NCBI GenBank assembly: GCA_041650835.1
Contig: JBAZKL010000004.1
Location: forward strand, 102,900-166,899
Direction: 5' to 3'
DNA: 64,000 nt
Source: Candidatus Omnitrophota bacterium
GTDB taxonomy: Bacteria > Omnitrophota > Gorgyraeia > Gygaellales > Profunditerraquicolaceae
Both the position numbers and the translations under genes were made by a program. Shown here in pieces: positions 1 to 64,000 of this stretch (positions are counted from its first letter, which is position 1; each line of letters starts with the position of its first letter). The notes under the pieces were generated by a model. That model saw nothing but the letters and a program-made list of their open reading frames with translations, did not search any database and was not told where the DNA came from.

Positions 1-1066
1 CGTAAACAGGGACAAAAGGAATTTCATCCAAGCCTAAGTACTTTGTTACATCCTTAAATGTTGTATATGTCCTTCGATTCTTACAATAAGCGGCTGTCAA
101 AACAATGTCTTTTAAGTACGCTTTCCTGGTTTCCAGAAGAGCGCCTATATTGATCAAGGTTTGCGTTATCTGCCCCTGCGCATCATGTAAATAAATTGTT
201 TTTCCTTTTTGGTTGATGCTGGCTGTTCCGGAAATATGGAGCAACGATGAATTATCCGTTCTCACTTCAACTCCGCGCGAAAAAGTCGCTCCGTACCTGC
301 TTGCCTCATTTTGACGATCGCTCCTCATAATTGAAGCGGAACCAACGCGCTTTTTTTTCGGAACAAAGGCGATCAGATCAAGAAAGATCTCTTCCTTTGG
401 CCTGCCCACCCCCTGGATCCCGGTGCTGGCGGGCAAATATGTCTTATTTCCTGATATCAATCCAAATTCCTTAAAAAATTTTGCTCTTATCTTAATAAAC
501 CTTTTATACCAGCTCAGGATCCTCGGAAGATAGATCCAAGTCCGGATAATATGTTTGGCAGTCACGCCCTGCCTGCTTAACACGTCCTGACACAGCTTAA
601 CAATATATTCGACCTGCCGCACGGCAGACTGCTTCCCGGCATTACCGTCTTTCTGTAATCCCGAAACCCCGGAAAGGTATATTCCTTTAAAATCATCCGT
701 TTCGAATACGCGGCCTATGGGTTCTTCATTGAAAAATATCGTATCTACCCTGGTTTTCTTGCCGTCTTGAATCACCCCTATGATCTGAACACCGGCGATC
801 TTACCTCCGACGCAAGGAACGCTCCCGATATATGTAAAAGGTATCTTCGTATTTTCACGCATAACAGCGATACGGCGGTTCCGTATTGCCGCGGTTTCAT
901 CTCTCAAAGAGGGAAGTCCGTATATTTTCTCTAAAAGGACCTTTGCCCTTGCGTCCTTGAGAAACTCATAAAGCTTCGAAAACAAAAAGCTGACCGTAGA
1001 AGCATTTTTGATGGGGCGCGCCGTGAGCACGGTCAGGTAAATAATCTTCAACCCCCTGTACTTCAT
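1..1066 (-). CDS. RidA/YjgF-like fold protein, two tandem RidA-like segments (possibly chorismatase-like). The ATG is at 1066 and the C-terminus runs off the window edge
   Basis: Minus-strand reading from the ATG at 1064-1066 gives MKYRGLKIIYLTVLTAR... with repeated RidA-like segments (IYLSGVSGL, LHISGTASI). The ORF track lists no ORF here, consistent with an edge-truncated frame. Translation was done by eye. Confidence 0.4.
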   Translation of the reverse strand, partial: MKYRGLKIIYLTVLTARPIKNASTVSFLFSKLYEFLKDARAKVLLEKIYGLPSLRDETAAIRNRRIAVMRENTKIPFTYIGSVPCVGGKIAGVQIIGVIQDGKKTRVDTIFFNEEPIGRVFETDDFKGIYLSGVSGLQKDGNAGKQSAVRQVEYIVKLCQDVLSRQGVTAKHIIRTWIYLPRILSWYKRFIKIRAKFFKEFGLISGNKTYLPASTGIQGVGRPKEEIFLDLIAFVPKKKRVGSASIMRSDRQNEASRYGATFSRGVEVRTDNSSLLHISGTASINQKGKTIYLHDAQGQITQTLINIGALLETRKAYLKDIVLTAAYCKNRRTYTTFKDVTKYLGLDEIPFVPVY

Positions 1067-1125
1067 TTCACTCACCCTAACAGATAATCCACGGCCCCAT
1101 TTTAGCAACACAATATTTCTCCTTC

Positions 1126-1440
1126 TCCAAAGTCCATAGTCCACAGTCCATAGTCCGTTGAATTCTGGTAGCTGTCCCCAGAATTCCGTAAAGTTATTTC
1201 CCGTCACGAGATATGTTAATTTTATCACTCTCAACTATTTGAGCAAGTAATAATTGCCGGGGTGAGGTATGAAGGTCGCACACAGGTCGCAGGTAGTCTA
1301 TGGTCCACAGTCCATAGTAAAAGTGCTTATCGTGTCATTCCGGAAAACACGGTGACTGTCACGCTCTATGTGACTGTCACCGTGTTTTCTTGAAATAGAT
1401 TGGAGATCTACTACAATTAAGTGATGTGTCACTGGAACTT
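1126..1440. repeat. Composite MITE-like repeat block: GTCCATAGTCCACAGTCCATAGT units, a copy of the 'ttatcactctcaactatttgagcaagtaataattgcc' family, and a GTGACTGTCAC-N7-GTGACTGTCAC dyad
   Basis: Segments recur at 2640-2760, 6140-6410, 9495-9760 and 31546-31575. Compared by eye. Confidence 0.7.
1390..1417 (+). promoter_or_regulatory. Sigma70-like promoter (TTGAAA-16 bp-TACAAT) carried inside the repeat, facing rightward
   Basis: ttgaaa at 1390-1395 and tacaat at 1412-1417. The same module recurs at 2719-2746. Confidence 0.3.
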
Positions 1441-1442
1441 AC

Positions 1443-2471
1443 CTATGCATCCCTACCCGATGCTTTTTTAAGTAAATCCAGGAATTGAGGTTTAATAGTA
1501 TATTCTAATTCCTCTGCCTTATGGACATCTGCCCAGGCTTTGTTGTATTCTTTTATCAAATAATAGACAACCCCGCGATTGTAATAGGCATCTGCATAGT
1601 TGGGATTTATTTCAATGGCTTTGGTAAAATCCGGGATAGCTTGCATCGAGTATCCCTGTCGGGCATTGGTAAGGCCGCGGTTATGATAGGCCTCTGCACA
1701 CTGAGAGTTTAACTCAATGGCCCTGTTATAATCAGACATGGCCTGAGCATAGTTACCTTGTTCAGTGTAAACAATCCCGCGTTCACCATAGGCGCCTGCA
1801 AAATTATGATCTATTCCTATAGCCTTGTTATAGTCAGCCATGGCTTGAGTGAAATTGTCTTGTTTAGCATAATGCAAACCGCGGTTGTAATAGGCTTCTG
1901 CATATTCAGGGTTTATCTTAATTGCTTTAGTATAGTCAGAGACAGATTGAACGAAGTCACCTTGTTTTTCATAGACATTCCCTCGCTCATTATAAGCTTC
2001 CACAAAGTTTTGATTTAATTCTATGGCTTTATTGAAATCAGCCATGGCTTGAGTGAAATTTCCTTGTTTATAGTAAATCCTGCCACGATTATAAAAGGCT
2101 TCTGCCAAGTGAGGGTTTATTTCAATAACTTTGTTGTAATCAAAGAGAGCTTTAATGAAATTCCCCTGCTCTTCATAAACATTACCACGATTAAGAAGTG
2201 CTTCTGCAAAATTATGATCTATGTCTATAGCTTTGTTATAATCAGACATAGCTTGAGTGAAATCACTTTGTTTTTTAAAGACAAGGCCGCGATTGGTGTA
2301 AGCTTCTGCAAAGTTAGGATTTAATTCTATGGCTTTATTAAAATCAGCCATGGCTTTATTGAAATTTCCTTGTATATAGTACGTCCTTCCCCGATTATAG
2401 TATACTTCTGCGGTTTCAGCATAGACAGAAGAAATGCTGCAAAATAATACTCCTATTAATATAAACACCAT
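1443..2471 (-). CDS. Secreted tetratricopeptide (TPR) repeat protein
   Basis: Signal-peptide-like N-terminus followed by ~9 tandem 34-aa units of the form AEAYYNRG..Y...G.F..A..D..KAIE..PN. Confidence 0.8.
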   Translation of the reverse strand: MVFILIGVLFCSISSVYAETAEVYYNRGRTYYIQGNFNKAMADFNKAIELNPNFAEAYTNRGLVFKKQSDFTQAMSDYNKAIDIDHNFAEALLNRGNVYEEQGNFIKALFDYNKVIEINPHLAEAFYNRGRIYYKQGNFTQAMADFNKAIELNQNFVEAYNERGNVYEKQGDFVQSVSDYTKAIKINPEYAEAYYNRGLHYAKQDNFTQAMADYNKAIGIDHNFAGAYGERGIVYTEQGNYAQAMSDYNRAIELNSQCAEAYHNRGLTNARQGYSMQAIPDFTKAIEINPNYADAYYNRGVVYYLIKEYNKAWADVHKAEELEYTIKPQFLDLLKKASGRDA

Positions 2472-2639
2472 TATTCTTGAACTTTGAAGTTTAATTTTTG
2501 CTTTCCTTCTTATTTTACTTCCCCTGATGGAGGAGTTTCGCGACTAGTGTATGACAGAGTATATCAATTCCGGGGACACATTACGCTGCCCGAGACTTCA
2601 AGTCACAAGACACAGGTCACCCCTCAACAAGCTCGGGGC

Positions 2640-2760
2640 AGGCAAGTAGTCCATGGTCCACAGTCCATAGTAAAAACACGGTGACTGTCACGTTTTTCGT
2701 GACTGTCACCGTGTTTTCTTGAAATAGCTTGGAGATCTAATACAATTAAGTTATGCGCCC
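2640..2760. repeat. Second copy of the GTCCATGGTCCACAGTCCATAGT + GTGACTGTCAC dyad + promoter-like repeat
   Basis: Near-identical to 1300-1430. The pair brackets the TPR gene. Confidence 0.7.
2719..2746 (+). promoter_or_regulatory. Sigma70-like promoter (TTGAAA-16 bp-TACAAT) inside the repeat, antisense to the downstream minus-strand gene
   Basis: ttgaaa at 2719-2724 and tacaat at 2741-2746. Confidence 0.3.
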
Positions 2761-2857
2761 CCGAAACTTAATCCAAACTTTTATGGTGACCGCTCATTTA
2801 TAGAAAATAGTGTCTGCTATTTTCCTAACAAAATCTGCCAGGGTATCAATAAGAATT

Positions 2858-5104
2858 CTAAAAACACTCATCCTTGGGAAATGTATTCAAATTGATACCT
2901 GCCACTTTATTCATTTGCGAATTGATGTCAATCGAACTCACTTCCGTGTGTGCGGGTAGAGCACTACTCTCAAATTTTCCAGCAAGTTCTATTGACCTGC
3001 TGTACCACAAGTTAACGTTGAATTGCATAGGTAGATGTGGAATAGGGGTGGGATCCCAATTTGCTCTTTCATATATAAGTTTTCCATCAATGTACCAGCG
3101 AATTGCCATTTGGCTCCATTCAATCGCATAACAATGAAAGTCTGCCGCAGCATCGAAACCTAAATTGATAATTACCGGAGTGCCCCGGTAGCCATATTCT
3201 AGTTTAGTCCCTTCAGAACCCGGATTGTAAAATACATTCACGAGAACCTTCGTTGTATCCTTACCGAGCAATTCAACATCTATCTCTTGTCGCGGAGAAT
3301 TTCGATGAAGGAAAACTCCAGTAATCAGTCCTGATACTTTTGCTGGCCTGACCACGGCCTCAAACCAACCATATTGATAAAATTGCTGGCTACAGATTGC
3401 ACCTGAAGTATACTCCCGCACCGAAGTATGCTCTTGTTGTAAGGTCAACCTCGCGATATTGTCATGAGCAATCGAGAAATTATTTGGTCTAAAGAGTGCA
3501 AGATTGCTAGGGAAGGTATCGTCTCGTACTGACCAAACCTCCCTTCTGACGTGATGAAATTGCTCGGATATTCTAACAGTTGTTTTTCTGTCCATAGAAT
3601 GATCTTTTATATGGACACCGCACCAATTTTTCTGGGGCACAATCCAAGGAGACAAATCCCTCTTCAGCTTCTTATATGGCAACCTATCCTTCGTAATTTT
3701 CGGATAACATACCGATACCAATTCCCGTTGTCCTTGATCTTCATCGTTAGGGTAGGGTGCGCTCGGATAGTCGCATCCTAAAAATTTGCATAACAACTCC
3801 CACTTATCCTCTTCCTCAACAGGTAGCACTAGTACATTTGATATACTGCGGAGCTCGGAAATCAAATCTCCGAATTCATCCGAATCATACCTCGAGTCTA
3901 TGGCAGGTTCTGTTGAAATAGACTTTTCTCGGTAATCGCAATCCGTAATGACAAAATGAGCATTTTTATACAACTTTGCCAATTCAACTAACCTTGAAGG
4001 AAAGAAAGAACCAATATTTACGTAAGCATCAAAAACTCTCCCTCTCTTTTTTCCAAACAAATTTTCAAACTCTCTTAAGGGTAGTCCCGTAAGATCACTA
4101 CAACATCGATATCCCAACATTGACAGAGCCATCGCCAGCGAACTCAGACCACTGCCAACCCTCCCTGCGGCGATAACAGGCGACGACAACACACGCTTAC
4201 GATATATCAACGGTTTCTCGCAGGTGAGCAAACCGACCTTGGAAAGAATTGGTAAAATCGAATAGGAATTAGCGGAAGGAGAATCTAGACGCTGCTCAAT
4301 AAGGGATTTGCTTGTAGCGAAGATATCTAGCTTTTGAAACTGGAGGTTCATCCACAAATCAACTGGCCCTTGAACTGGCAGCAGGCTCAGAAGTTTATCA
4401 GCTCCTTTTTTTGATAATACGTATCCAGAAAGTTGCCATAATCCACGCTTCGGGCGAAACAATTCTTTACTAACTTGACACTTATTAGCACCTCTTCGAG
4501 CTTCTTTATACGACAAATACAAAATTTCAAAATCGGTGGATGGCTCGTGAATATTCATCAACTCAGTCCACGCCCTATCAAGGTCTCGTGAGAAACACCG
4601 GCGAAAAATGACGTCATCTTCAAGCACTAATGAATAAGGATGCTCCCCTTCAGCTATGAGTCTCCAAATTCCGATATGTGATAAGGCAACCGCTGCTTCC
4701 TGAGGGGTCATTTCCACACATTGCTTTCTTAGTTCATTTTCAGGATCTGATAGTGCGGCAGGATCCACGTACAATTGATCTGCTAACGAATAGTCAGTTC
4801 TAAGTTCAGCACTATCGGGTAACCCCTTGTAGTAGCGTGCGTCGACAGCTGAAAAACGCCTTGCAATAACCGTCATACGTTTTCCGAAGATATCGTTAAC
4901 ATTCCACAATTCTCGTTTTATTCTACGCCATCTATAGTCATGTCTGTCTAGATTTATCACATATACTCTCTGGATGGCCCTAACTTGGTCGTTACTTGAG
5001 CTACAGAAAGCTTTACAACTACGATTCACTCCTATATACCTCGTAAGGAGCATAAATCGATACCACAACCAAACTATAGGTGACAAATACGTAGCTTCGT
5101 TCAT
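2858..5104 (-). CDS. Multidomain carbohydrate-active protein: N-terminal GT25-like glycosyltransferase domain, an unassigned middle region, and a C-terminal GH16 (laminarinase-type beta-glucanase) domain
   Basis: N-terminal RVYVINLDRHDYRWRR matches the GT25 (LPS glycosyltransferase) signature. C-terminal GWFEAVVRPAK...QEIDVELLG matches the GH16 ExDxE catalytic motif. 748 aa. Confidence 0.65.
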   Translation of the reverse strand: MNEATYLSPIVWLWYRFMLLTRYIGVNRSCKAFCSSSNDQVRAIQRVYVINLDRHDYRWRRIKRELWNVNDIFGKRMTVIARRFSAVDARYYKGLPDSAELRTDYSLADQLYVDPAALSDPENELRKQCVEMTPQEAAVALSHIGIWRLIAEGEHPYSLVLEDDVIFRRCFSRDLDRAWTELMNIHEPSTDFEILYLSYKEARRGANKCQVSKELFRPKRGLWQLSGYVLSKKGADKLLSLLPVQGPVDLWMNLQFQKLDIFATSKSLIEQRLDSPSANSYSILPILSKVGLLTCEKPLIYRKRVLSSPVIAAGRVGSGLSSLAMALSMLGYRCCSDLTGLPLREFENLFGKKRGRVFDAYVNIGSFFPSRLVELAKLYKNAHFVITDCDYREKSISTEPAIDSRYDSDEFGDLISELRSISNVLVLPVEEEDKWELLCKFLGCDYPSAPYPNDEDQGQRELVSVCYPKITKDRLPYKKLKRDLSPWIVPQKNWCGVHIKDHSMDRKTTVRISEQFHHVRREVWSVRDDTFPSNLALFRPNNFSIAHDNIARLTLQQEHTSVREYTSGAICSQQFYQYGWFEAVVRPAKVSGLITGVFLHRNSPRQEIDVELLGKDTTKVLVNVFYNPGSEGTKLEYGYRGTPVIINLGFDAAADFHCYAIEWSQMAIRWYIDGKLIYERANWDPTPIPHLPMQFNVNLWYSRSIELAGKFESSALPAHTEVSSIDINSQMNKVAGINLNTFPKDECF

Positions 5105-5949
5105 ATATCAATCACACCCTGGAATATCAGGGACCTCCATATTCGCCAGTTACGCTTATCGTTTCGGTAGCTTAAAGGCCATTTACTAATAGAGAAAGAA
5201 TCCCAATCATATAGAAAGTCAAAATCCTGGTTATTCCTTTCGCTTTCCAGACAATTCCAATGTCTGACTAAACTTGCAGATAAATTTCCGGGTCCCGTAG
5301 TAGACTGTATATCAACTCGTTTTTCGGGACTATTTAAAAGGATTAATGTTGCACGTTCCAAGGCCTGTTGAATAATTGGATGATCTGGCGGTGCAATAAT
5401 TGGATTGTTGTTCACGTAAAAAATCCAGTTAGGAGAGTTTGCGTTCAGATTTATATAAATGCATTCCTGAATCATTTTGCCGCTAAAATGATCGTAGCAT
5501 AAAGGTTGTACTTTGAGTCGATCATCGTTGAAAAAGGATTGAAGACCTTTACCCTGATAGACTTCGTCAGCATCTACGTAAAAACCTCCTGATTTTAAAA
5601 GGTAACAAAGACGAAAGTAGTCGCACCGCATTGCCGGGTGGGAACAAAGGTCAAAGGCTGCAACGTGTTTTATGCCAAATCGTTCGTGGATAAAATTCCT
5701 AGCCGAACAGTCATCAAAAATAACTCGCTTAAAACCTTGTTGAATAAGCGACTTCCAGCTGTCTAGACACTCCTGAACGTCGACAGGCACATCATCTAAG
5801 TCATGCCAAAACTGAATAATTACCCTCGGGATATCGATGACACTATGTCGTTTCTTGGATGAGACAGGTTTTTGAACCAGTTTTCGGATACACTCGGAAC
5901 GCAGGTTGTCATCTTCTTCAATATGTGAAATATCTTCCTTGGGCTTCAT
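5101..5949 (-). CDS. GT32-family glycosyltransferase (DXD sugar-binding region, Och1/Gb3-synthase-like)
   Basis: IPRVIIQFWHD matches the IP(K/R)IIHQ(I/F)W motif. FYVDADEV supplies the DXD. There is a 4-bp overlap with the downstream gene, suggesting an operon. Confidence 0.6.
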   Translation of the reverse strand: MKPKEDISHIEEDDNLRSECIRKLVQKPVSSKKRHSVIDIPRVIIQFWHDLDDVPVDVQECLDSWKSLIQQGFKRVIFDDCSARNFIHERFGIKHVAAFDLCSHPAMRCDYFRLCYLLKSGGFYVDADEVYQGKGLQSFFNDDRLKVQPLCYDHFSGKMIQECIYINLNANSPNWIFYVNNNPIIAPPDHPIIQQALERATLILLNSPEKRVDIQSTTGPGNLSASLVRHWNCLESERNNQDFDFLYDWDSFSISKWPLSYRNDKRNWRIWRSLIFQGVIDI

Positions 5950-6139
5950 TATTTCTCCTAAAGGGATTATATTATGCAGAATGGGAAAAAAGAAAAGATT
6001 ACGAAAGAAAACTACGGAAGAGCTTCGAGTCTAAAATCAACATAACACAGTTTCCATATAATCAGGCCATGCTTCCCTAGTGCCTTCACTCAAAATCATT
6101 TCCGGATTACCAAGCTGGATATACTTTATACATTCTGCA

Positions 6140-6410
6140 GACAATTCCAGAAACACTTAATTATCTGGATGTTTTTTAGGTCCAGACTTCCCCTTTCACA
6201 GTCCCCTCCCAGCTAACTCCTCCAATTTCCCTTTAAACTCTTTAATATAGAAGACGGTTCTCAATCCCATCATTTCCTTCAAAAAAGACGGGTTTCTACT
6301 ACCTATAATCTTATCACCCCCAACTGTTTGAGCAAGCAATAATTGCCTAGGATCAGGCGCGGGTGACCTGCACCTTTTAAAAGAAAGATAACGGCATGAC
6401 ACCGATTCCT
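6140..6410. repeat. ~250 bp repeat element, copy A (cacttaattatctgGatgttttttaggtccagacttcccctttcacagtcccctcccag...ttgagcaagcaataattgcctaggatcaggcgcgg)
   Basis: About 90% identical to 9495-9760 in the same orientation, with a partial third copy at 1190-1270. The 68-aa ORF inside it differs from its homologue at 9550-9747 mostly by non-synonymous changes, so it is probably non-coding. Confidence 0.75.
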
Positions 6411-6617
6411 AAACGTCGGTAAATTTCTCGCAAGGAATCGATGTTAAATAAAAAACCCCACCATAAAATAGCAGGGTTTTTTATTTTAACTCCTCGCGCC
6501 ACCCAAACTTTTCTATAACTATCCATGTAGGAATGAATTACAAGAAGAAGGGTAACAGCAGCACGATTATGGCTTGAGAATTAATAGCGAGCTGGCCTCT
6601 TTTATTTATAAACAAAA

Positions 6618-7292
6618 TTAAGAAATGAGTTCTATTCTGAAAAGATTATCTTTTTCGAAAACTCGAAATTCAAAATTACATGAATCGCATTTCATTTTTT
6701 CCCCAATTTTTCTCAATGGTACCTCAACATTTTTATTACATCTACCGCAATTAACGTAAATTCGATAGCAGGAAGAACATAAGCCAATCATCATAGTTCT
6801 TGGTTTTCCATCCTTTTTATCAATAAATGCTAGATGAGAATCCCAATATATTAAAGAAAGCGGACAATCAGTTCTGTTAACAGTACAATATTCACAACAT
6901 GATAGAGAAAAATATGGCATTTTTTTATAGTCACTGTTTAAATCAATAGTCTCCAATGTAATGTTGCCTTTTCTAGCCCGTTTTGAGGCAGCCTTAGAAA
7001 ACCCTTTTGTTGTTATCATTAATCCCATATCAACATTTACATCATCAAGAAATCCATAAAAAGAATCTATTCTAGGGAGAGTAATCTTTGCATTAAAACA
7101 TTTACAATCTACTACGATTACTACTTTTTTATTGTTTAATCTAGTGAAAATCAGTATATCGATTTGTCGTTTTCTATTACTGTGTCGGCCATCTAAAAAA
7201 TATTTACGAAAGATTCTGGTCTTTTCTGGGCATAATCTTCGTAAATAAGCAAATATTTGCCCCTCATAATCACGCCATTTAACCATGGCCAA
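6618..7292 (-). CDS. Mrr-like PD-(D/E)xK restriction-endonuclease-fold protein with a C-terminal Cys-rich zinc-ribbon region
   Basis: RQIDILIF...VVIVVDCKCF matches the Mrr_cat D...(D/E)xK core. The C-terminus carries CCEYC...C...CSSC...CGRC...CDSC. Separated by 4 bp from the upstream gene. Confidence 0.55.
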   Translation of the reverse strand: MAMVKWRDYEGQIFAYLRRLCPEKTRIFRKYFLDGRHSNRKRQIDILIFTRLNNKKVVIVVDCKCFNAKITLPRIDSFYGFLDDVNVDMGLMITTKGFSKAASKRARKGNITLETIDLNSDYKKMPYFSLSCCEYCTVNRTDCPLSLIYWDSHLAFIDKKDGKPRTMMIGLCSSCYRIYVNCGRCNKNVEVPLRKIGEKMKCDSCNFEFRVFEKDNLFRIELIS

Positions 7293-7296
7293 CTCC

Positions 7297-8163
7297 TCAT
7301 TGAAAAAAGTCAGGGAGGGAATCCCTCCGTGCTTGTAGCTCTTCTTTCGTAATCAATTTCATTAAATACAATAAAGAATTGCCTAAATCAGTCCACCAGT
7401 ATGAAAATTCAACAACTGTTTTTTCGCCTCCGGCGGTAGGGGCTCTAGTTGAAGCCGTATTTAAGCCAAGAATCCCGTGCGTGCATAAGTTAGCTATGGC
7501 AGGCACATGCCTTTCAAAAGCCCCCCTTAAATGATTTTCTTTTAACCGACTTATTAACTCGTCCTCATAATCCTTACGCCCTTGAGGTGAAGTATGGAAG
7601 GCGAAATTTCGCTTCCCACATTGGGTCATTATTACTTCAAACTCGTAGGGCCCTAAGAGCATTCTCGCTTGTTTAATTCGTTTTTCATTTTCAATCTCAT
7701 AGGACTTGATTGCATCAACGATTCGATTAGCCAAAGGTTCAATGCTTTTTGTAAGATCATTTTCGTACTCATAAAAGATCAAATCTTTTGTATCGAAAGT
7801 GGGGTTGTATCCCTTTTCTGCAATCAATATTTGCCTCTCTTTTGGTTGTGTGGCATGAGCAATTCCTAATTCATAAAAAACATTAGGATTGGTTTCAGTC
7901 GTTAATACACCCAATACAATCTGGGCTGTCATTAGATGATCTAAGACATTTATCCAACCTGACGTCATTCTGATATCTTCTTTTGTCCTATGTGCATAGA
8001 GAGCCCTTTTGTCTGAATAACACAAAATATCATTTGCTTTTACGATAGCAGGATTGATTAAATTTTCATAAACACCATCGTATTTAGCAGAAAACGGCAT
8101 AACGACAAAAATTTCCCGAGAATTTATTCCTTTTAGTTGTGGTTTATGGTCATACGTATACAT
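7297..8163 (-). CDS. Nucleoside 2-deoxyribosyltransferase-like (NDT/SLOG-type Rossmannoid) domain protein with an uncharacterised C-terminal half
   Basis: IFVVMPFS...YDGVYE corresponds to the AGPFF-like loop. FYELGIAHATQPKERQILIAEKG corresponds to the catalytic (E)-x-G-x-A...GKP pattern of NDT-like enzymes. Confidence 0.45.
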   Translation of the reverse strand: MYTYDHKPQLKGINSREIFVVMPFSAKYDGVYENLINPAIVKANDILCYSDKRALYAHRTKEDIRMTSGWINVLDHLMTAQIVLGVLTTETNPNVFYELGIAHATQPKERQILIAEKGYNPTFDTKDLIFYEYENDLTKSIEPLANRIVDAIKSYEIENEKRIKQARMLLGPYEFEVIMTQCGKRNFAFHTSPQGRKDYEDELISRLKENHLRGAFERHVPAIANLCTHGILGLNTASTRAPTAGGEKTVVEFSYWWTDLGNSLLYLMKLITKEELQARRDSLPDFFQ

Positions 8164-8397
8164 TATCTACCTCAATATCATTCACAATTCCGGGGACACT
8201 GGACTTGCCCTGATAAAATGGACACCTAGTTGACGTGTGCTCTTCGCTCGTATTCCACGGGGCTCACATATCCCAAGGTCGCAGAATTCCAGGGACAGCT
8301 ACCACAATTATTTACCATTACTTTTCGGCCCAGGCTTCTGCCTATGCAAAACACGTCCCGTTATCGCCTCAAGACGGTCGATAGAATTCCGGTAGGA

Positions 8398-9375
8398 CTA
8401 AAAGCATTGAACGGAGATTAACGGCCTACTGCCTTCTTGAGGCGCCCCACCATTGATATATACCTTCCATTGTATATCGTACTGGAACCTCTTATCCCAA
8501 CGATCGTGATCCATAAAGTAATGAAGCTTGGTCATTCCATCTTCACCGAAAAGCTTTAGTTTCTTCCCAGGCAATAAATCACTCGTAAATTGCTTTTTAG
8601 CGATGTCGGCTAAGCCTGAAAAAGAAAATATCAGACATAGATAGCCGGGCTTGTCGCGTGAGTCAGTCCCTCTTAAATGAGGATAATTCCACTCCGTTTT
8701 TTCAAGATAGGCTTTTGGAAAATAAAGGTCGACGTCGACATCTTCAAATTTTCTGGAACTTCTATTTTCAATTTCAAAAACAAACGAATATTTGTGCAGA
8801 TCCTGAGTCATTTCAAGTTTTTTGAAATCTGCTGTGATTTTCGTTGATGTCTCCGGCTTAGAATATTCACTCTTAAGCTTTTCGTGCGCATCCCATTCGT
8901 CCTTGGTCAAATCCCGATCAGCAATCGGAAAACCCATATCTCCACAAACCATTTTCAATGTCTCAACAAACTCTTGCCGAGAAAAATATTCCTTCCCTTG
9001 GCTCACCAATGTTAAAGGCGCGCCGAAATCACTTGCTGAAATATTCGTAAACAGCGGATAAACTTTTTTATCTTTAGCCCATACCGCAGCTGATTCCCAC
9101 CAAACCCATGATGACGTCTTTGATTTAACAGAACATATAGGAATTATCGCTTTGGCGTGTTTAAGTTTTTCTTCCATCATTATCTTTAGGGGATTTTCAC
9201 CGGGCGGGATATCTCTTTTGGCAACGAATGCTTCAATCTTTGATTCGGTTAAACGATGGATAATATCCCTAATAAAATCCGCTAACGCCAGTTCCTCACC
9301 AGTGTAACTAATGAAAACGATCGGCTTTTCAAAATCGACACGCCTTAATTCATCAATTAAATCGCCCATTGCCAT
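8398..9375 (-). CDS. TIR-domain protein (N-terminal ~150 aa TIR) with an uncharacterised ~170-aa C-terminal domain
   Basis: KPIVFISYTGEE...FIRDI...IEAFV...AKAIIPICS...SSWVWWESAAVWAKDK.VYPLF is a typical bacterial TIR pattern, including a candidate catalytic Glu. Confidence 0.65.
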   Translation of the reverse strand: MAMGDLIDELRRVDFEKPIVFISYTGEELALADFIRDIIHRLTESKIEAFVAKRDIPPGENPLKIMMEEKLKHAKAIIPICSVKSKTSSWVWWESAAVWAKDKKVYPLFTNISASDFGAPLTLVSQGKEYFSRQEFVETLKMVCGDMGFPIADRDLTKDEWDAHEKLKSEYSKPETSTKITADFKKLEMTQDLHKYSFVFEIENRSSRKFEDVDVDLYFPKAYLEKTEWNYPHLRGTDSRDKPGYLCLIFSFSGLADIAKKQFTSDLLPGKKLKLFGEDGMTKLHYFMDHDRWDKRFQYDIQWKVYINGGAPQEGSRPLISVQCF

Positions 9376-9494
9376 AAATAGCTCCTATTAGTCGCACTTA
9401 CCTTGTCTTACCGGCCATGTGCGCTTGAATTTCCGCTTCGTTTATACGCTTACGTCCGGTCAACTCGTCCGCTGTAGGCGTCCGCCCTATAGGG

Positions 9495-9760
9495 ACAATT
9501 CCGGGGACACTTAATTATCTGAATGTTTTTTAGGTCCAGACTTCCCCTTTCACAGTCCCCTCCCAGTTAATTCCTCCAGTCCCCCTATAAACTCTTTAAT
9601 ATAGAGGATGGTCATAATTCCCCACATTTCCTTCAAAAAAGACGGATTTCTACTACCTATAATCTTATCACTCTCAACTGTTTGAGCAAGTAATAATTGC
9701 CTAGGATCAGGCGCGGATGAATAGGCCCTTTTAGGAAAGAAAAACATAGAAAAAACGAGA
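9495..9760. repeat. ~250 bp repeat element, copy B, direct repeat of 6140-6410
   Basis: cacttaattatctgAatgttttttaggtccagacttcccctttcacagtcccctcccag...ttgagcaagtaataattgcctaggatcaggcgcgg. Confidence 0.75.
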
Positions 9761-9877
9761 CGGCCACTGGGGCCTTATTTTTAAACATTTTTTTGCTTGA
9801 TTTAAGGCTTATTTTAATATAAAATACTTTCTTGCAATTCTAAGAAGAGCTTTCCATAAATTATAAATATAGATCAT

Positions 9878-9950
9878 TCCCCTGTAGCTCAGTTGGTAGA
9901 GCAAGTGGCTGTTAACCACTGGGTCCGAGGTTCGAGCCCTCGCGGGGGAG
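9878..9950 (+). tRNA. tRNA-Asn (anticodon GTT)
   Basis: Cloverleaf by hand: acceptor TCCCCTG/CGGGGGA, D arm GCTC-AGTTGGTA-GAGC, anticodon arm AGTGG-CTGTTAA-CCACT, T arm CGAGG-TTCGAGC-CCTCG, 73 nt. Confidence 0.85.
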
Positions 9951-10123
9951 TAAAATTTGCCCGTGTTTTACGGACGGCAAATTTATCCCGAGCGTGCGAA
10001 GAAAATTTCGCATAATTTGCATACCGTTAAAATAATCCAGGTGGCAAATTAAAGGAATTTTCGAGCGTTTACGCGAGGGACAAATTACCCATAATATCCG
10101 AACTTTTTGGATATTGGGGACAA

Positions 10124-10160
10124 AAAAGCCCTCAATGCTGAAAAGTGTTGAGGGCTTTTT
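10124..10160 (+). terminator. Rho-independent terminator-like hairpin (agccctcaa..ttgagggct + T5) downstream of tRNA-Asn
   Basis: GC-rich inverted repeat followed by a T-run. Confidence 0.5.
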
Positions 10161-10172
10161 AATTAAATAAAT

Positions 10173-11879
10173 ATGAAATTACAATCAATACACATTAAGC
10201 GTTTTAAAAACATTGCAGATGCTTCTTTTGATGTCTCTGCAGTAAACGTGTTAATTGGCGCAAATAACTCAGGTAAAAGCACCATTCTTCAGGCACTTCA
10301 TTTTTCCATAGGACTGTTGCAGACTTTAAATCTCGAAGGCAAATTAATAGGGAAAGATTTGTCGGTGAGCTTAAGTCCGACTCAATTAATTTATAGTCCT
10401 TGCGACAATGTATATTCTTTGGGTCCTAATGGAAATTTAAAAGAACCGAAAGAAAGCGCAATTAATATTGATTTTGTTTTAGACAATGGTAAATGTCTAA
10501 AAATTAGTATAAGCAAAGGTAGGAATCGAAATATTGTTATCGGAATTAATGACGCAACAATCGCTAAGACCCTTTCAAAAATCGAAAAACCTTTTACTAT
10601 CTTTACCCCTGGATTAGCTGGAGTGGCAAAACAGGAAAACTATGTCTCTGACGGTGTCTTACTTAGAACGATTGCTCGAGGTGATGCCAATATCGTCTTA
10701 CGCAATACATTATATCGCTTATGGAAAACAAAAGATACTCATTCGGATGGCAGATGGAATGACTTTGAAAACGACCTGCATGAACTTTTTCCTAATACAG
10801 CTTTCACCGTTGATTTTAATCCTTCTGTCGATGAATTTATTCGAATTGCAATTGATTCTGGAAACGGCTTTGTTCCTCTAGAAATAGCGGGGACGGGATT
10901 GTTGCAAGCAATTCAAATTTTATCGTATATTCATTATTTTAATCCCTCTGTACTTGTTCTAGATGAGCCGGACTCCCATTTACATCCAAATAATCAACGA
11001 CTATTGTGTAAATTATTAACATTGGTTGCGCAGGATCGGCACATTCAGATATTGCTTAGTACTCACTCTAGGCATGTTGTCGATGCGTTAAAGAATTTAG
11101 CAGAGTTGTTTTGGATTAGAAAAGGGATCGTTGATAAGGCGGATGACGGTGATGATCTTCCAATTTTATTGGATATAGGCGCACTTGATGTTAAAGAACT
11201 TATTACTCAGAACAAAACTAAGTGTATTGTATTAACTGAGGATGAATTAAAGCAGAACTTGGAACTACTCCTTCAGTCGTCTGGATTTGAGATGGATAAT
11301 ACTGTTGTTTTACCCTACTACGGCTGTACCTCTCCGCACAATTTAAGAGCCCTGATGCATGTGATAAAAGGAACTAATCCAAAAGCAACGGTAATTATTC
11401 ATAGGGATCGAGATTATTTGACAGAAATTGAGCAAGCTGAATGGGCTGAAAATATTCGAGCACTTAAAGCTGAACCTTTCTTGACACCAGGCACAGATGT
11501 GGAAAGTGTCTTTTTAAATGAAGATCACCTTGCCACCTTGAATCCAAAGACAAAAAAAGAAGAATTTAAAAAACTGATAAGTAAAGCAATGAAAGAGGTC
11601 AGAGAGGAAAATATTAAGTTGTATATAAATTCGAGAATTGAAATTGCAAAAAAGACAGGCACATTTGGGAAATTAGACATTGGGGCTTTGGGCGTTGAGG
11701 CTCCGCATCTGTACCAAAAGAACCCATATGGGTTGAGGCATGGAAAAACTGTACTACGTAAATTACGAAGTATCTTCCAGGCTGAGAATAAAACAAACCT
11801 TATTATTTCTAAGGCAACGACCTTTATTAAGTTGTTTGAGTTGCAGGAGATTGCAAAAAAGATTTTTAAATTAAAATAA
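10173..11879 (+). CDS. OLD-family nuclease (N-terminal ABC/AAA-type ATPase plus C-terminal TOPRIM), standalone (class 1-like)
   Basis: Walker A GANNSGKST. Walker B/D-loop VLVLDEPDSHLHP. C-terminal TOPRIM-like IVLTEDE ... IIHRDRD. No adjacent helicase gene. Confidence 0.65.
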   Translation: MKLQSIHIKRFKNIADASFDVSAVNVLIGANNSGKSTILQALHFSIGLLQTLNLEGKLIGKDLSVSLSPTQLIYSPCDNVYSLGPNGNLKEPKESAINIDFVLDNGKCLKISISKGRNRNIVIGINDATIAKTLSKIEKPFTIFTPGLAGVAKQENYVSDGVLLRTIARGDANIVLRNTLYRLWKTKDTHSDGRWNDFENDLHELFPNTAFTVDFNPSVDEFIRIAIDSGNGFVPLEIAGTGLLQAIQILSYIHYFNPSVLVLDEPDSHLHPNNQRLLCKLLTLVAQDRHIQILLSTHSRHVVDALKNLAELFWIRKGIVDKADDGDDLPILLDIGALDVKELITQNKTKCIVLTEDELKQNLELLLQSSGFEMDNTVVLPYYGCTSPHNLRALMHVIKGTNPKATVIIHRDRDYLTEIEQAEWAENIRALKAEPFLTPGTDVESVFLNEDHLATLNPKTKKEEFKKLISKAMKEVREENIKLYINSRIEIAKKTGTFGKLDIGALGVEAPHLYQKNPYGLRHGKTVLRKLRSIFQAENKTNLIISKATTFIKLFELQEIAKKIFKLK

Positions 11880-11942
11880 TACGTCAACCTCCTTGCTTTT
11901 TACGATTAATCCCTACGTAAACTGTCACCTAAAAGTTCGGAT

Positions 11943-11980
11943 ATTGGGTGAGTTAAAATAAAAAGAACCCGCTATTTTCA
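11943..11980 (+). terminator. Rho-independent terminator (gaacccgc..gcgggttc + T5) after the OLD gene
   Basis: Inverted repeat plus T-run immediately 3' of the stop. A second hairpin lies at 12015-12055. Confidence 0.55.
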
Positions 11981-12156
11981 TGGCGGGTTCTTTTTATGAC
12001 GCAGCTCTCACTTCTTAAGCCGTTGTAAGTTAAAAACTTGCAACGGCTTTTGCTTTGGATTATAATACAACTTAAATAAACGGGCGCTGTCCCTTATTAT
12101 TCGCAAAAAGGATACCGCTCATATAAACATTCATTAACAAAACAGTTGAGCTTCAT

Positions 12157-13185
12157 ATGAATACCGCTCCATTTGAATTGGGTCCTATTCGTCCCGTGGA
12201 CGAGGCCAAAAGCCTATTGATCCGCACCACACGCGGATGTCCCTGGAATCGATGCGAATTTTGCGTCAATTACAAGGATATGAAATTTTCCATGCGCTCA
12301 CTTGAGGAGGTCAAAGGCGACATCGTCGCCGCGGCAGAGTATTACGGAAACCTGACCTTCGAAACATGCTTCCTGCAGGATGGCGACAGCTTCCTGATGA
12401 AAACCGCCGAACTCATCTCCCTTCTCACCTTCTTGAAGCAGACATTTCCCAAACTCAAACGCATCAGCAGTTACGGCCGCGCTCAAACCATGATCCGCAA
12501 ATCAGTCCAGGAAATGCGGGCCATCTGCGAAGCCGGACTGAACAAGCTTTATTGCGGCATGGAATCAGGCTCGGACAAAGTATTGAAAAAGGTAAATAAG
12601 GGCGCAACCTCCGCCGATATTTCCACATCCAGCCGCAGGGCCAAAGAGGCAGGAATGTCTATTTCAGAATTCATCATCCTCGGCCTGGGCGGACAGGAAT
12701 TGTGGGAGGAACACGCCCGTGAAACGGCCAGGGTTTTGAGTGAGATCAACCCTCACTTTATCCGGGTCCTCACTATCGGAGTCAAACCCGGCTCCGGGCT
12801 TTCCCGGCAAATGGCCGCCGGGCAATATACCCTTCAGACCGAAAAGAATATCATCGAAGAACAACGCTTGCTGATTGAGAATCTCAACGGCATTACCAGC
12901 CACTACGCCAATCATCATGACGTTGACCTTCTGATGGAAGTCGTAGGCCAGTTTCCCCAGGACAAGCCTCGTCTCTTGGCCATCATAGACCGCTATCTCT
13001 GTCTTCCGGAAGAAGACGGTATCAATTTCACCTTGGGAAAACGGCTGGGTATCTACCAGCGGCTCGACGACATGAACTCCGCTCATTTGCGCAAACAGGT
13101 AGCCGCCCAACTGCTTAAAATCCGCGACTCCTATCCCGACCAGATGGATGAAGTCTTCCACCATCTTCGCGCCCAGATCGTCTAA
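12157..13185 (+). CDS. Radical SAM domain protein with non-canonical CX4CX2C cluster spacing
   Basis: TRGCPWNRCEFCVNY, plus downstream glycine-rich SAM-binding-like segments. Confidence 0.5.
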   Translation: MNTAPFELGPIRPVDEAKSLLIRTTRGCPWNRCEFCVNYKDMKFSMRSLEEVKGDIVAAAEYYGNLTFETCFLQDGDSFLMKTAELISLLTFLKQTFPKLKRISSYGRAQTMIRKSVQEMRAICEAGLNKLYCGMESGSDKVLKKVNKGATSADISTSSRRAKEAGMSISEFIILGLGGQELWEEHARETARVLSEINPHFIRVLTIGVKPGSGLSRQMAAGQYTLQTEKNIIEEQRLLIENLNGITSHYANHHDVDLLMEVVGQFPQDKPRLLAIIDRYLCLPEEDGINFTLGKRLGIYQRLDDMNSAHLRKQVAAQLLKIRDSYPDQMDEVFHHLRAQIV

Positions 13186-13368
13186 CACTCAGCCTATTTT
13201 AGGAAACACAGTCACCGTGCTCATCGGTTTTCCCGATCCCCTAGTCTCAAATTCCCAGTTCACCGGATATCCGAATATCAAAAGATTGCTTCACCCGCCA
13301 CTAAAGCGTTGGCGGGTTCGCAATGACACGGTTATTTACACCCCGCGCTAATAGCACCCAGCCTAATC

Positions 13369-13405
13369 GGGATAAATAAAAAAGCCCGCTATTTAAACAA
13401 ATAGC
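13369..13405. terminator. Bidirectional terminator hairpin (aaaaagcccgctatttaaacaaatagcgggctttttt) between convergent genes
   Basis: Perfect inverted repeat flanked by an A-run and a T-run. Confidence 0.6.
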
Positions 13406-13428
13406 GGGCTTTTTTATTTTATACTACC

Positions 13429-15117
13429 TTACACTTTAAACTTACTCACCAAATCCCTTAGTTCCATTGCCAGGCGGGCAAGCTCCTGCGCGGAGGCGGA
13501 CAACTGCTCCATTGAAGCAGTCTGCTCTTCAGTGCTCGAAGTTATTTCTTCTACCGCGGAAGCGGATTCCTGCGCGATATTGGAAATATTATTTATATCC
13601 TTAAGCACCCGCTCTATTTCATTCACGCGCTCCTGGCCGCCGGAAGCTATATCTTTCGCCAAATCGGATGATTCCCCCGCCATTTTGTTGACTTCAACTA
13701 AAATACTGTTGATAGCGGAGATCTTCGCCTTGCCTTCTTTGACCTCATCGGAACTCTTCTGGATCGCTTTGACCGCGCTCTCGGTTTCCAGCTGGATAGC
13801 CTTGATCAACGTGCCGATCTTGCGCACTGCCTCCGCGGAACCTTCAGCGAGCTTACGCACCTCTTCAGCGACAACGGCAAAACCTCTTCCTGCCTCCCCT
13901 GCCCTGGCAGCTTCGATAGCCGCGTTTAAAGCGAGCAGGTTCGTCTGGTCGGCTATTGAAGTGATGGTCTCGGTAATCTCCCCGATCTTTTGCGAAGATG
14001 TGCCCAGCCCCTGGACGACTTTAGTGGTCTCCAGGACTGTTTCGCTTAACTGTTCGATCTTCTTCGTCGCCTCCTGGACCACTACCATCCCGTTTTCAAG
14101 GCGGGCCGAAGTATTATCAATAGTTTGATTGGCTGTTTGGGCGCTGACGACCATTTGCTTGAGGCTCACCGCTGACCGTTCCATGATCTTAGAAGTTTCT
14201 AAGACGTTGGCGGCCTGGGTAGTTACACCCTTATTCACCTGCATGATCGCGTTGGAGATCTCCTGAGAGGAAGCGTTCATCTCCTCTGAAGAAGAAGACA
14301 TCTCCTGTGAAGCAGCTGCCACTTTATCCGCGCTGGCATGTACCCTGGTAACCATCTCCGCGAGGCTGTGATTCATTACCGAAAAAGTCCCCACCAATTC
14401 CTGGATCTCATCTTTTGAAGTGACCGATATTTCTTCCTCTTTCAAGTCGCCGGAAGCCATTTTCTTTATTACGCGTTCCAGGACAGAAAGCGGATTGGTT
14501 ATCCCGCGCGCGACTAAAAAGGCTATCACGATTCCCAGGACGATCCCGATCAGCAGGATCACCACGATGGTTGTTTTTGTAGCGCCCATCTGCACAAAAA
14601 GCAGACTTTTATCGGCTCCCGCTTTATCCGAGAAAACCTTGCGCATCTGATAAAGCAAGCCCTGGACCCGGGCTACCTGCTTGGGGATCTCAGAAGCATA
14701 AACATTCTTAGCCGCCGCCTCTTCTCCCTTGGCATAGAGCTCTTTAATACGCTTGCCGGTCTCATGCAGCTTCTGATGGGGCTCTTCCAGCTCCTGATAT
14801 AACTTTTTTAATTCCGGGTCTTTGATCTTGCCGGCGTCAAAAGCATAATACCATTTGCCTAACCCGCATTTATGATAATCCAGCTCTCCGTCAAAAAGCT
14901 TACCGAGGAGGAACTGATCCGCTAAACTTGCCACCCATTTAAGGTGATCGACCTCTTTCTCGACAAAGAAGGTGTTTAATTCCGTGCTTTTTTCAACATC
15001 GCTGGTAACATTTCCCGCCTTGGCAAACATCGCGTAGGTTACCAGGCCCATAAAAAGCATCAGGCTTAAAACGACACAAAAACCTCCCACCAACTTTTTC
15101 CTGACCGTGATTTTCAT
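13429..15117 (-). CDS. Methyl-accepting chemotaxis protein
   Basis: Two TM segments plus HAMP. The conserved MCP signalling domain motif [37 protein letters not shown] is present. Confidence 0.9.
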
Positions 15118-15338
15118 TTACGATCTCCTTACCTGAACTAATAGGTTTTTAAAATGAAATCAACACTTAAATTATTATATCACAAGTTTTTAAAAAAATT
15201 CCATAAATTATTTTTACCGCAGCACCCCAGCTTAAAAGGAATACTGGGTGCGCCCTTTCTGGGCAGCAGGCGGCGTACCCAGCTACTCCAATAAGGCCGG
15301 GTGCAATCCGCGCCGGGTGTGTTCGCCGGGATCATTTA

Positions 15339-16442
15339 TTATTCCCCGCTTATGCCGGTAGAGTGACCCCGCATCAGGAAATCATAGATACTGCGCGCGG
15401 CGATCGCGTGGCCATACGCGTTGGGATGGCAATAGTCCTCCGGGTAATAAAGCCTTTTTTCGCTGCGCTGGAACTCAGGCAGCACGTCAACGACCGAAAT
15501 ATTATTTTCTTTCCCGAAAGCAAGCATCCTTCGCTGCGGATCAATAGTGAATTTAGACTTATCGATCCGGAAAAAATTGTCGCGCGGCTTATCGCTGAGC
15601 TGAAACTCGTAGGGAAATACCACTACCGTAAACCCGATATTCCTTTCCTTGAGGAAGCGGTCCATTTCTATCAAAGACGCCTCAAGCTTCTTCCACCCCT
15701 CTTCAGATGTTTTATCAATGCCGAAGCTCAACATGCACTCTTTTTCCCGATACATATCAAAAGAATATTTCTTTAACCCGGAGCGGTATAAGAGGCCGGT
15801 CAGGGTAACATCGGTAAAGCCGAAAAGATAACTTCTCCCCCGCAGGTACCAGCGAAGCTTGATGAGCGGCACCCGGATATTGGTCACGATATTCGCGGCG
15901 AACGGCTTCTTGTTGTCCCAGGAAAAAGGGTTGCTGTATGACCGGAAATCAGAAACATTCCTCCAGAAATCAGGAGCTTTGATGAGCGTTTGTTCACTGC
16001 CGCTGTACACATACGTGTTCCCTACGTCATTAAGGCACAAGCCTAAGATCACATGGTCAAGTTTAAACTCAAGGCCTTTAGCTTTAATATATTCAAATTC
16101 CAGTTGCGGATACCCTCCCAACCCCCCGGCGTTAATGACCCTGACTTGAGGCTTGCCGCCTTCATTAAGAAGTTTTTCAAGGACTTTAGGGTATATTTCT
16201 TCCAGGCGGTTCTGCGTTCCAAAGGTCACGGAATCCCCGATGCATAATATCCGGTACTCATCACCCTTCTCCATACTGAACTCGTAATCCCGCAGCCCGT
16301 AAGAGTTCAAGGTGAAGGGGACCCCTCCGGTAATACCCACGCGGTGATCAAGGCCCCTGTATTCCGGGGCGAAGATACGCACCGCGATCTCAGCTAAAAG
16401 CAATATCACGACGTATATAAGAACGACCTTCAACACTTTCAT
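15339..16442 (-). CDS. Membrane-anchored SGNH/GDSL-family hydrolase
   Basis: N-terminal TM helix. The CIGDSVTFG block I (GDS) motif is present. Confidence 0.55.
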   Translation of the reverse strand: MKVLKVVLIYVVILLLAEIAVRIFAPEYRGLDHRVGITGGVPFTLNSYGLRDYEFSMEKGDEYRILCIGDSVTFGTQNRLEEIYPKVLEKLLNEGGKPQVRVINAGGLGGYPQLEFEYIKAKGLEFKLDHVILGLCLNDVGNTYVYSGSEQTLIKAPDFWRNVSDFRSYSNPFSWDNKKPFAANIVTNIRVPLIKLRWYLRGRSYLFGFTDVTLTGLLYRSGLKKYSFDMYREKECMLSFGIDKTSEEGWKKLEASLIEMDRFLKERNIGFTVVVFPYEFQLSDKPRDNFFRIDKSKFTIDPQRRMLAFGKENNISVVDVLPEFQRSEKRLYYPEDYCHPNAYGHAIAARSIYDFLMRGHSTGISGE

Positions 16443-16470
16443 CCTAAAAACCCTTTCTGTTATACTCGCG

Positions 16471-16629
16471 CTAAAATAACGTATAAATAAATGGCGCGAC
16501 CGTGCTGCTCTGCGTGAAGAAGATAAGCGAACCCAGCAGCAAAAGCATGATGATTATGGGCGCCAGCCACCATTTCTTTCTTACCTTTAAAAAATCCCAG
16601 AATTCCTTTAATAAGCTTAGTTTACCCAT
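16471..16629 (-). CDS. Small membrane protein (DUF5989/SxtK-like, 52 aa) typical of carbamoyltransferase modules
   Basis: Not in the ORF track because it is under 60 aa. Hand translation gives MGKLSLLKEFWDFLKVRKKWWLAPIIIMLLLLGSLIFFTQSSTVAPFIYTLF. It sits between the SGNH hydrolase and the SxtJ-like gene. Confidence 0.5.
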   Translation of the reverse strand: MGKLSLLKEFWDFLKVRKKWWLAPIIIMLLLLGSLIFFTQSSTVAPFIYTLF

Positions 16630-16633
16630 TGGC

Positions 16634-17029
16634 TTAAAATCTCCTCTCATAATCTAAAGGATTGAAAACGAGCGTTTCCTTCTGCTTCCAGTAAGACCCC
16701 TTACTTTTACTTCTCTCCAACAAATCGATCCTCAATAACCTCATCACTAAACCTATCGGCGTAAAGATCAAATAAAACAGGACGATCAGGATAATTCTTG
16801 TGTTAACCCACCCTAAAGCGAACGCCAGGCGCATCCATCCTATATATACCGGCTTGAGCAAATGAGGCAAAAACATACCCCCGGTTAAAAACATAAACGA
16901 AATTACCAATAAAGGTAACGCGCCGCTTTTATGCCGGAAGAATAATACCCCCGAGATAACTAAAAATGCCGCAAACATAGTCATCCCGAATTTTTTTAAT
17001 GTCTTTTCGTCTAATTTAAGTTTTCCCAT
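16634..17029 (-). CDS. SxtJ-like small integral membrane protein
   Basis: Three predicted TM helices. Start chosen at MGKLKLDEK (17029), 2 bp after the upstream stop. The longer ORF-track start at 17074 would overlap by 44 bp. Confidence 0.5.
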   Translation of the reverse strand: MGKLKLDEKTLKKFGMTMFAAFLVISGVLFFRHKSGALPLLVISFMFLTGGMFLPHLLKPVYIGWMRLAFALGWVNTRIILIVLFYLIFTPIGLVMRLLRIDLLERSKSKGSYWKQKETLVFNPLDYERRF

Positions 17030-17030
17030 T

Positions 17031-18839
17031 TTAGTCCAACGCGAATTCTTTCTGCCATGAGTTATTCTTTTCAAGCTTCGTTTGAACGCTTTTTTCCAGG
17101 AGGAAGCTCCCCAGCATCAAATAATCCATTTCCGTGCGCATAAAACACGTGAAGGCGTCCTCGGGAGTCAGGACAAGCGGCTCCCCCCTCACATTAAATG
17201 AAGTATTAATGATCACCGGACAACCTGTTTTTTGATAGAACGCCTGGATCATATCATAGTATAACGGGTTATCCTCCCTTTTTACCGTCTGGACCCGCGC
17301 GGAATAATCAACATGGGTGACCGCGGGGATCCTTGAACGCGCTACTTTCAGCTTATCGAAGCCGCTCAGGTCAGCGGTGATCAACGAGCGCTTATCATTT
17401 CTTATCGCCGCGACAAGAAGCATATACGGGCTCTCATGCTCCAATTCAAACCATTCAGAAGCCTTTTCCTTCAAGACTGACGGAGCGAACGGACGGAACG
17501 ATTCCCGGTATTTGATCTTAAGGTTCATCTTAGACTGCATTTGCGCGTTACGCGCGTCGCCGATAATACTCCTTGCCCCTAAAGCGCGCGGCCCGAACTC
17601 TATCCTGCCCTGGAACCATCCGATGACCTTACCGTCGATGATCAAGTCTGAAACTTCTTTTACGATCTCATTATAGCTTAACCTCTTGTAAGGGATATTT
17701 TGCCCTTTGAGGAATTTCTCTATCTGATCATCTTTATACGCAGGGCCTAATAATGAGGCTTTCTGCGTATTGTTCACTCCGGAAACATTTCGCTTATTCC
17801 CCGCGTATCTATGCCAAACGCACAGAGCCGCCCCTAACGCCCCGCCGGCGTCCCCGCTTGCCGGTTGTATCCAAATATCTTTAAACGGGCCTTTACGTAA
17901 GACCTGGCCGTTGCCCACGCAATTCAAGGCGACTCCTCCCGCGAGGCAAAGTTTATCCTGTCCGGTAACCTTATGGACATGCGCGGCCATTTTAAGCATG
18001 ACCTCTTCCGTCACATTTTGTATAGAAGCGGCAATGTCCATATACATTTGATTTATTTTTGTTTCGGGCTTACGCGGGGGAGCATCAAAAAGGCGGTTAA
18101 ACGCCCGGTTTGTCATACGCAAGCTGTTACAATAACCGAAATATTTCATATTGATCTTAAAAGAACCGTCGTCTTTCAGGTCGATCAATTCCTTAAGGAT
18201 CAAATCCCGGTATAAAGGCCTGCCGTAAGGAGCCAGGCCCATAAGCTTATACTCGCCGGAATTAACCCTGAAACCGCAGTAATAGGTAAATGCCGAATAC
18301 AACAAGCCTAAGGAATGAGGGAACCTGAGATACTGCCGGATATCCAGATCATTATCCCTGCCGACGCCAAAGCTCGCCGTCTCCCACTCGCCCACCCCAT
18401 CCAGCGTCAAGAACGCGGCTTCTTTAAAAGGAGAAGGGTAAAACGCGCTGGCGGCATGCGACTCATGATGCCCGGTAAATAAGACCTTGCCGTTAAAATT
18501 TAATTCTTTTTTTATGATCTCGCTGACCCAAAGTTTTTGTTTAAGCAAGGCGGGAACCGCGGCAATGAACTGGGTTATTCCGCGGGGCGCGTAACTAAGC
18601 GCGGTCTCTAAGATACGCTCGAACTTAATAAAAGGCTTCTCGTAAAATACGACAAAGTCTATTCCTTCAATCGTGGTCCCGGCCTGTTCCAGGCAGTAAT
18701 GAATAGCATTGAGGGGAAAGCCGGCATCGTGCTTTTTGCGGGTAAAACGCTCCTCCTGCGCGGCGGCAATAACTTCGCCGTCCCGCACTAAACACGCCGC
18801 GCTATCATGATAGAAAGCCGAGATCCCTAATATATTCAT
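17031..18839 (-). CDS. NodU/CmcH/TobZ-family carbamoyltransferase
   Basis: 602 aa. N-terminal Kae1/ASKHA-like region MNILGISAFYHDSAACLV...HHESHAASAF and a C-terminal YrdC-like carbamoyltransferase domain. Confidence 0.8.
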   Translation of the reverse strand: MNILGISAFYHDSAACLVRDGEVIAAAQEERFTRKKHDAGFPLNAIHYCLEQAGTTIEGIDFVVFYEKPFIKFERILETALSYAPRGITQFIAAVPALLKQKLWVSEIIKKELNFNGKVLFTGHHESHAASAFYPSPFKEAAFLTLDGVGEWETASFGVGRDNDLDIRQYLRFPHSLGLLYSAFTYYCGFRVNSGEYKLMGLAPYGRPLYRDLILKELIDLKDDGSFKINMKYFGYCNSLRMTNRAFNRLFDAPPRKPETKINQMYMDIAASIQNVTEEVMLKMAAHVHKVTGQDKLCLAGGVALNCVGNGQVLRKGPFKDIWIQPASGDAGGALGAALCVWHRYAGNKRNVSGVNNTQKASLLGPAYKDDQIEKFLKGQNIPYKRLSYNEIVKEVSDLIIDGKVIGWFQGRIEFGPRALGARSIIGDARNAQMQSKMNLKIKYRESFRPFAPSVLKEKASEWFELEHESPYMLLVAAIRNDKRSLITADLSGFDKLKVARSRIPAVTHVDYSARVQTVKREDNPLYYDMIQAFYQKTGCPVIINTSFNVRGEPLVLTPEDAFTCFMRTEMDYLMLGSFLLEKSVQTKLEKNNSWQKEFALD

Positions 18840-19079
18840 GATTTCCCTGTCCCTTTACGCTTAAATAATGAATTTCATTATACTACGCCCCTTTAAAAAT
18901 TGTAAATAATTTTGTGGCTCTCCTATCCGGTTATCCACCCCCAGAGGGAAGGCTTACGGGGTACCCGCGGGTGCGGATAACTGATTTTATTTTATAAAGA
19001 TTCTCTCAAAAAAGACGATAAGTATAGTATGGCGCCGATATTGATATTTTAAAAAAGGCTACACTTAAAAGGAGACCGC

Positions 19080-19796
19080 ATGCTGGATAAAACACTCGAT
19101 CTTTCTTTGGATAATTTCAAGCAAGAAGGCCTTTACCTTATATTCCCCGATTCAACGCGCGTTGAATTAACCGGAAGCAATATTCAATCGATAACAAAGC
19201 AATATTGGGACAACCCGCAAGCAATACCTGAACGCACCAAGGAAGCTATTGATTTCCAAAGATGTTCATTCTGCCCGCTTAAGAACCAGTTCGACCTATG
19301 CGATGCCCTGCGCCCCGTATTACCGCTGTTAAACGAGGTAGACAAATACGCTTCATTTGAAAAAGTTACCGCGGTTTATAGAGGAACGGATGTGAGCCTG
19401 TACCATATCGCCGACACCCCGATCCAGGAGGCCTTAAGATTTATTTCGATCTTAAGCCTGATGCAGTACTGCCAGATCGGGAGAAAATTCTGGCAATTTT
19501 ATTTCGACATCATCCCCCTGATGAGCGGTGAAGAAATAGCCAGAAGGATGTATTTAAACATTTACTGGCTGTGTAAAGGCGACCAGCAGGAAGTCGACAA
19601 AACGATCGCCTCATTTGAAGGGCGCATCAGGATAACGAGCACGAACCAGGTCAAAAGAATGAACTTGATTTGTAAAAAAGACGCCTTTATGAACGCCTTT
19701 GCCAACAGCCAGGCGATCATAATGCTTTTATCCATGTGCACCGACAAATCGCTTAATGAAGCATTTGAAGGATTTAAAACAAAAACACCCGTTTAA
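19080..19796 (+). CDS. Hypothetical protein
   Basis: 238-aa ORF with coding-like composition. No recognisable motifs. Confidence 0.4.
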   Translation: MLDKTLDLSLDNFKQEGLYLIFPDSTRVELTGSNIQSITKQYWDNPQAIPERTKEAIDFQRCSFCPLKNQFDLCDALRPVLPLLNEVDKYASFEKVTAVYRGTDVSLYHIADTPIQEALRFISILSLMQYCQIGRKFWQFYFDIIPLMSGEEIARRMYLNIYWLCKGDQQEVDKTIASFEGRIRITSTNQVKRMNLICKKDAFMNAFANSQAIIMLLSMCTDKSLNEAFEGFKTKTPV

Positions 19797-20031
19797 CCTT
19801 AACCTTCTTATAAATCACCGAACGCCGGTAACACCCGGCATACCTATAAGCTGGAGTGCTGCCGCAGCACCCCGCGCTAATAGGAAGTTGCGCGGGTACG
19901 CGGCTTTCTGCCCAGAAAGGGCGCACCCAGCATACCTATAAGCTGGAGTGCTGCCGCGGCCGATTAATTCTTGCATCCCTCTTGCCTGATGATACAATAA
20001 AAGAAAACGCGTATTTCTATGAGGTTTTTGA

Positions 20032-20268
20032 ATGGATACTGATATCAAAAGAGACCATGGAGAACAGCCGCTGGGTGAGATCATGGCTGAGTATAAACTT
20101 AAGCCGCATGACCTGGTGAGCAGCTCAACAGAACAGCTCTCGCATAAAATGATCGCGCGCGCCGCTAAAGGCAGGAGGCTTACCCCTCACATGCAATACA
20201 AAATCCTTCACGCGCTCAACAAAGCCACAAAAAAGAACTACTCACTCAGCGACCTTTTCAATTATTGA
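20032..20268 (+). CDS. Hypothetical small protein
   Basis: 78-aa ORF preceded by a purine-rich stretch. No recognised motif. Confidence 0.3.
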   Translation: MDTDIKRDHGEQPLGEIMAEYKLKPHDLVSSSTEQLSHKMIARAAKGRRLTPHMQYKILHALNKATKKNYSLSDLFNY

Positions 20269-20317
20269 GATAAAATAATTTCTAAAAAACGGCTGTTCAT
20301 GCAGCCGCTCTCTTCTT

Positions 20318-21067
20318 ATGGGCTTTCTTGTCGGGATCTTAGCGTTTTTGAGCGAATACCTCGATTCGGCTTTAGGGATGGGCTACGGCACGGCACTCGC
20401 CCCCCTACTCCTGCTCATCGGCCATGACCCGCTCGCGGTCATACCCGCTATTTTAATTTCCCAGCTGGCCACTGATATCGCCGCGTGCATTTTCCATCAT
20501 AACCTGCGTAATGTCGACTTACGCTTAGGCTCTGCCGACTTCAAAGTAGCGCTTCCCCTTGCCCTCTGCAGTTGTGTAGGAGTGGTCATCGCGGCTTTAG
20601 TCGCCTTGCGCATCCCGAGATGGTTCTTAACGCTCTATATCGGTATTTTAATAATAAGCATGGGTATCCTTATCCTCTTCACGGCAAACAAAACCATCCG
20701 TTTTTCCCGGTTTAAAATACTCGGCATCAGCCTTCTTGCCTCTTTCAACAAAGGGGTATCCGGCGGCGGATACGGGCCGCTCTTAATGGGCGGACAGGTC
20801 CTTTCCGGAGTAAGCGCGAAGAACGCTGTCGGGATAACCGCGTTTGCCGAAGCGCTTACCTGCCTCGCGGGGTTCCTTGTTTATCTCATTATGGGAAAAA
20901 CGGTCGATTGGAGATTGACCGGGCTCTTAACGATCAGCGCGAGCTTCGCGGTCCCGGTCGCCGCCCTGACCGTCAAGGCCCTTTCGATCGAGCGCTTGCG
21001 TAAGTATATCGGCATACTTATAACGATACTCGGAGCTTTAACGCTCCTCAAAATTACCTCAAAATGA
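20318..21067 (+). CDS. TauE/SafE-family sulfite/anion exporter membrane protein
   Basis: About 8 TM helices. Gly-rich VSGGGYGPLLMGG signature. 249 aa. Confidence 0.6.
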   Translation: MGFLVGILAFLSEYLDSALGMGYGTALAPLLLLIGHDPLAVIPAILISQLATDIAACIFHHNLRNVDLRLGSADFKVALPLALCSCVGVVIAALVALRIPRWFLTLYIGILIISMGILILFTANKTIRFSRFKILGISLLASFNKGVSGGGYGPLLMGGQVLSGVSAKNAVGITAFAEALTCLAGFLVYLIMGKTVDWRLTGLLTISASFAVPVAALTVKALSIERLRKYIGILITILGALTLLKITSK

Positions 21068-21765
21068 TAAAACAAATACAGTCTCAACTAAGAAAAGCAA
21101 GCAGCAGGGAAACAAAGGAGGTATTACAGCGTTTCTTTAAGACGGGAAAAGGCGAATACGGCGAAGGGGATATTTTTATCGGGGTAAAGGTTCCCCGGAT
21201 AAGAAAAGTTGCCCGTCAATTCCGGTCTGCCGTTTTTGATGATACCACCCGGTTATTACGGTCTCCCATCCACGAAGAACGCTTAACCGCCCTGTTTATC
21301 CTGATAGATCAATTCTCAAATGCCAAGCCTGACGGGAAGAAAAAGATCTATGGGCTCTATTTGGAACATACTTCTTTTATCAACAACTGGGACCTGGTGG
21401 ACCTCTCCGCGCACCATATCGTCGGAGCTTTCTTAGACGGTAAGGATAAAAGTATCCTGCGGAAGCTGGCAGTGTCAAAGCTGCTCTGGGACAGGCGCAT
21501 CGCGATATTAGCTACTTTTTATTTCATCAAACATAACCAATTCCGGGACGCTCTCTACCTTGCGAAAACTCTGCTTACGGACAAAGAAGATCTGATACAT
21601 AAAGCCGTCGGATGGATGCTGCGGGAAGTAGGGAAACGCGACCTCGCTGCGGAAGAAAGCTTCTTAAAGAAGCATTACCGGAAAATGCCCCGCACCATGC
21701 TGCGTTACGCTATCGAACGCTTTCCGGAGAAAAAACGGCAGGCGTATTTGAAAGGAACTGTTTAA
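21064..21765 (+). CDS. DNA alkylation repair enzyme (AlkD/AlkC-like HEAT-repeat glycosylase family)
   Basis: 233 aa with helical-repeat architecture and WDLVDLSAHHIVG and GWMLREVGKRD segments typical of the family. Shares a 4-bp start/stop overlap with the upstream gene. Confidence 0.5.
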   Translation: MIKQIQSQLRKASSRETKEVLQRFFKTGKGEYGEGDIFIGVKVPRIRKVARQFRSAVFDDTTRLLRSPIHEERLTALFILIDQFSNAKPDGKKKIYGLYLEHTSFINNWDLVDLSAHHIVGAFLDGKDKSILRKLAVSKLLWDRRIAILATFYFIKHNQFRDALYLAKTLLTDKEDLIHKAVGWMLREVGKRDLAAEESFLKKHYRKMPRTMLRYAIERFPEKKRQAYLKGTV

Positions 21766-22058
21766 ATACCCTCAATGATAAAGTTTAAAGACTAAATATC
21801 AAAGAAAAATTAAAGGTTAAAGAATAAATCTTTAAATTACACCTTAAATCTTTGAACTTCCTTTACTATTTAGCCTTTATCCTTTAAACTTAACTTATCC
21901 TATCTTTTAACCCAACGACTTCACCCAACTACTAAACTTACTGCCTAACCCTTACCTTAACCTATTTGCTATTTATCCGAACAGAGAACATTAGCTCTTG
22001 CATCGATCCCCGATTTAGAATACAATATTTTAATTAAAGCAGCGGGAAGGAAAAAGGA

Positions 22059-22472
22059 ATGAAGAGTATCCTCAAATTAATTATCGCGCTTATCGCGCTC
22101 ATTACCGCCGGATGCGTCTCTGGAAATTTCAATTTCTCGGGGATGCTGAACTTAAAAAGGCTGAGTGCCGAACAAAAACAGACAAAGCTTTACGTGAAGA
22201 ACCAGGAAAAGTTATTTAGCCGTTTATGGAATGACATTGAAAAGGGTAAGCTTCAGGTAGGCAGCTCCCGGGAAGAAATAACCGCTCACTACGGCACCCC
22301 CAGCGCTATCACGCAAGAAAGCGATCACGAAGATTCAAAGACGATACTCTATTACCGTTGCCCGACACAGCTCATTCCCGCCCAGGAAGTCCGCCTTTAT
22401 TTCAACCAAGAACAACGATTGTCCGACTGGCACGATAACCGTAAGGATATCGCGCAAATGCTTTTGTATTAA
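22059..22472 (+). CDS. Lipoprotein, function unknown
   Basis: Signal peptide with lipobox LITAGC. Confidence 0.45.
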   Translation: MKSILKLIIALIALITAGCVSGNFNFSGMLNLKRLSAEQKQTKLYVKNQEKLFSRLWNDIEKGKLQVGSSREEITAHYGTPSAITQESDHEDSKTILYYRCPTQLIPAQEVRLYFNQEQRLSDWHDNRKDIAQMLLY

Positions 22473-22477
22473 AAAGC

Positions 22478-24403
22478 TTACATCAACTTTTCTTTCAAAG
22501 CCTTGATCTGGCTATCTATCTCCACGACCCTTTTCTCTATTTCTTTTAAGCGCCGGCCGTATTCTTTGACCGTGAATTCATCCCTGAATATTTTGGTATC
22601 GGACATTGCCCGCACCTTGGCGTAACTTTCGGTCTGCAGCGACTCTTTTTCCTGGTTCAATTTATTGACCTGGTTATGGATGCTGAAATTGTGGTTCTTC
22701 TGCTTTTTTTCTTCATCGCGGTGGCGTTTTTCTTCAAGCTTGCGTTTTTCCTTCTCGTCGTCAAGCTTTGACTGGCGGGAGTCGGTAAACTGCCGCGACT
22801 GCGACTTCTCTAACCGCGCCCCTTCCGAGCGCTTTTCCAAATAATAATCGAAATTACCCGCGAATTTCCTGATCGTTGCGTCTTTGACCTCAAAGACCTT
22901 GTTAGCGACCGAACGCACAAAATAAATATCGTGGCTGATGAATACCAGCGTCCCCTGGTAATCCCGTAACGCCCGCACGAGCGCCTCCACCGCGTCCACA
23001 TCTAAATGCGTAGTCGGTTCGTCAAGCAGGAGGAAATTCGGCGGATTGATCAGGAGCTTCGCCAGGATAAGGCGGCTCTTCTCACCGCCCGAAAGCACCT
23101 TCACCTTCTTGTCGGAATCATCTCCCGTGAACAAAAACGCGCCCAAAATGGTCCTCACGGTCGTCTCAGGCATAAAACCGGGGGCCGCGGAATACGCTTC
23201 CTGCAAAACCGTATTTTCCGGATGCAGGACATCCATACGCGTCTGGGAAAAATAGCCGATATCGACATGATGGCCAACGATCCGGTTGCCGCTGTCGATC
23301 GGGACAACGCCGGCCAGTATTTTCAATAAGGTGGATTTCCCCGCGCCGTTCTCTCCCGCTAAAACCGCTTTCTCATTCTGGATGATCTCGAAATCAAGGC
23401 CTTTATATACCCCGATCTCCCCGTATGACTTATCTATTTTCTCAAGCGCTATCACGCGGTAACCGCTGCGTTTGGTTTCAGGGAAATGAAAATCGCCGAT
23501 ACTTTCCCGCGGGTCGGGCGGAACGACGATATCATCCATCTTTTCCAACTGCGTGCGTTTGGCGCGCACTGAAGCGGCTTTATTGGGTTGGGCGTGAAAG
23601 CGGGCGACAAAATCCTCTAACTGCTCGCGCTTCTTTTCCTGCTCTTTGAACTGTTTAAGCAGGAACTTGCGCTTTTCATCCTTGATCTGTTCATAATGTT
23701 CATAGTTCCCCTGCACCTTAAAGATCGCTCCGTGCTCCAGGATCAGCGTGTAATTGGTAACATCGTTCAAGAAAGCCTTATCGTGGGAGATCATGATAAA
23801 CGTCCCGTCGAAAGAAGACAGGTAATCCTTAAGCCACAATGCGGCGTTTAAATCCAGATAATTGGTAGGCTCATCCAGCAGCAAAAGGTCATACTGGCAG
23901 GTCAAGAGCTTTGCCAATAAGGTGCGCATCTGCCATCCGCCGCTCATCTGAGTTATCGGGCGGTTGAAATCCCGTTCTTTAAAACCCAACCCCATCAGGA
24001 TCTTTTCAGCCTTATGTTCTACTTCGAAATACTCGAGCACTTCCAGGTTATGGAGGACTTCCCCGTAACGCTGAGAGCCTGCCTCATTCTTTTCTTCAAG
24101 CTCCTCTTTTTCTTTTTTAAAACGCATGATCCGTTCATCGCCTTCCACTAATTCCGTCAGCACCGTCCGCTGCGATTCAAAATGCGCCTCCTGAGGAAGG
24201 TAACCGATATGGATATTCTTTAAGACCTTGACTTCCCCGGAAGACGGCTCTCCCTCGCCCCGGATCAAAGAAAACAACGTGCTCTTACCGGTCCCGTTAG
24301 GGCCGATCAAGCCGATCTTTTCATTGCGGTTGATACTTAAAGAGATGCCCTCAAAAAGTACTTTTTTCCCGTAATTCTTTGAAAGATTAGTTATCGATAT
24401 CAT
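22478..24403 (-). CDS. ABC-F family ATPase (Uup/YheS/EttA-like, two ABC domains, no TMD)
   Basis: Two Walker A motifs (GPNGTGKST, GENGAGKST), two LSGG signatures, and a charged coiled-coil C-terminal extension. Confidence 0.85.
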   Translation of the reverse strand: MISITNLSKNYGKKVLFEGISLSINRNEKIGLIGPNGTGKSTLFSLIRGEGEPSSGEVKVLKNIHIGYLPQEAHFESQRTVLTELVEGDERIMRFKKEKEELEEKNEAGSQRYGEVLHNLEVLEYFEVEHKAEKILMGLGFKERDFNRPITQMSGGWQMRTLLAKLLTCQYDLLLLDEPTNYLDLNAALWLKDYLSSFDGTFIMISHDKAFLNDVTNYTLILEHGAIFKVQGNYEHYEQIKDEKRKFLLKQFKEQEKKREQLEDFVARFHAQPNKAASVRAKRTQLEKMDDIVVPPDPRESIGDFHFPETKRSGYRVIALEKIDKSYGEIGVYKGLDFEIIQNEKAVLAGENGAGKSTLLKILAGVVPIDSGNRIVGHHVDIGYFSQTRMDVLHPENTVLQEAYSAAPGFMPETTVRTILGAFLFTGDDSDKKVKVLSGGEKSRLILAKLLINPPNFLLLDEPTTHLDVDAVEALVRALRDYQGTLVFISHDIYFVRSVANKVFEVKDATIRKFAGNFDYYLEKRSEGARLEKSQSRQFTDSRQSKLDDEKEKRKLEEKRHRDEEKKQKNHNFSIHNQVNKLNQEKESLQTESYAKVRAMSDTKIFRDEFTVKEYGRRLKEIEKRVVEIDSQIKALKEKLM

Positions 24404-24407
24404 TGGT

Positions 24408-25010
24408 TTATGAGATTTCTCGGCGGGCTTCTAAAGCCATGGACAACGTAGCGGCATCCGCGAATTCCAGGTTTGAGCCGACCGGAAGGCCCAGCCCGAT
24501 GCGGCTAAGCCGCACCCCAAGCGGTTTGATCAACTTCGACAGATACATGGCAGTTGCTTCGCCGTCAGTATCTGAATCCGTGGCAAGTATAACTTCCTGT
24601 ATATGCTCCTGTTTTATCCGTTCCAGCAGGCTATCGATCTTGAGGTCGGTCGGGCCCTTGCCTTCCAGAGGCGCAATCGCTCCCAGGAGCACATGATAAA
24701 CACCGTGGAAGCTCCCCGTCTTCTCAATGACCGTTACATCATTGGGTTTCTCGACCACGCACAAAATCCCTTTATTTCTGTTAGGGTTACGGCAGACCGA
24801 ACACTCATCCTGTTCGCTTAAATTATGGCAGATACGGCAGAACCTGACATTTTCTTTAACCTTAACCATCGCCTCAGCCAGGCCCTTGATCTCATCGGGA
24901 GTAACATTGAGGATATAGGTGACAATACGCTCCGCGCTTCTCCTGCCCAAACCGGGCAATTTGATCAAACGATCAATAAGTTTCTCTATCGATTCCGTAT
25001 AATTTGCCAT
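24408..25010 (-). CDS. recR: Recombination protein RecR
   Basis: HhH segment LIKLPGLGRRSAERI, C4 zinc finger CRICHNLSEQDECSVC and a Toprim-like domain. 200 aa. Confidence 0.9.
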   Translation of the reverse strand: MANYTESIEKLIDRLIKLPGLGRRSAERIVTYILNVTPDEIKGLAEAMVKVKENVRFCRICHNLSEQDECSVCRNPNRNKGILCVVEKPNDVTVIEKTGSFHGVYHVLLGAIAPLEGKGPTDLKIDSLLERIKQEHIQEVILATDSDTDGEATAMYLSKLIKPLGVRLSRIGLGLPVGSNLEFADAATLSMALEARREIS

Positions 25011-26672
25011 TTAAAAGTTCTCTTTCACGATCCTGCCCTGGAACATATCTATCGCTGAACGGACAATAGGGTTCTCCATGCTATTATGCTCCTGCTTCTG
25101 CTCATCAGAGAGGACAAAATAAACCTTTAAAGCGGTATTAAATACTTGAGAAAAATTCTTCTCGATAAGCATCTTGTTTTCTTTCTTTTCCAAAACTTCC
25201 TTATTCAGCGAACAATTCTTAGGCAGGCTTATGGTTAAAAGGTTTTGCTGCATCTTGACCGCGGCACCTTCATTTAAATACGTCGCTACCGACATCTTAG
25301 TTTCGCCTAAACCGCTGATGATACGCTGCCACCCCTCTTTTATATGCTCCAGGGAAACAGCCGCTACTGCCGATGCTTGAGGCGGCTCTGGTTTAGGCTC
25401 TTCCACCCGCTTTAATTCTTCCGCTGGTTTTGCTTCTTCGGCGGGTTTTATTTCCCGGGCCGGGACAACTTTCTGCCGGGGCACAGGCGCCTGCTTTTGC
25501 TCGGGAGTTTTTGCCGATACAGGCGGATTATACGGCCGGGGCTCACTTCGCGCTTCCGGCGCGGGAGCCGTCTCGACGGAAGAGACCGGCTTATTCGCCA
25601 GCCTCACTAAACTTACCTCAAGCGGGATACGCATTGAATCAAGCCGTTTAGCCATTTCCTGAGTATTCACCAGTATCGTAAAAGCGTTAAATATTTCTTC
25701 AAGCCGTAAAGACCGGGATTGCTGCAATAACCGCTGACAGAGTTCCTCCGGAAGGTCAATAAGTTCAGCGTCAGCCTGGGCGACTTTAGCCACCATAAGG
25801 TTACGGAAATGCTCGATAAAATTAGTCAGGAAGATACCGGTATCTTTCCCCTCATCGATGATCTCGTTTAATAAGCGCAACGCGGCTTGAGCGTCCTTCT
25901 TGATAATATGCTCCGTCATGGCAAAGAAAATATCCTGCTCCACCAGCCCCAGCATCGAAGTAACATCATCCAGGGAAACTTTATCCTTGGCGAATGATAT
26001 TAACTGGTCAAGGATCGATTCAGCGTCGCGCAAAGAGCCGTCGCTGCTTTTAGCGATGGCGAATAATACATTCTTGTCGACACTCACCCCTTCTGCCGCG
26101 ACGATCTTCTCAAGCTGCGCGATGACCTCTATCACCGATACCCTGCGGAAATCAAGGCGCTGGCAGCGGGAAAGGATGGTCGGCATGACCTTATGCGGAT
26201 GGGTCGTGGCGAAAATAAATTTAACGAACGGCGGAGGCTCTTCCAGGGTCTTTAGTAACGCGTTAAAGCCCTCAGCGGTGATCTGGTGGACCTCGTCAAT
26301 TATATAGACCTTGAATTTACCCTGGGTAGGAGAAAACTTTATATTTTCCCGAAGCGCGCGTATCTCATCGATCCCGCGGTTGGAAGCGCCGTCGATCTCC
26401 ATGACATCAAGGCTTTGGCCCCGGGCGATCTCAAGGCAAGATGAGCATTTCCCGCACGGGCTATCCGTCGGGCCTTCTTTACAATTGAGCGCCTTTGCCA
26501 GGATCCGTGCGGTCGATGTTTTACCGACACCTCGCGGGCCGGCAAAAAGGTAAGCGTGGGCAAGCCTCTTCTTCTGGATCGCGTTCTTTAAAGTCGTGAC
26601 GACATGATTCTGGCCGATGATCTCATCAAAACCTTGCGGCCGCCATTTTAACGCAAATACGACATAAGCCAT
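25011..26672 (-). CDS. dnaX: DNA polymerase III subunit gamma/tau
   Basis: AAA+ Walker A GPRGVGKTS, zinc module CGKCSSC, SRC motif and a Pro/Lys-rich linker. Confidence 0.9.
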   Translation of the reverse strand: MAYVVFALKWRPQGFDEIIGQNHVVTTLKNAIQKKRLAHAYLFAGPRGVGKTSTARILAKALNCKEGPTDSPCGKCSSCLEIARGQSLDVMEIDGASNRGIDEIRALRENIKFSPTQGKFKVYIIDEVHQITAEGFNALLKTLEEPPPFVKFIFATTHPHKVMPTILSRCQRLDFRRVSVIEVIAQLEKIVAAEGVSVDKNVLFAIAKSSDGSLRDAESILDQLISFAKDKVSLDDVTSMLGLVEQDIFFAMTEHIIKKDAQAALRLLNEIIDEGKDTGIFLTNFIEHFRNLMVAKVAQADAELIDLPEELCQRLLQQSRSLRLEEIFNAFTILVNTQEMAKRLDSMRIPLEVSLVRLANKPVSSVETAPAPEARSEPRPYNPPVSAKTPEQKQAPVPRQKVVPAREIKPAEEAKPAEELKRVEEPKPEPPQASAVAAVSLEHIKEGWQRIISGLGETKMSVATYLNEGAAVKMQQNLLTISLPKNCSLNKEVLEKKENKMLIEKNFSQVFNTALKVYFVLSDEQKQEHNSMENPIVRSAIDMFQGRIVKENF

Positions 26673-26859
26673 TTTCTAGATAAGTGTTTGAAGAACGTTC
26701 AAGGATTCAGGAAAGGTGAAAACAATTACTCCCCGACGCATATTGCCGGACAATATAAGGAATTTAAAGCTCTCCTACCCCCCCGTTATAACGGTTTTAT
26801 TATAGCAGAAATTTTGAAAAAATACAGCAGAATTGCGAAGCAGGCTTTTTAGATGCTCG

Positions 26860-27060
26860 CCCCGTTAGAAACGCTGTTTCTAACGGGGCAGGCGGGCATG
26901 ACAAGAAGAGCGTCATTCCCGGTCTCTTAGATAGCTATAAGCGGGAATCTATGCTTTTAGATGCCCGCTTAGAGCCGAGTGAACATGCGGGCATGACACG
27001 TGAAGCACTACCCGTTTAGAGCCATGTAAGCTATACCCAATACGTCATCCCCGCATGCTT
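26860..27060. repeat. REP-like intergenic hairpin repeat cluster (gcccgc-ttagagccgagt-N-gcgggcatgaca units)
   Basis: Related copies at 31262-31400 and 32690-32730. Multiple inverted repeats. Confidence 0.6.
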
Positions 27061-27113
27061 TAAGCGGGGATCTAAACATCTAACTCTCCAATTGGCCTTG
27101 TCCCTTGGCCCCC

Positions 27114-27524
27114 TTATTCCGTCCCAAACCATTCTGAACTCAACTTATTCTCTTTTAAGAATTGAAAAAGCGCGTCAATTTTCGGCGGTTTCGTCAAATA
27201 ATGAACGCTGTTGATAGTATAGATCGTCACCCAGCCGGTATGATACTGTTTCCCGCCCATGATCCGCTTCTCTTTTAATATTGTTTTAGCCTCTGCCCAA
27301 TCAATTATTGAAAGGTTTTTCATGATAAAGAAGGCTTTTTGAGTGCCCCAGGAATCAGTCATCGCGCGGTCTAAATTATTACTTTGAGTAGTCAAAGGGA
27401 GCGAGGGTTTCGATTGCTCAGCTTCAGGCGCCTGTTTATCTGAGTCCTCAACAAGCTCGGCAGCCAAAGCAGGCATGCTCAGCATGAAAAAAACAACTAC
27501 CGCTGCTAACAATATCTTTTTCAT
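27114..27524 (-). CDS. Secreted hypothetical protein
   Basis: Start chosen at MKKILLAAVVVFF (AGGAGA 6 nt upstream) rather than the ORF-track start at 27569. Signal peptide present. Confidence 0.45.
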   Translation of the reverse strand: MKKILLAAVVVFFMLSMPALAAELVEDSDKQAPEAEQSKPSLPLTTQSNNLDRAMTDSWGTQKAFFIMKNLSIIDWAEAKTILKEKRIMGGKQYHTGWVTIYTINSVHYLTKPPKIDALFQFLKENKLSSEWFGTE

Positions 27525-27560
27525 ATTTTCTCCTCTTAAAGACGGCTCTTGAAATAAAAC

Positions 27561-27593
27561 CATCCACAACCGTAGCCCGTGCTTAAACCCGGG
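27561..27593. repeat. 35-bp conserved intergenic element, copy 1 (catccacaaccgtagcccgtgcttaaacccggg)
   Basis: Near-identical copies at 31225-31258 and 57383-57416. Each lies just 5' of a minus-strand gene. Confidence 0.6.
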
Positions 27594-27631
27594 CCCTCAC
27601 TCCCGAAACCGGTAACACATTACATTCCCCG

Positions 27632-30319
27632 TTATTTACGCGCGAGCGATTTCCAGGTTTCCATCGCCCACAGGGGGAATGATGAAATAACAAGCGCGAT
27701 CATCCAGTCCAATAATCCGAGCGGTTCGGTCTTAAAGATCACCTGCAGGAAGGGCACATACACCACAGCCATCTGCAATACAAACGAAACCAGGACCGCC
27801 AGGATAAGCAATTTATTTGTCCCGATGCCTATCTTAAATATCGATTTCTCCATATTACGGCAGTTAAAGGCATGGAAGAGCTGCGAACAGGCAAGCACGA
27901 TAAACGCCGCTGTCCGCGCCCTGCCGATCCCTTCTTTTTCCACGAATAGGACAATAACAAAAGCGAGCAAACTGCAGAAGGCGATAGCCGCCCCTTGAGC
28001 AAGCAGCAGGAATATATTCTTTTTTGTAATTACAGCTTCACCCGATCTGCGCGGGGGAAGGCTCATGATATTAGGGTCAATAGGCTCAACGCCTAAAGCA
28101 AGCGCGGGCATCCCGTCAGTGATAAGGTTTACCCACAAGATATGTATCGGCAAGAGTGGTGCGGGCAACCCCGCGAGCGAAGAAACGAACATCACCAATA
28201 TCTCACCGACGTTGCACGAAAGCAGGTAATGGATAAACTTTTTTATATTATCGTAAATCCCTCTGCCTTCCTCAACCGCGGAAACAATCGAAGCGAAATT
28301 ATCATCGGTGACAACCATATCGGATACTTCTTTGGTAACATCGGTCCCGGTGATCCCCATAGCAACACCGATATCGGCTTCCTTGACCGCGGGGGCGTCA
28401 TTAACGCCGTCACCGGTCATCGCGACAACCTCGCCGTGCCTGCGCCAGGCGCGCACAACCCTCAATTTATGTTCCGGGGAAACACGGGCATATACTGAGA
28501 TGTTTTTCACCTGTTTAAACAGCTCATCATCGCTTAAACTATCCAGCTCTTCCCCGCTTAAGGCTATAGAATCATTGGTGAAAAACCCCAGCGCCCGCGC
28601 GATGGCTACCGCGGTAAACTTATGGTCTCCGGTTATCATGACCGTTTTTATACCCGCGGACATACATTCCTGTATCGCCTTTTTAACCTCCTGGCGAGGC
28701 GGGTCGATCATCGCGACAAGCCCGGCAAATATCAGGTTTGTTTCAACTGCCGCCGCGTCATATTTCTTTTCGCTTTTATCCAGTTCCTTATAAGCAACCG
28801 CCAAAACGCGCATTGCCGCTTCAGAAAGTTCATTATTGACCCGGCGGATATTTTCCTTATCCTGTTCGGTTAAATTCCTCACCACCCCTTTTTCAATAAT
28901 AGAGCCGCAATCATTTAACAGCATATCCGGGGCACCTTTGACATACGCCAGGATTTCTCCTTTATGTTCGCGGATAAGCGTCATTTTTTTTCGTTCTGAA
29001 TCAAAGGGTATCTCATCGATAAAAACAAACTCTTCTTCTAACTTTTCTTTTGTAAAGCCTGCCTTACCGGCAGCGGTCAGAAGCGCGCCTTCGGTCGGAT
29101 CCCCCACGATCTTATAAGCTCCCTCACTGGCGATCAGCTGCGCGCCGTTACAGAGGACCGCGCAACGCAGCAAATTCTTCAGGTCAGGAAAATCGGCAAG
29201 GGTGATCTGCCTGTTACCAAACATAAAATCCCCTTTCGGCTCGTACCCGATACCGCTTACCGCGAAGATGCTTCCTCCCGTAAATATCTTCTGCACGGTC
29301 ATTTCATTCTTAGTCAACGTCCCTGTTTTGTCTGAGCAAATAACCGTAGCGCACCCCAAGGTCTCAACAGACGGCAGTTTCCGGATAAGCGCGTGGCGTT
29401 TTACCATACGGTGCACACCTAACGCTAAGGCGATCGTGACTACCGCGGGAAGTCCTTCCGGGATAGCCGCGACCGCCAGACTGACTGACGTTAGGAAAAC
29501 ATCAACAAGTTTACCCCCATGCAGCCAACCGAGCAGAAAAACCATCGCCACAAGAACAAAACATATATATACGATCCATTTCCCGAATTCTTCCAGCTTT
29601 TTTTGTAAGGGAGTCGTTTCATGGCCGGCTGTCTGCACCATCCCTGCTATTTTACCAAGCTCTGTCTGCATGCCGGTATAGGCGATCAAAGCCCGCGCCT
29701 TCCCCGTAGCTACAGAAGTCCCCATATAAACCATATTAAAGCGTTCAGCAAGCGGGATATTCTTTTCTTGCAAAGCAGTTATATTTTTAACCACCGGGCT
29801 TGACTCTCCGGTAAGGCTGGCTTCCTGAGCCCTCAAATTCGAGCTTCCCCAGACAATACGGCTGTCCGCGGGGATACTGTCACCGGCTTCAAGCTCGATG
29901 AGGTCCCCGGGGACTAATTCCGGCGACGGAATAAGATGATGCTGGCCGTCACGAATGACCTTTGAAACGGGATTCGATAATTTTTTTAACGCGGCGAGGG
30001 ACTTTTCAGCCCGGTATTCCTGTATGAAGCCAAGGAACGCGTTGATGATCACGATCCCGATAATAGCAAACGCGTCAACCCATTCCCGGAGGAACCCCGA
30101 CACAGCAGCCGCCCCGACCAAAACCCAGACGATAAAATCCTTGAACTGCTCAAGAAAAATATGCAGCGGACTAACACCTTTTTTCTCTTGAAGCTGATTA
30201 GCTCCATACTCTAAAAGGCGTTTTTTAACGGTTTCTTCGCTCAAGCCGGCTTTACTATGGCTGCCAAGCGCCAAAACCGTCTCTTCCACGGTAAGATTAA
30301 AAAAACTTTTCCCCTGCAT
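27632..30319 (-). CDS. P-type ATPase, P2A (SERCA-like) Ca2+-transporting
   Basis: DKTGTLT phosphorylation site, [12 protein letters not shown] hinge, TGES. 895 aa with about 10 TM helices. Confidence 0.85.
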   Translation of the reverse strand: MQGKSFFNLTVEETVLALGSHSKAGLSEETVKKRLLEYGANQLQEKKGVSPLHIFLEQFKDFIVWVLVGAAAVSGFLREWVDAFAIIGIVIINAFLGFIQEYRAEKSLAALKKLSNPVSKVIRDGQHHLIPSPELVPGDLIELEAGDSIPADSRIVWGSSNLRAQEASLTGESSPVVKNITALQEKNIPLAERFNMVYMGTSVATGKARALIAYTGMQTELGKIAGMVQTAGHETTPLQKKLEEFGKWIVYICFVLVAMVFLLGWLHGGKLVDVFLTSVSLAVAAIPEGLPAVVTIALALGVHRMVKRHALIRKLPSVETLGCATVICSDKTGTLTKNEMTVQKIFTGGSIFAVSGIGYEPKGDFMFGNRQITLADFPDLKNLLRCAVLCNGAQLIASEGAYKIVGDPTEGALLTAAGKAGFTKEKLEEEFVFIDEIPFDSERKKMTLIREHKGEILAYVKGAPDMLLNDCGSIIEKGVVRNLTEQDKENIRRVNNELSEAAMRVLAVAYKELDKSEKKYDAAAVETNLIFAGLVAMIDPPRQEVKKAIQECMSAGIKTVMITGDHKFTAVAIARALGFFTNDSIALSGEELDSLSDDELFKQVKNISVYARVSPEHKLRVVRAWRRHGEVVAMTGDGVNDAPAVKEADIGVAMGITGTDVTKEVSDMVVTDDNFASIVSAVEEGRGIYDNIKKFIHYLLSCNVGEILVMFVSSLAGLPAPLLPIHILWVNLITDGMPALALGVEPIDPNIMSLPPRRSGEAVITKKNIFLLLAQGAAIAFCSLLAFVIVLFVEKEGIGRARTAAFIVLACSQLFHAFNCRNMEKSIFKIGIGTNKLLILAVLVSFVLQMAVVYVPFLQVIFKTEPLGLLDWMIALVISSFPLWAMETWKSLARK

Positions 30320-30412
30320 TATTTCCCTGTCTCCTTCTTTATATTTAAAGGGGAACGTTTCTATACATATATCAGAAACGTCCCCCCTTTTTGCTTTTTT
30401 TATTATTGCTGC

Positions 30413-31075
30413 CTATCTTCTTTTCCCTCGAGGGCCGGTTGCCCTATCGCGAACGTCTTCTTTTTTGTCTCTACGGTCCTCTTTTCGGTCACGAACATCT
30501 TCTTTCTTGTCTAACCTATCTTCCCGTCGGTCGCGGATATCTTCGAGTTTATCGGCCCTGCCTCCGTCATATTGGGCATCCCGGATATCTTCCCGCTTAT
30601 CCCTGATATCTTCAAGCCTGTCTTTTCTGTCTTCTATACGGTCACGGACATTTTCCCGGCGGTCCAGGACATCTTCGGCCTTATCTCCCAACCGCGCTTT
30701 GCGCTTTTCCATGATCTCCTGATATTTCTCAGGATTCTTCTCTTTCAAATTATGCATCTGCATTTGCTTACGCTCGCGCATCTGCTCCATGATATGTTGA
30801 TATTTTTCAGGGTTACTTTGCTTCAAATCTTTTAAATGGTCCCTTCTTTGATCCATTATTTGATTGAATTTCTCAGGATCGGTTTCTTTGAGTTTTAAAA
30901 GGTCTTCTTTCTTCTGTATCCCCTGCCCCTGCAGTTCTGTTTCTTCCATTATATCATCCACGGAAACCTCATCATCAGAATTGGAACCGGATTGTTCCGC
31001 AAAAACAGGCATAGACCATGCGCATACAAAAACAAAGCTGACCGCCACCAATATTCCAAACGCTTTCCTGCTCAT
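30413..31075 (-). CDS. Secreted highly charged low-complexity repeat protein (NPEKYQxIMEx and EDxRDRxED repeats)
   Basis: Signal peptide followed by a K/E/D/R-rich repetitive sequence. Confidence 0.5.
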   Translation of the reverse strand: MSRKAFGILVAVSFVFVCAWSMPVFAEQSGSNSDDEVSVDDIMEETELQGQGIQKKEDLLKLKETDPEKFNQIMDQRRDHLKDLKQSNPEKYQHIMEQMRERKQMQMHNLKEKNPEKYQEIMEKRKARLGDKAEDVLDRRENVRDRIEDRKDRLEDIRDKREDIRDAQYDGGRADKLEDIRDRREDRLDKKEDVRDRKEDRRDKKEDVRDRATGPRGKRR

Positions 31076-31425
31076 TCTTCCCCTCCTTTTGTCTTACGCG
31101 TTTTACTAACACCTGACCATACGCAACGCATAAGAAATACAGTTGAAAAATATAATTCCACCGCATCAACAAAGCTTATTATAACAAAAACTGGTGAAAA
31201 AGGTATAAGAATCGATTTTCTAAGTTATCCACAACCGTAGCGCGTGCTTAAACCCGGGATGCTCGTAGATGCCCGCCCCGTTAGAAACACAGTTTCTAAC
31301 GGGGCCCGCTTAGAGCCGAGTAAACTCGCGGGCATGACATGTAGAGCGTCTTTTTAGATGCCCGATTAGAGCCGAGTAAGAGACCGGGCATGACAAGAGG
31401 TCCGGGCTACTTAACAAAAAGGGGG

Positions 31426-31460
31426 CTTTCTCTTTAAGAAAGCCCCCTTATAATATTGCA
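31426..31460 (-). terminator. Rho-independent terminator-like hairpin (gggggctttc..gaaagccccc) with the T-run on the minus strand
   Basis: GC stem followed by a T-run when read on the minus strand, downstream of tRNA-Ser. Confidence 0.45.
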
Positions 31461-31576
31461 AACCTTATTATTGTGTCGGCGCCGCACTCGCTGCCCAGAA
31501 AGGGCGAACCCAGCACTCCTATTAAACTGGAGAAAAGTGACTGTCACGCTTTTTGTGACTGTCACTTTTCTCGTCA

Positions 31577-31823
31577 GATGTCTCGCAGGAATCCGTTTTT
31601 CTTCTTCTGAATGTTGCGCCAAATCAGCTAACAAGATTCCTGCTCGCCGGATGTCTCGCAGGAATCCGTTTTTCTTCTTCTGAATGTTGCGAAAAACCAG
31701 TTCGTTGATACTACGGAAACTTTGCCCGCTGTGCTCAACTAGACTCTGAATTATCAGAGCAACGTAGATTCCTGCTCGCCGGATGTCTCGCAGGAATCCG
31801 TTTTTCTTTTTCTAGATGTTGCG
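31577..31823 (+). repeat. Three tandem ~57-bp repeats, each a 9-bp-stem hairpin (gattcctgc/gcaggaatc) plus T5
   Basis: Copies at 31577-31618 (partial), 31635-31691 and 31767-31823. Spacing is irregular. Confidence 0.7.
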
Positions 31824-31871
31824 CAAAACCATCTCCTTACGGTTAATGGTTTTGCGCTAGAGGAAGAAAAA

Positions 31872-31960
31872 CGGAGAGGCTGGGATTTGAACCCAGGGTC
31901 CCAGTTTCCCAGGACAACTCATTAGCAGTGAGTTGCTTTCGACCGCTCAGCCACCTCTCC
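31872..31960 (-). tRNA. tRNA-Ser (anticodon GCT), type II with a long variable arm
   Basis: Reverse complement folds by hand: acceptor GGAGAGG/CCTCTCC, anticodon arm ACTCA-CTGCTAA-TGAGT, T arm CTGGG-TTCAAAT-CCCAG, 89 nt. Confidence 0.85.
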
Positions 31961-31991
31961 AAATTTCTCTAATTTTACTGTCGGAAATTTG

Positions 31992-32033
31992 GATCTCGAG
32001 TCCGCCATTGCTTCTTTGGCGGACGAGAGATCT
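31992..32033. repeat. 42-bp hairpin, identical direct-repeat copy 1 (gatctcgagtccgccattgcttctttggcggacgagagatct)
   Basis: Identical copy at 32362-32403. The two bracket the GIY-YIG ORF. Confidence 0.8.
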
Positions 32034-32040
32034 TCGTCCA

Positions 32041-32337
32041 CTACTCTTCAATCCGACAAGAACTTATCAATGCTAACTTCTTCTTCCTGCTAAACTTCTT
32101 AATCTCTAATTCCCGTTGCCGCGCCTCACTATAATTACTGCACAATTCCTTATATATTAATCTTAGAGGCTTACGATATCGTGTATATCTGCACTTATCT
32201 GTATTATTATGCTCCTCTATCCTCTTAAGAACATCAATTGCTATGCCTACATATAGCGTCTTATCAAAACATTCCGCTATATACACATACCACGAATTAT
32301 TATAAATACCCTTGTCCATCGTCTCAGATCTCTCCAA
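32041..32337 (-). CDS. GIY-YIG nuclease superfamily protein (YhbQ/UPF0213-like)
   Basis: GIYNNSWYVYIAE...LYVGIA...R..EH matches the GIY...YVG motif set. 98 aa. Confidence 0.65.
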   Translation of the reverse strand: MERSETMDKGIYNNSWYVYIAECFDKTLYVGIAIDVLKRIEEHNNTDKCRYTRYRKPLRLIYKELCSNYSEARQRELEIKKFSRKKKLALISSCRIEE

Positions 32338-32361
32338 AAGATTTATGCAATAAATTTTTTT

Positions 32362-32403
32362 GATCTCGAGTCCGCCATTGCTTCTTTGGCGGACGAGAGA
32401 TCT
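32362..32403. repeat. 42-bp hairpin, direct-repeat copy 2
   Basis: Identical to 31992-32033. Confidence 0.8.
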
Positions 32404-32767
32404 TTCCTCTATAAAAATTAATTCAAAAACTAATCTATCTTAAAAGATTGCTTCGTCGCCCGCCACCAAAACTTTGGCGGGCTTCTCGCAATGACACGAA
32501 AAAACCTACCCTCAATAATACAATTATTTACACCCCGCGCTTAATAGGTATTGCGCGGGTGCGCCGCTTACTGCGGCGGATTCCCGCTTTCGCGGGAATG
32601 ACTTTAGTTTTCAAAGATTGCTTCCTGCCTACCGGCAGACAGGCGTCGCGCTCCTCGCAATGACACGAAAAAAATTACCTTCAATAACACAATTTTGGAT
32701 GCCCGCTTAAAACTTGCGGGCATGACAGATAAAGAAACGTCCGCAACAACACTAAGAATACCCCTGA

Positions 32768-33235
32768 CTAATTCCTCTCGGCTCTCTTTTTCTTAAAAAA
32801 CTCCGTCAGTAAGGCGCCGCACTCATCTTTCAAGACACCTTTCTTAACCAGTAACCGATGATTCAATTTTTTATTATTAACGATATTGGTAACAGACCCG
32901 CAGGCCCCTGTTTTAGGGTCAGCGGCGCCGAATATAACAGATTTCACCCGCGCCAGGACCAGCGCCCCCGCGCACATACTACAGGGCTCAATTGTAACAT
33001 ACAAGGAAGCGCCGTTCAACCACTTTGTGGCAAGCGCGTTCGTCGCGGAAGTCAATGCAAGCATCTCCGCGTGAGCTGTCGGGTCTTTCAACCGCTCGAC
33101 CTGGTTATACCCCCGGGCAATGACCCTTCCCTCATGCACGATCACCGCCCCTACCGGCACTTCGTCTTCATCAAAAGCGCGCCGGGCCTCTTTCAAGGCT
33201 TCCCGCATAAATTCTATATGATGATCTTTTGCCAT
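32768..33235 (-). CDS. tadA: tRNA-specific adenosine deaminase
   Basis: CDA-fold zinc motifs HAEMLAL and PCSMCAGAL. 155 aa. Confidence 0.85.
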   Translation of the reverse strand: MAKDHHIEFMREALKEARRAFDEDEVPVGAVIVHEGRVIARGYNQVERLKDPTAHAEMLALTSATNALATKWLNGASLYVTIEPCSMCAGALVLARVKSVIFGAADPKTGACGSVTNIVNNKKLNHRLLVKKGVLKDECGALLTEFFKKKRAERN

Positions 33236-33314
33236 AATTAACTGTTAATAGGAAATTTACGTTACAGGGGAATTATTATACGCACGTTTGTATTTTATTA
33301 CAAGAATTTTGTGC

Positions 33315-33815
33315 TTAGAGCGCCTCAAACGACTCGCGCATGGCGCTCACCAGCGAATTAACGGACCGGCTGACTTCTTTGGAAAGCTCCTCGCCAAATT
33401 GAAGGGTCTTAGGCTGGATACCGACAATAAGGCAATCGCATTTGACCGACTGTATCAGGTAATCAGCCATAATATTGGCAGGCAGGCGATGCGTGCTGAA
33501 AGTTATACCGCCGATCTCCTCTATCCCGAACATCGAAACTTCACCCGGCGACTTGCCGAAATCAGCGCAATCGATGATGATCAAATGTGACGGCTTGAAC
33601 TTCTTGATCTCTCCCGTAAAATTCTCGGGAGCTGTTCCGCCGGCAAAGAATTTAAATTTAACTCGACCGCGGCATGCTTTAAGCCCTGTCTTTAAATACT
33701 CAGCCACACGCATACCCGCCACATCATCGCTGCAGATATCGGAACCTACCCCCAAAACAGCGATACGCCGGGCGCCGGAAAGTTTATTTTTGAGTTTTTT
33801 CTTGAGGAGCCGCAT
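33315..33815 (-). CDS. hycI: [NiFe] hydrogenase maturation endopeptidase (HycI/HyaD family)
   Basis: GVGSDICSDD, DCAD and STH motifs. Last gene of the hydrogenase operon. Confidence 0.7.
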   Translation of the reverse strand: MRLLKKKLKNKLSGARRIAVLGVGSDICSDDVAGMRVAEYLKTGLKACRGRVKFKFFAGGTAPENFTGEIKKFKPSHLIIIDCADFGKSPGEVSMFGIEEIGGITFSTHRLPANIMADYLIQSVKCDCLIVGIQPKTLQFGEELSKEVSRSVNSLVSAMRESFEAL

Positions 33816-34161
33816 GAAAGGTGACCTTTAACTTATCGCGCTTTAACTGGGCCAGCTCGAAATGCCCCGTGTATTCCAGGGCTTTTTTAGGGCAGGAATC
33901 AACGCATTGCGCGCAGTAAATACATTTTCCCATATCGATCCGGGCTTCAAACTTCTTATCCTCTATCTTATTGATGACGATGGCCCCCGACGGACAGTCG
34001 CGCATGCACATCTTACAGCCGATACAAAGCTCCGCGGTAAAATGCAGCCGCCCCCGGAACCCCTCGGCCATTTCATGCTTTTGATGGGGATAATTAATGG
34101 TAACCGGCTTTCTCACCAGGTACCGCAACGCTTCTCTAAGGATCTTTCCCGGCTTTTTCAT
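33784..34161 (-). CDS. NuoI-like 2x[4Fe-4S] ferredoxin subunit of the membrane-bound hydrogenase
   Basis: CIGCKMCMRDCP and CIYCAQCVDSCP. Confidence 0.8.
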   Translation of the reverse strand: MKKPGKILREALRYLVRKPVTINYPHQKHEMAEGFRGRLHFTAELCIGCKMCMRDCPSGAIVINKIEDKKFEARIDMGKCIYCAQCVDSCPKKALEYTGHFELAQLKRDKLKVTFHAAPQEKTQK

Positions 34162-35099
34162 TTTACAAAAAACTCTTTGACAGCAAGGTTAAATAAAACC
34201 TGCAGGAACGCAACAGGCGCGAAATACTTCCAGCATAAATTGATCATTTGGTCGAGCCGTAAACGCGCGAGGATCGAACGTAAAACAGCCAGTATGCTTA
34301 CTATGAAAAACACTTTAGCGACATACACTATAAAATTTATTCCCGCGGGCAGGTTCAACCCGAACGGCAGGAAGACCGCCGCTAAAAGAGACGCCCCCAC
34401 CACCATTTCCACGCTGATCGCCAGCCTGAACGTCGCCAAAAGGCGCCCGCCGTATTCCGTAAAACATCCCGCCACCACTTCAGTTTCCGCTTCCGGGATA
34501 TCAAAGGGCGTTTTCTCAAGTTTCCCCAGTAACGCGATCAAGGAAATAGCGAATCCCGTCAGGTTACACATCCAATACCAGGGATGCCTGCTGTAAAAAG
34601 AGGCCATCTCACTGAGCGACCAGGTATTTGCCAGGAGCGCGGACGCCAGTATCGCCATAAAAAGCGGGACCTCATAAGCAAAAAGCTGTGTCAGGGAACG
34701 CACCGCCCCGATCATCGCGTAAACCGAGCGCGAATACCAACCGCCGAGGAAATAAGTCAGCGTCGGAATAGTTAAAAGGTATAAAACAACGACCACATCG
34801 CCGTTAAAAGAAAAAAGGGCCTGCGTGTTCCAGAGAGCGATATAAAAGAACGCGGTTATCGACGTTGTCAGCGCGATTATCGGCATCCCCTTAAAAACAG
34901 TCATATCGGCAGCTTCCGGCACAACCTCTTCCTTGCCCAGCAACTTAATGAAATCCGCGACCGGCTGGAACCAGGGCGGGCCCATCCTGTTCTGGATGCG
35001 CGCGTAGATCCTGCGGTCAACAAATTCAACCGCAAAGGCAAAAGCAAACAAAAACAATATACCGGGAAAAACTAAAATTTGAAAAAGTGTTTTTAACAT
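34158..35099 (-). CDS. NuoH/HycD-like integral membrane subunit
   Basis: 313 aa, about 8 TM helices, NuoH-family conserved region ...RIQNRMGPPW... Confidence 0.75.
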   Translation of the reverse strand: MLKTLFQILVFPGILFLFAFAFAVEFVDRRIYARIQNRMGPPWFQPVADFIKLLGKEEVVPEAADMTVFKGMPIIALTTSITAFFYIALWNTQALFSFNGDVVVVLYLLTIPTLTYFLGGWYSRSVYAMIGAVRSLTQLFAYEVPLFMAILASALLANTWSLSEMASFYSRHPWYWMCNLTGFAISLIALLGKLEKTPFDIPEAETEVVAGCFTEYGGRLLATFRLAISVEMVVGASLLAAVFLPFGLNLPAGINFIVYVAKVFFIVSILAVLRSILARLRLDQMINLCWKYFAPVAFLQVLFNLAVKEFFVK

Positions 35100-35100
35100 T

Positions 35101-36336
35101 TTATCTGTTCTTGAGTTTCCGCAACTTCCTGTTTAACCCTGAAAAATCGATCCCCCGCTGTTTATGCCATTCAATACTCTGCACATGCAGCTCTTCCCAA
35201 GGAAGAACCGTTGTCTTGCGGTTGTCCAGATCATGTATCGAGATCATCCGGTCGGTGCAGGAAAAACACGGGTCGATCGCCGCGACCACGATCGGCATAT
35301 CCGCCAGGTAGCGGTCCTCAAGCATGTGGGAGACTGCCTGAATATTGGCTAATGTCGGGGGCCTGACCTTGACGCGGTCGGGCTTATCCGTGCCATTGGC
35401 TTTCACATAATGCACATCTTCCCCGCGCGGGGCTTCATAACGGCTCACTGCTTCTCCCGCGGGGATCTTCCGCGGGGCCTTGACCGTTACCGGCCCGCAA
35501 GGGAGGTTCGCGATTATCTGACGGATGATCTTATAGGACTCCATCAATTCCAAAAGGCGCACGACTGTCCTGCCATAAACATCACAACGGGTATCGGTGA
35601 TGACCTTAAAATCAAGTTCTCCATACGCCGCGTACGGGTCGTCATGCCGGACATCCCGCTTTACGCCTGAGGCGCGCGCCGTCGGTCCGACCGCGGCTAA
35701 TTTTATCGCGTCATCATATTTCAACATACCGACCCCCGACAAACGCTTGATGATCGTGACCTCTTCCTGGGCGACACCGACGTAATATTTAGTCCGTTCC
35801 TCCAAAGTATCCATCGCTTTGAGGATATCTTTTTTCTGCTCCTCTGAAACATCGCGGCGCACGCCGCCTATCGTATTGATCCCGTAATTGACCCTGTTAC
35901 CGGTCAATTCCGCTAAAATATCCATAACGATCTCGCGGTCGCGCCAGGTATACATCAACAACGTATCAAAACCGATCTCATGCCCCGCCACGCCTAACCA
36001 CAATAAATGGCTGTGCACCCGCTCTAATTCAGCGACGAGCGTGCGGATATACAAAGCGCGCTTAGGCACGTCAAGCCCCGCGATCTCTTCGACCGCCTGG
36101 ACAAAACACGTTGAATGCGAATGAGAACAAATACCGCATATTCGCTCGATAAGATACAAGTCCTGGATATAGGTGCGTTCTTCGCAGGCTTTTTCAATGC
36201 CGCGATGATTATATCCTATCTTTATATTGATCGAGGTTATCTTTTCACCCCGCAGGGTGATCATAAAGCTTTCGGGTTCTTTCAATGCCGGATGCTGCGG
36301 CCCCAGCGGTATACGGACATCTCCGGGTTTATACAT
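35101..36336 (-). CDS. Group 4 [NiFe] hydrogenase large subunit (NuoD homologue with intact Ni-Fe ligands)
   Basis: N-terminal RICGICSHSH (RxCGxCxxxH) and C-terminal DPCFSCTDR (DPCxxCxxR), followed by a ~45-aa extension for HycI processing. Start set at MYKPG (36336, AAGGAGA 7 nt upstream). The ORF track extends to 36399. Confidence 0.85.
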   Translation of the reverse strand: MYKPGDVRIPLGPQHPALKEPESFMITLRGEKITSINIKIGYNHRGIEKACEERTYIQDLYLIERICGICSHSHSTCFVQAVEEIAGLDVPKRALYIRTLVAELERVHSHLLWLGVAGHEIGFDTLLMYTWRDREIVMDILAELTGNRVNYGINTIGGVRRDVSEEQKKDILKAMDTLEERTKYYVGVAQEEVTIIKRLSGVGMLKYDDAIKLAAVGPTARASGVKRDVRHDDPYAAYGELDFKVITDTRCDVYGRTVVRLLELMESYKIIRQIIANLPCGPVTVKAPRKIPAGEAVSRYEAPRGEDVHYVKANGTDKPDRVKVRPPTLANIQAVSHMLEDRYLADMPIVVAAIDPCFSCTDRMISIHDLDNRKTTVLPWEELHVQSIEWHKQRGIDFSGLNRKLRKLKNR

Positions 36337-36811
36337 GTGGATTCTCCTTATTTTCCTGAGGCTCCTGCGAATGCCATTCCTTACGCAGCGGGAACTCACC
36401 CTTCGGCCAATTGTCCGGCAGCGGGTAGCGATGGCCCGCAGGCAATCCTTCTACCTGTATCCCTAACAAGTCAACCAGCTCGCGTTCATACGCTTCAGCG
36501 CTGGGAAAACAACTTGTTACCGTTGTGATCAGGGGATCTTCACGGGGGACACGCACGCGCAGCAGGCACATCTGCCCTGTTTCCCTGCAAAGATTGTATA
36601 TCACGCCGAACATGTTATTGCCCTCATCCATACCCGTGATAGCGGAAAGGATGGAAAATTGGCATTTCGTGATCAGATACCGGAAAACTTCAAGGAATTT
36701 ATCCCGGGGAACATCGACAAAGATCCTGCGCTGCCGCTTTACCGTTATGGCAGACGCTAAATACGGGAACTTTTCCCCGAGCTCATTTTTAATACTCTCT
36801 TCTAAAGACAT
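36329..36811 (-). CDS. NuoC-like (30 kDa) subunit
   Basis: 160 aa with conserved ...AEAYERELVDLLGIQ... segment. Confidence 0.7.
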   Translation of the reverse strand: MSLEESIKNELGEKFPYLASAITVKRQRRIFVDVPRDKFLEVFRYLITKCQFSILSAITGMDEGNNMFGVIYNLCRETGQMCLLRVRVPREDPLITTVTSCFPSAEAYERELVDLLGIQVEGLPAGHRYPLPDNWPKGEFPLRKEWHSQEPQENKENPHV

Positions 36812-36828
36812 TTCCTTACCCTTTCGGC

Positions 36829-37305
36829 TTATTTAAGTTCCGGCAGAGCTGTTTTTTTCTTCGGCTCTTCCTTAAGGCTCCCCAGTAATTTTACCACGCC
36901 GTCAATGATCGCTTTGGGGCTTGCCGGGCATCCCGGGATATACGCCGATACCGGTAGAACTGTATCAATTCCGCCCAATACGTTGTAACAGCCGTTAAAC
37001 ACTCCGCCGCTGCAGGCGCAGGTGCCGACCGCGACCACAAATTTAGGTTCCGCCATCTGTTCATAGATCATTACCAGCCGCTCTTCGATCTGCTTGGTGA
37101 CCGGCCCGGAACAGATCAAGACATCGGCATGGCGCGGGGTCCCTTTTAAAACCACACCGAAGCGTTCCAGGTCATAATGAGGCGTCAAAGACGCGATGAT
37201 CTCTATATCGCAGGCGTTGCAAGCCCCGGTATTAAAGTGCAGTATCCAGGGAGATTTAATGCGCGCCCAATTAACGATCCTACTCAACGTTCCCATGCTA
37301 ATCAT
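36829..37305 (-). CDS. [NiFe] hydrogenase small subunit (NuoB homologue)
   Basis: GACNACDIE (hydrogenase-type CxxC rather than the CC of NuoB), GTCACSGG and GCPASP cluster-binding motifs. Confidence 0.8.
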   Translation of the reverse strand: MISMGTLSRIVNWARIKSPWILHFNTGACNACDIEIIASLTPHYDLERFGVVLKGTPRHADVLICSGPVTKQIEERLVMIYEQMAEPKFVVAVGTCACSGGVFNGCYNVLGGIDTVLPVSAYIPGCPASPKAIIDGVVKLLGSLKEEPKKKTALPELK

Positions 37306-37639
37306 CCTTCCTTAAAAGAATAAACAAACCGATGACCGCGCCCAGGATGTAAACGACAGCGATGGCAAAAGTCTCGAGCGTCTCCGTCGGGACCGTCGCG
37401 ATCATCAAAGCGACAACGTGCAGCAGGGTAAAGAAAAAAGCAAACGGGAAAAACTGCGTGTAATCCGGCTGTATCAGGTGACCGGAGAAATCCTCACCGC
37501 AGGAATACGCTTTCTTTGAATCACTACTCCTTTTATCTTTACGGAATGCTACTTTAGAGAACAAAAACGATAAAAACAATATCGCAGAAAAAACGATCAA
37601 AAAAGCTACCGGGGGAGTAAGTAATAAATTCTGGGGCAT
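37298..37639 (-). CDS. NuoA-like small membrane subunit
   Basis: 113 aa, 3 TM. YSCGEDFSG...FFPFAFFFTLLHVVA resembles NuoA's YE(S/C)G...FDVE pattern. Confidence 0.5.
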   Translation of the reverse strand: MPQNLLLTPPVAFLIVFSAILFLSFLFSKVAFRKDKRSSDSKKAYSCGEDFSGHLIQPDYTQFFPFAFFFTLLHVVALMIATVPTETLETFAIAVVYILGAVIGLFILLRKDD

Positions 37640-37644
37640 CGCGG

Positions 37645-37965
37645 CTATCCTTTTAAATTATTTAATTTACGCGTATCGATTGTTTGATTATGCTTAAAAA
37701 TACATAAGATCACGCCACCCGCGACGACCATGATCACGACTTCAACAACGATCAAAGTAATGACCAGCGCCTGCGCTAACGCCATATTGCCGGTTATATA
37801 GCCGACAAGGATGATAAGCAGCGTCACCCCTTTGATCATGATCTCTACCCCGATGATCGCCCTGAGCAGGTTAAACGTTGCCAGGATGCAATATAAACCG
37901 GTAATAAATAAAAGACAGATAAAAATACTGAACGGCCAGAATAACTGGTTGAACATCGGGTTCAT
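37645..37965 (-). CDS. NuoK/MrpC-like membrane subunit
   Basis: 106 aa, 3 TM, with a conserved mid-membrane Glu (GVEIMIKG). Confidence 0.65.
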   Translation of the reverse strand: MNPMFNQLFWPFSIFICLLFITGLYCILATFNLLRAIIGVEIMIKGVTLLIILVGYITGNMALAQALVITLIVVEVVIMVVAGGVILCIFKHNQTIDTRKLNNLKG

Positions 37966-38447
37966 CGGTTCTTCTCCTTAAAAAGGACGACTACGCCAAA
38001 CGCCCCTGCCAGGAGCAGGACGACCTGCCCTAAAAGGTCGAGGTGGCGTAAATTCCATAAAACATTCCTGACATCCTGTTCATAGGCGGCAGGAGATGAC
38101 GTAAGGGAAAGCGACATTTTGACCATACTTAATAAAATACCCGCCAGAATGATTATAAAGGGCAGATACCAGAATTTCCCTAAACGTTCTTTCTGCCGGT
38201 TGAGCAATTGGTCCTGGGTCAGGCGCTGGGTAAAACTAATGGTCGTGACAAAAATAACCGATATCAAACCGGAACAAACCGAGAGCTCGAAAACAGCGGC
38301 TAACGGAGAATTCAGGCGGAACATGATTATGGAAAGGAGCGCGCTCGTCATAGCCAACCCGATGACCGACCTGACCAACCGGGTAGTCATGACCGTCCAT
38401 ACCGCTAAAATAATAAGTATGATAAGTAAACTTAAGTTCAGTGCCAT
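37962..38447 (-). CDS. NuoJ-like (possibly MnhB-type) membrane subunit
   Basis: 161 aa, about 5 TM. AAVFELSVCSGLISVIFV and a C-terminal LLAGAFGVVVLF helix are reminiscent of NuoJ. Confidence 0.45.
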   Translation of the reverse strand: MALNLSLLIILIILAVWTVMTTRLVRSVIGLAMTSALLSIIMFRLNSPLAAVFELSVCSGLISVIFVTTISFTQRLTQDQLLNRQKERLGKFWYLPFIIILAGILLSMVKMSLSLTSSPAAYEQDVRNVLWNLRHLDLLGQVVLLLAGAFGVVVLFKEKNR

Positions 38448-38448
38448 A

Positions 38449-39879
38449 TTATCGTAATAAATCCCCTATAGGTAAAATAAACGAATTTAATATTACCGGG
38501 AACAATAAACCGACCCCGATGATTATCGCCGCCAGCAGCACCTGAGGAACGATCAAGCCCGCGGATACTTCTTTTACCTGTTCTAAACCTTCACGCAGGA
38601 CCCCAAAGAAAACCCTGCGCTGCATGGAAAGGAAATACGCCAGGGTAATAACGCTGGCTAAAAGGGCTCCTGCCGCGTAATAATAATGGCCGGCATTGCA
38701 CAGCGCTATAAAAATGATCAGCTTGCTCCAAAAACCGGACAAAGGCGGGACGCCTGCCGTAGAGAGAAGCGCTATAACCGACGTCGCCCCGGTTACCGGC
38801 ATACGCGCCGACAATCCGCCCATTTTATCCATATCGCTCGTACCCAGTTTTTCCTCAAGGCTTGCGGCATTGATGAACAAAAGAGACTTAAAGATCGCGT
38901 GGTTAAAAAGATGAAAAACCGCGCCCGCCAGGGCAAGCGGGCTGGCTACGCCCAAAGCCAATATAATATAACCGACCTGGCTGATACTTGAATACGCCAG
39001 CATCCGCTTTATATCATTTTGTCCCAGCGCGGCAACCGCGCCGATGATGATAGAGGCGAGCCCCGAAACCATCAATATATTCTGTACCGGCGCGGTCACT
39101 TCGAACACGGAAATAACTAAGCGTATCAAAACATAAACTCCGGATACTTTCGTGACAATGCCGGCCAAAAGCGTAGAGACCGCCGCGGGAGCCGCTGAAT
39201 AGGCGTCCGGCAGCCATCCATGGAACGGCACGAGCCCGGATTTGATAAATAAGCCGCATAAAAACAATCCTACGCCAAGTTTCAACAAAAAGCCGTTCGC
39301 CGGATCGCTAAAGGAGCCGTATATGGCTGAAAATGTCGTCCCGCCGGACACCAAAATAAAAAGAGCGACCGCGGTAAGCATTAAAACGGTCGCTATCGAT
39401 GAAAGAATAATGTATTTAAACGCCCCCTCCAGAGCCAGGAGGTCCTTTCTCTTGGCGATAAGCGTAAAAGACGCGACCGCCGTCACCTCCATAAATACAT
39501 AGAGAGAGAATATATCGGTGGTCATTACCGTGGCGTTCATGCCGATAAGCAGGATCAATACCAGGTTAATGAAATTAAACCTGCTGTTTTCTTCAATGAT
39601 CGTGTATCTGCCGACGATAAGCGCGACAAAACAGACGATGGCGATGGAAAAAAGCATGACAAGCGTTATAGGGTCTAACGCCAGCTTAAAAGCGAAGAAC
39701 GGCCCCAGGGGATCAGGTGTCACGCTCCAGAAAACCAGAGGATGCAGGACAACCAGGATCATTTGATAGAAACACAATATTGCCGCCAGCCAGAATGCCA
39801 GCCGCTTCATAATGGCCCTTAACGGCAGGTTCAATAACGAAACAATGAATAGCGGCAGCAGGATCAGTAATGATAACAC
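38449..39879 (-). CDS. NuoM/MrpD-like antiporter-type subunit
   Basis: 476 aa, about 14 TM, conserved antiporter-module Lys/Glu pattern. Confidence 0.75.
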   Translation of the reverse strand: MLSLLILLPLFIVSLLNLPLRAIMKRLAFWLAAILCFYQMILVVLHPLVFWSVTPDPLGPFFAFKLALDPITLVMLFSIAIVCFVALIVGRYTIIEENSRFNFINLVLILLIGMNATVMTTDIFSLYVFMEVTAVASFTLIAKRKDLLALEGAFKYIILSSIATVLMLTAVALFILVSGGTTFSAIYGSFSDPANGFLLKLGVGLFLCGLFIKSGLVPFHGWLPDAYSAAPAAVSTLLAGIVTKVSGVYVLIRLVISVFEVTAPVQNILMVSGLASIIIGAVAALGQNDIKRMLAYSSISQVGYIILALGVASPLALAGAVFHLFNHAIFKSLLFINAASLEEKLGTSDMDKMGGLSARMPVTGATSVIALLSTAGVPPLSGFWSKLIIFIALCNAGHYYYAAGALLASVITLAYFLSMQRRVFFGVLREGLEQVKEVSAGLIVPQVLLAAIIIGVGLLFPVILNSFILPIGDLLR

Positions 39880-39937
39880 CTTTTAAAACCTCCTCATGAA
39901 CGAAAGAATTCCGGGGAACCCATCATCCCTCCCCGTG

Positions 39938-41767
39938 CTATTTTAATACATAGTATACGACAAGGGCGGAGCCGGCGAGCGCCCAAACAATGTAAAGCGC
40001 GTAATTACCGTTATGCAGGCCGCGTAAAACGCCTGAAGATCCCTGGGTGAGCCAAACGCAGAACCGGTCATAAAAGCTATCGATCATACGGTCGAGCCAC
40101 CACCCGGCCCGGGAGATAACCTGGGCCGCTTTTAATCCGATATCATACGGGTCGAACGCGCGCGCCTCGGCGCGGTCATAAATACCCGATAACACCGGGG
40201 CATGGCGTATATGCTCCGAGGCCTTATGGCCTCCCCCCATTATTTTAGCGCTGGTAACATGATGAAACAAAGCGCCCAACAATACCAGTATAGAAACCAA
40301 AACGATCATTCCATTGCCGGGGAAGCCTGAAAAATCATGGCCTTCAAGCGCGGCGGCACTCAAAACAGGCTGAATAAAATGATGAAGCGGTAACGTATTA
40401 TAAACACCGAAAAGTATACAGCAGCCGGCAATGACTATCATCGGGAACAACATCGCGATACTTGATTCTTTGACATTTTTGTGCTCTTCTTTAAGCTGTC
40501 CCAGGAACGCGGCATGCCCCAATTTCAAGAAAGAAGCCGCGGTAAAAAACGCGCCTAAGATAGCGGCGAGGTAAAACAAGGAGCCACGCTCTATTGCCGC
40601 GTCGAAAACCATTTCTTTTGAAAAGAAACCGTTAAAGGGCGGCACGCCTGAGATCGAGGCGGCAGCCACAAGAAAACAAATAAAGGTAACCGGCATCTTC
40701 CTTCCTAAACCGCCCAATTTTTCCAGGTCGGTCGTCCCAACAGCTTTTTCCACTGAGCCGGCGGTAAGGAATAAACAGCTTTTATACATCGCGTGATTGA
40801 CCATATGGAACAGGCCGCCGACAATCCCGATCGGCAGGCACGTCCCGATCCCGAGTACCATATAACCGACCTGGCTTATCGCGTGATAAGAAAGTAATTT
40901 CTTATAATCTTTCTGCACCAAAGCCATCATGACCGCTAAGATCACGGTAATTGAACCGATACACATCAAAAGCGTACTCAACCATGAATGGGCGCTCAGT
41001 TTAAACATATCCAATGAGATCCGCGCGAGAAAATAAATACCCAGCAATTTCTCAAGAGACGCAGGTAATATCGCCATGAACGGCAAAGGCGCGTCAGCCG
41101 CTGAATCAGGTATCCAGCTGTGGAACGGCATACTCCCTGCTTTGGCAATAGCCCCGACCATCAGCAATACGAACGCGAGGCTTCCTATCGCGCTTGAAGG
41201 GATTAATATATCAGAGATCTTTAATGTCCCGGCGAGATGCCCTGTCAAACCGATACCTGCCATCATGCAAAGGTCTGATATGCCGACAATGATCAATGCT
41301 TTTACCGCGGTTTTATAAGCGCCTTTATTTCCGATCGCGATCATGCCGAAGAGCGTCAAAAGCAACCCTTCCCAGAAAAACAATAAGAGAATAAGGTTAT
41401 CTGCCAACACCGCGCCATTAACAAAAGCAAGAGAAAGCAACAGGTACGCGTAAAACTGGTTCAACTTTTCCTTATTACGCATAAAACTCATTGAATATAA
41501 AGAGATTAAGAAGCCAAAGAACGCGGCAGCCAGCAGGATAAATCCGCTAAAATGATACAATCTCAGAGAAAACTCCATGCCAAAGCCTGCCCAGGGCAAA
41601 GAAACAACAATATCCTGTTTAAACAATAAAACAGCTAACAAAAAGTTAAAAGCGGTCGCGGCAAAAGTAATAAGCTCCTTGACTCCCGGTGCTCTCCTCA
41701 AGGCAAGTACGAGTAAACCGCAAAATAAAGGTATATATATAGGTAAGAATATCATATTATCGGTCAT
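39938..41767 (-). CDS. NuoL/MrpA-like antiporter-type subunit
   Basis: 609 aa with a C-terminal extension, as in NuoL. Confidence 0.75.
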   Translation of the reverse strand: MTDNMIFLPIYIPLFCGLLVLALRRAPGVKELITFAATAFNFLLAVLLFKQDIVVSLPWAGFGMEFSLRLYHFSGFILLAAAFFGFLISLYSMSFMRNKEKLNQFYAYLLLSLAFVNGAVLADNLILLLFFWEGLLLTLFGMIAIGNKGAYKTAVKALIIVGISDLCMMAGIGLTGHLAGTLKISDILIPSSAIGSLAFVLLMVGAIAKAGSMPFHSWIPDSAADAPLPFMAILPASLEKLLGIYFLARISLDMFKLSAHSWLSTLLMCIGSITVILAVMMALVQKDYKKLLSYHAISQVGYMVLGIGTCLPIGIVGGLFHMVNHAMYKSCLFLTAGSVEKAVGTTDLEKLGGLGRKMPVTFICFLVAAASISGVPPFNGFFSKEMVFDAAIERGSLFYLAAILGAFFTAASFLKLGHAAFLGQLKEEHKNVKESSIAMLFPMIVIAGCCILFGVYNTLPLHHFIQPVLSAAALEGHDFSGFPGNGMIVLVSILVLLGALFHHVTSAKIMGGGHKASEHIRHAPVLSGIYDRAEARAFDPYDIGLKAAQVISRAGWWLDRMIDSFYDRFCVWLTQGSSGVLRGLHNGNYALYIVWALAGSALVVYYVLK

Positions 41768-43254
41768 TTCTGCATCACCAGCATCTGTTGGACAACATTT
41801 GCTACAACCTGATTAGGATAATAAATAAAGATCCCGCCGGCTAAAGACAGGGCCGCGAGCAAGCCGACACAAAAAACCATCAGCGGATCCCCTTCTTTTA
41901 CCTCTTTGGACTTAGCTTCTCCTAAGAAAACCAGAGTAAATACTCTCAAAAGATAAAGTATCGTCAAGATGGCTCCGATCAAAAATATGCCCGCGAGAAA
42001 AAGATGCCCGCCTTGTAAAGCTCCCGCCATAACCATATATTTACTAAAAAAACCTCCAAAAGGAGGAATACCCATGACTGAGAACGCGCAAAATAAAAAT
42101 GATGCCGCGGTTACCGGCATCGTTTTTGCCAAGCCGCCCAATTTAGTAATGTCTTTGATCTTTGTATTTTGCTCTACTATCCCCGCGCATAAGAACAACC
42201 CCGCTTTGGCAAGGCCGTGCATCAAAATATATAACAAACCTCCGGCAATACCTACTTCATTGCCGATCGCCAGCCCCAGGAAGATAAAAGCAATCTGGCT
42301 GATCGTCGAATACGCGATGATCCTCTTAAGATCAGTGTCAACTAACGCCGCGGCCGCGGAAACAAGAGCGCTGATCCCCGCGATAAAAGGGACCACGCTG
42401 TGCCAATAATCAAGCAGCGGGATAGTTACCACAAACAAACGGGCAAAGGCGTAAACGCCGATCTTAACCAGTACTGCCGCGTGCAGCAGCGCGGTCACCG
42501 TTGATGGAGCGACACCGGCGTCAGGAAGCCAGGTATGAAAGGGTAACGTCGCTGACTTGGAGAATATCCCTGCCAGGATCAATCCAACGGCAAGCACAGA
42601 AACAGGTTCGGCCTTAAAACGTTCATGGATCACCGCGAGATCGAACGACCCTGCCTGTTGATAGATCAAGACAAAACCTATCAACATCATTAAAGCGCCG
42701 AATACCGTAATTAAAAACGATTTATTCGCCCGGATGACATCGGTTTTCGCCCTGAAGAACCCTATGAGCCGCCAACTCGCCAGAGCGGTCATTTCCCAGA
42801 AAACATAAAGGAAGATCAAATTACCCGCGTATATCAGCCCCATCATCGAGCCAAGGAACAAAACTACCATCATATAATACTCATTTTGGTTCTCGTAATG
42901 GCTGATATACCCGAATGAATACATGACAATGATAGCGCTGATCAAGGAAGATACGACCGCCATAAAAACAGCCAGCGCGTCGGCGCAAAAAACAAAGTTA
43001 AAGCCTAAAGGAAGGATACGGGTAGAGATAAGGGTTTTCCCGCTTAAGACAAAAGGAGACAGGGAAAGAGAAATAGCCAGAGGAAAGAGGACAAGCAACA
43101 ACGCCAGTATATTTCTCACCGGTTTAGAGAACTTCCCGGCCAACGGTAATATAAAAGCCCCTATTAAAGGGGCTAGAACTGCTGATAGTATCATGATATT
43201 AATACGCCGCTTAAAAAGCCGCTTAAAATAAAAAAGTCTTCTAGCATATTCCAC
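41764..43254 (-). CDS. NuoN/MrpD-like antiporter-type subunit (first gene of the operon)
   Basis: 496 aa. The real start may be the internal MILSAVLAPL at 43194. There is a 4-bp overlap with the next gene. Confidence 0.75.
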   Translation of the reverse strand: MEYARRLFYFKRLFKRRINIMILSAVLAPLIGAFILPLAGKFSKPVRNILALLLVLFPLAISLSLSPFVLSGKTLISTRILPLGFNFVFCADALAVFMAVVSSLISAIIVMYSFGYISHYENQNEYYMMVVLFLGSMMGLIYAGNLIFLYVFWEMTALASWRLIGFFRAKTDVIRANKSFLITVFGALMMLIGFVLIYQQAGSFDLAVIHERFKAEPVSVLAVGLILAGIFSKSATLPFHTWLPDAGVAPSTVTALLHAAVLVKIGVYAFARLFVVTIPLLDYWHSVVPFIAGISALVSAAAALVDTDLKRIIAYSTISQIAFIFLGLAIGNEVGIAGGLLYILMHGLAKAGLFLCAGIVEQNTKIKDITKLGGLAKTMPVTAASFLFCAFSVMGIPPFGGFFSKYMVMAGALQGGHLFLAGIFLIGAILTILYLLRVFTLVFLGEAKSKEVKEGDPLMVFCVGLLAALSLAGGIFIYYPNQVVANVVQQMLVMQK

Positions 43255-43403
43255 CAGAAGACACCCTTGTCTATAGCTTAGTTCTATGTTAGTTAAACTT
43301 GTTTACCATGGAATCTATCCAATAAATGTAACATACACTCATGGATTTGTCAAATAAATTTAAGGTGAGCGGGCTAACTCCAACTTACTTATAAATAAAA
43401 TAC

Positions 43404-43476
43404 GCGCCCAACAGGAATCGAACCTGTAACAACCAGTTCCGTAGACTGGTGCTCTATCCAATTGAGCTATGGGCGC
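43404..43476 (-). tRNA. tRNA-Arg (anticodon ACG)
   Basis: Reverse complement is GCGCCCATAGCTCAATTGGATAGAGCACCAGTCTACGGAACTGG..GTTCGATTCCTGTTGGGCGC. Cloverleaf checked by hand. 73 nt. Confidence 0.85.
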
Positions 43477-43798
43477 ATCTAATTACTTACATCCGCTCAT
43501 GGTGAGCCTTTCGACGCACTTCGTTTGCTCAGGGTGCTGAGCCTGTCGAAGCACATGGTCGAACCATGGGCGCATGAATTTCCCCGGGTTCTAAACATAA
43601 GAAACCCGAGGTAAGGATCCTTTAGAGAAACTTAATTATACCTACTTTTCACTAAGCTGTAAAGCAGGATTTTCTCAAATGTGCGGGCAATATTAAAATG
43701 TCCTATTTTCCGGTTTTAAAGAGCATTTGCAAAAACTTCTTCCCTTATCTGTCTTATGCGACAGATGCATGGATGGAATAAATCAGGATAGCTTAACG

Positions 43799-44395
43799 TT
43801 ATTTGGGATCATTAAACTTGAACGTCTTAACCATATGATCAAATGCCTTACTGAACCTGTCAAATCCCTGCTCCGTGTTTTCATACCTTAAAGAATATGC
43901 CTTACCCGGTTTCATAAAAATAATTATTTTCTCTTTAACCGGTATCAGTTTTGCATCCACGCTATAAATCTTATCCATCGCCTTATACGACAAGAGGATT
44001 TCCCGGGCATCAAGGCCCATAACATCAGCTTTAGACCTTGACAACAATTTTGCATCTTTAAATTTCAGTCTTTTCTTCACCAGATCATCTGTAAGCGCCT
44101 CAAGAGTTTCTAATACATCTATCTTAGAGAGGTCTTGCGCGGTTATGGCTATTTTAGGCTTATAGTTTTCACCCTTACTATCTTCAAAGAAAACTACACT
44201 CGCGTATCCTTTTTGAAGATCCTTGTTTTCGCGGTAAAGCCATTGAGAAATATAATCTATACCAATGTTTAATTCCTGATTTTTACCGATATATTGCTCG
44301 TAGCGCAGACTCCCGCCGGTACAGCCATAATTATTCACCATGCACATCACCCCTATCAGCAGAAATAAATAAACATTGTTTATCGTAGGTTTCAT
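43799..44395 (-). CDS. Lipoprotein, function unknown
   Basis: Signal peptide plus lipobox (..NNYGC). Confidence 0.45.
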   Translation of the reverse strand: MKPTINNVYLFLLIGVMCMVNNYGCTGGSLRYEQYIGKNQELNIGIDYISQWLYRENKDLQKGYASVVFFEDSKGENYKPKIAITAQDLSKIDVLETLEALTDDLVKKRLKFKDAKLLSRSKADVMGLDAREILLSYKAMDKIYSVDAKLIPVKEKIIIFMKPGKAYSLRYENTEQGFDRFSKAFDHMVKTFKFNDPK

Positions 44396-44404
44396 TTTCG
44401 CTCC

Positions 44405-45601
44405 TTAATAAGACGGATAACCGGCATACATCACGGCCACAACGTCATGTAAAGAAGAGCCTCCCTGCTCATAAAGGCTCAATACATAATCAAGTTCGTC
44501 ATTGGTCTGGGTGCCTTTTTTTTCTTGCCAAAATTGAGCCTCCCGGGTAAAAGCATTGTTTTCCTGATCAATGCTGTCACCGAGCACCTGCTCACCCGTA
44601 ACGGGATCTGTGTACCAGCTTAAATCCGATTCAGCAACTCCTAAACGCGCTGTAGTATCAGCGACCCACGCTGCCGTATTATGAGAATAATCCGCATGTA
44701 AAGCTTCGTGAACGACAACTGACGCGATTGCTTCTGCCGACCAGGTACTACCTATAGAAGAATCAATAAATATAGCATTATTTTCGTGTGGATCATCAGG
44801 ATAAAAATCAGACCACCAAGATGGAAACCATTGACCTAAAGCTCCGCTGCTTAAATCCCCGTAATAAACATGAATGTCTTCAGCTTGTATCAAAGCATAC
44901 AACTCGCCTGCAATAGCAGAATCGCTCATACAAGCAAGAACATCGCTTAAGTCAATCAACTCTGCCGCACTACCTCCGCCGTCACCGCCCCCGCCGCCGC
45001 CATCATCACCGGCACCACCGCCGCCGCCACCTCCGCCACCGCCACCGCCTCCGCCGGAACCACCTCCCCCGCCGGAACTCTCGCCGCTGGAAGCGCTCCC
45101 CCCTCCACTGACACCACCGCCGCCGCCAGTGATAGTTGTACCGCCCTCATCTTGCCCGCTGCTGCCGCCTCCACCGCCGCCGCTACCTCCGATGTACGGC
45201 CCCGCGGGCAACACTGAACCCCCGCCATCCATCACAATAACGGTTGAGTCGGTATTAACGCTCTCTGAATCGATATCACGGCCGATACGCTTGGCTATTA
45301 CGACGAAATCATCATCGGTAACATTGACGACCCGGTACTCATAATATTTAGGGCGGATATTTAATTCCAACAGCTTATTGATCTCTTCGGTATTATCAGC
45401 CGCGACAAAAGAACCAGACTCGATTTTATGAGCCTTCTCCGCGTCGCGGATCGCCTTAATGCTCACGATCGCATCGGTTTTAATGGATTTGTTAATAACA
45501 TGCAGATAGGAGAAAAATCCTCCGGCAGCTAAAACCGCAATGATAACAACCGCAATTGACAACTCGATAAGATTAAAACCTTTTTTATTATGCACCGTCA
45601 C
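44405..45601 (-). CDS. Prepilin-type N-terminal protein with an ~80-residue poly-Gly linker and a C-terminal HExxH (zincin-like) domain
   Basis: KKGFNLIELSIAVVIIAVLAA is a class III signal with G|F and Glu+5. A long GGS/GGG tract follows. VVVHEALHADYSH is present. Confidence 0.6.
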   Translation of the reverse strand: MTVHNKKGFNLIELSIAVVIIAVLAAGGFFSYLHVINKSIKTDAIVSIKAIRDAEKAHKIESGSFVAADNTEEINKLLELNIRPKYYEYRVVNVTDDDFVVIAKRIGRDIDSESVNTDSTVIVMDGGGSVLPAGPYIGGSGGGGGGSSGQDEGGTTITGGGGGVSGGGSASSGESSGGGGGSGGGGGGGGGGGGGGAGDDGGGGGGDGGGSAAELIDLSDVLACMSDSAIAGELYALIQAEDIHVYYGDLSSGALGQWFPSWWSDFYPDDPHENNAIFIDSSIGSTWSAEAIASVVVHEALHADYSHNTAAWVADTTARLGVAESDLSWYTDPVTGEQVLGDSIDQENNAFTREAQFWQEKKGTQTNDELDYVLSLYEQGGSSLHDVVAVMYAGYPSY

Positions 45602-46424
45602 CCTCTTTTTGTTTAGGCTTTAACAGCTTCTCTAAATTCTCAAGCGCTCCCCTTGCGTCCGCGTCGGCGGGATCAAGCAACAAGACTTTTTTCCATTGCT
45701 CCTGCGCCTGCGCGAGGTCTCCTTTTTTCATATATACGACTCCTAAATTATAAAACGCCCGGGCATTCTTCGGCTCAAAAGCAATCACTTTTTCATATTC
45801 AGCCATTGCCTGATCATAAGCATTCTCCCTTAAATACAGATCTGCCAGGTTATTATGAGCTTCGGCCATACTATAATTCTCTTTTATCGCCTGGTTATAT
45901 AAATCCTTTGCTTTGGTAAAATCCTCTTTTTGAGCGTATATACTGGCTAAATTATTATAAACTTTAGCATCAGCCAATTTATGCTCGATAAGGAATTGAT
46001 AATCATCGATCGCTTTCTCCAATTCCCCTGTTCGTTGGTTTAAAAGCGCGCGTAAATAATGGGCCTGCCGGTTGCCGCTGTAATTCCGCAGCAACAAATC
46101 ACACAATTCCCCGGCTTTACGGTAATCTTTCTGTTTTACCTGCTTCTCAATATCCTGTAAGGCCGTTTTATAATCGAAGGACGCTTCAGGACTGTCATTA
46201 CTGAAGAGGCGGCCCTTCTTTATTGAGGCGCCCCCTTTCTTATCAACTATCTGCTTGATCTCCAGGAACTCCCGGCTGATCGAACTTATTTCTCCTTCAA
46301 GAGCCAATTCAGCTTTCGCGGTGAGCCTTTCCGCCTGAGCGATGAAAGGATACCCCCCCACCGCCAGCAACAACAATACACTGATATTGAACCTGCAAAA
46401 ATTCATTTTCATATTTACACGCAA
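45588..46424 (-). CDS. Secreted TPR-repeat protein
   Basis: Signal peptide plus about 5 TPR units (..AHNNLADLYL.., ..AFYNLGVVYM..). Confidence 0.7.
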   Translation of the reverse strand: MRVNMKMNFCRFNISVLLLLAVGGYPFIAQAERLTAKAELALEGEISSISREFLEIKQIVDKKGGASIKKGRLFSNDSPEASFDYKTALQDIEKQVKQKDYRKAGELCDLLLRNYSGNRQAHYLRALLNQRTGELEKAIDDYQFLIEHKLADAKVYNNLASIYAQKEDFTKAKDLYNQAIKENYSMAEAHNNLADLYLRENAYDQAMAEYEKVIAFEPKNARAFYNLGVVYMKKGDLAQAQEQWKKVLLLDPADADARGALENLEKLLKPKQKEGDGA

Positions 46425-46528
46425 ATCCTTACCTGTATCAAAGGGTCCTCACGGCAAACTCTTTCTCTCTTAAATATATCAAAGATTACACCGAAAAGCA
46501 AACAAATACTCCTTCTCCCTAAAAAACA

Positions 46529-47020
46529 TCATTTACCCTCAAAATTCACCTTAACCTGCCCCCAGAAGCTCTTCACCTGGCTCAATAAATTACTCTTTTT
46601 TGCTTCCGGGCCCCTCTTACGCGTATATTCTTTAAACTGCTTGGCAATAATTTCTTCAGGGATACCATCAATGATCCGGCAGGCCTCTTTCTTATCCCAC
46701 CTGCCTAATTTCTTAATGACATCACGCCGCTTCATATTTTCATTGATCCCGTATTTTACTTTTAGCGCCTGCGGGAATTCCTTGATAACGGACAGCTTTC
46801 CGGAATAACGGGCATTAAAGCGCGCGTCATCCATCCCTTTTAAGCGCTCGATAGTATCTTTCTTTAAACGATTAAAATCAGATACCGTAATATACGCTTT
46901 AGCCAGATTTTTAAAAATGACACCGATAACCTGGTCTTCAACGCTGGAAGTATCCTGCGTAAATCCGTAACTCACCACCGACAGGCTGATGAACAGAAGT
47001 AAAAATACATTTATTCTCAC
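46529..47020 (-). CDS. Secreted hypothetical protein
   Basis: Signal peptide. No known motif. Confidence 0.4.
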   Translation of the reverse strand: MRINVFLLLFISLSVVSYGFTQDTSSVEDQVIGVIFKNLAKAYITVSDFNRLKKDTIERLKGMDDARFNARYSGKLSVIKEFPQALKVKYGINENMKRRDVIKKLGRWDKKEACRIIDGIPEEIIAKQFKEYTRKRGPEAKKSNLLSQVKSFWGQVKVNFEGK

Positions 47021-47164
47021 GGCGCTACCCTTCGAAACTTTCCATAGATGATCCCCGAAGCGGCCTTTCTTACGGTAAATAACCAGGCAAGCGGCCTATA
47101 TTTTGATTTATTGTACCACCAGAATAGAAAATCTTCTATTAAAAAGGAGGGAGAAAAGAAAGGA

Positions 47165-50100
47165 TCACACTAACCGGTTGCTCCAGGCAACAAGCGTATC
47201 TTTAAGCTGGTTTATATTGATCGGCTTGGTAATAAAATCATTCATTCCGGCCTGAAGCGCTTTATCTTTATCTTCTTTCATCGCCGCGGCGGTCAACGCG
47301 ATGATCGGGATATTTTTATTGATCTGCTTACGGATAATTTCCGTCGCCTCTATCCCTCCCATAACCGGCATCTGGATATCCATGAGCACCATATCAAATG
47401 TTTCCCGCGTAAGCTTTTCAATCACCTCTTTACCGTGATTAGAAACTCCCACGCGGCAGCCGAATTTCTCAAGTATGGTCGTAATGAGCTTTAAATTTAC
47501 TATATTGTCCTCGGCTACCAGCACGCGCAGGTCTTTTAAGGTCAATTCTTCCGCGTCGTGGCGCGTAATGATCTCCCTGACTTTACGTTTATCGCCGAAA
47601 ATAGCCTGAATGATGCGCACGAAATCCCTTTTGATTATCGGCTTAATAGCGTAAGCGTCAAAACCGCATTCTTGAGATAACCGCGAAGTGCCCGGGATGA
47701 CCTCGCTTGTCGCCGCGATCAACTTGATAGGGTCAAAACGGGCGTTCTTGCGGATTTCTTTCGCGAAGGTATAACCATCCATGACCGGCATCCGTATATC
47801 GGAAATAATAACATCGGGCAACGCTTCCTCCTGCCGCCCCAACCAATCCAATGCCTCAGGAGCACCTGATGCGCGAAAAACCACCTGCATCAATTGCTCC
47901 TGGCAAAAAGACGCGATAATATAACGCGAATGCTCATTATCATCGACAATCGCCACTTTCTTACCCCGCAATGTTTCAAGAGGCACCAGCGCGATCTCTT
48001 TCCTATTAATATCGGGAGCGATCCGTAACGATAAGGTAAAGATAAACTCGCTTCCCTTTCCCGGCTCAGATTCCACCCAGACCTTGCCTCCCATCAATCC
48101 CACAAGATTCCTGCATATATACAACCCAAGGCCGGTCCCCCCGTATTTACGCGTCGTCGAACTGTCTGCTTGAGTAAAGGCGTCAAAGATATCCGCCTGT
48201 TTTTCTTTTGGTATGCCGATACCGGTATCTTTCACCGAGACCCTTATCGAAAAGAAATCAGGGTTTCTCCCCGCAAAGGAATCATCCGGCTTTACGTAAA
48301 CAGTTATCTCTCCGGTCTCGGTAAATTTTATAGAATTACCCAAAAGATTAAGGATGATCTGCCGGATACGGGTCGGATCGCCTTTAAATCCTACCGGGAC
48401 ACGCTCATCAAAATTATAAAACAGCTCAAGCTCTTTGCCCTTCAATTTCGAACTTACGATGCGGATGACATTTTCTACCAGGTTCATCAAGTTGAACTCA
48501 ACTGATTCCAGCTTAACCTCACCTGCCTCGATCTTAGAGATATCCAGGATATCGTTAATAAGCGTCAAGAGCACTGAACCGCTTTCATGGATAGTCGTCA
48601 AATAATCCAACTGCATATCATCTAATATCGTACCCTTTAACAATTCAGAGAACCCGATGACGGCGTTCAAAGGAGTGCGGATCTCATGGGACATATTGGC
48701 TAAGAATTCGCTTTTTGCTTTAGAAAAACTCTCCGCCATGACCTTAAGGGCGAGCGCTTTCTCACGCTGTTCGGTAATATCATCCATGATATTCATAAGA
48801 GCCCGCTTGGAATTTTCCAGCTCTTTTTTCTGAACGCGTAATTCTTCCGTCTGTCTCAAAAGCTCTAATTCCGCTTTTTTACGCTCGGAGGCTTCCAAGG
48901 TGAGAGCGATCGTATCGACTACCGAAGCCGCGAAGTTCTGCTCTTCCAACGACCAGGCTTTCAAGGTATCCGCTTGTTCGATGGACAAAACGCCTTTGAG
49001 TATGCCGCGCAGGCGTATCGGGACATCAAGCAGCGAAACGATACGGCAGGGCAATAAACATTTTACGACCAACTCCGCCGTACGATGGTCATTACTGACA
49101 TCATTCACGGCAATGATACGGTTTACTTTGAGGGATTCAAAATACGACGGATAATCTTTAACAGGGCGCTCATCTTTTTTCTCATGCGCCTGGCGAGGGC
49201 GCGAATAAAAATCCACGCAGGCAAGCGACGTTTGATCCTGGTCGAACAGCCAGATACCCGCCCCCGAAACTTCTAAAGTATCTGCGACAGCCGCGGTTAT
49301 CTGCACGAGAGCATTCGTCTGGTCATTAAACTCGCTTCGCGCTAATTGCAGCAAAACTGACTGAAAGCCGATAACCCGCTCAATGCGGTGGCGTTCAGCC
49401 TGCTCGAGCGATTTACGTTCAGCGACTTCCTTATCGAGATTACGGATAGGGGTCAATGTCTTGCTCAAAGACAGCGCCATTTTATTGACATAATCCGCGA
49501 GCAGCTCAATTTCATCTCCCGACTTTATTTCGATCTGGTGGTCAAAGTTGCCGTCTGAAATATGCTGGACCGCGTCATAAAATTTTTTTATCGGCCGGAC
49601 AATACTCTCCGCGAAAATAAAACTGACCGGTATGGATACGATCATTAAAAGCAGCGCGATAAAAACCATCTGCAAGATCAATTTCCGCAAGACCTGAAAT
49701 TCCTGGCGGGCGTCTTCCTTGATCACTACCCCCCAGAACTGGCCGTTTGCCAGAAGATAAAGGTTATCGATCTCCGCGTACGCCAGGTACGTCTTACTAC
49801 TCGCTTTTGTGCGCTCCAGGATAATGCATTTCTTTCTGGCGTTAACCAGGCGTTTGAAATCAGCGGTATCGGCGATCATTTTACGATTGAGCTCGGCGTT
49901 ATGGCTGAAGATAACTTCACCGCTGCGGTCCACCAGTGAGGAGTACCTGACCTGGCTTATATTCACATTGCTTATAGAAGTCAGTAATTCACTCGCGCTG
50001 ATCTCCGCCTTGCCGATACCGATCACTTTGTTTGACTCATCAACGATCGGGATAGCGAAAGATATTATCCATTCAAGAGAGAATTGATCGAATTTGATCT

Positions 50101-50707
50101 GGCTGATAAAAACCCTGCCGGCGCCATTGTTATATGCTTTCTGCCACCATTCCTTATTTCCCTGGTAATAATCTATCGACGACCGCGAAGAAAGGATCAA
50201 TCCGCCGAACTGATCGGTTATCGATATCCTTTTCACATCGGCTACCGGCTGGATCAAATTATTCGAACGAGCGCGCCCTTCAATTTCCTCGTATCGCTTG
50301 ACCATAGGGTCATAGCCTTGCAATGTTACCCACGTCCTATTAAGCTCCGCGAAAAGCCTTTCCCGGTCAACGGCGTCCAATGACCCTTCCAGGCGGTTAT
50401 ATTCTTTAATTTCATCCGTCCAAACTCTTGATTGAAAATATATTTTTAAAGCGTTTATACGATTATCGAGGGCATGGGTCACCGACTCAGAAAGTAAATT
50501 CGCCATTTTCGCCCGGTCATCCTGTATCGTATTCTGCAGGAAAAGAAAGCCCCAGAAATAACAGACCAAGAGCGCCAGGACCATCACGACCAGTATTACG
50601 GCAGTCATCAGGAAAGTGACCTTGAACCGTATTCCTCTTTTATATTGCTTTTTCTGCATCATGCGCCTCTTTTGGCCCGCACGTGTAAACGCCTTTTTCC
50701 GCTTCAA
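47165..50707 (-). CDS. Hybrid sensor histidine kinase (periplasmic sensor, HAMP, GAF, HisKA, HATPase_c, two receiver domains)
   Basis: H-box MSHEIRTPLNAVIGF, G-box GTGLGLYICRNLV, two REC domains with DD...D...K patterns. 1180 aa. The start may be the internal MTAVILV at 50608. Confidence 0.85.
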   Translation of the reverse strand: MKRKKAFTRAGQKRRMMQKKQYKRGIRFKVTFLMTAVILVVMVLALLVCYFWGFLFLQNTIQDDRAKMANLLSESVTHALDNRINALKIYFQSRVWTDEIKEYNRLEGSLDAVDRERLFAELNRTWVTLQGYDPMVKRYEEIEGRARSNNLIQPVADVKRISITDQFGGLILSSRSSIDYYQGNKEWWQKAYNNGAGRVFISQIKFDQFSLEWIISFAIPIVDESNKVIGIGKAEISASELLTSISNVNISQVRYSSLVDRSGEVIFSHNAELNRKMIADTADFKRLVNARKKCIILERTKASSKTYLAYAEIDNLYLLANGQFWGVVIKEDARQEFQVLRKLILQMVFIALLLMIVSIPVSFIFAESIVRPIKKFYDAVQHISDGNFDHQIEIKSGDEIELLADYVNKMALSLSKTLTPIRNLDKEVAERKSLEQAERHRIERVIGFQSVLLQLARSEFNDQTNALVQITAAVADTLEVSGAGIWLFDQDQTSLACVDFYSRPRQAHEKKDERPVKDYPSYFESLKVNRIIAVNDVSNDHRTAELVVKCLLPCRIVSLLDVPIRLRGILKGVLSIEQADTLKAWSLEEQNFAASVVDTIALTLEASERKKAELELLRQTEELRVQKKELENSKRALMNIMDDITEQREKALALKVMAESFSKAKSEFLANMSHEIRTPLNAVIGFSELLKGTILDDMQLDYLTTIHESGSVLLTLINDILDISKIEAGEVKLESVEFNLMNLVENVIRIVSSKLKGKELELFYNFDERVPVGFKGDPTRIRQIILNLLGNSIKFTETGEITVYVKPDDSFAGRNPDFFSIRVSVKDTGIGIPKEKQADIFDAFTQADSSTTRKYGGTGLGLYICRNLVGLMGGKVWVESEPGKGSEFIFTLSLRIAPDINRKEIALVPLETLRGKKVAIVDDNEHSRYIIASFCQEQLMQVVFRASGAPEALDWLGRQEEALPDVIISDIRMPVMDGYTFAKEIRKNARFDPIKLIAATSEVIPGTSRLSQECGFDAYAIKPIIKRDFVRIIQAIFGDKRKVREIITRHDAEELTLKDLRVLVAEDNIVNLKLITTILEKFGCRVGVSNHGKEVIEKLTRETFDMVLMDIQMPVMGGIEATEIIRKQINKNIPIIALTAAAMKEDKDKALQAGMNDFITKPININQLKDTLVAWSNRLV

Positions 50708-52289
50708 GGCTTTTTATCTTCGATTTCAATTCGATCATTCTTAATTCCCGGTCAATCGCGAATTTATTGAATTTTTCCAGGTCGATCATTTTTTCTTTGA
50801 GTTCTTCTTCCATCCGTTTTTGCTCGGTAATATCTTCCCCTGAACTTATCGAGGCGATAATATCGCCATCATCATTGCGCAGTTCATTGCTATACCATGA
50901 GATGGTCCGCGTTACGCCCGTTTTAGTCATGACCTTATTCTTAAAACTACCGGAGTTTGTTGTTTCTCCCGACATGATCCTGAAAAAAACACCCTTGACT
51001 TCCTCCCGGGAATCATCGGGAATGAACGTCTCAAACCAGTTTTTCCCAATGATCTCTTTCTGAGAAAAACCAAGGACTTCGCACCCTTTTTTGTTGATCA
51101 AGTTTACCGTTTGATCGCGGTTTATGATAATAATTATGGTCGCGGCGATATCGAGATAGTTCTGGGCCTTATCGCGTTCCCTCAACAGCGCGACCTGTTC
51201 ATTTTTCAATATATACTGGGATTCATTTAATTTTCTATTCAAGCCCGCCATATGGGTAATAACAGAGCTCATGACTGCCAGGAGCATGAATACCATCACT
51301 ATCCAGAGCCAGTACGTTTTTAACACATCCCGTAAAGCGACCTTCCCGATATCTTTATACAAACCGACTCTTAATTCCTTCATGCATTCATGGACAGGCT
51401 GGTAATTCGAAGGGACGGTCCAGCCCACGTATTTTCCTGTTACAGCCGCGATATCATCCGGTTTTATGGAAAGCAGCGTCCGGGAGACATACTCGGCTAC
51501 CTCGGCGGGGGCGTGCTTTAACTTCGCGAAAGGCCATTCAGGGTACAAAACGGCGCTGTGGAAGAACGGCACATCCTCGCGATCAGCGTTCATTCCCTTT
51601 TTTCCTAAGATCCGGACTTTCTTGATATCGATCTTTCCTTCGGCTGCCATACGCTCGAGTATCGTTGTATTGACGCTTCCGGCGTCGGCTCTGCCGTTTA
51701 ACACGGCATATACAACTTCGTCATCCGTCCCTCCAAAACTCAGCGATTTAAAATCAGAAAAGGGATTGATCTTATGGGCTTTAAGTTCACGCCACGCGGC
51801 AAGCCAGCCGCCCAGAGAATCCTCATGTACCGCCATGAACCTCTTATGCTTAAGGTCGCTGATATTTCGAATGCTTTTCTTTCCCGCGCCGGTAAAGATC
51901 ACGCTGCTTAACACCGAATACCCTTTATGCAAATACCGGTTTTTCAGTGTCGCGATGCGCTGAGCGCCGTAAAAACCTTCAAGCTCTACGTACACGGCGG
52001 GGTCAGTGATAATAAAATCGATCTGGCGCTGAAGCACCGCCACGACTATTTGACTAAGATCAAGCGGCACAATAATAAAAGAGCTGCCGCTTCCTCTATC
52101 AGTCAGGTCTTGCGCGGTGTTCTGCCATTGCTTAAAACAAGCGTCTTTGCCGCGTGTCGCTAAAACGCCGATCTTATATTGGGCGCCGTTCTTTCTGCCG
52201 TCAACCTGCGAGAAAACCTGCGGTATGAGCAGGCACATGCAGATACTCAATACCAGGCCGGTTATCACCATTTGTTTTCGACTCTTCAT
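50640..52289 (-). CDS. Membrane-tethered sensor with a PhnD/SsuA-like periplasmic binding domain, a TM helix and a cytoplasmic PAS domain, with no output domain
   Basis: N-terminal signal plus a PBP-like domain (YKIGVLATRG...DFIITDP...), one TM near residue 330, then PAS (..NKKGCEVLGFSQKEIIGKNWFETFIPDD..) and a coiled coil. Confidence 0.6.
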   Translation of the reverse strand: MKSRKQMVITGLVLSICMCLLIPQVFSQVDGRKNGAQYKIGVLATRGKDACFKQWQNTAQDLTDRGSGSSFIIVPLDLSQIVVAVLQRQIDFIITDPAVYVELEGFYGAQRIATLKNRYLHKGYSVLSSVIFTGAGKKSIRNISDLKHKRFMAVHEDSLGGWLAAWRELKAHKINPFSDFKSLSFGGTDDEVVYAVLNGRADAGSVNTTILERMAAEGKIDIKKVRILGKKGMNADREDVPFFHSAVLYPEWPFAKLKHAPAEVAEYVSRTLLSIKPDDIAAVTGKYVGWTVPSNYQPVHECMKELRVGLYKDIGKVALRDVLKTYWLWIVMVFMLLAVMSSVITHMAGLNRKLNESQYILKNEQVALLRERDKAQNYLDIAATIIIIINRDQTVNLINKKGCEVLGFSQKEIIGKNWFETFIPDDSREEVKGVFFRIMSGETTNSGSFKNKVMTKTGVTRTISWYSNELRNDDGDIIASISSGEDITEQKRMEEELKEKMIDLEKFNKFAIDRELRMIELKSKIKSLEAEKGVYTCGPKEAHDAEKAI

Positions 52290-52582
52290 AACGTATCCTT
52301 ATGTTTAAAGCATTACCCGGAACATTTCCTCCAGATAATTATTTTATCGGCATTTCCGACGATTTCTTTAAAAGAAAAACCATGATTAATTTCAACAAAC
52401 CTATAAAAAATACTTTTTAGATATTTCAGGCAATATCCCTGAGAAAACAAAAAACCGTCTTTTAAAATAAGACGGTTTTAATAGGCACATTCCCCGGAGG
52501 GATATCTTTCTTCCACATCTAAAAGTTGCTGTGAACAAAAGGCTTACATCCCTGCTATTTTAGATCACACAGCAAGCGCCCC

Positions 52583-55150
52583 TTATGAATTCATCAATTC
52601 AATCTTATGTTTGCATGAAATAAATTTAACCAGCTCAAACCACATGACGCTCAATATACCCGCGGTGAGCGCGATAAAGATGTCATTAACATGCAATATT
52701 TCAAAATGAAACGATTTTCTAAAAAAAGGGACATAGACAACTAACCACAAAAATAGCGCCGCGCCCGAGCTGACCCAAAGTAACGCTTTGTTTTTAACCA
52801 TTAAAGAAGCAATAATGCTTCTTGACCATGAGCGATTCGTAAGAATAAGGCAAAGATTCGAAACGATCAAAGTGACAAACGCCAGGGTACGCGCCGCGCC
52901 GGCCGTTTCTCCAAGCCACAGGCTCACTTGGAATACCAGGGCCACAACAACCAGGGAAAAAAGCCCCTGCAAGAAACTTAAGGTAAACAGCCTTTTACTG
53001 AATAATGAACTTGCTTTTTTGCGCGGAAGCCTGCGCATAATATCTTTTTCTTCTTCTTCCGATTCGAAAACAACAGAACACGCGGGGTCAATAATAAGCT
53101 CAAGGAAGACAATGTGGACAGGATAAAGAATAAGCGGCCAGCCGGCAAGCACCGGGATCAGGGAGATCCCGGCTATAGGGACATGGACACTGATAATATA
53201 CGCCATGGCTTTTTTTAAATTATCGAAAATGCGCCTGCCCAGGCGCACCGCCTCAACAATAGAGGAAAAATCATCTTTCAAAAGGACCAGGTCGGAAGAC
53301 TCGCGGGCGACATCCGTCCCCCGCTCCCCCATTGCCACGCCGATATGCGCCGATTTCAATGCAGGCGCGTCATTAACGCCGTCTCCCGTCATGGCGACCA
53401 CCTCATTATTTTCTTTAAGCGCCTCAATGATCAATAATTTCTGTTCCGGGATAACGCGCGAGAAAATATTGACCAGAGAGATGCGCTTTTTAAGTTCTTC
53501 GCGGCTCAAAAGCGCCAGGTCCTCGCCCGTGATCACGGAATCATAATTTTTAAGGCCGATCTGCTTGGCGATATTCTGCGCGGTCGCAGGATAATCTCCC
53601 GTGATCATGACCACCCGTATTCCTGCCCGATAACATTCCTGTATTGCCAAAGGCACCGCCGGGCGGATAGGATCGGCTAAACCGATGAGGCCGAGGAAAG
53701 TGAAATTAAAATCATGCTGTGAAACGGGAAGCTTTCCCTTATCGACGAAAGCCTTGGCAACGCCTAAAACGCGCAGGCCTTCACGAGCCATTTCCTGGAC
53801 CTTGTCGAAAAGCGACTGCCGCTGATTTTCACTCAAATGGCATAGATCAGCGATCGCCTCCGGCGCTCCTTTTGCGGAAACCACAAACCCGCTGCCATCG
53901 AGCGTTTTCCAGACGTGAGACAATGCCATGATCTTCTGAGAAAGCGGGTATTCTTCGATCAACGGCCAGTTCTCATGTATATGTTCGGTATTATATAACG
54001 TCTGGTAACCCAGGTCTTTCAATGCTTTATCCATAGGGTCAAAAGGGTCTTTCTTACTGGCAAGGATACCATATTCCATTACCTCATGGAAATCATCGGC
54101 AAGGCAGGAATCCACTCCCGAAGCTACATCGCAAAACCGCTTGCCGTTAAACAACTTTTTTACCGACATCTTATTTTGCGTCAGGGTCCCTGTTTTATCG
54201 ACGCACAAAACAGTCGCTGAACCAAGCGTTTCAACCGCTGAAACTTTACGCGTTAAAACATCTTTCTTGGAGATCCGCCAGGCGCCTAACGCCAGAAAGA
54301 TCGTAAGCACCACGGGAAATTCTTCAGGAAGCATAGCCATTGCCAGCGTGATCCCGGACAAGACCCCGTTAAGCCACTGCCCCTTGCTGAAACCATATAC
54401 CAGGACGACCATGCAGCAAAGAATGACCGCGATGAAAAAGATTATTTTGACCAATTTCCCGGTTTCTTTCTGCAACTGCGTCGATTCATTCCCGATCGAA
54501 TTAAGGACCCGGCCGATCTTGCCCATCTCGGTATTATTGCCTATCGCGATGACCCGCGCAATACCCTGGCCATGGACGACGAGGCTTCCCGAATAAAGAC
54601 ACGGCAGATCGTCCCCACCCGGACGATGACGAATTGGATCCGTTACCTGAGCCGGCAATTTCCGCACCGGCACCGATTCTCCTGTCAACAAAGATTCATC
54701 AACTGACAAATTGATCCCCCATAACAATACGGCATCGGCCGGTACCCTGTCCCCCTCTTGCACGACGAGGATATCATCGTTCACCACTTCCTTCCCGGGG
54801 ATCCTTTTATGCGTCCCGTCGCGGATGACCAACGCGCGAGGGCTGGAGAGATCACGCAGCGCTTCTATCGCTTTTTCAGTTTTTCCTTCCTGGTAAATAG
54901 TAATACCCATAATGACAAAAACAAAACCCAAAAGCAAAGACGCCTCTCCCCTATCCCCTAACACCAGGTAAATCGCCCCGCAGGCGACTAAAAGAAGGAA
55001 CATCGGCTCTTTCAAGACTTCAATAACGATCTTTAAAACACACCGCCGTTTAGCTAAAAGCAGTTCATTATACCCATCGCGCTTAAGCCGCGCGCAGGCT
55101 TCAAACGCGGAAAGGCCTTTTAAATTACGTAAATCAGCATCTGAAAGCAT
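52583..55150 (-). CDS. P-type ATPase, P2-type cation (Ca2+/Mg2+-like) transporter
   Basis: [23 protein letters not shown]. 855 aa. Confidence 0.85.
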
Positions 55151-55541
55151 TTGGACATTCTCCTTAAGCAGAAACTCACCCGTAAGAGCTACGCAGGCCC
55201 CGGCTTGTTTAAAAAGATCCTGAACATAGTCCCGCTTTTCCTGTTCACTTCAGATTCCCCCAACTCACCGCGCGAGTGTGGCGACTAAGCCGTAAAAAAG
55301 GTAAATATGATCCAACGGGGTGATAAAAAGATCCTTCATAAATTTGAATTTTCTGTTGATATAGGAAAAAACGCAATCAACGCTGGAAGATGAGATCGCG
55401 TTCAGGCAAGGGTATTAAGGTTTCGTATAATGTTCAGGGCAAATCTTACAAGGCTTTGCCCGGGAACAGCTTACTCTCGTTATTATACCAAGACAGGTTA
55501 AAATTAAAAGGTTTATTTAAGGATAAAGAACGGCTGGCCCC

Positions 55542-56888
55542 CTAAAAATCGATCTGGCCGCGCAGGCCGCCGACGATCAATGTGTCATCTCCTCTTGAGG
55601 CGTCCTTTCCAAATGGCTGCCATATGACCTGGACATCAGGGCTCAAGCTTAAATGGTCATTGACCTTAAGATTATAGTAACATTCCAGGTGGCTTTCTGC
55701 CCGCGCCAAAACACTATTGGATCTTTTGTACTGCTTTGACGGTATAACCTGGCCAAAACCTATGCCAAGGACATCTGCGGCCCTTCCCCATAAAACACCC
55801 TTAAGCTGCGGGCCGATACTCCAGGACTGAGAAAGCGAGAAGCTATCGCCGTTCAAATATACCTTCGGGTCCTGCCAACCGTAACGGGCAAACAGCCCGA
55901 GATTATCGGTTAATTCCTGGTCCATGCTTGAGCCGAAGCCAAAGCTGTTTTCTTTATCTTTTGCCGCATCGGACCATTTTGTGTGATTTGCGCCGTTATT
56001 CCAGGCATACAGGCGGTAATTGCCTTCCCTGTTCAACAGCTTCGGCTTAATATTGACCTGCCCGGAAATAAACAAAGAATCGAAAGTATCCTCCCAGTCG
56101 CCATCGGCGTCAAGGGCTACAAGATTTATATCGAACAGGTCTATCGGAGACATCCCGAAATGTATCCCGGCAGCGTTGGAAGGGAATTCAATGACCGGAG
56201 AATTACCGAACATTCTTCCTATAAATTGCGTAGTTTCACTGTTGGCATAATTATTCATGTCAATATACCTGGTAGCATCGATCTTGCCGAATCCCAAAGC
56301 TCCGGAGAAAGGTTTAAAATAATGCTCATACCAGGCTTCAGCTAAACGCACATTCTGGTCATTATCAACGTCATAATTAACGTTGCTGAAAACTTTCAGC
56401 TCATCCTCGATACCGGCTCCCTGCCCGGCAGTAATATACACATAGGCTTCGCCGTAATCTTCGAATTTCTTGTTTAACGCTATATCAACCGATATGGTTG
56501 AATCAGTTACGCTTTCTTTTTCAGAAAGCTGATCATCGCCGTTGGCGTGATCGACGCCCTGGGTGATGGTCGTGGCGCCGACGCTCAAAGACAAGCCGTC
56601 CATCAGACGGTAAGCCGGAGCAGTAACTGAAAGCCTCTCATCAATACGCCTGTCGATCTCGGATACCGGGACAGCCTCTCTCGGAAAAACAGGAGCAGCA
56701 TTTACCTTTTTCTCGAGCTGCTCGATCCTCACCTGTTGCTGCCGGACGATATTCTTTAATTCCTGTATCTGCTTAAGCATTTCTTCATCGCTCTGCGCGC
56801 CTTCCGCAAAAGAGCTCACCCAGGATAATAAAAGAATCCCGGATACGATACCTATCCGCCCCCGGCACCATTTTATCCAGATCTTCAC
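55542..56888 (-). CDS. Outer-membrane beta-barrel porin (OprB/carbohydrate-selective-like) with an N-terminal coiled-coil
   Basis: Signal peptide, coiled-coil LKQIQELKNIVRQQQVRIEQLEKK, alternating beta-strand pattern, C-terminal ...GQIDF aromatic terminus. Confidence 0.45.
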   Translation of the reverse strand: MKIWIKWCRGRIGIVSGILLLSWVSSFAEGAQSDEEMLKQIQELKNIVRQQQVRIEQLEKKVNAAPVFPREAVPVSEIDRRIDERLSVTAPAYRLMDGLSLSVGATTITQGVDHANGDDQLSEKESVTDSTISVDIALNKKFEDYGEAYVYITAGQGAGIEDELKVFSNVNYDVDNDQNVRLAEAWYEHYFKPFSGALGFGKIDATRYIDMNNYANSETTQFIGRMFGNSPVIEFPSNAAGIHFGMSPIDLFDINLVALDADGDWEDTFDSLFISGQVNIKPKLLNREGNYRLYAWNNGANHTKWSDAAKDKENSFGFGSSMDQELTDNLGLFARYGWQDPKVYLNGDSFSLSQSWSIGPQLKGVLWGRAADVLGIGFGQVIPSKQYKRSNSVLARAESHLECYYNLKVNDHLSLSPDVQVIWQPFGKDASRGDDTLIVGGLRGQIDF

Positions 56889-56967
56889 TTAATCCTCCTT
56901 TGAATAATAACCTGCTTCTCACTTTATCGGCAAACAGGGGTATTCTTAAACAATATTTATCCTTTGG

Positions 56968-57348
56968 TTACGGTGACATCCTTTTCTTCCGGCTCTTCTT
57001 TACTTCGGGCTTAAGATCGATGGATTCCACAAAGAATTCCTTATCCATAGCGATAGTAACATCCGCGCTGCCGCAAGACGGGCAACCAAAGGTTTTTCTT
57101 ACGATCATTGCCTTACGATCACAGCTATTACATACGAGAGGGAGCTTTAACGCCAGGACATTAAGCGATGCCCCTTTAAACTTTGTCCCAATAGATAATT
57201 CTTTAAAAGCCGCTTTCAAGTTCCCCGCGGAAACATGGCTCAATGGGCTTAACCGGACATTGACCGTAACCTGGGCCAAAGGCGCTTTCTTGTTCGACGC
57301 TTCTTCCAGCGCCGTGAATATTTGCTGAATGAACCTTGTTTCGTGCAT
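56968..57348 (-). CDS. hypA: Hydrogenase nickel-insertion protein HypA (full length, with zinc site)
   Basis: MHE N-terminus and CNSC...CPSC zinc ribbon. 126 aa. Confidence 0.8.
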   Translation of the reverse strand: MHETRFIQQIFTALEEASNKKAPLAQVTVNVRLSPLSHVSAGNLKAAFKELSIGTKFKGASLNVLALKLPLVCNSCDRKAMIVRKTFGCPSCGSADVTIAMDKEFFVESIDLKPEVKKSRKKRMSP

Positions 57349-57382
57349 AAGAGCCTCTCGTTAATTTAACTGAAATTTATAG

Positions 57383-57416
57383 TTATCCACAACCGTAGCC
57401 CGTAGTTTATACCCGG
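57383..57416. repeat. 35-bp conserved intergenic element, copy 3 (ttatccacaaccgtagcccgtagtttatacccgg)
   Basis: Contains the exact sequence TTATCCACA. Lies 35 bp upstream of the hypA start. Confidence 0.6.
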
Positions 57417-57417
57417 C

Positions 57418-58386
57418 TTATTCCCTCGCGTGCCTTGCGAAAAAATCCCAGATCACCTCATTGGCGTCAATATCCCTGCTGGTTTTCCCGACGAGCCTTT
57501 CGCCGAGATATTGATGGCCATTCGGCCAGGTATGCCCGCCTCCTTCAACAGCATAAAGGATCACTTCTGCCGAATCCTTACCGTTGCCATATGCTTCTTT
57601 TCTTATCCGCGTGCCGTCATACGGGTCACGGTCAGGCGCCTCTGTGATAACCGCCGTCGGGGAACACTTATTATGCTCTACCCAAAACCTGATAGTCTCG
57701 GCTGTCGGCAGTACTTTTCCCAACTTCTTCATCCCGAAAGGGCCGGTAATATCCTCACCCGCCCAGGGCATCAAAGGATCATTGACGTTATTGATAGCTA
57801 ATACCGAGACCGGCATTGACGGCAAACAGGCGGGGCATAAATTTTGAGGGATATTGCCGGTAACAGGAGCGATCGCGGTTATCTTTTCAGATAACTGGCA
57901 AGCAAGGCGGTAAGACATCATTGCCCCGTTTGACATTCCCGTGGCATAAACCCGTTTTGGGTCGGCATTAAATTCTTCAATTAACCGGCCGATCAATGCC
58001 GCGATGAACCCGACATCGTCTATATCCTCCCGATGCGCCCGGTATCCTGTTTCCCGGGGGCGCCTGCCGTCATTCCAATTCTTTTCTATCCCGTCGGGAT
58101 AGGCGACGATAAAGCCGAATTTATCCGCCAGCGCGTTAAACCCGCCGCGGGTAAGTTTGATCATATGCCTGCCGCTGCCCCCACCTCCGTGTAACGCGAT
58201 CACAAGCGGCATTGATTTAGTTTTATCATAGGAAGGCGGGATATAAATAAGATAGGTGCGTTTAAGCCCCGCGAAAATTATTGCTCCGGGAAACGTCTTA
58301 GCAGAAGCACTCACGGCAAAAGCGCTCACAAAAAAACAGGTTAAAACGCATAAAACAAGGGCCGCTCTTTTTTTGGCCTTCCCCAT
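57418..58386 (-). CDS. Secreted alpha/beta-hydrolase esterase (PHB-depolymerase/LpqC-like family)
   Basis: Signal peptide, LHGGGGSG oxyanion region, GMSNGA nucleophile elbow. Confidence 0.55.
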   Translation of the reverse strand: MGKAKKRAALVLCVLTCFFVSAFAVSASAKTFPGAIIFAGLKRTYLIYIPPSYDKTKSMPLVIALHGGGGSGRHMIKLTRGGFNALADKFGFIVAYPDGIEKNWNDGRRPRETGYRAHREDIDDVGFIAALIGRLIEEFNADPKRVYATGMSNGAMMSYRLACQLSEKITAIAPVTGNIPQNLCPACLPSMPVSVLAINNVNDPLMPWAGEDITGPFGMKKLGKVLPTAETIRFWVEHNKCSPTAVITEAPDRDPYDGTRIRKEAYGNGKDSAEVILYAVEGGGHTWPNGHQYLGERLVGKTSRDIDANEVIWDFFARHARE

Positions 58387-58432
58387 TGATCATCTCCGCA
58401 GTTTAGGTGGCACGCAAAAAACAACCTTCAGA

Positions 58433-59089
58433 TTATCTTTTTTTTGACCGCCCCAGGCGATACGCGGCGTAAACCGCGCACACGCTTATGAGCATAATAA
58501 ATCCCCAGGCATAGGTTAGCGGGAATCGAGCGGCAACGGCCCCGTATATACCGTTGAGCCCGAATAATATAAAAATAACCGCTGATATCCATTTTATTGT
58601 CTTCTCAGGAATATGCTTTCTCATCACAATACCGGCCACGACCCCGAAAGCATCCGCTATCACCATGCCCAGGGTAGTCCCCATCAGCACATAAAGCATA
58701 TTCTGATATTTAACCGCGAGGCTGATTGTAGCGAGCTGCGTCTTATCCCCCATTTCAGCCAGGAAGAACGCGATACCGACGGTTACCACAGGGCCAAAGC
58801 GGCTTTCCTTTTTATCTTCTCCTTCAAGATTGTCCCCGCGGATAGTCCATAAACCAAAAATAACAAATGAAAAAGCCGCAATAAATGAAATAATATCTAA
58901 AGGTATAACAACTGTTAAGAAATGGCCTACGGCTACCGCAAGAGAGTGATTGAGAAGCGTGGCAAGAAAAACCGCGAGAAGAACTTTTCCGGGGTTGTAT
59001 CGGGCAGCAAAAGCCATTGCCAGAAGTTGGGTCTTATCTCCCATTTCCGCTAATACGACAAAGATCAATGATGCCCAAAACGCCGCCAT
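58433..59089 (-). CDS. GDT1/TMEM165 (UPF0016) family cation (Ca2+/Mn2+):H+ transporter
   Basis: Two E-x-G-D-K-T motifs (AEMGDKTQL twice), 6 TM. 218 aa. Confidence 0.75.
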   Translation of the reverse strand: MAAFWASLIFVVLAEMGDKTQLLAMAFAARYNPGKVLLAVFLATLLNHSLAVAVGHFLTVVIPLDIISFIAAFSFVIFGLWTIRGDNLEGEDKKESRFGPVVTVGIAFFLAEMGDKTQLATISLAVKYQNMLYVLMGTTLGMVIADAFGVVAGIVMRKHIPEKTIKWISAVIFILFGLNGIYGAVAARFPLTYAWGFIMLISVCAVYAAYRLGRSKKR

Positions 59090-59214
59090 ACTTTATCACC
59101 TTGCTTCATTACTTAACCACTCAACCGTATTTACTCTAACCACGCCCCTAAAACTAATGATAATAACACATTAAGGCATAAAAGAATGCCGCTACAAGCG
59201 CTTCCCCGATGAGA

Positions 59215-59484
59215 TCAACTCTTGCCGGCTTGCGCGCTATATTTAATGAACATAGCGAAAGCCACCACAAGGATCAAAAACGTTACGCCATTAGCCAGAA
59301 TTATCACAAAGTTTTTCAGATGGATGCCGTATACCAACCAAAGAAAAACCCCCACCATAAACTGAAGAATAGCAAGCAAACTAAGGTCTTTGACGGACTT
59401 AGTGCGGTAGATCTTAATTACCTGCGGCAGGAAGCCGAACATCGTCAAGAATGCCGCTGAAAAACCAACAATTTCCCAAGCCAT
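59215..59484 (-). CDS. SemiSWEET (PQ-loop) sugar transporter
   Basis: 89 aa with 3 TM and the PQ motif FLPQVIKIYRTKS. Start set at MAWEIV (GAGAGGAAA RBS upstream). The ORF-track start is at 59538. Confidence 0.6.
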   Translation of the reverse strand: MAWEIVGFSAAFLTMFGFLPQVIKIYRTKSVKDLSLLAILQFMVGVFLWLVYGIHLKNFVIILANGVTFLILVVAFAMFIKYSAQAGKS

Positions 59485-59784
59485 GGATTTCCTCTCAATA
59501 GTTCGTATACCCGGGATCATTCTTTTATTCAAACCCAAGCAACGCGCCCTTATAGATACTATTGCTATTCGTTATTAAGCGATCGTGTTCCTTCTTTTAA
59601 ACACTTCAGCCTATTTTACCCGCAGAACCTGTCAAACGCAATATAATCTTCTCATAAAAAAAGGCGGCTATCACGCGATATGTGACGCCGCCTTCTTCCT
59701 TATTTCTACCTTTTGACTTTCTTTGATATTTACCTGCCGGCAGGGCCTTTAAACTTTAAGCTTCAATTTCTCTGCCTGCCTTAA

Positions 59785-60036
59785 TTACGCGACCTCGAGC
59801 TTGTCTAAATAAATCCCGTCATCATCGATAGAGTCTGACTGATGAACGGTTATTTTTGCCCCGGACAAAAGGGGAGATCTTGCCATCGCCTCGAAACAGA
59901 ACTCCAAATGCTCCTTGATATGATGATTGAACTTCCCGCACATGATCTCGACGCTGAGCACTTTTTTAAAATCGTGTTTTTGTTTTTGCAGCTCTATCGC
60001 TTGGAATATCCCCTCGACCAACGACAATTCATGCAT
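59785..60036 (-). CDS. HypA-like N-terminal domain protein lacking the C-terminal zinc ribbon
   Basis: MHELSLVEGIF... Ni-binding N-terminus. 83 aa with no Cys pairs. Last gene of the hypFCDE operon. Confidence 0.5.
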   Translation of the reverse strand: MHELSLVEGIFQAIELQKQKHDFKKVLSVEIMCGKFNHHIKEHLEFCFEAMARSPLLSGAKITVHQSDSIDDDGIYLDKLEVA

Positions 60037-60064
60037 AACAGCCTCCTTTTGGATACGGTTGTTT

Positions 60065-61087
60065 TCAACAAATACGCGGCAGCGGGTCTCCTTCGATCAT
60101 CGGCACGAACCGCTTTGTCCCGATAGCATTTTCCAGGAAGACCGGCGGCACTTCCGGGGAATACTCTGACCCATCCACCTCCGCGATCAACTGCGCGTCT
60201 TGCCCTATTGGCATCTGCCGCAGCATGCGCAGCATCGGGCCCGCGACGCTTCTATCGGCGATAATAACGGCTTTGCCTTCGTTAGCCAGGTAAAGCGGGT
60301 CAAGCCCCAGCAGGTCGCAGCAGGAAAGCACCTGCTCTTTAACCGGAAGCAACGCCTCATATATCTTTATGTTCACCCGCGAAGCCCTGGCTATTTCATT
60401 TAACACGCTGGCCAAGCCTCCCCGCGTCGGGTCTCGCATGGCATGGATATGAGCGCCGAAGACGGATATCTTTTCCACTATTTTCCACACGCAGGCCACG
60501 TCGCTTTCTATCTCAGGAGTAAACCCCAGCTTTTCCCTCGCGTTCATGACCGCTATCCCATGATCGGCAAGAGTGCCGGAAATGATCACGCTATCCCCCA
60601 CTTGCGCGCGCGCGCAGGAAATATCCAGCCCCGCGCAGACAACGCCGATCCCCGAAGTATTGATATATATCCCGTCGGCTTCCCCCCTGCCGACCACCTT
60701 GGTATCGCCTGTCACGATCGATACTCCTGCCCCGGCGGCAGCCTCCCGCATGGAAAAAACTATCTGCTTTAAACTCTTTACAGGAAACCCTTCTTCAATA
60801 ATAAAACCGGCTGAGAGCGCCAGGGGCTTGGCGCCTTTTACCGCCAGGTCGTTCAAAGTCCCGCATACCGCAAGCTTGCCGATATCGCCTCCGGGAAAGA
60901 AGAGCGGCTTAACGGTAAAGGAATCCGTGGTAAAAGCAAGCCGGGTATCGCCCACATTCAGCTCAGCTGCGTCATCCATCCGCCTTAAGGTTTCATTGCC
61001 GTATCCCGGCAAGAACACATCCTCCATTAACTCCTGGGAAAGTAATCCTCCCGCGCCCATCGGTAATAATATCTTATCGTGTCTCAT
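60065..61087 (-). CDS. hypE: Hydrogenase maturation carbamoyl dehydratase HypE
   Basis: PurM-like fold. C-terminal PRIC motif. 340 aa. Confidence 0.85.
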   Translation of the reverse strand: MRHDKILLPMGAGGLLSQELMEDVFLPGYGNETLRRMDDAAELNVGDTRLAFTTDSFTVKPLFFPGGDIGKLAVCGTLNDLAVKGAKPLALSAGFIIEEGFPVKSLKQIVFSMREAAAGAGVSIVTGDTKVVGRGEADGIYINTSGIGVVCAGLDISCARAQVGDSVIISGTLADHGIAVMNAREKLGFTPEIESDVACVWKIVEKISVFGAHIHAMRDPTRGGLASVLNEIARASRVNIKIYEALLPVKEQVLSCCDLLGLDPLYLANEGKAVIIADRSVAGPMLRMLRQMPIGQDAQLIAEVDGSEYSPEVPPVFLENAIGTKRFVPMIEGDPLPRIC

Positions 61088-62211
61088 AGTTTTTTACCTC
61101 CGTATTTATAATACGCAGCGCAGGTCCCTTCGCTTGAGACCATGCACGGCCCTACCGGATCAGACGGCGTGCACACTCGCCTGAAAAGCGGGCATTGCGT
61201 CGGTTGAGCCTTGCCCTTGATCACCTCCGGGCACTTACAGCCCCTGGGTTCTTCAACATGAGGGACCGGGAAATCGACGAACTTTTCCGCGTCGAAAGCG
61301 CTGAATGCCCGGTTCAGCTTTAATCCGCTGCCGGGTATTTCCCCTAACCCCCTCCATCGCGCGTCACATTCGGTAAACACCGACGCTATCGCTTCTTTCG
61401 CTTTGAGGTTGCCCTCCCGCGTGACAATCCGGCTATACTCATTGACGATACGCGCTTGTTTATTCCCGATCATCCGCGTAAGCATCAAAATACCTTCCAG
61501 CATATCTACCGGCTCAAAGCCGGCGATCACTCCCGGAACATGGTATTCATCAGCCATGAACCGGTAAGCCTCCGCCCCCAGGATAGCGCTCACATGCCCG
61601 GGAAGAAGTAAACCGTCGACTTTCACATCAGCCGATGAAAGCAGCGCCCGTAACGCAGGCGGCACCAGTTTAAAAGCGCAGAGCAGATGCAAATTCTTCA
61701 CCCCGTCATTTTTTGCCCTGATGAGCGTCGAAGCAAAAAGCCCGACGGTAGTCTCAAAACCCACGCCGAACAGGACTATGTCTTTTAAAGGGTTATTTTT
61801 CGCGTATTCCAGCGCTTCAAGCGGGCTGTACATGATCTTGACGTTGGCGTCCCTTTCAGCCTTGACCGAATCAAGGCTTACCCTCGCCCCCGGCACCTTG
61901 ACCATGTCCCCGAAGCAGAACAAAACGGTATTTTTCCTGCATGCCAGGCCTATCGCTTTTTCTACCGCGTCCGCGCCGGTCACGCACACCGGGCATCCCG
62001 GGCCCGAAACAAGATTTATGCGCGCGTTAAGGCCGTCGCGGATCCCTGATTTGAAAAGCGCGACAGTATGCGTACCGCAGACCTCCATAATAGAGGCGCT
62101 GCCGGTATAAGAATTTATTTTATCCAAAAGCTGCCGGGCTAAGCCCGGGTTTTTATAATCTGCAACCGGTCTATATGAACTGTTCAAATTCTTTAAGTGC
62201 GTCACAGGCAT
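61084..62211 (-). CDS. hypD: Hydrogenase maturation protein HypD
   Basis: CGTHT, GPGCPVC and C-terminal CxxC...C motifs. 375 aa. Confidence 0.9.
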   Translation of the reverse strand: MPVTHLKNLNSSYRPVADYKNPGLARQLLDKINSYTGSASIMEVCGTHTVALFKSGIRDGLNARINLVSGPGCPVCVTGADAVEKAIGLACRKNTVLFCFGDMVKVPGARVSLDSVKAERDANVKIMYSPLEALEYAKNNPLKDIVLFGVGFETTVGLFASTLIRAKNDGVKNLHLLCAFKLVPPALRALLSSADVKVDGLLLPGHVSAILGAEAYRFMADEYHVPGVIAGFEPVDMLEGILMLTRMIGNKQARIVNEYSRIVTREGNLKAKEAIASVFTECDARWRGLGEIPGSGLKLNRAFSAFDAEKFVDFPVPHVEEPRGCKCPEVIKGKAQPTQCPLFRRVCTPSDPVGPCMVSSEGTCAAYYKYGGKKL

Positions 62212-62383
62212 CTTCCTCGTTTAATTTATTGATGGCAAACCCCGCGTGCACGATAACGTATTGCCCGGGGAGCACATCTTCCAACAGGTCTATAGCTACC
62301 TCTTTATCAACGCCCATAAAACTGACCCTGGCTACGTTGCCCGTCAGCACCTCTTTTACCAACCCCGGGACAGCAAGACACAT
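62171..62383 (-). CDS. hypC: Hydrogenase maturation chaperone HypC
   Basis: MCLAVPG N-terminus. 70 aa. Confidence 0.85.
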   Translation of the reverse strand: MCLAVPGLVKEVLTGNVARVSFMGVDKEVAIDLLEDVLPGQYVIVHAGFAINKLNEEDACDALKEFEQFI

Positions 62384-62402
62384 ATTTTGACTCCTTTTTC
62401 TG

Positions 62403-63566
62403 TTATTCTTTCACGGCTCCGGCTCCGCGCAGTGCCGCGTATGTCTGGCCCACGCATATCCCCAGGTCGTTTATCGGCACGGTATCATCTTCTAAGATCC
62501 GGAACCCCGCGTCCCGCAGCTGCCGCAGGGTGAGAGAGCGAAGTATTTTATTCTGGAACACTCCCCCGCTTAAGGCGACCGTAGCGATACCGCTTTCCTG
62601 CCGAAGCCGCCCGCACATTTCAACGATCAACACGGCAATTGAATTATGGAACCGCCGCGCCAGGCGTTCAACGGCAACGCCTCCTGCCGCCTCCGCTAAC
62701 AACGCTTCAATAAAATGACGGTATCCGACGATATATACCCCTTTCTCCCGCGTAATATCAAAGGTATAAAAGGCATCATCTTCCACGAGAGCGGCTTTTT
62801 TTTCCAAATTGACCGCCGCTTCCGCCTCGAAGCTCACCTCATGGGTGATCCCTAACAGGGAAGAAACCGCGTCAAATAACCTGCCGCAGCTTGAAGTAAG
62901 CGGAAAGTTGAAATTATTCTCCAGCGCCCGGAAAAGAGAATAGTATTCGTCTTTTGTCCTGAGCTTCAATAAGCCAAGCTTTTTATCGAACAGCTTATTG
63001 CCTAAAGAGCCGTATAACAAGCCAAACGCCATTCTCCAGGGCTGCTTGACCGCTTTTTCCGCTCCGGGCATTTTCATATATTGCAAATGGCCGCTCCTTT
63101 TATATTCATGAGCGCTCACCGTAAAGAATTCCCCGCCCCAGAGGTTACCGTCGGAGCCGAAGCCGGTGCCGTCAAAGCTGACCCCTATAATATCCACCCG
63201 CGCTTCTGATTGCGCTAAAACCGAAGCGATATGCGCCTGATGGTGCTGGACCTCCAGGCGCTTTGCGCCTTCAAAAAGGCCTATCGCCTTCGAAGAGAAA
63301 TAATACGGATGAGGGTCATACGCCACCACATCAGGAGAGATCGCCAGGTGCTCCCGCATTTCACGTACCGCCTCAAGATAAGCGGAGAAATTCTCTACGC
63401 GGGAAAGGTCCCCGAAATCCGCGGAAAAGTATATTTCCCCGTCCTTAAAATAAGAAAATCTGTTTTTCATATCAGCGCCGCAGGCAAATACTTCCCCCCG
63501 CAGGCGGCAAAGCCCTTTCAGAGAAACAGGGTCCGCAAGGCTGAGTGCGCATTCATTTATCGACAT
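62403..63566 (-). CDS. hypF: HypF-like carbamoyltransferase, Kae1-like C-terminal domain only (no acylphosphatase, Zn-finger or YrdC domains)
   Basis: YDPHPYYFSSK and VQHHQAHIASVLAQ match the HypF Kae1-domain metal-binding motifs. 387 aa. Confidence 0.65.
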   Translation of the reverse strand: MSINECALSLADPVSLKGLCRLRGEVFACGADMKNRFSYFKDGEIYFSADFGDLSRVENFSAYLEAVREMREHLAISPDVVAYDPHPYYFSSKAIGLFEGAKRLEVQHHQAHIASVLAQSEARVDIIGVSFDGTGFGSDGNLWGGEFFTVSAHEYKRSGHLQYMKMPGAEKAVKQPWRMAFGLLYGSLGNKLFDKKLGLLKLRTKDEYYSLFRALENNFNFPLTSSCGRLFDAVSSLLGITHEVSFEAEAAVNLEKKAALVEDDAFYTFDITREKGVYIVGYRHFIEALLAEAAGGVAVERLARRFHNSIAVLIVEMCGRLRQESGIATVALSGGVFQNKILRSLTLRQLRDAGFRILEDDTVPINDLGICVGQTYAALRGAGAVKE

Positions 63567-63601
63567 AGAATAGTTTTCTCCTTTTTACATCATTACCGCG
63601 G

Positions 63602-64000
63602 TCAAGGCAGCGTGACTCCCTGCTTGAGCAGGCCCTCCCGCGGCTTTATCAAGGCGGACTTCGAAAGAATAACTCCCACCTCATATAGTATCAGGAGCGG
63701 GACCGCCATGGACAGCTGGCTGAATATATCCGGCCCGGGAGTCAAAACCCCTGCCGCGATAAAAATACATACCATCGCGTACTTGCGTTTAGCGGACAGG
63801 AATTCCGGAGTCACCACGCCGAGTTTAGTAAGAAAATGCATGACCAGCGGCAATTGGAAGACCAGGCCGAACGCCACGATCATCGCCCCCAGGAATGAAA
63901 TATACCGGCTTATCGTGATCATCGGGGCCATGAAATTACTGCCGAAAGAAAGCAGGAACTTCATCCCAAAGCTGATGATCACAAAGAAGCCGAATGACGC
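63602..64000 (-). CDS. tatC: Twin-arginine translocase subunit TatC (C-terminal part; the gene extends beyond the window end)
   Basis: ...IAAGVLTPGPDIFSQLSMAVPLLILYEVGVILSK matches the TatC C-terminal region. Confidence 0.7.
   Translation of the reverse strand, partial: ASFGFFVIISFGMKFLLSFGSNFMAPMITISRYISFLGAMIVAFGLVFQLPLVMHFLTKLGVVTPEFLSAKRKYAMVCIFIAAGVLTPGPDIFSQLSMAVPLLILYEVGVILSKSALIKPREGLLKQGVTLP

What the first reader, a model, noticed from the sequence alone, without database searches (positions are those of the whole stretch)
1100..11900. AT-rich, repeat-dense genomic island carrying several cassettes next to tRNA-Asn
Composition and boundaries:
- Composition drops visibly to about 35-40% GC by eye, versus about 50% in flanking core genes.
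- The low-GC region runs from the TPR gene through the OLD gene.

Cassettes inside it:
- Repeat-flanked TPR gene.
- GT25-GH16 fusion plus GT32 gene.
- TIR/NDT/Mrr trio.
- tRNA-Asn.
- OLD nuclease.

Repeat families inside it:
- GTCCATAGTCCACAGTCCATAGT blocks.
- The ~250-bp element.
- Short caattccggggacac units scattered at 2565, 8190 and 9495.
- A 13-bp direct repeat (ttcggatattggg) on both sides of the OLD gene at 10100-10120 and 11925-11940.

This pattern is typical of a horizontally acquired defence/glycan-modification island assembled from repeat-mediated cassettes.
Basis: seen in the sequence. Interest (0 to 1): 0.6.

Follow-up and report, generated by a model that had tools for sequence, protein, structure and literature searches.

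The report
Variable defence and glycan island, Omnitrophota
A 12-kb stretch around a tRNA-Asn gene in an uncultivated Omnitrophota bacterium is a real, strain-variable island of foreign-looking defence and sugar-modifying genes separated by shared repeats; this is an ordinary kind of island, but it carries one unannotated protein family that keeps turning up next to defence genes.

Summary
The window is from a Candidatus Omnitrophota genome.
- **Composition:** positions 1100-11900 have 39.3% GC. No 10.8-kb window in the remaining 52 kb falls below 45.1%. The seven genes inside have GC3 of 0.34 against 0.56 for the rest, and all have atypical codon usage.
- **Comparison with a relative:** metagenome contigs about 90% identical in DNA keep both flanks. 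About 545 nt carrying an HNH gene replace everything from before the window start to 9622. A small GIY-YIG gene replaces 9952-12007.

- By comparison with the relative, the variable block also takes in the RidA/FkbO-like gene at 1-1066.
- tRNA-Asn sits inside the island, not at its edge. There is no integrase and no duplicate of the tRNA 3' end.
- TIR/NDT/Mrr is not a conserved trio. The TIR gene occurs on its own elsewhere. The "NDT" gene belongs to an unannotated family, with an NDT/TIR-like fold plus a C-terminal domain, found in defence neighbourhoods with varying partners.
- The 13-bp direct repeat is part of a significant 18-nt inverted repeat around the OLD-like gene.

Each unit is bounded by a shared 5' element and a 3' hairpin/heptamer element. 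This suggests stepwise addition by recombination, which is not proven.

The parts
1..1066 (-). RidA/FkbO-like gene (396 aa in full; its 3' end runs off the window). It is part of the block absent from the close relative, but its codon usage is core-like.
   Evidence: Rid family hits. A 100% identical protein lies on a 184-kb ENA contig. GC3 is 0.50 and synLL is +0.02. L166/L167 share only this gene (88% nt) in a different operon.
1126..1441 (.). Composite intergenic repeats IG1: heptamer tract 1126-1156 (TCCATAG x4.4), palindrome 1161-1186, 45-nt core of the 250-nt element at 1217-1261, and 'B' repeat 1289-1441 (heptamer unit, 20-bp hairpin 1343-1389, 60-nt tail).
1443..2471 (-). TPR lipoprotein-like gene (342 aa, about 9 TPR units; its 102-nt periodicity is repeat family D1).
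   Evidence: GC3 0.34
2565..2770 (.). IG2 repeats: motif CAATTCCGGGGACAC at 2565-2579, heptamer unit 2585-2675, and second 'B' copy 2642-2770 with hairpin 2673-2717 followed by a U-run on the minus strand.
   Evidence: RNA fold -45.9 kcal/mol, z = -5.7; 92% identical to the unit after the RidA gene
2858..5104 (-). GT25 + (weak sulfotransferase) + GH16 beta-glucanase-like fusion, 748 aa.
   Evidence: synLL -0.11
5101..5949 (-). GT32-type glycosyltransferase (DXD sugar-binding region), overlapping the next gene by 4 nt (operon).
6140..6386 (-). 250-nt element, copy 2, upstream of the GT32 operon. It ends in a degenerate motif at 6142-6156.
   Evidence: 88% to 9494-9742. Not coding (differences by codon position 8/5/5). 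No special RNA fold (z = -0.36).
6448..6492 (.). Terminator-like hairpin downstream of Mrr, similar to the one at 11950-11997 and to L004 9772-9839.
6618..7292 (-). Mrr-type (PD-(D/E)xK) restriction endonuclease-like gene with a C-terminal zinc-ribbon-like tail. The likely start is the ATG at 7286, 10 nt after the upstream gene.
   Evidence: GC3 0.23
7297..8163 (-). 288-aa protein of an unannotated family: N-terminal NDT/TIR-like flavodoxin fold with an invariant NxNV(F/Y)YELG motif (E98), plus a helical/winged-helix-like C-terminal domain.
   Evidence: No Pfam, PADLOC, NCBIfam or PDB sequence hit. At least 314 homologues. AF2 pLDDT 90.7. Fold hits to TIR-STING, DNPH1/Rcl, NDT and CAP12 TIR.
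8185..8309 (.). IG4 repeats: motif at 8185-8199 (21 nt upstream of the 288-aa gene start) and palindrome at 8284-8309 (inverted copy of 1161-1186).
8398..9375 (-). TIR-domain protein (325 aa): N-terminal TIR plus C-terminal beta-sandwich. It is a stand-alone unit.
9494..9742 (-). 250-nt element, copy 1, upstream of the TIR gene. Its first ~90 nt (9623-9711) are 93% identical to the sequence upstream of the HNH gene in the relative. It ends in the motif at 9496-9510.
9877..9951 (+). tRNA-Asn (GTT). With its upstream region (9774-9950) it is conserved at 97.7% in the relative.
10093..10110 (.). Left arm of the 18-nt inverted repeat flanking the OLD-like gene.
10173..11879 (+). OLD-like ABC-ATPase with a Toprim-like C-terminal region (568 aa). 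It has no UvrD/GajB or AriB partner and is absent from the close relative.
11928..11997 (.). Right arm of the inverted repeat (11928-11945) and bidirectional terminator hairpin (11958-11997). Sequence conserved with relatives resumes at about 12007.

Best explanation
This is a strain-variable ('flexible', additive-type) genomic island of about 12 kb at the tRNA-Asn locus of a Candidatus Omnitrophota chromosome.

**Structure.** In the direction of transcription (minus strand), the left arm is a tandem series of independent transcription units. Each is preceded by a copy or piece of a ~250-nt 5' element that ends in GTGTCCCCGGAATTG. Most are followed by a terminator hairpin and/or a heptamer unit. 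The units are:
- TIR + beta-sandwich protein.
- NDT/TIR-like protein with Mrr nuclease.
- GT32 with the GT25-GH16 fusion.
- TPR protein.
- RidA/FkbO-like protein.

On the 3' side of the tRNA, a separate module carries an OLD-like ATPase/Toprim gene between 18-nt inverted repeats.

**Shown.**
- The cargo has foreign codon usage.
- It is absent from a relative about 90% identical in DNA, which has a single el250-HNH-heptamer unit in the same place.
- The boundary repeats are shared between units and with that relative.

**Inferred.**
- Units were added one by one by homologous or unequal recombination between these shared boundary sequences, using DNA taken from related Omnitrophota. No island-encoded recombinase was involved.
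- The 5' element supplies a promoter or leader, and the hairpin supplies termination.
- The TIR, NDT-like/Mrr and OLD-like genes act as anti-phage defences.
- The GT genes vary a surface glycan.
For: **Composition and codon usage:**

**Organism:**

**Independent assemblies carry the same DNA.**
- The ENA 184-kb contig is 100% identical over window 1-11111.
- A Logan contig encodes the same 288-aa protein with the same TIR and Mrr neighbours.
- An NCBI 365-kb contig carries the identical protein.

**Close relative L070+L071.**
- rSAM, MCP and carbamoyltransferase are 85-91% nt identical.
- The far-left flank (TPR_12, cyclophilin-like) is 89.5% nt identical.
- Homology resumes exactly at the heptamer block and at the 250-nt element core.
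- Between them lies only an HNH gene.
- OLD is replaced by a GIY-YIG gene.

**Variable tRNA-Asn to rSAM interval:** gaps of 0.6-3.6 kb with different genes in L002, L003, L005 and L008.

**The RidA gene moves as a single gene:**

**Unit boundaries:**

**Defence character.**
- PADLOC and Pfam hits for TIR, Mrr and the OLD-like ATPase-Toprim.
- Homologues of the 288-aa protein sit inside a type I R-M operon, next to OLD+UvrD, next to a PLD-domain gene, next to a trypsin-like protease gene, and next to an integrase.
- The closest TIR homologue lies beside DarTG and a ThsB-like TIR.
Against: - Only one close relative was available, assembled from two short contigs. Deletion in that relative, rather than gain here, cannot be excluded by comparison alone; only the codon usage argues for gain.
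- The RidA-like gene has core-like codon usage.
- The repeat copies are few (2-4 each) and 85-93% identical, so recombination at them is inferred from positions, not observed.
- The generic sigma-70 scan finds no promoter on the transcribed (minus) strand of the 250-nt element, and promoter-like hits in the region overall are no more frequent than in shuffles.
- The TIR unit lacks a heptamer/hairpin 3' boundary.
- No function has been tested for any gene. The Toprim part of the OLD-like protein is supported only by a PADLOC ATPase-Toprim model spanning residues 259-476 and by motifs read by eye.
Confidence: 0.7

Rival explanations
1. It is a classical integrase-mediated island or degraded prophage that inserted as one piece into tRNA-Asn.
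For: - It lies adjacent to a tRNA gene.
- In relative L004 a large serine recombinase lies upstream of the same rSAM gene.
- In relative L070 the GIY-YIG insert ends with a 14-nt copy of the tRNA 3' end.
Against: - No integrase, recombinase or phage gene occurs in window 1-12000 or in the next 10 kb to the left.
- The window holds no second copy of the tRNA 3' end, even with up to 3 mismatches.
- Most of the island lies on the 5' side of the tRNA.
- The internal units each have their own boundaries, and one of them (RidA) occurs alone elsewhere.
Confidence: 0.08
2. It is an integron-like cassette array (a cluster of attC sites without an integrase), and the repeats are attC recombination sites.
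For: - The genes are co-oriented and promoter-poor.
- Each unit is followed by a structured repeat.
- The cargo is defence genes, as in some chromosomal integrons (general knowledge).
Against: - No intI gene occurs in 74 kb.
- The hairpin is a perfect 20-bp stem followed by a U-run, without R''/R' GTTRRRY cores or extrahelical bases.
- Two units are multi-gene operons.
- The 250-nt element lies 5' of genes and shows no fold.
- The boundaries are heterogeneous.
Confidence: 0.04
3. It is an ancestral native region. The low GC reflects local mutational or expression bias, and the relative simply lost it by deletion between repeats.
For: - Only one close relative was compared.
- Repeats could mediate deletion as well as gain.
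- The RidA gene is core-like in codon usage.
Against: - All seven cargo genes deviate in synonymous codon choice, not only in GC.
- The nearest homologues of the TIR and 288-aa proteins (67-82% identity) sit in unrelated contexts in other Omnitrophota.
- The same interval carries unrelated cargo in four other species.
Confidence: 0.12
4. It is an assembly or binning chimera that joins low-GC DNA from another organism to this genome.
For: The source is a metagenome-assembled genome.
Against: - An independent ENA assembly contains the identical DNA across window 1-11111 and on into core-like flanks. Two further assemblies (Logan, NCBI) carry the identical 288-aa protein, the Logan contig with the same neighbouring genes.
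- The boundary repeats and tRNA-Asn are shared with the relative.
Confidence: 0.02

Closest known systems
Defence islands / flexible (additive) genomic islands at tRNA-proximal hotspots
   Same: - Low-GC cargo with atypical codon usage.
- Presence/absence between close relatives at a fixed chromosomal position.
- A mix of defence genes and glycosyltransferases.
- Different cargo at the same spot in other species.
   Different: - No integrase or other mobility gene.
- The tRNA lies inside the island rather than at an end.
- Units are separated by lineage-specific shared repeats: a 250-nt 5' element, a hairpin and heptamer tracts.
Chromosomal integron cassette arrays (CALIN)
   Same: A co-oriented series of small units, each with a structured repeat at its 3' end. 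Defence cargo.
   Different: - No IntI.
- The repeats lack attC features.
- Some units are multi-gene operons.
- An extra 5' element is present.
Cyanobacterial STRR heptanucleotide repeats and REP-like intergenic hairpins
   Same: Short tandem heptamers (TCCATAG-type; CCGAnAA in the flank) and perfect hairpins, confined to intergenic DNA and conserved in position between relatives.
   Different: - A different phylum and a different sequence.
- Here they coincide with the ends of variable units.
- No RAYT/TnpA gene was seen.
OLD-family nucleases (P2 Old, class 1; GajA of Gabija; AriA/AriB of PARIS)
   Same: - N-terminal ABC-ATPase (AAA_15/AAA_21).
- Best PDB sequence hit is an OLD-family protein (6p74).
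- PADLOC hits to Old, GajA, AriA and ATPase-Toprim models.
- C-terminal ...LTED... and ...HRDRDY... motifs resemble Toprim.
   Different: - Single gene with no UvrD/GajB or AriB partner.
- The Pfam OLD-like_TOPRIM model is not matched.
- All scores are far below the curated cut-offs for named systems.
Single-protein TIR-like/NDT-like defence proteins such as Swarozyc (DUF4062 + auxiliary domain; bioRxiv 10.64898/2026.05.01.722283) and CAP12/Pycsar TIR effectors
   Same: The 288-aa protein has an N-terminal TIR/NDT-like fold with an invariant Glu at a comparable position (E98, versus E97 in KpSwz). It also has a C-terminal auxiliary domain and lives in defence neighbourhoods.
   Different: - No DUF4062 or TIR Pfam match.
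- The motif (NPNVFYELG) is of the NDT/DNPH1 type.
- The activity is unknown.
- Here it is tightly linked to an Mrr nuclease gene.
Thoeris (ThsB TIR + ThsA)
   Same: A TIR protein lies next to a protein with a nucleotide-binding Rossmann-like fold and a nuclease.
   Different: - No SIR2/SLOG or Macro ThsA.
- The TIR gene and the 288-aa gene do not co-occur in any of the 9 other contexts examined.
- 234 nt of island repeats separate them.

Membership tests
Genomic island (horizontally acquired, variable) | Composition and codon usage differ from the host genome | tested here: met
   GC is 0.393 versus 0.477. GC3 is 0.34 versus 0.56. All 7 genes have negative synLL.
Genomic island (horizontally acquired, variable) | Absent or different in close relatives that keep the flanks | tested here: met
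   L070/L071 (about 90% nt) keep both flanks and replace the block by HNH and GIY-YIG genes. Four other species carry other cargo.
tRNA-integrated integrative element | Integrase or recombinase gene at one end | tested here: not met
   None among the ORFs of 1-12000 or in 10 kb further left.
tRNA-integrated integrative element | Direct repeat of the tRNA 3' end at the distal junction | tested here: not met
   Only the tRNA itself matches at up to 3 mismatches.
Integron / CALIN | IntI tyrosine recombinase | tested here: not met
   No integrase domain in the ORFs scanned in the window or in L168. The whole genome was not available.
Integron / CALIN | attC sites (imperfect palindrome with R''/R' cores) after each cassette | tested here: not met
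   The repeat after two units is a perfect 20-bp hairpin plus U-run without GTTRRRY cores. No attC model was available to run.
MITE / IS-derived element (for the 250-nt element) | Terminal inverted repeats and target-site duplication | tested here: not met
   No inverted-repeat pair maps to the two ends of either copy. Copies share only the internal sequence.
OLD-family nuclease | N-terminal ABC-type ATPase | tested here: met
   AAA_15 at 3e-25, AAA_21 at 9e-23, PDB 6p74 OLD at 7e-7.
OLD-family nuclease | C-terminal Toprim nuclease domain | tested here: inconclusive
   The PADLOC ATPase-Toprim_I-B model aligns to residues 259-476. E...DxD-like motifs are visible. No Pfam Toprim or OLD-like_TOPRIM hit was found, even at E up to 10.
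Gabija / class 2 OLD / PARIS | Partner gene (GajB/UvrD helicase, or AriB) | tested here: not met
   The gene stands alone between tRNA-Asn and a terminator.
Nucleoside 2-deoxyribosyltransferase family (PF05014) | Sequence match above the Pfam gathering score | tested here: not met
   No hit for 34 family members. Distant phage relatives reach only 17-24 bits against a cut-off of 28.8.
Nucleoside 2-deoxyribosyltransferase family (PF05014) | Flavodoxin-like fold with the catalytic Glu in a ...xELG motif | tested here: met
   The AF2 model matches DNPH1/Rcl, NDT and TIR folds. E98 in NVFYELG is invariant. Equating this motif with the NDT catalytic motif rests on my own knowledge.
Thoeris | ThsB-type TIR together with a ThsA effector (SIR2-SLOG or Macro) | tested here: not met
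   The ThsB_TIR hit is only marginal (7e-4, below cut-off). There is no SIR2, SLOG or Macro domain. The neighbours are not conserved.
Known defence systems in PADLOC-DB v2 (for the 288-aa protein) | Match to any PADLOC model | tested here: not met
   0 families at E up to 0.01.

The most novel reading that the evidence does not exclude
The shared boundary sequences are the working parts of an undescribed cassette-accretion system. These are the 250-nt 5' element ending in GTGTCCCCGGAATTG and the 3' hairpin/heptamer unit. The system would be integron-like in outcome but would have no IntI or attC. It would stack promoter-plus-gene units beside tRNA-Asn in this Omnitrophota lineage. One of its cargoes, the NDT/TIR-like + C-terminal-domain family of the 288-aa protein, would be a new anti-phage defence protein that pairs with interchangeable effectors (Mrr, PLD, protease, helicase).
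Probability: 0.12. Interest if true: 0.75.

Novelty: new member of a known kind. Interest (0 to 1): 0.38.

Why it matters
Defence and glycan islands are common, so the island itself is unremarkable. Three things have some value.

1. **A clean example from an uncultivated phylum.** It comes from Omnitrophota, whose mobile and defence gene repertoire is little described. Both junctions are resolved against a relative, and there are no mobility genes. That points to recombination at conserved intergenic repeats as the route of gene gain.

2. **An unannotated protein family.** The 288-aa family has at least 314 homologues in the 90%-identity collection. About 28 cluster representatives at 50% identity score at E of 1e-30 or better, and full-length matches make up most of the best-scoring of them. 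The superfamily of its N-terminal domain has 8300 cluster representatives and many relatives on viral contigs. The family has no Pfam, NCBIfam or PADLOC match, gives a confident NDT/TIR-like model, and recurs in defence neighbourhoods. It is a reasonable candidate for experimental defence screens.

3. **A warning about reading operons from neighbours.** The apparent three-gene TIR/NDT/Mrr system dissolves once homologue contexts are compared.

Tried and rejected
- **Rfam scan of 1-13000 at E up to 1.** Only tRNA-Asn is significant, and no repeat matches a known RNA family.
- **Coding test of the 65-68-aa ORF inside the 250-nt element.** Differences are spread 8/5/5 over codon positions, with 14 in nonsynonymous and 4 in synonymous codons, so it is not coding.
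- **RNA folding of the 250-nt element.** It folds no better than shuffles (z = +0.8 and -0.4), so it is not a structured RNA. The B hairpin is strongly structured.
- **Sigma-70 and terminator consensus scan.** Counts equal the shuffle expectation, so it is uninformative for this phylum.
- **Exact look-up of the rSAM protein.** It is not on record.
- **Repeat motifs in 69 related loci.** They are absent, so the repeats are lineage-specific.
- **Scans for the element core.** The viral scan gave 0 hits. The metagenome scan gave only the relative plus two short, probably chance, matches.
- **Sequence searches of the 288-aa protein.** The PDB gave nothing. Plasmid and phage collections gave one weak N-domain hit and none.
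- **Thoeris-like reading of TIR + NDT-like + Mrr.** Rejected, because the neighbours are not conserved.
- **Integron, MITE and tRNA-integrase models.** Rejected on their defining features (see the membership tests).

Full report
**Source and observation.** The window comes from a Candidatus Omnitrophota genome. The radical-SAM gene at 12157-13185 is 83-90% identical in protein to Omnitrophota MAGs. Proteins of the region match NCBI entries named Candidatus Omnitrophota exactly.

The composition claim holds. Positions 1100-11900 have 39.3% GC and the remaining 52 kb have 47.7%. No 10.8-kb window elsewhere falls below 45.1%.

The suggested codon-usage test is decisive. The seven genes between 1443 and 11879 have GC3 of 0.23-0.39 (mean 0.34), against 0.56 for 44 other ORFs. 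All seven have a negative synonymous-codon log-likelihood under the usage of the rest of the window, whereas only one of the 44 others does (p = 7e-8). The gene at 1-1066 is core-like (GC3 0.50).

**Genes.** Pfam, PADLOC and NCBIfam confirm the following.
- A TPR protein.
- A GT25/GH16 fusion with a weak sulfotransferase segment.
- A GT32-type transferase overlapping it by 4 nt.
- An Mrr-type nuclease.
- A TIR_2 protein.
- tRNA-Asn(GTT).
- A 568-aa ABC-ATPase of the OLD/GajA/AriA kind. Its C-terminal half is covered by a PADLOC ATPase-Toprim model and shows LTED and HRDRDY motifs, but it has no Pfam Toprim hit.

**Repeats.** All the repeat families are real.
- The ~250-nt element has two full copies (6140-6386 and 9494-9742, 88%) and a 45-nt core copy at 1217-1261.
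- The 15-mer CAATTCCGGGGACAC forms the end of that element. It also occurs alone at 2565 and 8185, with degenerate or palindromic relatives at 6142, 8284 and 1172.
- The TPR gene is flanked by two 130-150-nt 'B' repeats. Each consists of a heptamer unit, a perfect 20-bp hairpin and a 60-nt tail.
- On the transcribed strand the hairpin is followed by U5 and is far more stable than shuffles (z = -5.7), so it looks like a terminator.
- The 250-nt element is neither coding nor specially folded, and no repeat matches Rfam.
- The 13-nt direct repeat around the OLD-like gene is weak alone. It belongs to an 18-nt inverted repeat, 10093-10110 / 11928-11945, that none of 300 shuffles reproduces.

**Comparison with relatives.** A metagenome scan for the core of the 250-nt element found two overlapping contigs, L071 and L070, from an organism about 90% identical in DNA. 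An ENA contig, L168, is identical to window 1-11111 and extends 10 kb further left.

The relative matches the window genome as follows:
- On the right from about 12007 onward (rSAM, MCP, carbamoyltransferase).
- At tRNA-Asn with its upstream region (97.7%).
- At the first ~90 nt of the 250-nt element (93%).
- On the far left from the heptamer block that follows the RidA-like gene, about 96 nt before the window start, into the TPR_12 and cyclophilin-like genes (89.5% over 1.75 kb).

Between these anchors the relative has only about 545 nt with an HNH endonuclease gene, where this genome has 9.7 kb. It also has a 558-nt stretch with a small GIY-YIG gene where this genome has the OLD-like module.

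In four more distant Omnitrophota the tRNA-Asn to rSAM gap ranges from 0.6 to 3.6 kb and holds unrelated genes. In a fifth, a serine recombinase and other low-GC genes lie upstream of rSAM.

The RidA/FkbO-like gene alone, from 19 nt before its start to its stop, is 88% identical to a gene that sits in a different operon in another metagenome organism (MR_MLE-GH3-437 aa-RidA). Mosaicism therefore goes down to single genes.

**Anatomy in the direction of transcription (minus strand).**
- tRNA-Asn.
- 250-nt element, then the TIR gene.
- Palindrome plus motif, then the 288-aa gene and Mrr, then a terminator.
- 250-nt element, then GT32 and GT25-GH16, then tail/hairpin/heptamer unit.
- Motif, then TPR, then tail/hairpin/heptamer unit.
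- Element core, palindrome and heptamers, then RidA, then small hairpin/heptamer unit.
- Conserved flank.

The relative has the minimal version: element core, HNH, heptamer unit. The copy of the element next to the tRNA is closer to the relative's copy (93%) than to its paralogue in the same genome (88%). The paralogue is only 85% identical to the relative's copy. This fits units arriving with their own boundary sequence from related genomes.

No integrase, transposase or phage gene lies in the island or in the 10 kb to its left. The tRNA 3' end is not duplicated. The most economical mechanism is recombination at the shared boundary sequences, but this is an inference from positions only.

**The supposed TIR/NDT/Mrr trio.** The 288-aa protein belongs to a well-conserved family.
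- More than 314 homologues down to about 47% identity occur in Omnitrophota, Nitrospirota and Ignavibacteriales.
- About 28 representatives at 50% clustering score at E of 1e-30 or better, and most of the best-scoring ones match over their full length. Its N-terminal domain superfamily has 8300 representatives at E up to 1e-3. At least 80 viral contigs carry relatives of that domain.
- The AlphaFold model is confident (pLDDT 90.7).
- Residues 14-155 form a flavodoxin-like fold whose best matches are TIR-STING, DNPH1/Rcl, NDT, CMP hydrolase and CAP12 TIR.
- The motif NxNV(F/Y)YELG with E98 is invariant.
- Distant phage relatives give sub-threshold PF05014 hits.

'NDT' is therefore correct for the fold and superfamily only.

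In seven other genomic contexts this gene lies:
- between hsdM and hsdS of a type I R-M system;
- after OLD-Toprim + UvrD;
- before a PLD-domain protein;
- before a trypsin-TPR protein;
- before a ResIII helicase;
- before unknown 540-552-aa proteins;
- once next to an integrase in what looks like a prophage.

It is never next to a TIR gene.

The TIR protein has a TIR domain plus a C-terminal beta-sandwich. Its closest homologue (82%) lies beside DarT-DarG and a ThsB-like TIR. A 45% homologue stands alone among housekeeping genes. In the window, 234 nt of island repeats separate the TIR gene from the 288-aa gene, while 10 nt separate the latter from Mrr.

The trio therefore consists of a stand-alone TIR unit plus a two-gene unit.

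**Verdict.** Its main reading, a horizontally acquired defence/glycan island, is supported by composition, codon usage and comparison. Five points need correction:
- the left boundary;
- the role of the tRNA;
- the trio;
- the direct repeat;
- the status of 'repeat-mediated assembly', which is plausible but unproven.

The kind of feature is known. The modest novelty lies in the integrase-free unit structure and in the unannotated NDT/TIR-like family.

Noticed in passing
L010 2758-3408 (Omnitrophota MAG RA.bin37, JAKLGJ010000003.1): The tRNA-Asn gene is split into halves (2758-2793 and 3370-3408) by 576 nt. The insert contains a group I intron (RF00028, 62 bits against a gathering score of 50, at 3123-3362). 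ARAGORN does not call this tRNA.
   Followed up: partly
L070 958-1515 (Ga0105098_10002412): In the close relative, a small GIY-YIG gene lies between tRNA-Asn and rSAM. The insert ends with GAACCCTCGCGGGG, a near copy of the tRNA 3' end. It is flanked by ACTTCGACTCG...GCTCAGT...CAAG repeats, as if inserted at the tRNA 3' end.
   Followed up: partly
window 15339-16442: The GDSL/SGNH hydrolase gene is missing at this position in relatives L070, L020 and L004, although its codon usage is core-like (GC3 0.60). It is a second indel between close relatives.
   Followed up: partly
window 31537-31565: This is the only copy of the island's hairpin repeat (GGTGACTGTCAC-type) outside the island. It lies about 300 nt from tRNA-Ser (31871-31961).
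   Followed up: no
window 43000-45600: A second low-GC spot (0.40) lies next to tRNA-Arg (43402-43477). ORF 43799-44395 has 0.377 GC and no Pfam hit. The next ORF, 44405-45601, carries CCG/CCA-type tandem repeats (44976-45078) and also has no Pfam hit.
   Followed up: no
window 12010-12072: The leader upstream of the radical-SAM gene holds a 15-bp hairpin (12017-12049) overlapping TTGCAA-17-TATAAT. It is 87-95% conserved in three other Omnitrophota species (81% over a shorter stretch in a fourth), about as well as or better than the coding sequence. It may be a regulatory element.
   Followed up: no
L168 11290-11485 (left of the window) and L071 1600-1760: The intergenic region upstream of the TPR_12 gene holds 5-6 tandem ~26-nt repeats (ATTCGGGnATGACnAnnnGG) and a CCGAnAA heptamer tract, conserved in position in the relative. 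A related piece occurs at window 27036-27079.
   Followed up: no
L086-L165 (IMG/VR contigs): Eighty viral contigs encode proteins with the same N-terminal NPNVFYELG domain (25-35% identity) fused to varied C-terminal regions. Some reach sub-threshold PF05014 scores.
   Followed up: partly
L004 2934-4394 and 4000-9000: In relative SO_2017_GW1_19, the DNA upstream of the same rSAM gene is also low in GC (0.31-0.40). It carries a large serine recombinase and a PHP-like gene, so it is a different mobile insert at the equivalent place.
   Followed up: no

Follow-up and report, generated by a model that had tools for sequence, protein, structure and literature searches.

Three co-oriented genes between two direct repeats in the genome of a Candidatus Omnitrophota bacterium are best understood as a defence-island mosaic of independently travelling, self-contained sensor-effector genes, and not as one three-component machine. 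We put the probability of this reading at roughly 60%. The genes code for a TIR_2 domain protein, an NDT/DNPH1/TIR-like protein (the NDT-like or middle protein) and an Mrr-type PD-(D/E)xK nuclease. A sequence-only reading of the window, i.e., of the whole stretch of 64,000 nucleotides that was analysed, had joined them in a single split Thoeris-like system. This is not supported: no two of the three families share any of the loci fetched from elsewhere. The mosaic reading builds on what the domains are, on families that occur independently from locus to locus, on neighbourhoods with restriction-modification and defence genes, and on an exchange of the NDT-like domain for a TIR_2 domain. The genes are probably anti-phage, as judged from genomic context.

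Co-occurrence of the three families

Among the 258 loci fetched by homology, none unites relatives of two of these genes. An earlier subset, the first 165 loci, had likewise contained no co-occurring pair, and a blastp check of two loci added later, those of the homolog closest to the middle gene, revealed none either. The triad is therefore not a conserved neighbourhood in these 258 plus 2 loci. They cover about 25 distinct NDT-like contexts, five TIR-family contexts and two Mrr contexts. Flanking sequence is restricted by the shortness of many metagenomic contigs; in the middle family, about 15 loci extend 1.2 kb or more upstream, and about 24 extend 0.7 kb or more downstream. That the relatives are never together elsewhere indicates a patchwork of separately travelling genes instead of a new three-part Thoeris-like system.

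The locus and its borders

The three minus-strand genes occupy a low-GC patch (38.8% GC in the cassette versus 46.2% in the window), which bears out the AT-rich island described earlier. GC content differs from gene to gene, with 31.3% for the Mrr gene, 37.8% for the middle gene and 40.3% for the TIR gene. These differences and a gene remnant accompanying the TIR gene point to separate origins of the three genes.

The direct repeats, previously given as ~250 bp and ~90% identical, are confirmed as 240-249 nt with 88% identity (6140-6379 versus 9494-9733; 249 nt by blastn), far beyond chance. The left copy (6140..6386) is non-coding and lies upstream, in the minus sense, of a glycosyltransferase gene starting at 5949. 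The right copy (9494..9742) carries the motif GTGTCCCCGGAATTGT at its inner end. A 17-nt motif identical to this inner end, AGTGTCCCCGGAATTGT, recurs at 8184-8200 in the 234-nt spacer between the TIR gene and the NDT-like gene (8164..8397, minus strand), 20 nt ahead of the NDT-like start codon. None of the 260 fetched loci contains the motif GTCCCCGGAATTG.

Several interpretations of the repeats were rejected. The repeat is not a small gene: substitutions between the copies are distributed 8:5:5 over the codon positions, hence the embedded ORFs of 65/68 aa are not under coding selection. A structured RNA in repeats or spacer was dismissed in view of fold z-scores of 0.2-0.7 (0.18 for the left repeat, 0.32 for the right repeat, 0.72 for the spacer) and the lack of an Rfam family; Rfam searches at gathering thresholds and with E up to 1 returned only tRNA and chance matches. 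An attC or integron border was discarded as there is no internal inverted repeat and no recombinase was found. The resemblance to integron cassette arrays consists of co-oriented genes between similar repeats and a short conserved motif at the 5' edge of successive modules. In contrast to such arrays, the repeats lack an attC-type inverted repeat able to form a hairpin, the window yielded no integrase, and the repeats are too long for attC sites, which are shorter than about 150 nt.

The tRNA-Asn (GTT) reported next to the cassette is present at 9877..9951 on the plus strand. Of the two marks of a tRNA-targeted island, an integrase and a copy of the tRNA 3' end repeated directly at the distant border, neither was detected. 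A search for a duplicate of the tRNA-Asn 3' end was negative, so a tRNA-Asn att duplication was rejected as an explanation of the repeats, and phmmer with two queries, a search of limited sensitivity, yielded no tyrosine or serine recombinase or integrase in the window. Beyond the tRNA and outside the cassette, in a segment of 36% GC, a gene on the plus strand (10173..11879) codes for a stand-alone OLD/ABC-type ATPase. It matches AAA_15, AAA_21 and SMC_N in Pfam and the PADLOC models NsnB, AriA, Old (2.4e-18) and GajA. The standalone OLD nuclease of the sequence-only reading is thus right as to the ATPase, but Pfam reports no Toprim domain.

The TIR protein

The TIR gene (8398..9375, minus strand) encodes 325 aa. 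Residues 20-111 match Pfam TIR_2 (E 2.6e-12; 47.7 bits versus a cut-off of 28), and residues from about 178 to 325 form a beta-sandwich C-terminal domain. The candidate catalytic residue is E94, the Glu of SSWVWWESA; across 26 family members, conservation of its W-x-W-W-E column reaches at least 90%. With a profile score above gathering threshold and a conserved Glu at the catalytic position, the protein is a TIR_2 member of the predicted NADase type. The ThsB_TIR profile remains just below its cut-off (20.4 versus 21.2 bits) and the PADLOC ThsB model does not match.

Upstream of the TIR gene a truncated remnant, the last 29 codons of a small gene (9404..9490, minus strand), reaches to the border of the right repeat. 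It corresponds to the small gene, an 81-aa ORF, which precedes the TIR gene in the related locus L166 (tblastn 76% identity, E 7e-11), and DNA homology with this locus extends through the TIR gene as far as position 9489. The remnant thus travels with the TIR gene, a sign of a separate origin of the latter. In the five distinct contexts checked the TIR family has no conserved neighbour. One locus has DarT-Macro, ThsB_TIR and a recombinase, another HSP70/DnaJ, another ArdA, and yet another an integrase, AbiU2 and a type I restriction-modification system. A search of the plasmid collection with the TIR protein gave no match.

The NDT-like protein

The middle gene (7297..8163, minus strand) encodes an N-domain (about residues 14-135) and a C-domain (about residues 137-288). 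The C-domain is conserved, family-specific, and consists of helices and a beta-hairpin. The family signature, MPF...R...NxNVxYELGIxH...PFD, is strictly conserved and includes E98; Y97-E98-L-G does not vary among 25 family members or among 20 members of the superfamily. Structurally, the best matches are NDT/MilB enzymes and TIR domains, in keeping with a Rossmann-like NDT fold. A superfamily profile aligns with DNPH1/Rcl (E 0.0019), and the invariant Glu of YELG coincides with the GYELG motif of Rcl/DNPH1, the site of their catalytic Glu. The middle protein therefore carries a putative catalytic Glu in a (Y)E(L)G motif after strand 4.

By sequence the relationship is remote. The middle protein has no Pfam match even at E 0.1 and misses the Nuc_deoxyrib_tr gathering score; among its more distant relatives only P0239, P0246 and P0255 exceed this Pfam cut-off. 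PDB sequence searches with single proteins and with the family profile found nothing; DNPH1 was reached only by the broader superfamily profile. By hhalign, the family has no similarity to a DUF4062 protein (probability 0.1) or to the TIR family.

A relative, P0224, combines a canonical TIR_2 domain (E 3.8e-13) with a C-domain 39% identical to residues 144-288 of the middle protein (E 3e-31). A TIR_2 domain ahead of the same C-domain marks the NDT-like domain as interchangeable and as a probable effector. Together with the structural matches and the aligned YELG Glu, this swap makes the middle protein look like an effector enzyme rather than a signal receptor. Its earlier placement in a TIR/SLOG/NDT group holds for NDT and TIR; it is not SLOG-like. 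Relatives of the N-domain are fused to TPR-S/MAP3K_TRAF_bd, HEAT, Macro, PP2C and receiver domains.

The family comprises at least 222 homologs and has no Pfam, PADLOC or NCBIfam model. Close homologs are from Omnitrophota, Nitrospirota, Ignavibacteriales, Bacteroidetes, a gammaproteobacterium, ANME-1 and Bathyarchaeia, i.e., the distribution is patchy over distant phyla including archaea, at 50-70% identity. In about 25 distinct contexts there is no conserved neighbour; the variable neighbours are mostly restriction-modification or defence genes, and the defence-island character ascribed to the locus holds. One homolog is inserted between hsdM and hsdS of a type I restriction-modification operon, one follows a GajA/GajB-like pair, one adjoins a type IIG restriction-modification enzyme with SIR2-like and DUF5677 genes, and one adjoins GmrSD plus a methylase, DUF4062 and McrB-like AAA_5. 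Another adjoins DUF2971. The Ignavibacteriales homolog has housekeeping/metabolic genes on its upstream side. With the middle protein as query, the plasmid collection contained N-domain relatives only. The viral contigs also contained only such relatives, and PHROGs gave matches to families of unknown function alone.

In about a third of the loci a variable second gene starts at most 40 nt downstream of the NDT-like gene, suggesting that the NDT-like protein may not always act alone. Such co-directional genes are found in L007, L008/L100, L090, L098, L087, L009 and L004/5. Some of these partners have effector-like domains (SIR2_2, a weak match, SEC-C motif, DUF5677); PADLOC returned only weak SIR2 and E2 matches for partner genes. 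They are mutually unrelated, and about two thirds of the contexts have a gap of at least 100 nt or no co-directional partner.

The Mrr-type nuclease

The third gene (6618..7292, minus strand) belongs to the Mrr-type nucleases (Mrr_cat, E 2.7e-10, 40.8 bits versus a cut-off of 21; NA-iREase1, 28.8 bits). The residues D45...D62-C-K64 (D62-x-K64) are legible in the sequence, and homologs have ECK or DAK at the position of D62-C-K64. Profile and D...(D/E)xK residues together predict an Mrr_cat enzyme. The C-terminal region is Cys-rich with four CxxC pairs, and residues 180-221 resemble a LysW-like zinc ribbon (E 0.0012). The domain assignments made from the sequence, TIR, NDT-like Rossmannoid and Mrr-like nuclease with zinc ribbons, have thus stood up to profile and structure evidence, with TIR_2 and Mrr_cat above the Pfam cut-offs.

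The nuclease had been described as 224 aa starting 4 bp after the middle gene. The gene is there, but the likely start is ATG 7286, 10 nt past the stop of the middle gene. This gives 222 aa, as for the NCBI protein P0197, and a junction TGA-GGAG-N6-ATG with GGAG 6 nt ahead of the ATG. In this arrangement the nuclease is operonic with, and translationally coupled to, the NDT-like gene. It is a near-orphan: four homologs are detectable which match only the N-terminal, catalytic half, and none of them adjoins a TIR or NDT-like gene. The combination of an NDT-like gene and an Mrr-type nuclease in one operon is restricted to this genome, and the nuclease is lineage-specific.

Comparison with known systems

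Thoeris consists of the TIR sensor ThsB and a SIR2-SLOG or Macro effector ThsA. The present locus shares with it a TIR protein with a catalytic-type Glu and a defence-type neighbourhood. It differs in that a ThsA-like SLOG or Macro reader is missing, PADLOC matches neither ThsA nor ThsB, relatives of the TIR gene never adjoin the NDT-like or Mrr families, and the second protein carries an enzyme-type NDT/TIR signature. Beyond Thoeris, the TIR and NDT-like proteins fit no PADLOC system model.

CAP12/Pycsar TIR effectors (PF10137; TIR-STING) provide the best Foldseek matches (E 3e-4), a PDB sequence match (E 0.035) and sub-threshold Pfam matches in relatives; in contrast to these, the locus has neither a STING, SAVED or cyclic-nucleotide sensor nor a nearby cyclase gene. 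From the N-glycosidases DNPH1/Rcl, NDT and MilB the middle protein is set apart by scores below the Pfam threshold, a further conserved domain of about 150 aa at the C-terminus and a mobile, defence-type context. The nuclease has the Mrr_cat core with D...D-x-K of Mrr-family type IV restriction enzymes, yet with its 222 aa it is short and does not have the N-terminal winged-helix DNA reader that is usual there; it is also a near-orphan and has a unique C-terminal multi-CxxC region.

Swarozyc unites a DUF4062 TIR-like NADase and an auxiliary domain in one gene (bioRxiv 10.64898/2026.05.01.722283). By analogy, the TIR and the NDT-like protein would each be a single-gene, TIR-superfamily N-glycosidase-type domain with one Glu, an auxiliary domain and a location in defence islands. 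In Swarozyc the one Glu is essential. Neither protein has a DUF4062 match (Pfam; hhalign for the middle family), and their C-terminal domains are unlike that of Swarozyc. The N-glycosidase (NDT-like) immune effector of Retron-Eco1 (Ec86) hydrolyses NAD(P)+ (PMC12673091). The middle protein likewise has an NDT-superfamily domain, but its architecture differs, no reverse transcriptase or msr/msd RNA is near, and PADLOC reports no retron.

Interpretation

We propose that the TIR protein and the NDT-like protein are each a self-contained sensor-effector. The C-terminal domain would sense a phage cue or control assembly, upon which the N-terminal domain would cleave an N-glycosidic bond. The substrate may be NAD(P)+, as for TIR, Swarozyc and the Retron-Eco1 effector, or possibly deoxynucleotides, as for DNPH1. 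The outcome would be abortive infection or a block of phage replication. The Mrr-like enzyme would cut DNA, either as an independent type IV-like restriction activity or as a locally recruited second effector of the NDT-like protein.

Against a mosaic, the Shine-Dalgarno-coupled junction of NDT-like gene and nuclease argues for a local functional link, and two adjacent TIR-superfamily proteins could cooperate in this one genome. An operon-centred alternative takes up the first point: a conserved NDT-like core would cooperate with the product of whichever gene follows it, in this genome the Mrr-zinc-ribbon nuclease and in others a SIR2-like, DUF5677, SEC-C-motif or different protein, and the TIR gene would be a separate neighbour. 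The stop codon-GGAG-6 nt-ATG junction, the closely spaced co-directional genes and the effector-like domains of some partners are in its favour. We nevertheless regard it as unlikely, about one chance in five, given that partners are mutually unrelated, most contexts have no close partner, one has housekeeping genes upstream, no nuclease relative adjoins an NDT-like gene, and the P0224 swap suggests that the N-domain itself is the effector. The original proposal, in which the TIR protein makes an NAD-derived signal for the NDT/SLOG-like protein to read or process, with the Mrr nuclease as executor, has become highly improbable. Co-orientation between repeats in one low-GC patch, the conserved TIR Glu and the near-threshold ThsB_TIR score speak for it; it is largely refuted by the absence of any locus with two of the families. 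The 234-nt spacer between the TIR gene and the other two, the unequal GC contents, the truncated upstream remnant brought along by the TIR gene, the enzyme-type active-site signature in place of a SLOG fold and the missing PADLOC ThsA and ThsB matches weigh in the same direction.

Could the locus have nothing to do with defence, the NDT-like protein being a housekeeping enzyme of nucleotide salvage or regulation and the cluster an accident in a variable region? The NDT/DNPH1 superfamily contains salvage enzymes, the Ignavibacteriales homolog has metabolic genes upstream, and no defence-database model fits the protein. The patchy distribution, the variable neighbours that are repeatedly restriction-modification or defence genes, the fusions to conflict-system sensors (TPR-S, Macro) and the exchange with TIR_2 render this improbable, though less so than the triad. 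Within the mosaic reading, it is reasonable to regard the NDT-like family, C-domain included, as a new candidate for defence by a single gene. A bolder version, in which a DNPH1-like site of such an anti-phage system attacks deoxynucleotides and not NAD+, is improbable. Since DNPH1 is a 5-hydroxymethyl-dUMP hydrolase, phage-specific hydroxymethyl-dNMP pools are a possible target, by analogy; if true, this would fit the company of enzymes acting on modified DNA, Mrr here and GmrSD and McrB-like proteins elsewhere.

The tempting new Thoeris-like triad is thus replaced by two testable candidates, a DNPH1/NDT-like family and a TIR plus beta-sandwich family. Distant phyla of bacteria and archaea exchange the former, whose enzyme domain can be replaced by a canonical TIR domain. 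Should one of the two confer phage protection, single-protein immune effectors of the TIR superfamily would be extended into lineages without cultured hosts, and the question would arise whether NDT-type immune enzymes target NAD+ or nucleotides.

The cassette genes and their neighbours

All three minus-strand genes described in the sequence-only reading are present: the TIR gene (8398-9375, 325 aa), the middle, NDT-like gene (7297-8163, 288 aa) and the nuclease gene (6618-7292, 224 aa if the TTG start is used). The NCBI nuclease protein starts at ATG 7286 and has 222 aa. Because this ATG is located 10 nt past the TGA of the middle gene and is preceded by a GGAG at 6 nt distance, the middle gene and the nuclease look translationally coupled as judged from the sequence. 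The GC content of the cassette is 38.8% (Mrr 31.3%, middle gene 37.8%, TIR 40.3%), that of the whole window 46.2%, and beyond 12.1 kb it is 47.7%.

The TIR domain was correctly recognized, as the protein matches Pfam TIR_2 (E 2.6e-12). E94, the Glu of WVWWES, is conserved to at least 90% in 26 family members. The family as a whole counts 76 homologs and comprises short and long forms. The window protein is a short form; about half of the family, e.g., the homologs P0123, P0135 and P0158, are extended at the N-terminus by a domain of about 125 aa without a Pfam match. The family occupies five distinct genomic contexts, among which no common neighbour was found. One is an island with DarT-Macro, ThsB_TIR and a recombinase, another an island with an integrase, AbiU2 and a type I R-M system. 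The third protein is, as proposed, an Mrr-like zinc-ribbon nuclease (Mrr_cat, 40.8 bits; D45...D62-x-K64; four CxxC pairs). Only four relatives are detectable; they align with the catalytic half alone and reside in unrelated contexts.

Directly after the tRNA-Asn (9877-9951), in a segment of 36% GC, a stand-alone OLD/ABC-type ATPase is encoded on the plus strand (10173-11879). PADLOC scores it best with the NsnB, AriA and Old models. A Toprim domain is not reported by Pfam, although its C-terminal half shows TED...DRD-like motifs. A partner gene is not apparent.

The middle protein

The middle protein has no match in Pfam, PADLOC, NCBIfam or among PDB sequences. Searched with a profile of the N-domain superfamily, the PDB yields DNPH1/Rcl (E 0.0019), and NVFYELGIAHA lines up with GVGYELGRAVA, the Rcl motif that contains the catalytic Glu. 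More distant relatives reach the Pfam cut-off for Nuc_deoxyrib_tr. F19, M22-P23-F24, R59, N92, N94-V95, Y97-E98, G100-I101, H103 and Y133 are invariant, 30%-identical relatives included. The C-domain (residues 137-288) combines helices with a long beta-hairpin; its only matches are weak ones to the TFIIE winged-helix.

Most telling as to the nature of this protein is P0224, a metagenomic protein of 390 aa. It consists of a canonical TIR_2 domain (E 3.8e-13) followed by a C-domain sharing 39% identity with residues 144-288 of the middle protein (E 3e-31). Thus, the same type of C-domain is joined either to a TIR or to an NDT-like domain. This swap makes the N-domain a probable interchangeable effector and the C-domain a probable common sensing or regulatory module. 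N-domain relatives also occur in fusions with TPR-S/MAP3K_TRAF_bd, HEAT, Macro, PP2C and receiver domains, the pattern of a conflict-system effector.

The N-terminal region of human ASK1/MAP3K5 is weakly matched when the N-domain superfamily alignment is run against the PDB (E 0.14). An ASK1-like architecture, i.e., an NDT-like domain fused to MAP3K_TRAF_bd and TPR-S, is present in bacterial relatives (loci L017, L024 and L041).

Distribution and genomic neighbourhoods

At a cut-off of E 1e-3, the middle family comprises at least 222 homologs (265-290 aa, 47-71% identical), which are spread over several bacterial phyla and archaea. In an exhaustive search with the family profile, 28 cluster representatives passed E 1e-30. 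At E 1e-3 the number is 9,080, almost all of which share the N-domain alone.

The neighbourhood survey was anchored on each of the three genes in turn. In about 25 distinct contexts of the middle family neither tblastn nor blastp detected a relative of the window TIR or Mrr protein, and no recurrent neighbour family was found. Relatives of the three genes were not found together, and by this genomic comparison the triad is therefore not a conserved unit.

The neighbours of the middle family include a type IIG Eco57I/MmeI-like enzyme; GmrSD with a DNA methylase, a DUF4062 protein and a McrB-like AAA_5; SIR2-like and DUF5677 genes; and DUF2971 with an S8 peptidase. One context has plain metabolic genes on its upstream side. 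In two loci (L004, 6001-6852; L005, 2116-2967) a 68% identical homolog is placed between hsdM and hsdS of a type I R-M operon, followed by an unknown 486-aa protein and a Dam-type methylase, in L005 also by hsdR. In another (L255, 2200-5858) a GajA-like (OLD-Toprim) and a GajB-like (UvrD) gene form a pair, the homolog follows after 40 nt, and next comes a 540-aa protein without Pfam or PADLOC match. The GajA/GajB-like context also has an AlwI-type R-M enzyme and Dam.

Repeats and possible junctions

The direct repeat reported to flank the cassette is real (6140-6379 and 9494-9733, 88% identity) and reaches 249 nt by blastn. It matches no Rfam family, and neither a detectable structure nor an attC-like hairpin is present in the copies. 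The copies are not coding, substitutions being distributed 8:5:5 over codon positions. In the 64-kb window no duplicated tRNA end was found and, by phmmer with two queries, no recombinase.

DNA homology to the closest TIR locus (L166) spans the TIR gene and runs on to window position 9489. Here a minus-strand remnant (9404-9490) preserves the C-terminal 29 codons of a small gene that is complete (81 aa) in L166, where it is upstream of the TIR gene. The remnant is cut off at a distance of 4 nt from the right repeat's edge and resembles a recombination scar. The terminal motif of the repeat, GTGTCCCCGGAATTG, also precedes the middle gene (by 20 nt), the glycosyltransferase gene and the TPR gene; allowing up to 3 mismatches, 6 matches were counted where 0.46 would be expected. 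On the minus strand, with or without a following T (16-17 nt), it is positioned at 2564-2579, 6141-6156, 8184-8200 and 9495-9511, the 5' edges of the successive TPR, glycosyltransferase, NDT-like and TIR modules. It is absent from the 260 fetched loci. The motif may be a junction or regulatory site. The L166 homology ending in a remnant and the recurring motif jointly suggest that the repeat edge is a junction.

Other dispersed intergenic repeats exist in this genome. A second direct repeat (1344-1441 and 2673-2770; 98 nt, 88% identical) flanks the TPR gene (1443-2471); each copy carries a near-perfect hairpin (AAAACACGGTGACTGTCAC...GTGACTGTCACCGTGTTTT), then TTGAAA-N17-TACAAT on the plus strand. 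Between 26850 and 32700, in the surroundings of tRNA-Ser (31871-31961), there is a cluster of several short intergenic repeat families, dispersed or tandem (40-73 nt, 73-98% identical).

One system or several

The sequence-only reading is borne out in its domains and its defence flavour and is not supported in its three-gene Thoeris-like system. We propose two self-contained sensor-effectors, module A with the TIR and beta-sandwich domains and module B with the NDT-like domain and the C-domain, each of which would cleave an N-glycosidic bond upon infection. The substrate would most likely be NAD(P)+; a deoxynucleotide, considered on account of the DNPH1-like signature, is less likely and more interesting. 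Only in this genome would the Mrr-type nuclease be coupled to module B. The logic seen in the middle protein has published precedents in Swarozyc, in which one gene encodes a DUF4062 TIR-like NADase and an auxiliary domain (bioRxiv 10.64898/2026.05.01.722283), and in Retron-Eco1, whose NDT-like N-glycosidase effector hydrolyses NAD(P)+ (PMC12673091). NDT-type active sites were also noted in some ThsB proteins (PMC11204291).

About a third of the middle-family loci have a tightly linked, unrelated downstream gene. For this reason a two-gene system, in which a conserved NDT-like core operates with a variable partner, is kept as the main rival, though we regard it as unlikely. In the preferred reading of separate modules, the TIR and NDT-like proteins are members of the TIR-superfamily single-protein effectors and the nuclease is of Mrr-type. 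We regard the NDT-like family as a reasonable new candidate for a role in defence.

Follow-up and report, generated by a model that had tools for sequence, protein, structure and literature searches.

The window analysed here, a 64,000-nucleotide stretch of Candidatus Omnitrophota DNA, carries on its minus strand (positions 33315-43254) an operon for an intact group 4 [NiFe] hydrogenase with homologues of all 11 core subunits of complex I. Judging from gene content and residue conservation, the product is very probably a ferredoxin-coupled, reversible, ion-translocating group 4 [NiFe] hydrogenase whose 11 subunits match the complex I core one-for-one. This type of operon is not rare, being widespread in uncultivated anaerobic bacteria, and is the bacterial counterpart of an already described kind of enzyme, the 11-subunit part list not being new.

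Organization of the operon

Translation of the window revealed 12 contiguous and co-oriented open reading frames (ORFs), all of which were assigned by Pfam and NCBIfam and which, together with the motifs described below, uphold the initial annotation of an 11-subunit, Nuo-homologous [NiFe] hydrogenase operon. The genes are arranged in the order ant-ant-ant-J-K-A-B-C-D-H-I-HycI (ant, antiporter-like), with the membrane subunits first:

41764..43254, minus strand: ant1, MrpA/NuoL-type without C-terminal lateral helix (476 aa from the probable start at 43194)
39938..41767, minus strand: ant2, NuoL-type with TM15, lateral amphipathic helix and TM16 (609 aa; Pfam Proton_antipo_M)
38449..39879, minus strand: ant3, MrpD/NuoN/MbhH-type (476 aa; Proton_antipo_M)
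37962..38447, minus strand: NuoJ-equivalent subunit (161 aa; five predicted TM helices)
37645..37965, minus strand: NuoK/MrpC-like subunit (106 aa; Pfam Oxidored_q2, 2.3e-16)
37298..37639, minus strand: NuoA/ND3-like subunit (113 aa; three TM helices, long TM1-2 loop)
36829..37305, minus strand: hydrogenase small subunit, NuoB/MbhJ-like (158 aa; Pfam Oxidored_q6, 1.8e-30)
36329..36811, minus strand: NuoC/MbhK-like subunit, separate from D (160 aa; Pfam Complex1_30kDa, 3e-25)
35101..36336, minus strand: [NiFe] large (catalytic) subunit, NuoD-like (411 aa; Pfam Complex1_49kDa and NiFeSe_Hases)
34158..35099, minus strand: NuoH/MbhM-like membrane anchor (313 aa; Pfam NADHdh, 4.2e-75)
33784..34161, minus strand: NuoI/MbhN-like 2x[4Fe-4S] ferredoxin subunit (125 aa; Fer4 family matches)
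33315..33815, minus strand: HycI-type maturation endopeptidase (166 aa; Pfam HycI, 5.4e-18)
59785..63566, minus strand: hypA, hypE, hypD, hypC and the C-terminal (Kae1-like) half of hypF (Pfam)

Two gene starts were revised. The first ORF had been read from GTG 43254; as its homologues align from approximately residue 20, ATG 43194 is the probable start. The large subunit most likely starts at MYKPGD (36336), since the resulting length equals that of its homologues. The same 12-gene order was found in every sufficiently long locus of the 80 fetched, which places the operon reading far beyond chance, and was invariant across five phyla (Omnitrophota, Phycisphaerae, Saganbacteria, Margulisbacteria and Krumholzibacteria).

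In 64 of the 80 loci HycI closes the operon, some of the remaining contigs stopping short of that point, and its residues D30, D31, D82 and H109 are invariant among relatives. The hyp genes (Pfam families HypA, AIRS/AIRS_C, HypD, HupF_HypC, HypF_C and HypF_C_2) lie 16.5 kb from the operon, in trans; both the operon-closing HycI and the hyp genes noted at the outset as about 16 kb away are present. Between tRNA-Arg and the first gene, one further element was picked out by consensus scan alone, which is no sign of function in itself:

43325..43353, minus strand: candidate promoter-like site (TTGACA, 17 nt, TG, TACATT)

Catalytic and electron-transfer subunits

The large subunit contains RICGICSHSH and DPCFSCTDR followed by a 48-residue C-terminal tail, in agreement with the NuoD homologue bearing RxCGxCxxxH, DPCxxCxxR and a C-terminal extension that had been noted at the outset; both Ni-Fe motifs and a tail of 36-71 residues are found in 80/80 large subunits of relatives. 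Among solved structures, the closest catalytic subunit is Pyrococcus furiosus MbhL (339 bits, 49% identity), followed by HycE (270 bits) and Nqo4 (215 bits). Against the family models of NuoD and FpoD, the window's large subunit scores above classic hydrogenases: on the NCBIfam NuoD model (NF004739) it reaches 348 bits (347.7, just below the cut-off of 360), where P. furiosus MbhL obtains 281 and E. coli HycE 242, and several database sources label it NADH-quinone oxidoreductase subunit D.

In the small subunit, which is predicted from its sequence to carry one [4Fe-4S] cluster, TGACNACDIE aligns with GGCNGCEIE of HycG and GGCNACEIE of HyfI, whereas NuoB has GLSCCYVEM; this alignment corroborates the hydrogenase-type cysteine spacing (GACNACDIE, rather than CC) proposed earlier. 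All small-subunit cysteines, as every Fe-S cysteine tabulated, are conserved in at least 74/75 members. The H subunit matched MbhM (140 bits) and Nqo8 (131 bits) in the PDB, and the I subunit, the probable electron entry point, has two CxxCxxCxxxCP motifs with all 8 cysteines invariant (74 members).

Membrane subunits

The small membrane subunits A and J scored just under the Pfam gathering cut-offs as single sequences, and profile-profile comparison confirmed the homology of both to NuoA and NuoJ. For J, Oxidored_q3 gave 31.1 bits (cut-off 33.2) and MbhD 23.7 bits, and hhalign of the family against NuoJ-type sequences gave 95.7% probability (E 1e-8, 129 columns). The J family profile matched MbsD (1.5e-10), MbhD (1.7e-8) and E. 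coli NuoJ (0.02), with its C-terminal part weakly matching MbsE; by these comparisons, the protein appears closer to MbhD/MbsD than to NuoJ and looks like a fused MbhD+MbhE-type protein. Its TM3 Glu54 is invariant (72 members). For A, Oxidored_q4 gave 23.2 bits (cut-off 23.3), the family profile matched only ND3/NuoA chains in the PDB, and hhalign against NuoA-type sequences gave 98.0% probability (E 3e-13, 103 columns). Its invariant motif Y-x-C-G-E aligns with YECG of mitochondrial ND3 and matches the TYACGE found in NuoA-like subunits of the Hfo type and of Asgard archaea. In the K subunit, the membrane glutamates E41 and E75 are conserved in 72/73 and 73/73 members, and align with E36 and E72 of E. 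coli NuoK.

The three antiporter-like genes had been labelled N-L-M; PDB and NCBIfam scores instead identify an L-type, an L-type with lateral helix and an MrpD/N-type protein. Ant1 (Proton_antipo_M, 1.7e-71, plus Proton_antipo_N) best matched MrpA (7qru_A, 206 bits), NdhF and Nqo12; across 66 family members its TM5 Glu, TM7 Lys, TM12 Lys and TM11 His/Lys show no variation, and TM8 Lys is kept in 59/66. Residues 4-607 of ant2 cover positions 3-609 of 615 in the NCBIfam NuoL model, and the Mycobacterium smegmatis NuoL alignment extends through its C-terminus. The ant2 AlphaFold model (pLDDT 80.5) displays a helix at 486-510, then short helices, then helices at 540-582 and 590-608, although confidence is low in the lateral-helix region (residues 511-609, pLDDT about 46-76); its best Foldseek matches were full-length NuoL chains and MrpA. 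The equivalents of the NuoL-specific D178 and D400 are retained in 60/62 ant2 members, and one TM11 His in just 35/62. Ant3 best matched MbhH (6cfw_H, 205 bits), MrpD and MbsH, and its charged relay residues are kept in all or almost all members (at least 67/68). Apart from the ant1 TM8 Lys and the ant2 TM11 His just given, the relay residues of ant1-3 (TM5 Glu; TM7, TM8 and TM12 Lys; TM11 His/Lys) are fully or almost fully conserved. In some relatives, ant1 and ant2 form a single fused protein, which implies that the two subunits sit side by side.

Distribution, genomic context and classification

Genome collections contain at least 515 stretches that encode a relative. Among the flanks of 62 loci, no gene for a formate dehydrogenase (FDH), CO dehydrogenase (CODH), CooF, HycB/HyfA-like, NuoEFG or FpoF-like protein recurs; the neighbours that do recur encode an H+/Na+-pyrophosphatase (27 loci) and F-type ATP synthase (5-9 loci), a pattern indicative of a role in membrane energetics. 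The window's operon likewise has no FDH, CODH, CooF or HycB/HyfA-like gene, nor any other module dedicated to electron input.

The orthologue of Ca. Velamenicoccus archaeovorus (L047) is 73-75% identical, lies in an operon of the same make-up, and has been placed among the membrane-bound hydrogenases of HydDB group 4g (PMC10066038; also PMC8542988), putatively ferredoxin-coupled (PMC10066038, PMC8542988, PMC5037454). The enzyme had been proposed as an evolutionary intermediate; with a group 4g orthologue and an invariant subunit set, it largely falls in a well-populated known subgroup, and the idea itself has been published for an archaeal 11-subunit enzyme, the Fpo/Nuo-like [NiFe] hydrogenase 'Hfo' of Bathyarchaeia, presented in 2021 as closing the gap between hydrogenases and complex I (PMC7886697). 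The accompanying premise that classic enzymes have no NuoA and NuoJ counterparts is outdated, given that MbhI bears the Nqo7-equivalent loop and helices (PMC8165549), that the HycC C-terminus is homologous to ND3, with a similar fusion reported in MbsH' (PMC9474812), and that J itself is MbsD/MbhD-like. According to the literature consulted (PMC7886697), neither an 11-subunit group 4g enzyme nor a hydrogenase of the window's clade has been purified.

Proposed function and alternative explanations

In the proposed mechanism, reduced ferredoxin would dock on the NuoI-like 2x[4Fe-4S] subunit, from which electrons would pass via the one [4Fe-4S] cluster in the NuoB-like subunit to the Ni-Fe site of the NuoD-like subunit, where protons would be reversibly reduced to H2. 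This redox step would drive the translocation of H+ (or Na+) through a coupling path from the NuoH-like anchor and the NuoA/J/K-like subunits to the three antiporter-like subunits, which the NuoL-type lateral helix, as modelled, may clamp together. The large subunit precursor would receive its Ni-Fe(CN)2CO cofactor from the Hyp proteins, after which HycI would presumably cleave the tail beyond DPCFSCTDR. We infer the ferredoxin partner, reaction direction, ion specificity and stoichiometry, as well as an arrangement of peripheral and membrane arms that would be complex I-like rather than MBH-like.

Since group 4 enzymes can run either way, their direction cannot be read from the sequence by itself. 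The same enzyme might possibly run in reverse, albeit with less likelihood, as a H+/Na+-motive-force-driven H2:ferredoxin oxidoreductase for CO2 fixation or acetogenesis: H2 would be taken up, the ion gradient would push electrons uphill onto ferredoxin, and the three antiporter-like subunits would add to the driving force when H2 pressure is low. The methanogen enzymes Eha, Ehb and Ech are known to work this way; the closest solved relative, MbhL, runs H2-evolving, which counts against the reversed reading. Our estimate from standard redox potentials argues against four pumping sites in the H2-evolving direction, four being by our inference too many for the ferredoxin-to-H2 step, and the frequent adjacency to ion-pumping pyrophosphatase and ATP synthase genes fits a need for membrane energisation. 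Loh et al. proposed the reverse direction for Hfo (PMC7886697), and many of the Omnitrophota bearing the 4g enzyme are predicted to be acetogens, with a Wood-Ljungdahl pathway that is complete or partial (PMC10066038); however, the published view for Omnitrophota is that excess reductant is disposed of as H2 (PMC8542988, PMC10066038).

The hydrogenase might also be a module of a formate hydrogenlyase (FHL) or CO-dependent complex (group 4a/4b/4c-like) with its dehydrogenase encoded elsewhere, as the three antiporter-like subunits recall E. coli Hyf/FHL-2, and as Matheus Carnevali et al. described a Saganbacteria group 4 hydrogenase, most closely related to those of Zixibacteria and Omnitrophica, beside a molybdopterin oxidoreductase and cooF (PMC6349859). 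Nonetheless, the partner genes are missing from the operon and do not recur in the 62 flanks, and the large subunit, which is not C-D fused, shares only 35-37% identity with HyfG/HycE, all of which makes such a complex improbable. The near-threshold NuoD score and the database names, together with Cys-less relatives of the same local gene order close to the clade (P0139), could point to an 11-subunit complex I/NDH-1/Ehr-type oxidoreductase for quinone or another acceptor with vestigial cysteines. We regard this as extremely unlikely: the four Ni-Fe cysteines, their motif context and the tail are invariant in the relatives, HycI ends most operons, hyp genes are in the window, the small subunit has CxxC rather than the CC of NuoB, and MbhL and HycE outrank every NuoD in the PDB.

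Comparison with related enzymes

Mbh, the 14-subunit group 4d hydrogenase of P. furiosus (PDB 6CFW), is ferredoxin-dependent without an extra dehydrogenase module. It provides the closest solved match for the catalytic, H and ant3 subunits of the window enzyme, and MbhD is second to MbsD for the N-terminal half of J. Conversely, Mbh has one antiporter-like subunit rather than three including a NuoL-type with a long lateral helix, its J-equivalent is split into MbhD and MbhE, and it has MbhI instead of a three-helix NuoA-like protein with YxCGE. Its Mrp-derived Na+ module, MbhA-C and F (PMC7886697), is not encoded in the window operon, and its peripheral and ion-translocating modules are placed differently with respect to each other from those of complex I (PMC8165549).

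With 11-subunit complex I/NDH-1/Fpo-like complexes, which act on quinone or methanophenazine, the window enzyme has in common the same 11 families, three antiporter-like subunits, the NuoL-type lateral helix, the NuoK glutamates, the NuoJ TM3 Glu and the NuoA loop motif. In those complexes, however, the C-terminal pair of Ni-Fe cysteines is missing (Moparthi and Hagerhall 2011, PMC3144371), whereas the window enzyme keeps all four Ni-Fe cysteines, a CxxC small subunit, a predicted cleavable tail and HycI; E. coli NuoD is just 29% identical to its large subunit, and E. coli NuoB has CC in place of CxxC. That a hydrogenase can have three antiporter-like subunits was already known from E. coli hydrogenase 4 (Hyf, FHL-2; group 4a) (PMC3144371), which likewise has a NuoK-like domain and a NuoH-like anchor. 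Hyf differs in its C-D fused large subunit (35% identical) and its HyfA and formate dehydrogenase partners, and no counterpart of the window A, J or K subunit was detectable by BLAST in the hyf locus.

Hfo, assigned to HydDB 4g as lineage '4g-6' (Loh et al. 2021) and with related clusters in Pyrodictium delaneyi and Ca. Methanomethylicus (PMC7886697), shares with the window enzyme the same 11 NuoA,B,C,D,H,I,J,K,L,M,N homologues, intact Ni-Fe motifs, unusually high large-subunit scores on NuoD and FpoD models, and the absence of both the MbhABCF/Mrp Na+ module and NuoEFG. A Bathyarchaeota relative (L084) has a large subunit 50-52% identical to that of the window and a small subunit 69% identical. 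Nevertheless, its gene order is A-B-CD-H-I-J-K-L-M-N, with C and D fused rather than separate and an FrhB-like gene downstream that the window operon lacks, and its A subunit has no BLAST match to that of the window, the link being the YACGE motif and profile similarity only. Further differences from Hfo are the placement of membrane subunits first and of HycI inside the operon, the MbhD/MbsD-like J, the L, L, D-type antiporter-like set, and the hosts, bacteria for the window enzyme and archaea for Hfo. In neighbour-joining bootstraps of the large subunit, Hfo was nearer in 57/100 and MbhL in 34/100.

Organization of the operon and its flanking regions

Twelve closely spaced ORFs, all reading in the same direction, occupy the region 33315-43254 (-); they were translated and assigned with Pfam and NCBIfam as follows:

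Genes 1 to 3 (-): ant1, ant2 and ant3, antiporter-like subunits of 496, 609 and 476 aa as called, matching Proton_antipo_M
Gene 4 (-): J, 161 aa, matching both Oxidored_q3 (NuoJ) and MbhD
Gene 5 (-): K, 106 aa, Oxidored_q2 (NuoK)
Gene 6 (-): A, 113 aa, Oxidored_q4 (NuoA)
Gene 7 (-): B, small subunit, 158 aa, Oxidored_q6 (NuoB)
Gene 8 (-): C, 160 aa, Complex1_30kDa (NuoC)
Gene 9 (-): D, large subunit, Complex1_49kDa and NiFeSe_Hases (NuoD)
Gene 10 (-): H, 313 aa, NADHdh (NuoH)
Gene 11 (-): I, 125 aa, 2x[4Fe-4S] protein (NuoI)
Gene 12 (-): HycI, 166 aa

The start of ant1 is probably the ATG at 43194, and the large subunit probably begins at 36336, giving a length of 411 aa. No Mrp Na+ module (MbhABCF) was found in the operon, where the gaps between the 12 ORFs are too small for extra genes, and no MrpE/F/G-like genes were identified within it by ORF calls, Pfam or NCBIfam. 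The features upstream of the first gene and the distant maturation genes are:

43325-43353: promoter-like site upstream of the first operon gene, from a sequence scan
43402-43477: tRNA-Arg(ACG), upstream of the first operon gene, between the preceding gene and the promoter region
59785-63566 (-): hypA, hypE, hypD, hypC and the C-terminal half of hypF, 16.5 kb from the operon

Promoter and terminator scans carry little weight here, as their yield was close to the shuffled background (24 found vs 16.7 expected). A second tRNA gene, tRNA-Ser(GCT) at 31871-31961, is separated from the downstream end of hycI by about 1.4 kb, with genes for a tadA-like deaminase and a GIY-YIG protein in between, such that the two tRNA genes flank the operon-holding region on both sides.

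In the region 59785-63982 (-), tatC directly precedes the hyp cluster; the hypA product has 83 aa, and HypF is represented only by its Kae1-like C-terminal half (387 aa). The N-terminal half of HypF (acylphosphatase, Zn-finger, YrdC) is absent from the window and is encoded by a separate gene in L085, the locus of a relative, and no hypB was seen in the 64-kb window.

Sequence features identify the product as a group 4 [NiFe] hydrogenase

The large subunit carries the motifs RICGICSHSH and DPCFSCTDR, followed by a 48-residue tail, in agreement with the L1 RxCGxCxxxH and L2 DPCxxCxxR/H motifs of group 4 enzymes. The NuoB-like small subunit displays GACNACDIE, which can be aligned to the CxxC of HycG/HyfI, a position occupied by CC in E. 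coli NuoB; with its further GTCAC and PGCP cysteines it has the CxxC...C...C arrangement and is predicted to bind a single proximal [4Fe-4S] cluster. A NuoH-like anchor and three antiporter-like genes, also group 4 features, are located in the catalytic operon. As judged from sequence, the operon product is a bona fide, highly conserved member of the energy-converting, membrane-bound [NiFe] hydrogenases of group 4. The initial annotation had proposed a complex-I-like hydrogenase at this site, and its factual elements (12 genes, the Ni-Fe motifs, a CxxC small subunit, HycI, and hyp genes 16 kb away) were all present. Its labelling of the antiporter-like genes as N-L-M was incorrect: ant1 is of the MrpA/NuoL type and has no C-terminal extension, ant2 is of the NuoL type, and ant3 is of the MrpD/NuoN/MbhH type.

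Ant2 could be aligned over its entire length to NuoL models and to the NuoL of M. smegmatis, and its AlphaFold model (pLDDT 80.5) displays TM15 and TM16 as well as a lateral helix (H540-582 together with short helices), the best Foldseek matches being full-length NuoL chains and MrpA.

The single-sequence Pfam scores of A (23.2 vs a cut-off of 23.3) and J (31.1 vs 33.2) were marginal, and family alignments were therefore built. The A family profile, searched against the PDB, matched only ND3/NuoA chains, over the full profile length, with its invariant Y-x-C-G-E aligned to the YECG of ND3; the same motif, as TYACGE, occurs in the NuoA-like subunits of the Bathyarchaeota Hfo-type and Asgard operons, Hfo being the archaeal 11-subunit Fpo-like hydrogenase. 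Compared by hhalign with these two NuoA-like types and E. coli NuoA, the A family reached a probability of 98.0% (E 3e-13, 103 columns). The J family profile matched MbsD (1.5e-10), MbhD (1.7e-8) and E. coli NuoJ (0.02), with a weak MbsE match in its C-terminal part, and hhalign against NuoJ-type sequences gave 95.7% (E 1e-8). These results identify J as a full five-helix NuoJ equivalent, although one that by sequence leans toward the Mbh/Mbs/Mrp lineage. The proposed homologies to NuoA and NuoJ were thus upheld by profile comparison.

Place of the enzyme among known complexes

Among solved structures, the large subunit scored higher with MbhL (339 bits) than with HycE (270) or Nqo4 (215), and its best PDB match was 6cfw_L (E 3e-100, 49% identity), which makes it MbhL-like by this measure; the H subunit scored about equally with MbhM (140 bits) and Nqo8 (131 bits). 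Relatives were searched exhaustively over 50%-identity representatives, yielding 974 proteins at E <= 1e-30, and the nearest clusters were named from this search and their contigs inspected:

L085: sibling form, 61% identical, J-K-A-B-C-D-H-I-hycI with fewer antiporter-like genes
L086: Methanoregula form, 54%, split J, K, a 1094-aa antiporter fusion and one more, A-B-C-D-H-I-hycI
L087: Anaerolineales form, 52%, J-K-ant-ant-A-B-C-D-H-I-hycI
L084: Bathyarchaeota form, 52%, Fpo order A-B-CD-H-I-J-K-L-M-N plus an FrhB-like gene
L088: Asgard form, 50%, A-B-CD-H-I

The site noted for the Methanoregula fusion is L086:3776-7060. The contents of these five loci indicate that NuoA-like and J/K-like subunits are the rule across this group 4 neighbourhood.

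An NJ tree was built from 135 large subunits, with 100 bootstraps on 42 taxa. The window family was monophyletic in 100/100 replicates, joined the 2-antiporter sibling in 91/100, and grouped with the Methanoregula type to the exclusion of MbhL and Hfo in 85/100. At the deeper node, where support was low, the Hfo type was nearer than MbhL in 57/100 replicates and the reverse was obtained in 34/100. Large-subunit identity is 50% to the Hfo type and 49% to MbhL, and the respective bit scores, obtained in separate searches, were 443 and 339. With the NCBIfam NuoD model, the Hfo type scored 365, the window protein 348, the Anaerolineales form 330, the Methanoregula form 326, MbhL 281 and HycE 242, so that the proteins of this neighbourhood show a measurably greater likeness to NuoD than those of the classic hydrogenases do.

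With Hfo the operon shares homologues of NuoA, B, C, D, H, I, J, K, L, M and N, the retention of the Ni-Fe motifs and the absence of the Mbh/Mrp Na+ module (MbhABCF); however, the Fpo/Nuo order of Hfo (A-B-C-D-H-I-J-K-L-M-N) is here replaced by ant-ant-ant-J-K-A-B-C-D-H-I-hycI. [quoted passage not shown] In Hyf/FHL-2 (group 4a) NuoC and NuoD are fused, whereas C and D are separate genes here, with 35% identity to HyfG. No HyfA/HycB-type or formate dehydrogenase partner genes were found in the operon, nor did any recur in the flanks of 62 loci, and these missing partners, together with the low identity to HycE and HyfG, make a formate hydrogenlyase very unlikely.

Three Cys-less relatives of the large subunit (P0139, P0173 and P0191, noted with locus L089:102-3919; 39-45% identical) lie beside the window clade in the NJ tree. 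In P0139 the order K-A-B-C-D-H and a 47-residue C-terminal tail are kept, and the motif sites read ERLCGPGSC and VDLHYFGSGR. The Ni-Fe site has thus disappeared within this neighbourhood, and an Ehr-like derivative has resulted.

Distribution and conservation of the family

With the large subunit as query, at least 8000 significant protein matches were obtained; the top 120 clusters among the matches listed were 74-97% identical and mostly bore Omnitrophota and Sedimentisphaerales names. When one genome per GTDB species was scanned, at least 515 stretches were found to encode a relative, and the best 80 of these were 71-95% identical. Their hosts are Omnitrophota, Phycisphaerae/Sedimentisphaerales, Saganbacteria, Margulisbacteria and Krumholzibacteria, including the closed genome of Ca. 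Velamenicoccus archaeovorus LiM, whose locus (L047) carries the same 12-gene operon with 73-75% identity.

Gene order was identical in every sufficiently long locus of the 80, as assessed by tblastn with the 12 window proteins, and both Ni-Fe motifs and a tail of 36-71 residues were found in 80/80 large subunits. Each Fe-S cysteine of B and I is kept in at least 74/75 members, both glutamates of NuoK and the TM3 glutamate of NuoJ are each absent from one member at most, and four Asp/His residues of HycI are invariant across the family. The relay residues of ant1-ant3 (TM5 Glu; TM7, TM8 and TM12 Lys; TM11 His/Lys) are likewise invariant or nearly so, with the exceptions of the ant1 TM8 Lys (59/66) and one ant2 TM11 His (35/62). 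This conservation marks the operon product, as far as comparison of sequences can tell, as a functional enzyme under strong purifying selection. In some relatives, e.g., a Margulisiibacteriota MAG, ant1 and ant2 are fused into a single protein of ~1000 aa (P0393, P0397 and P0400), which argues that the two subunits are adjacent in the complex.

Proposed mechanism and direction

A dehydrogenase or electron-input module was found neither in the operon nor elsewhere in the window, and none recurred in the flanking regions of 62 loci. Reduced ferredoxin would be the probable electron donor, by the established analogy with Mbh and Ech; electrons would pass from the NuoI-like subunit through the NuoB-like cluster to the Ni-Fe site, and NuoH together with A/J/K would couple this redox step to the three antiporter-like subunits. 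Standard potentials suggest that the energy available from ferredoxin to H2 is too small for four pump sites working against a normal membrane potential. Possible outcomes are a lower pumping stoichiometry, an exchange of Na+ for H+ by some of the subunits, or an enzyme that often runs in reverse, with gradient-driven reduction of ferredoxin by H2, by analogy with the gradient-driven H2-dependent ferredoxin reduction proposed for Hfo (Loh et al., 2021; PMC7886697).

The genes recurring beside the operon in 62 loci were those of the membrane H+/Na+-pyrophosphatase HppA (27 loci), ExbB/ExbD (15-16) and F-type ATP synthase (5-9). HppA adjoins the operon in relatives, e.g., at L015:14209-16494; none of these three kinds of genes is adjacent to the window operon.

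Relation to previous reports and evolutionary significance

HydDB subgroup 4g is putatively ferredoxin-coupled. Group 4g has been described as loosely clustered (PMC5037454) and, in a 2026 analysis, as polyphyletic (PMC13582414). A 'Group 4g, Mrp-linked' Mbh was reported in two Omnitrophota genera (Williams et al., 2021; PMC8542988), a '4g nickel-iron membrane-bound hydrogenase' in V. archaeovorus (Seymour et al., 2023; PMC10066038), and an Omnitrophica-related group 4 enzyme of Saganbacteria was termed 'enigmatic' (Matheus Carnevali et al., 2019; PMC6349859). In the literature found, whose coverage is incomplete, no paper described the full 11-subunit set in the bacterial Omnitrophota/Phycisphaerae clade, the bacterial form appeared only under general '4g, Mrp-linked' labels, and no hydrogenase of this clade had been characterised; a limonene-enrichment paper checked for expression data held nothing specific on this enzyme (PMC12583861).

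The initial annotation had regarded the enzyme as an evolutionary intermediate. The description as a complex-I-like hydrogenase nearer to NuoD than the classic enzymes stands, but its premises were dated: a NuoA counterpart, said to be missing from the classic enzymes, has equivalents in Mbh, Mbs and FHL, namely MbhI, the MbsH' fusion and the HycC C-terminus (PMC8165549; PMC9474812). Further, the 'missing link' idea has already been published for the archaeal counterpart, and the window family is populous and catalogued as 4g, going by the published class of the V. archaeovorus orthologue. The concept is thus already known in archaea and the bacterial family is listed as group 4g; our results add the exact subunit anatomy, its strict conservation, and the relation to the 2-antiporter and Cys-less sibling operons.

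Our results indicate a bacterial member of a known enzyme type, with distinctive gene order and subunit flavour. The last common ancestor has been predicted to be an 11-subunit, Ni-Fe-bearing enzyme (PMC3144371), and it is conceivable, if rather unlikely in our estimation, that the bacterial clade is no side-branch of the archaeal Hfo and belongs beside that predicted complex-I-armed enzyme, in which case its arm may consist of a NuoH anchor beside A/J/K and three clamped antiporter-like subunits. If this were true, the P0139-type Cys-less relatives with the same gene order would represent a step from hydrogenase to non-hydrogenase within the clade.

The route from a proton-reducing hydrogenase to the quinone-reducing complex I is a long-standing question, on which evidence has come so far mainly from structures of Mbh, Mbs, FHL and complex I. 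An enzyme that combines a complete complex I core with a working Ni-Fe site is the most informative comparator, and would tell whether nickel was lost only after arm orientation, NuoA-loop coupling and a three-pump membrane arm had arisen. V. archaeovorus accounts for about two-thirds of the metagenome reads in a stable enrichment culture (PMC12583861), and the dominance of this operon-bearing organism suggests that an informative native structure could be within reach. Furthermore, Omnitrophota, anaerobic Phycisphaerae and relatives of Cyanobacteria carry this family in abundance, which makes it probably a major route by which H2 is turned over in anoxic sediments, groundwater and peat.

Other features of the window

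The stretch 6000-12000 resembles a small islet of defence or mobile genes: its GC content is low (0.36-0.37 at 6-8 and 10-12 kb vs ~0.46 overall), it adjoins tRNA-Asn (9877-9951), and its products include a TIR-domain protein (8398-9375) as well as an AAA_15/AbiEii-like ATPase (10173-11879). A short distance upstream of the gene for a PsbP-like lipoprotein (43799-44395), the gene at 44405-45601 (-) encodes a 398-aa protein that has a pilin-like helix at its N-terminus, together with a Gly-rich tract of ~80 residues. The window also encodes two P-type cation ATPases (27632-30319 and 52583-55150) and a GDT1-family cation/proton antiporter (58433-59089).
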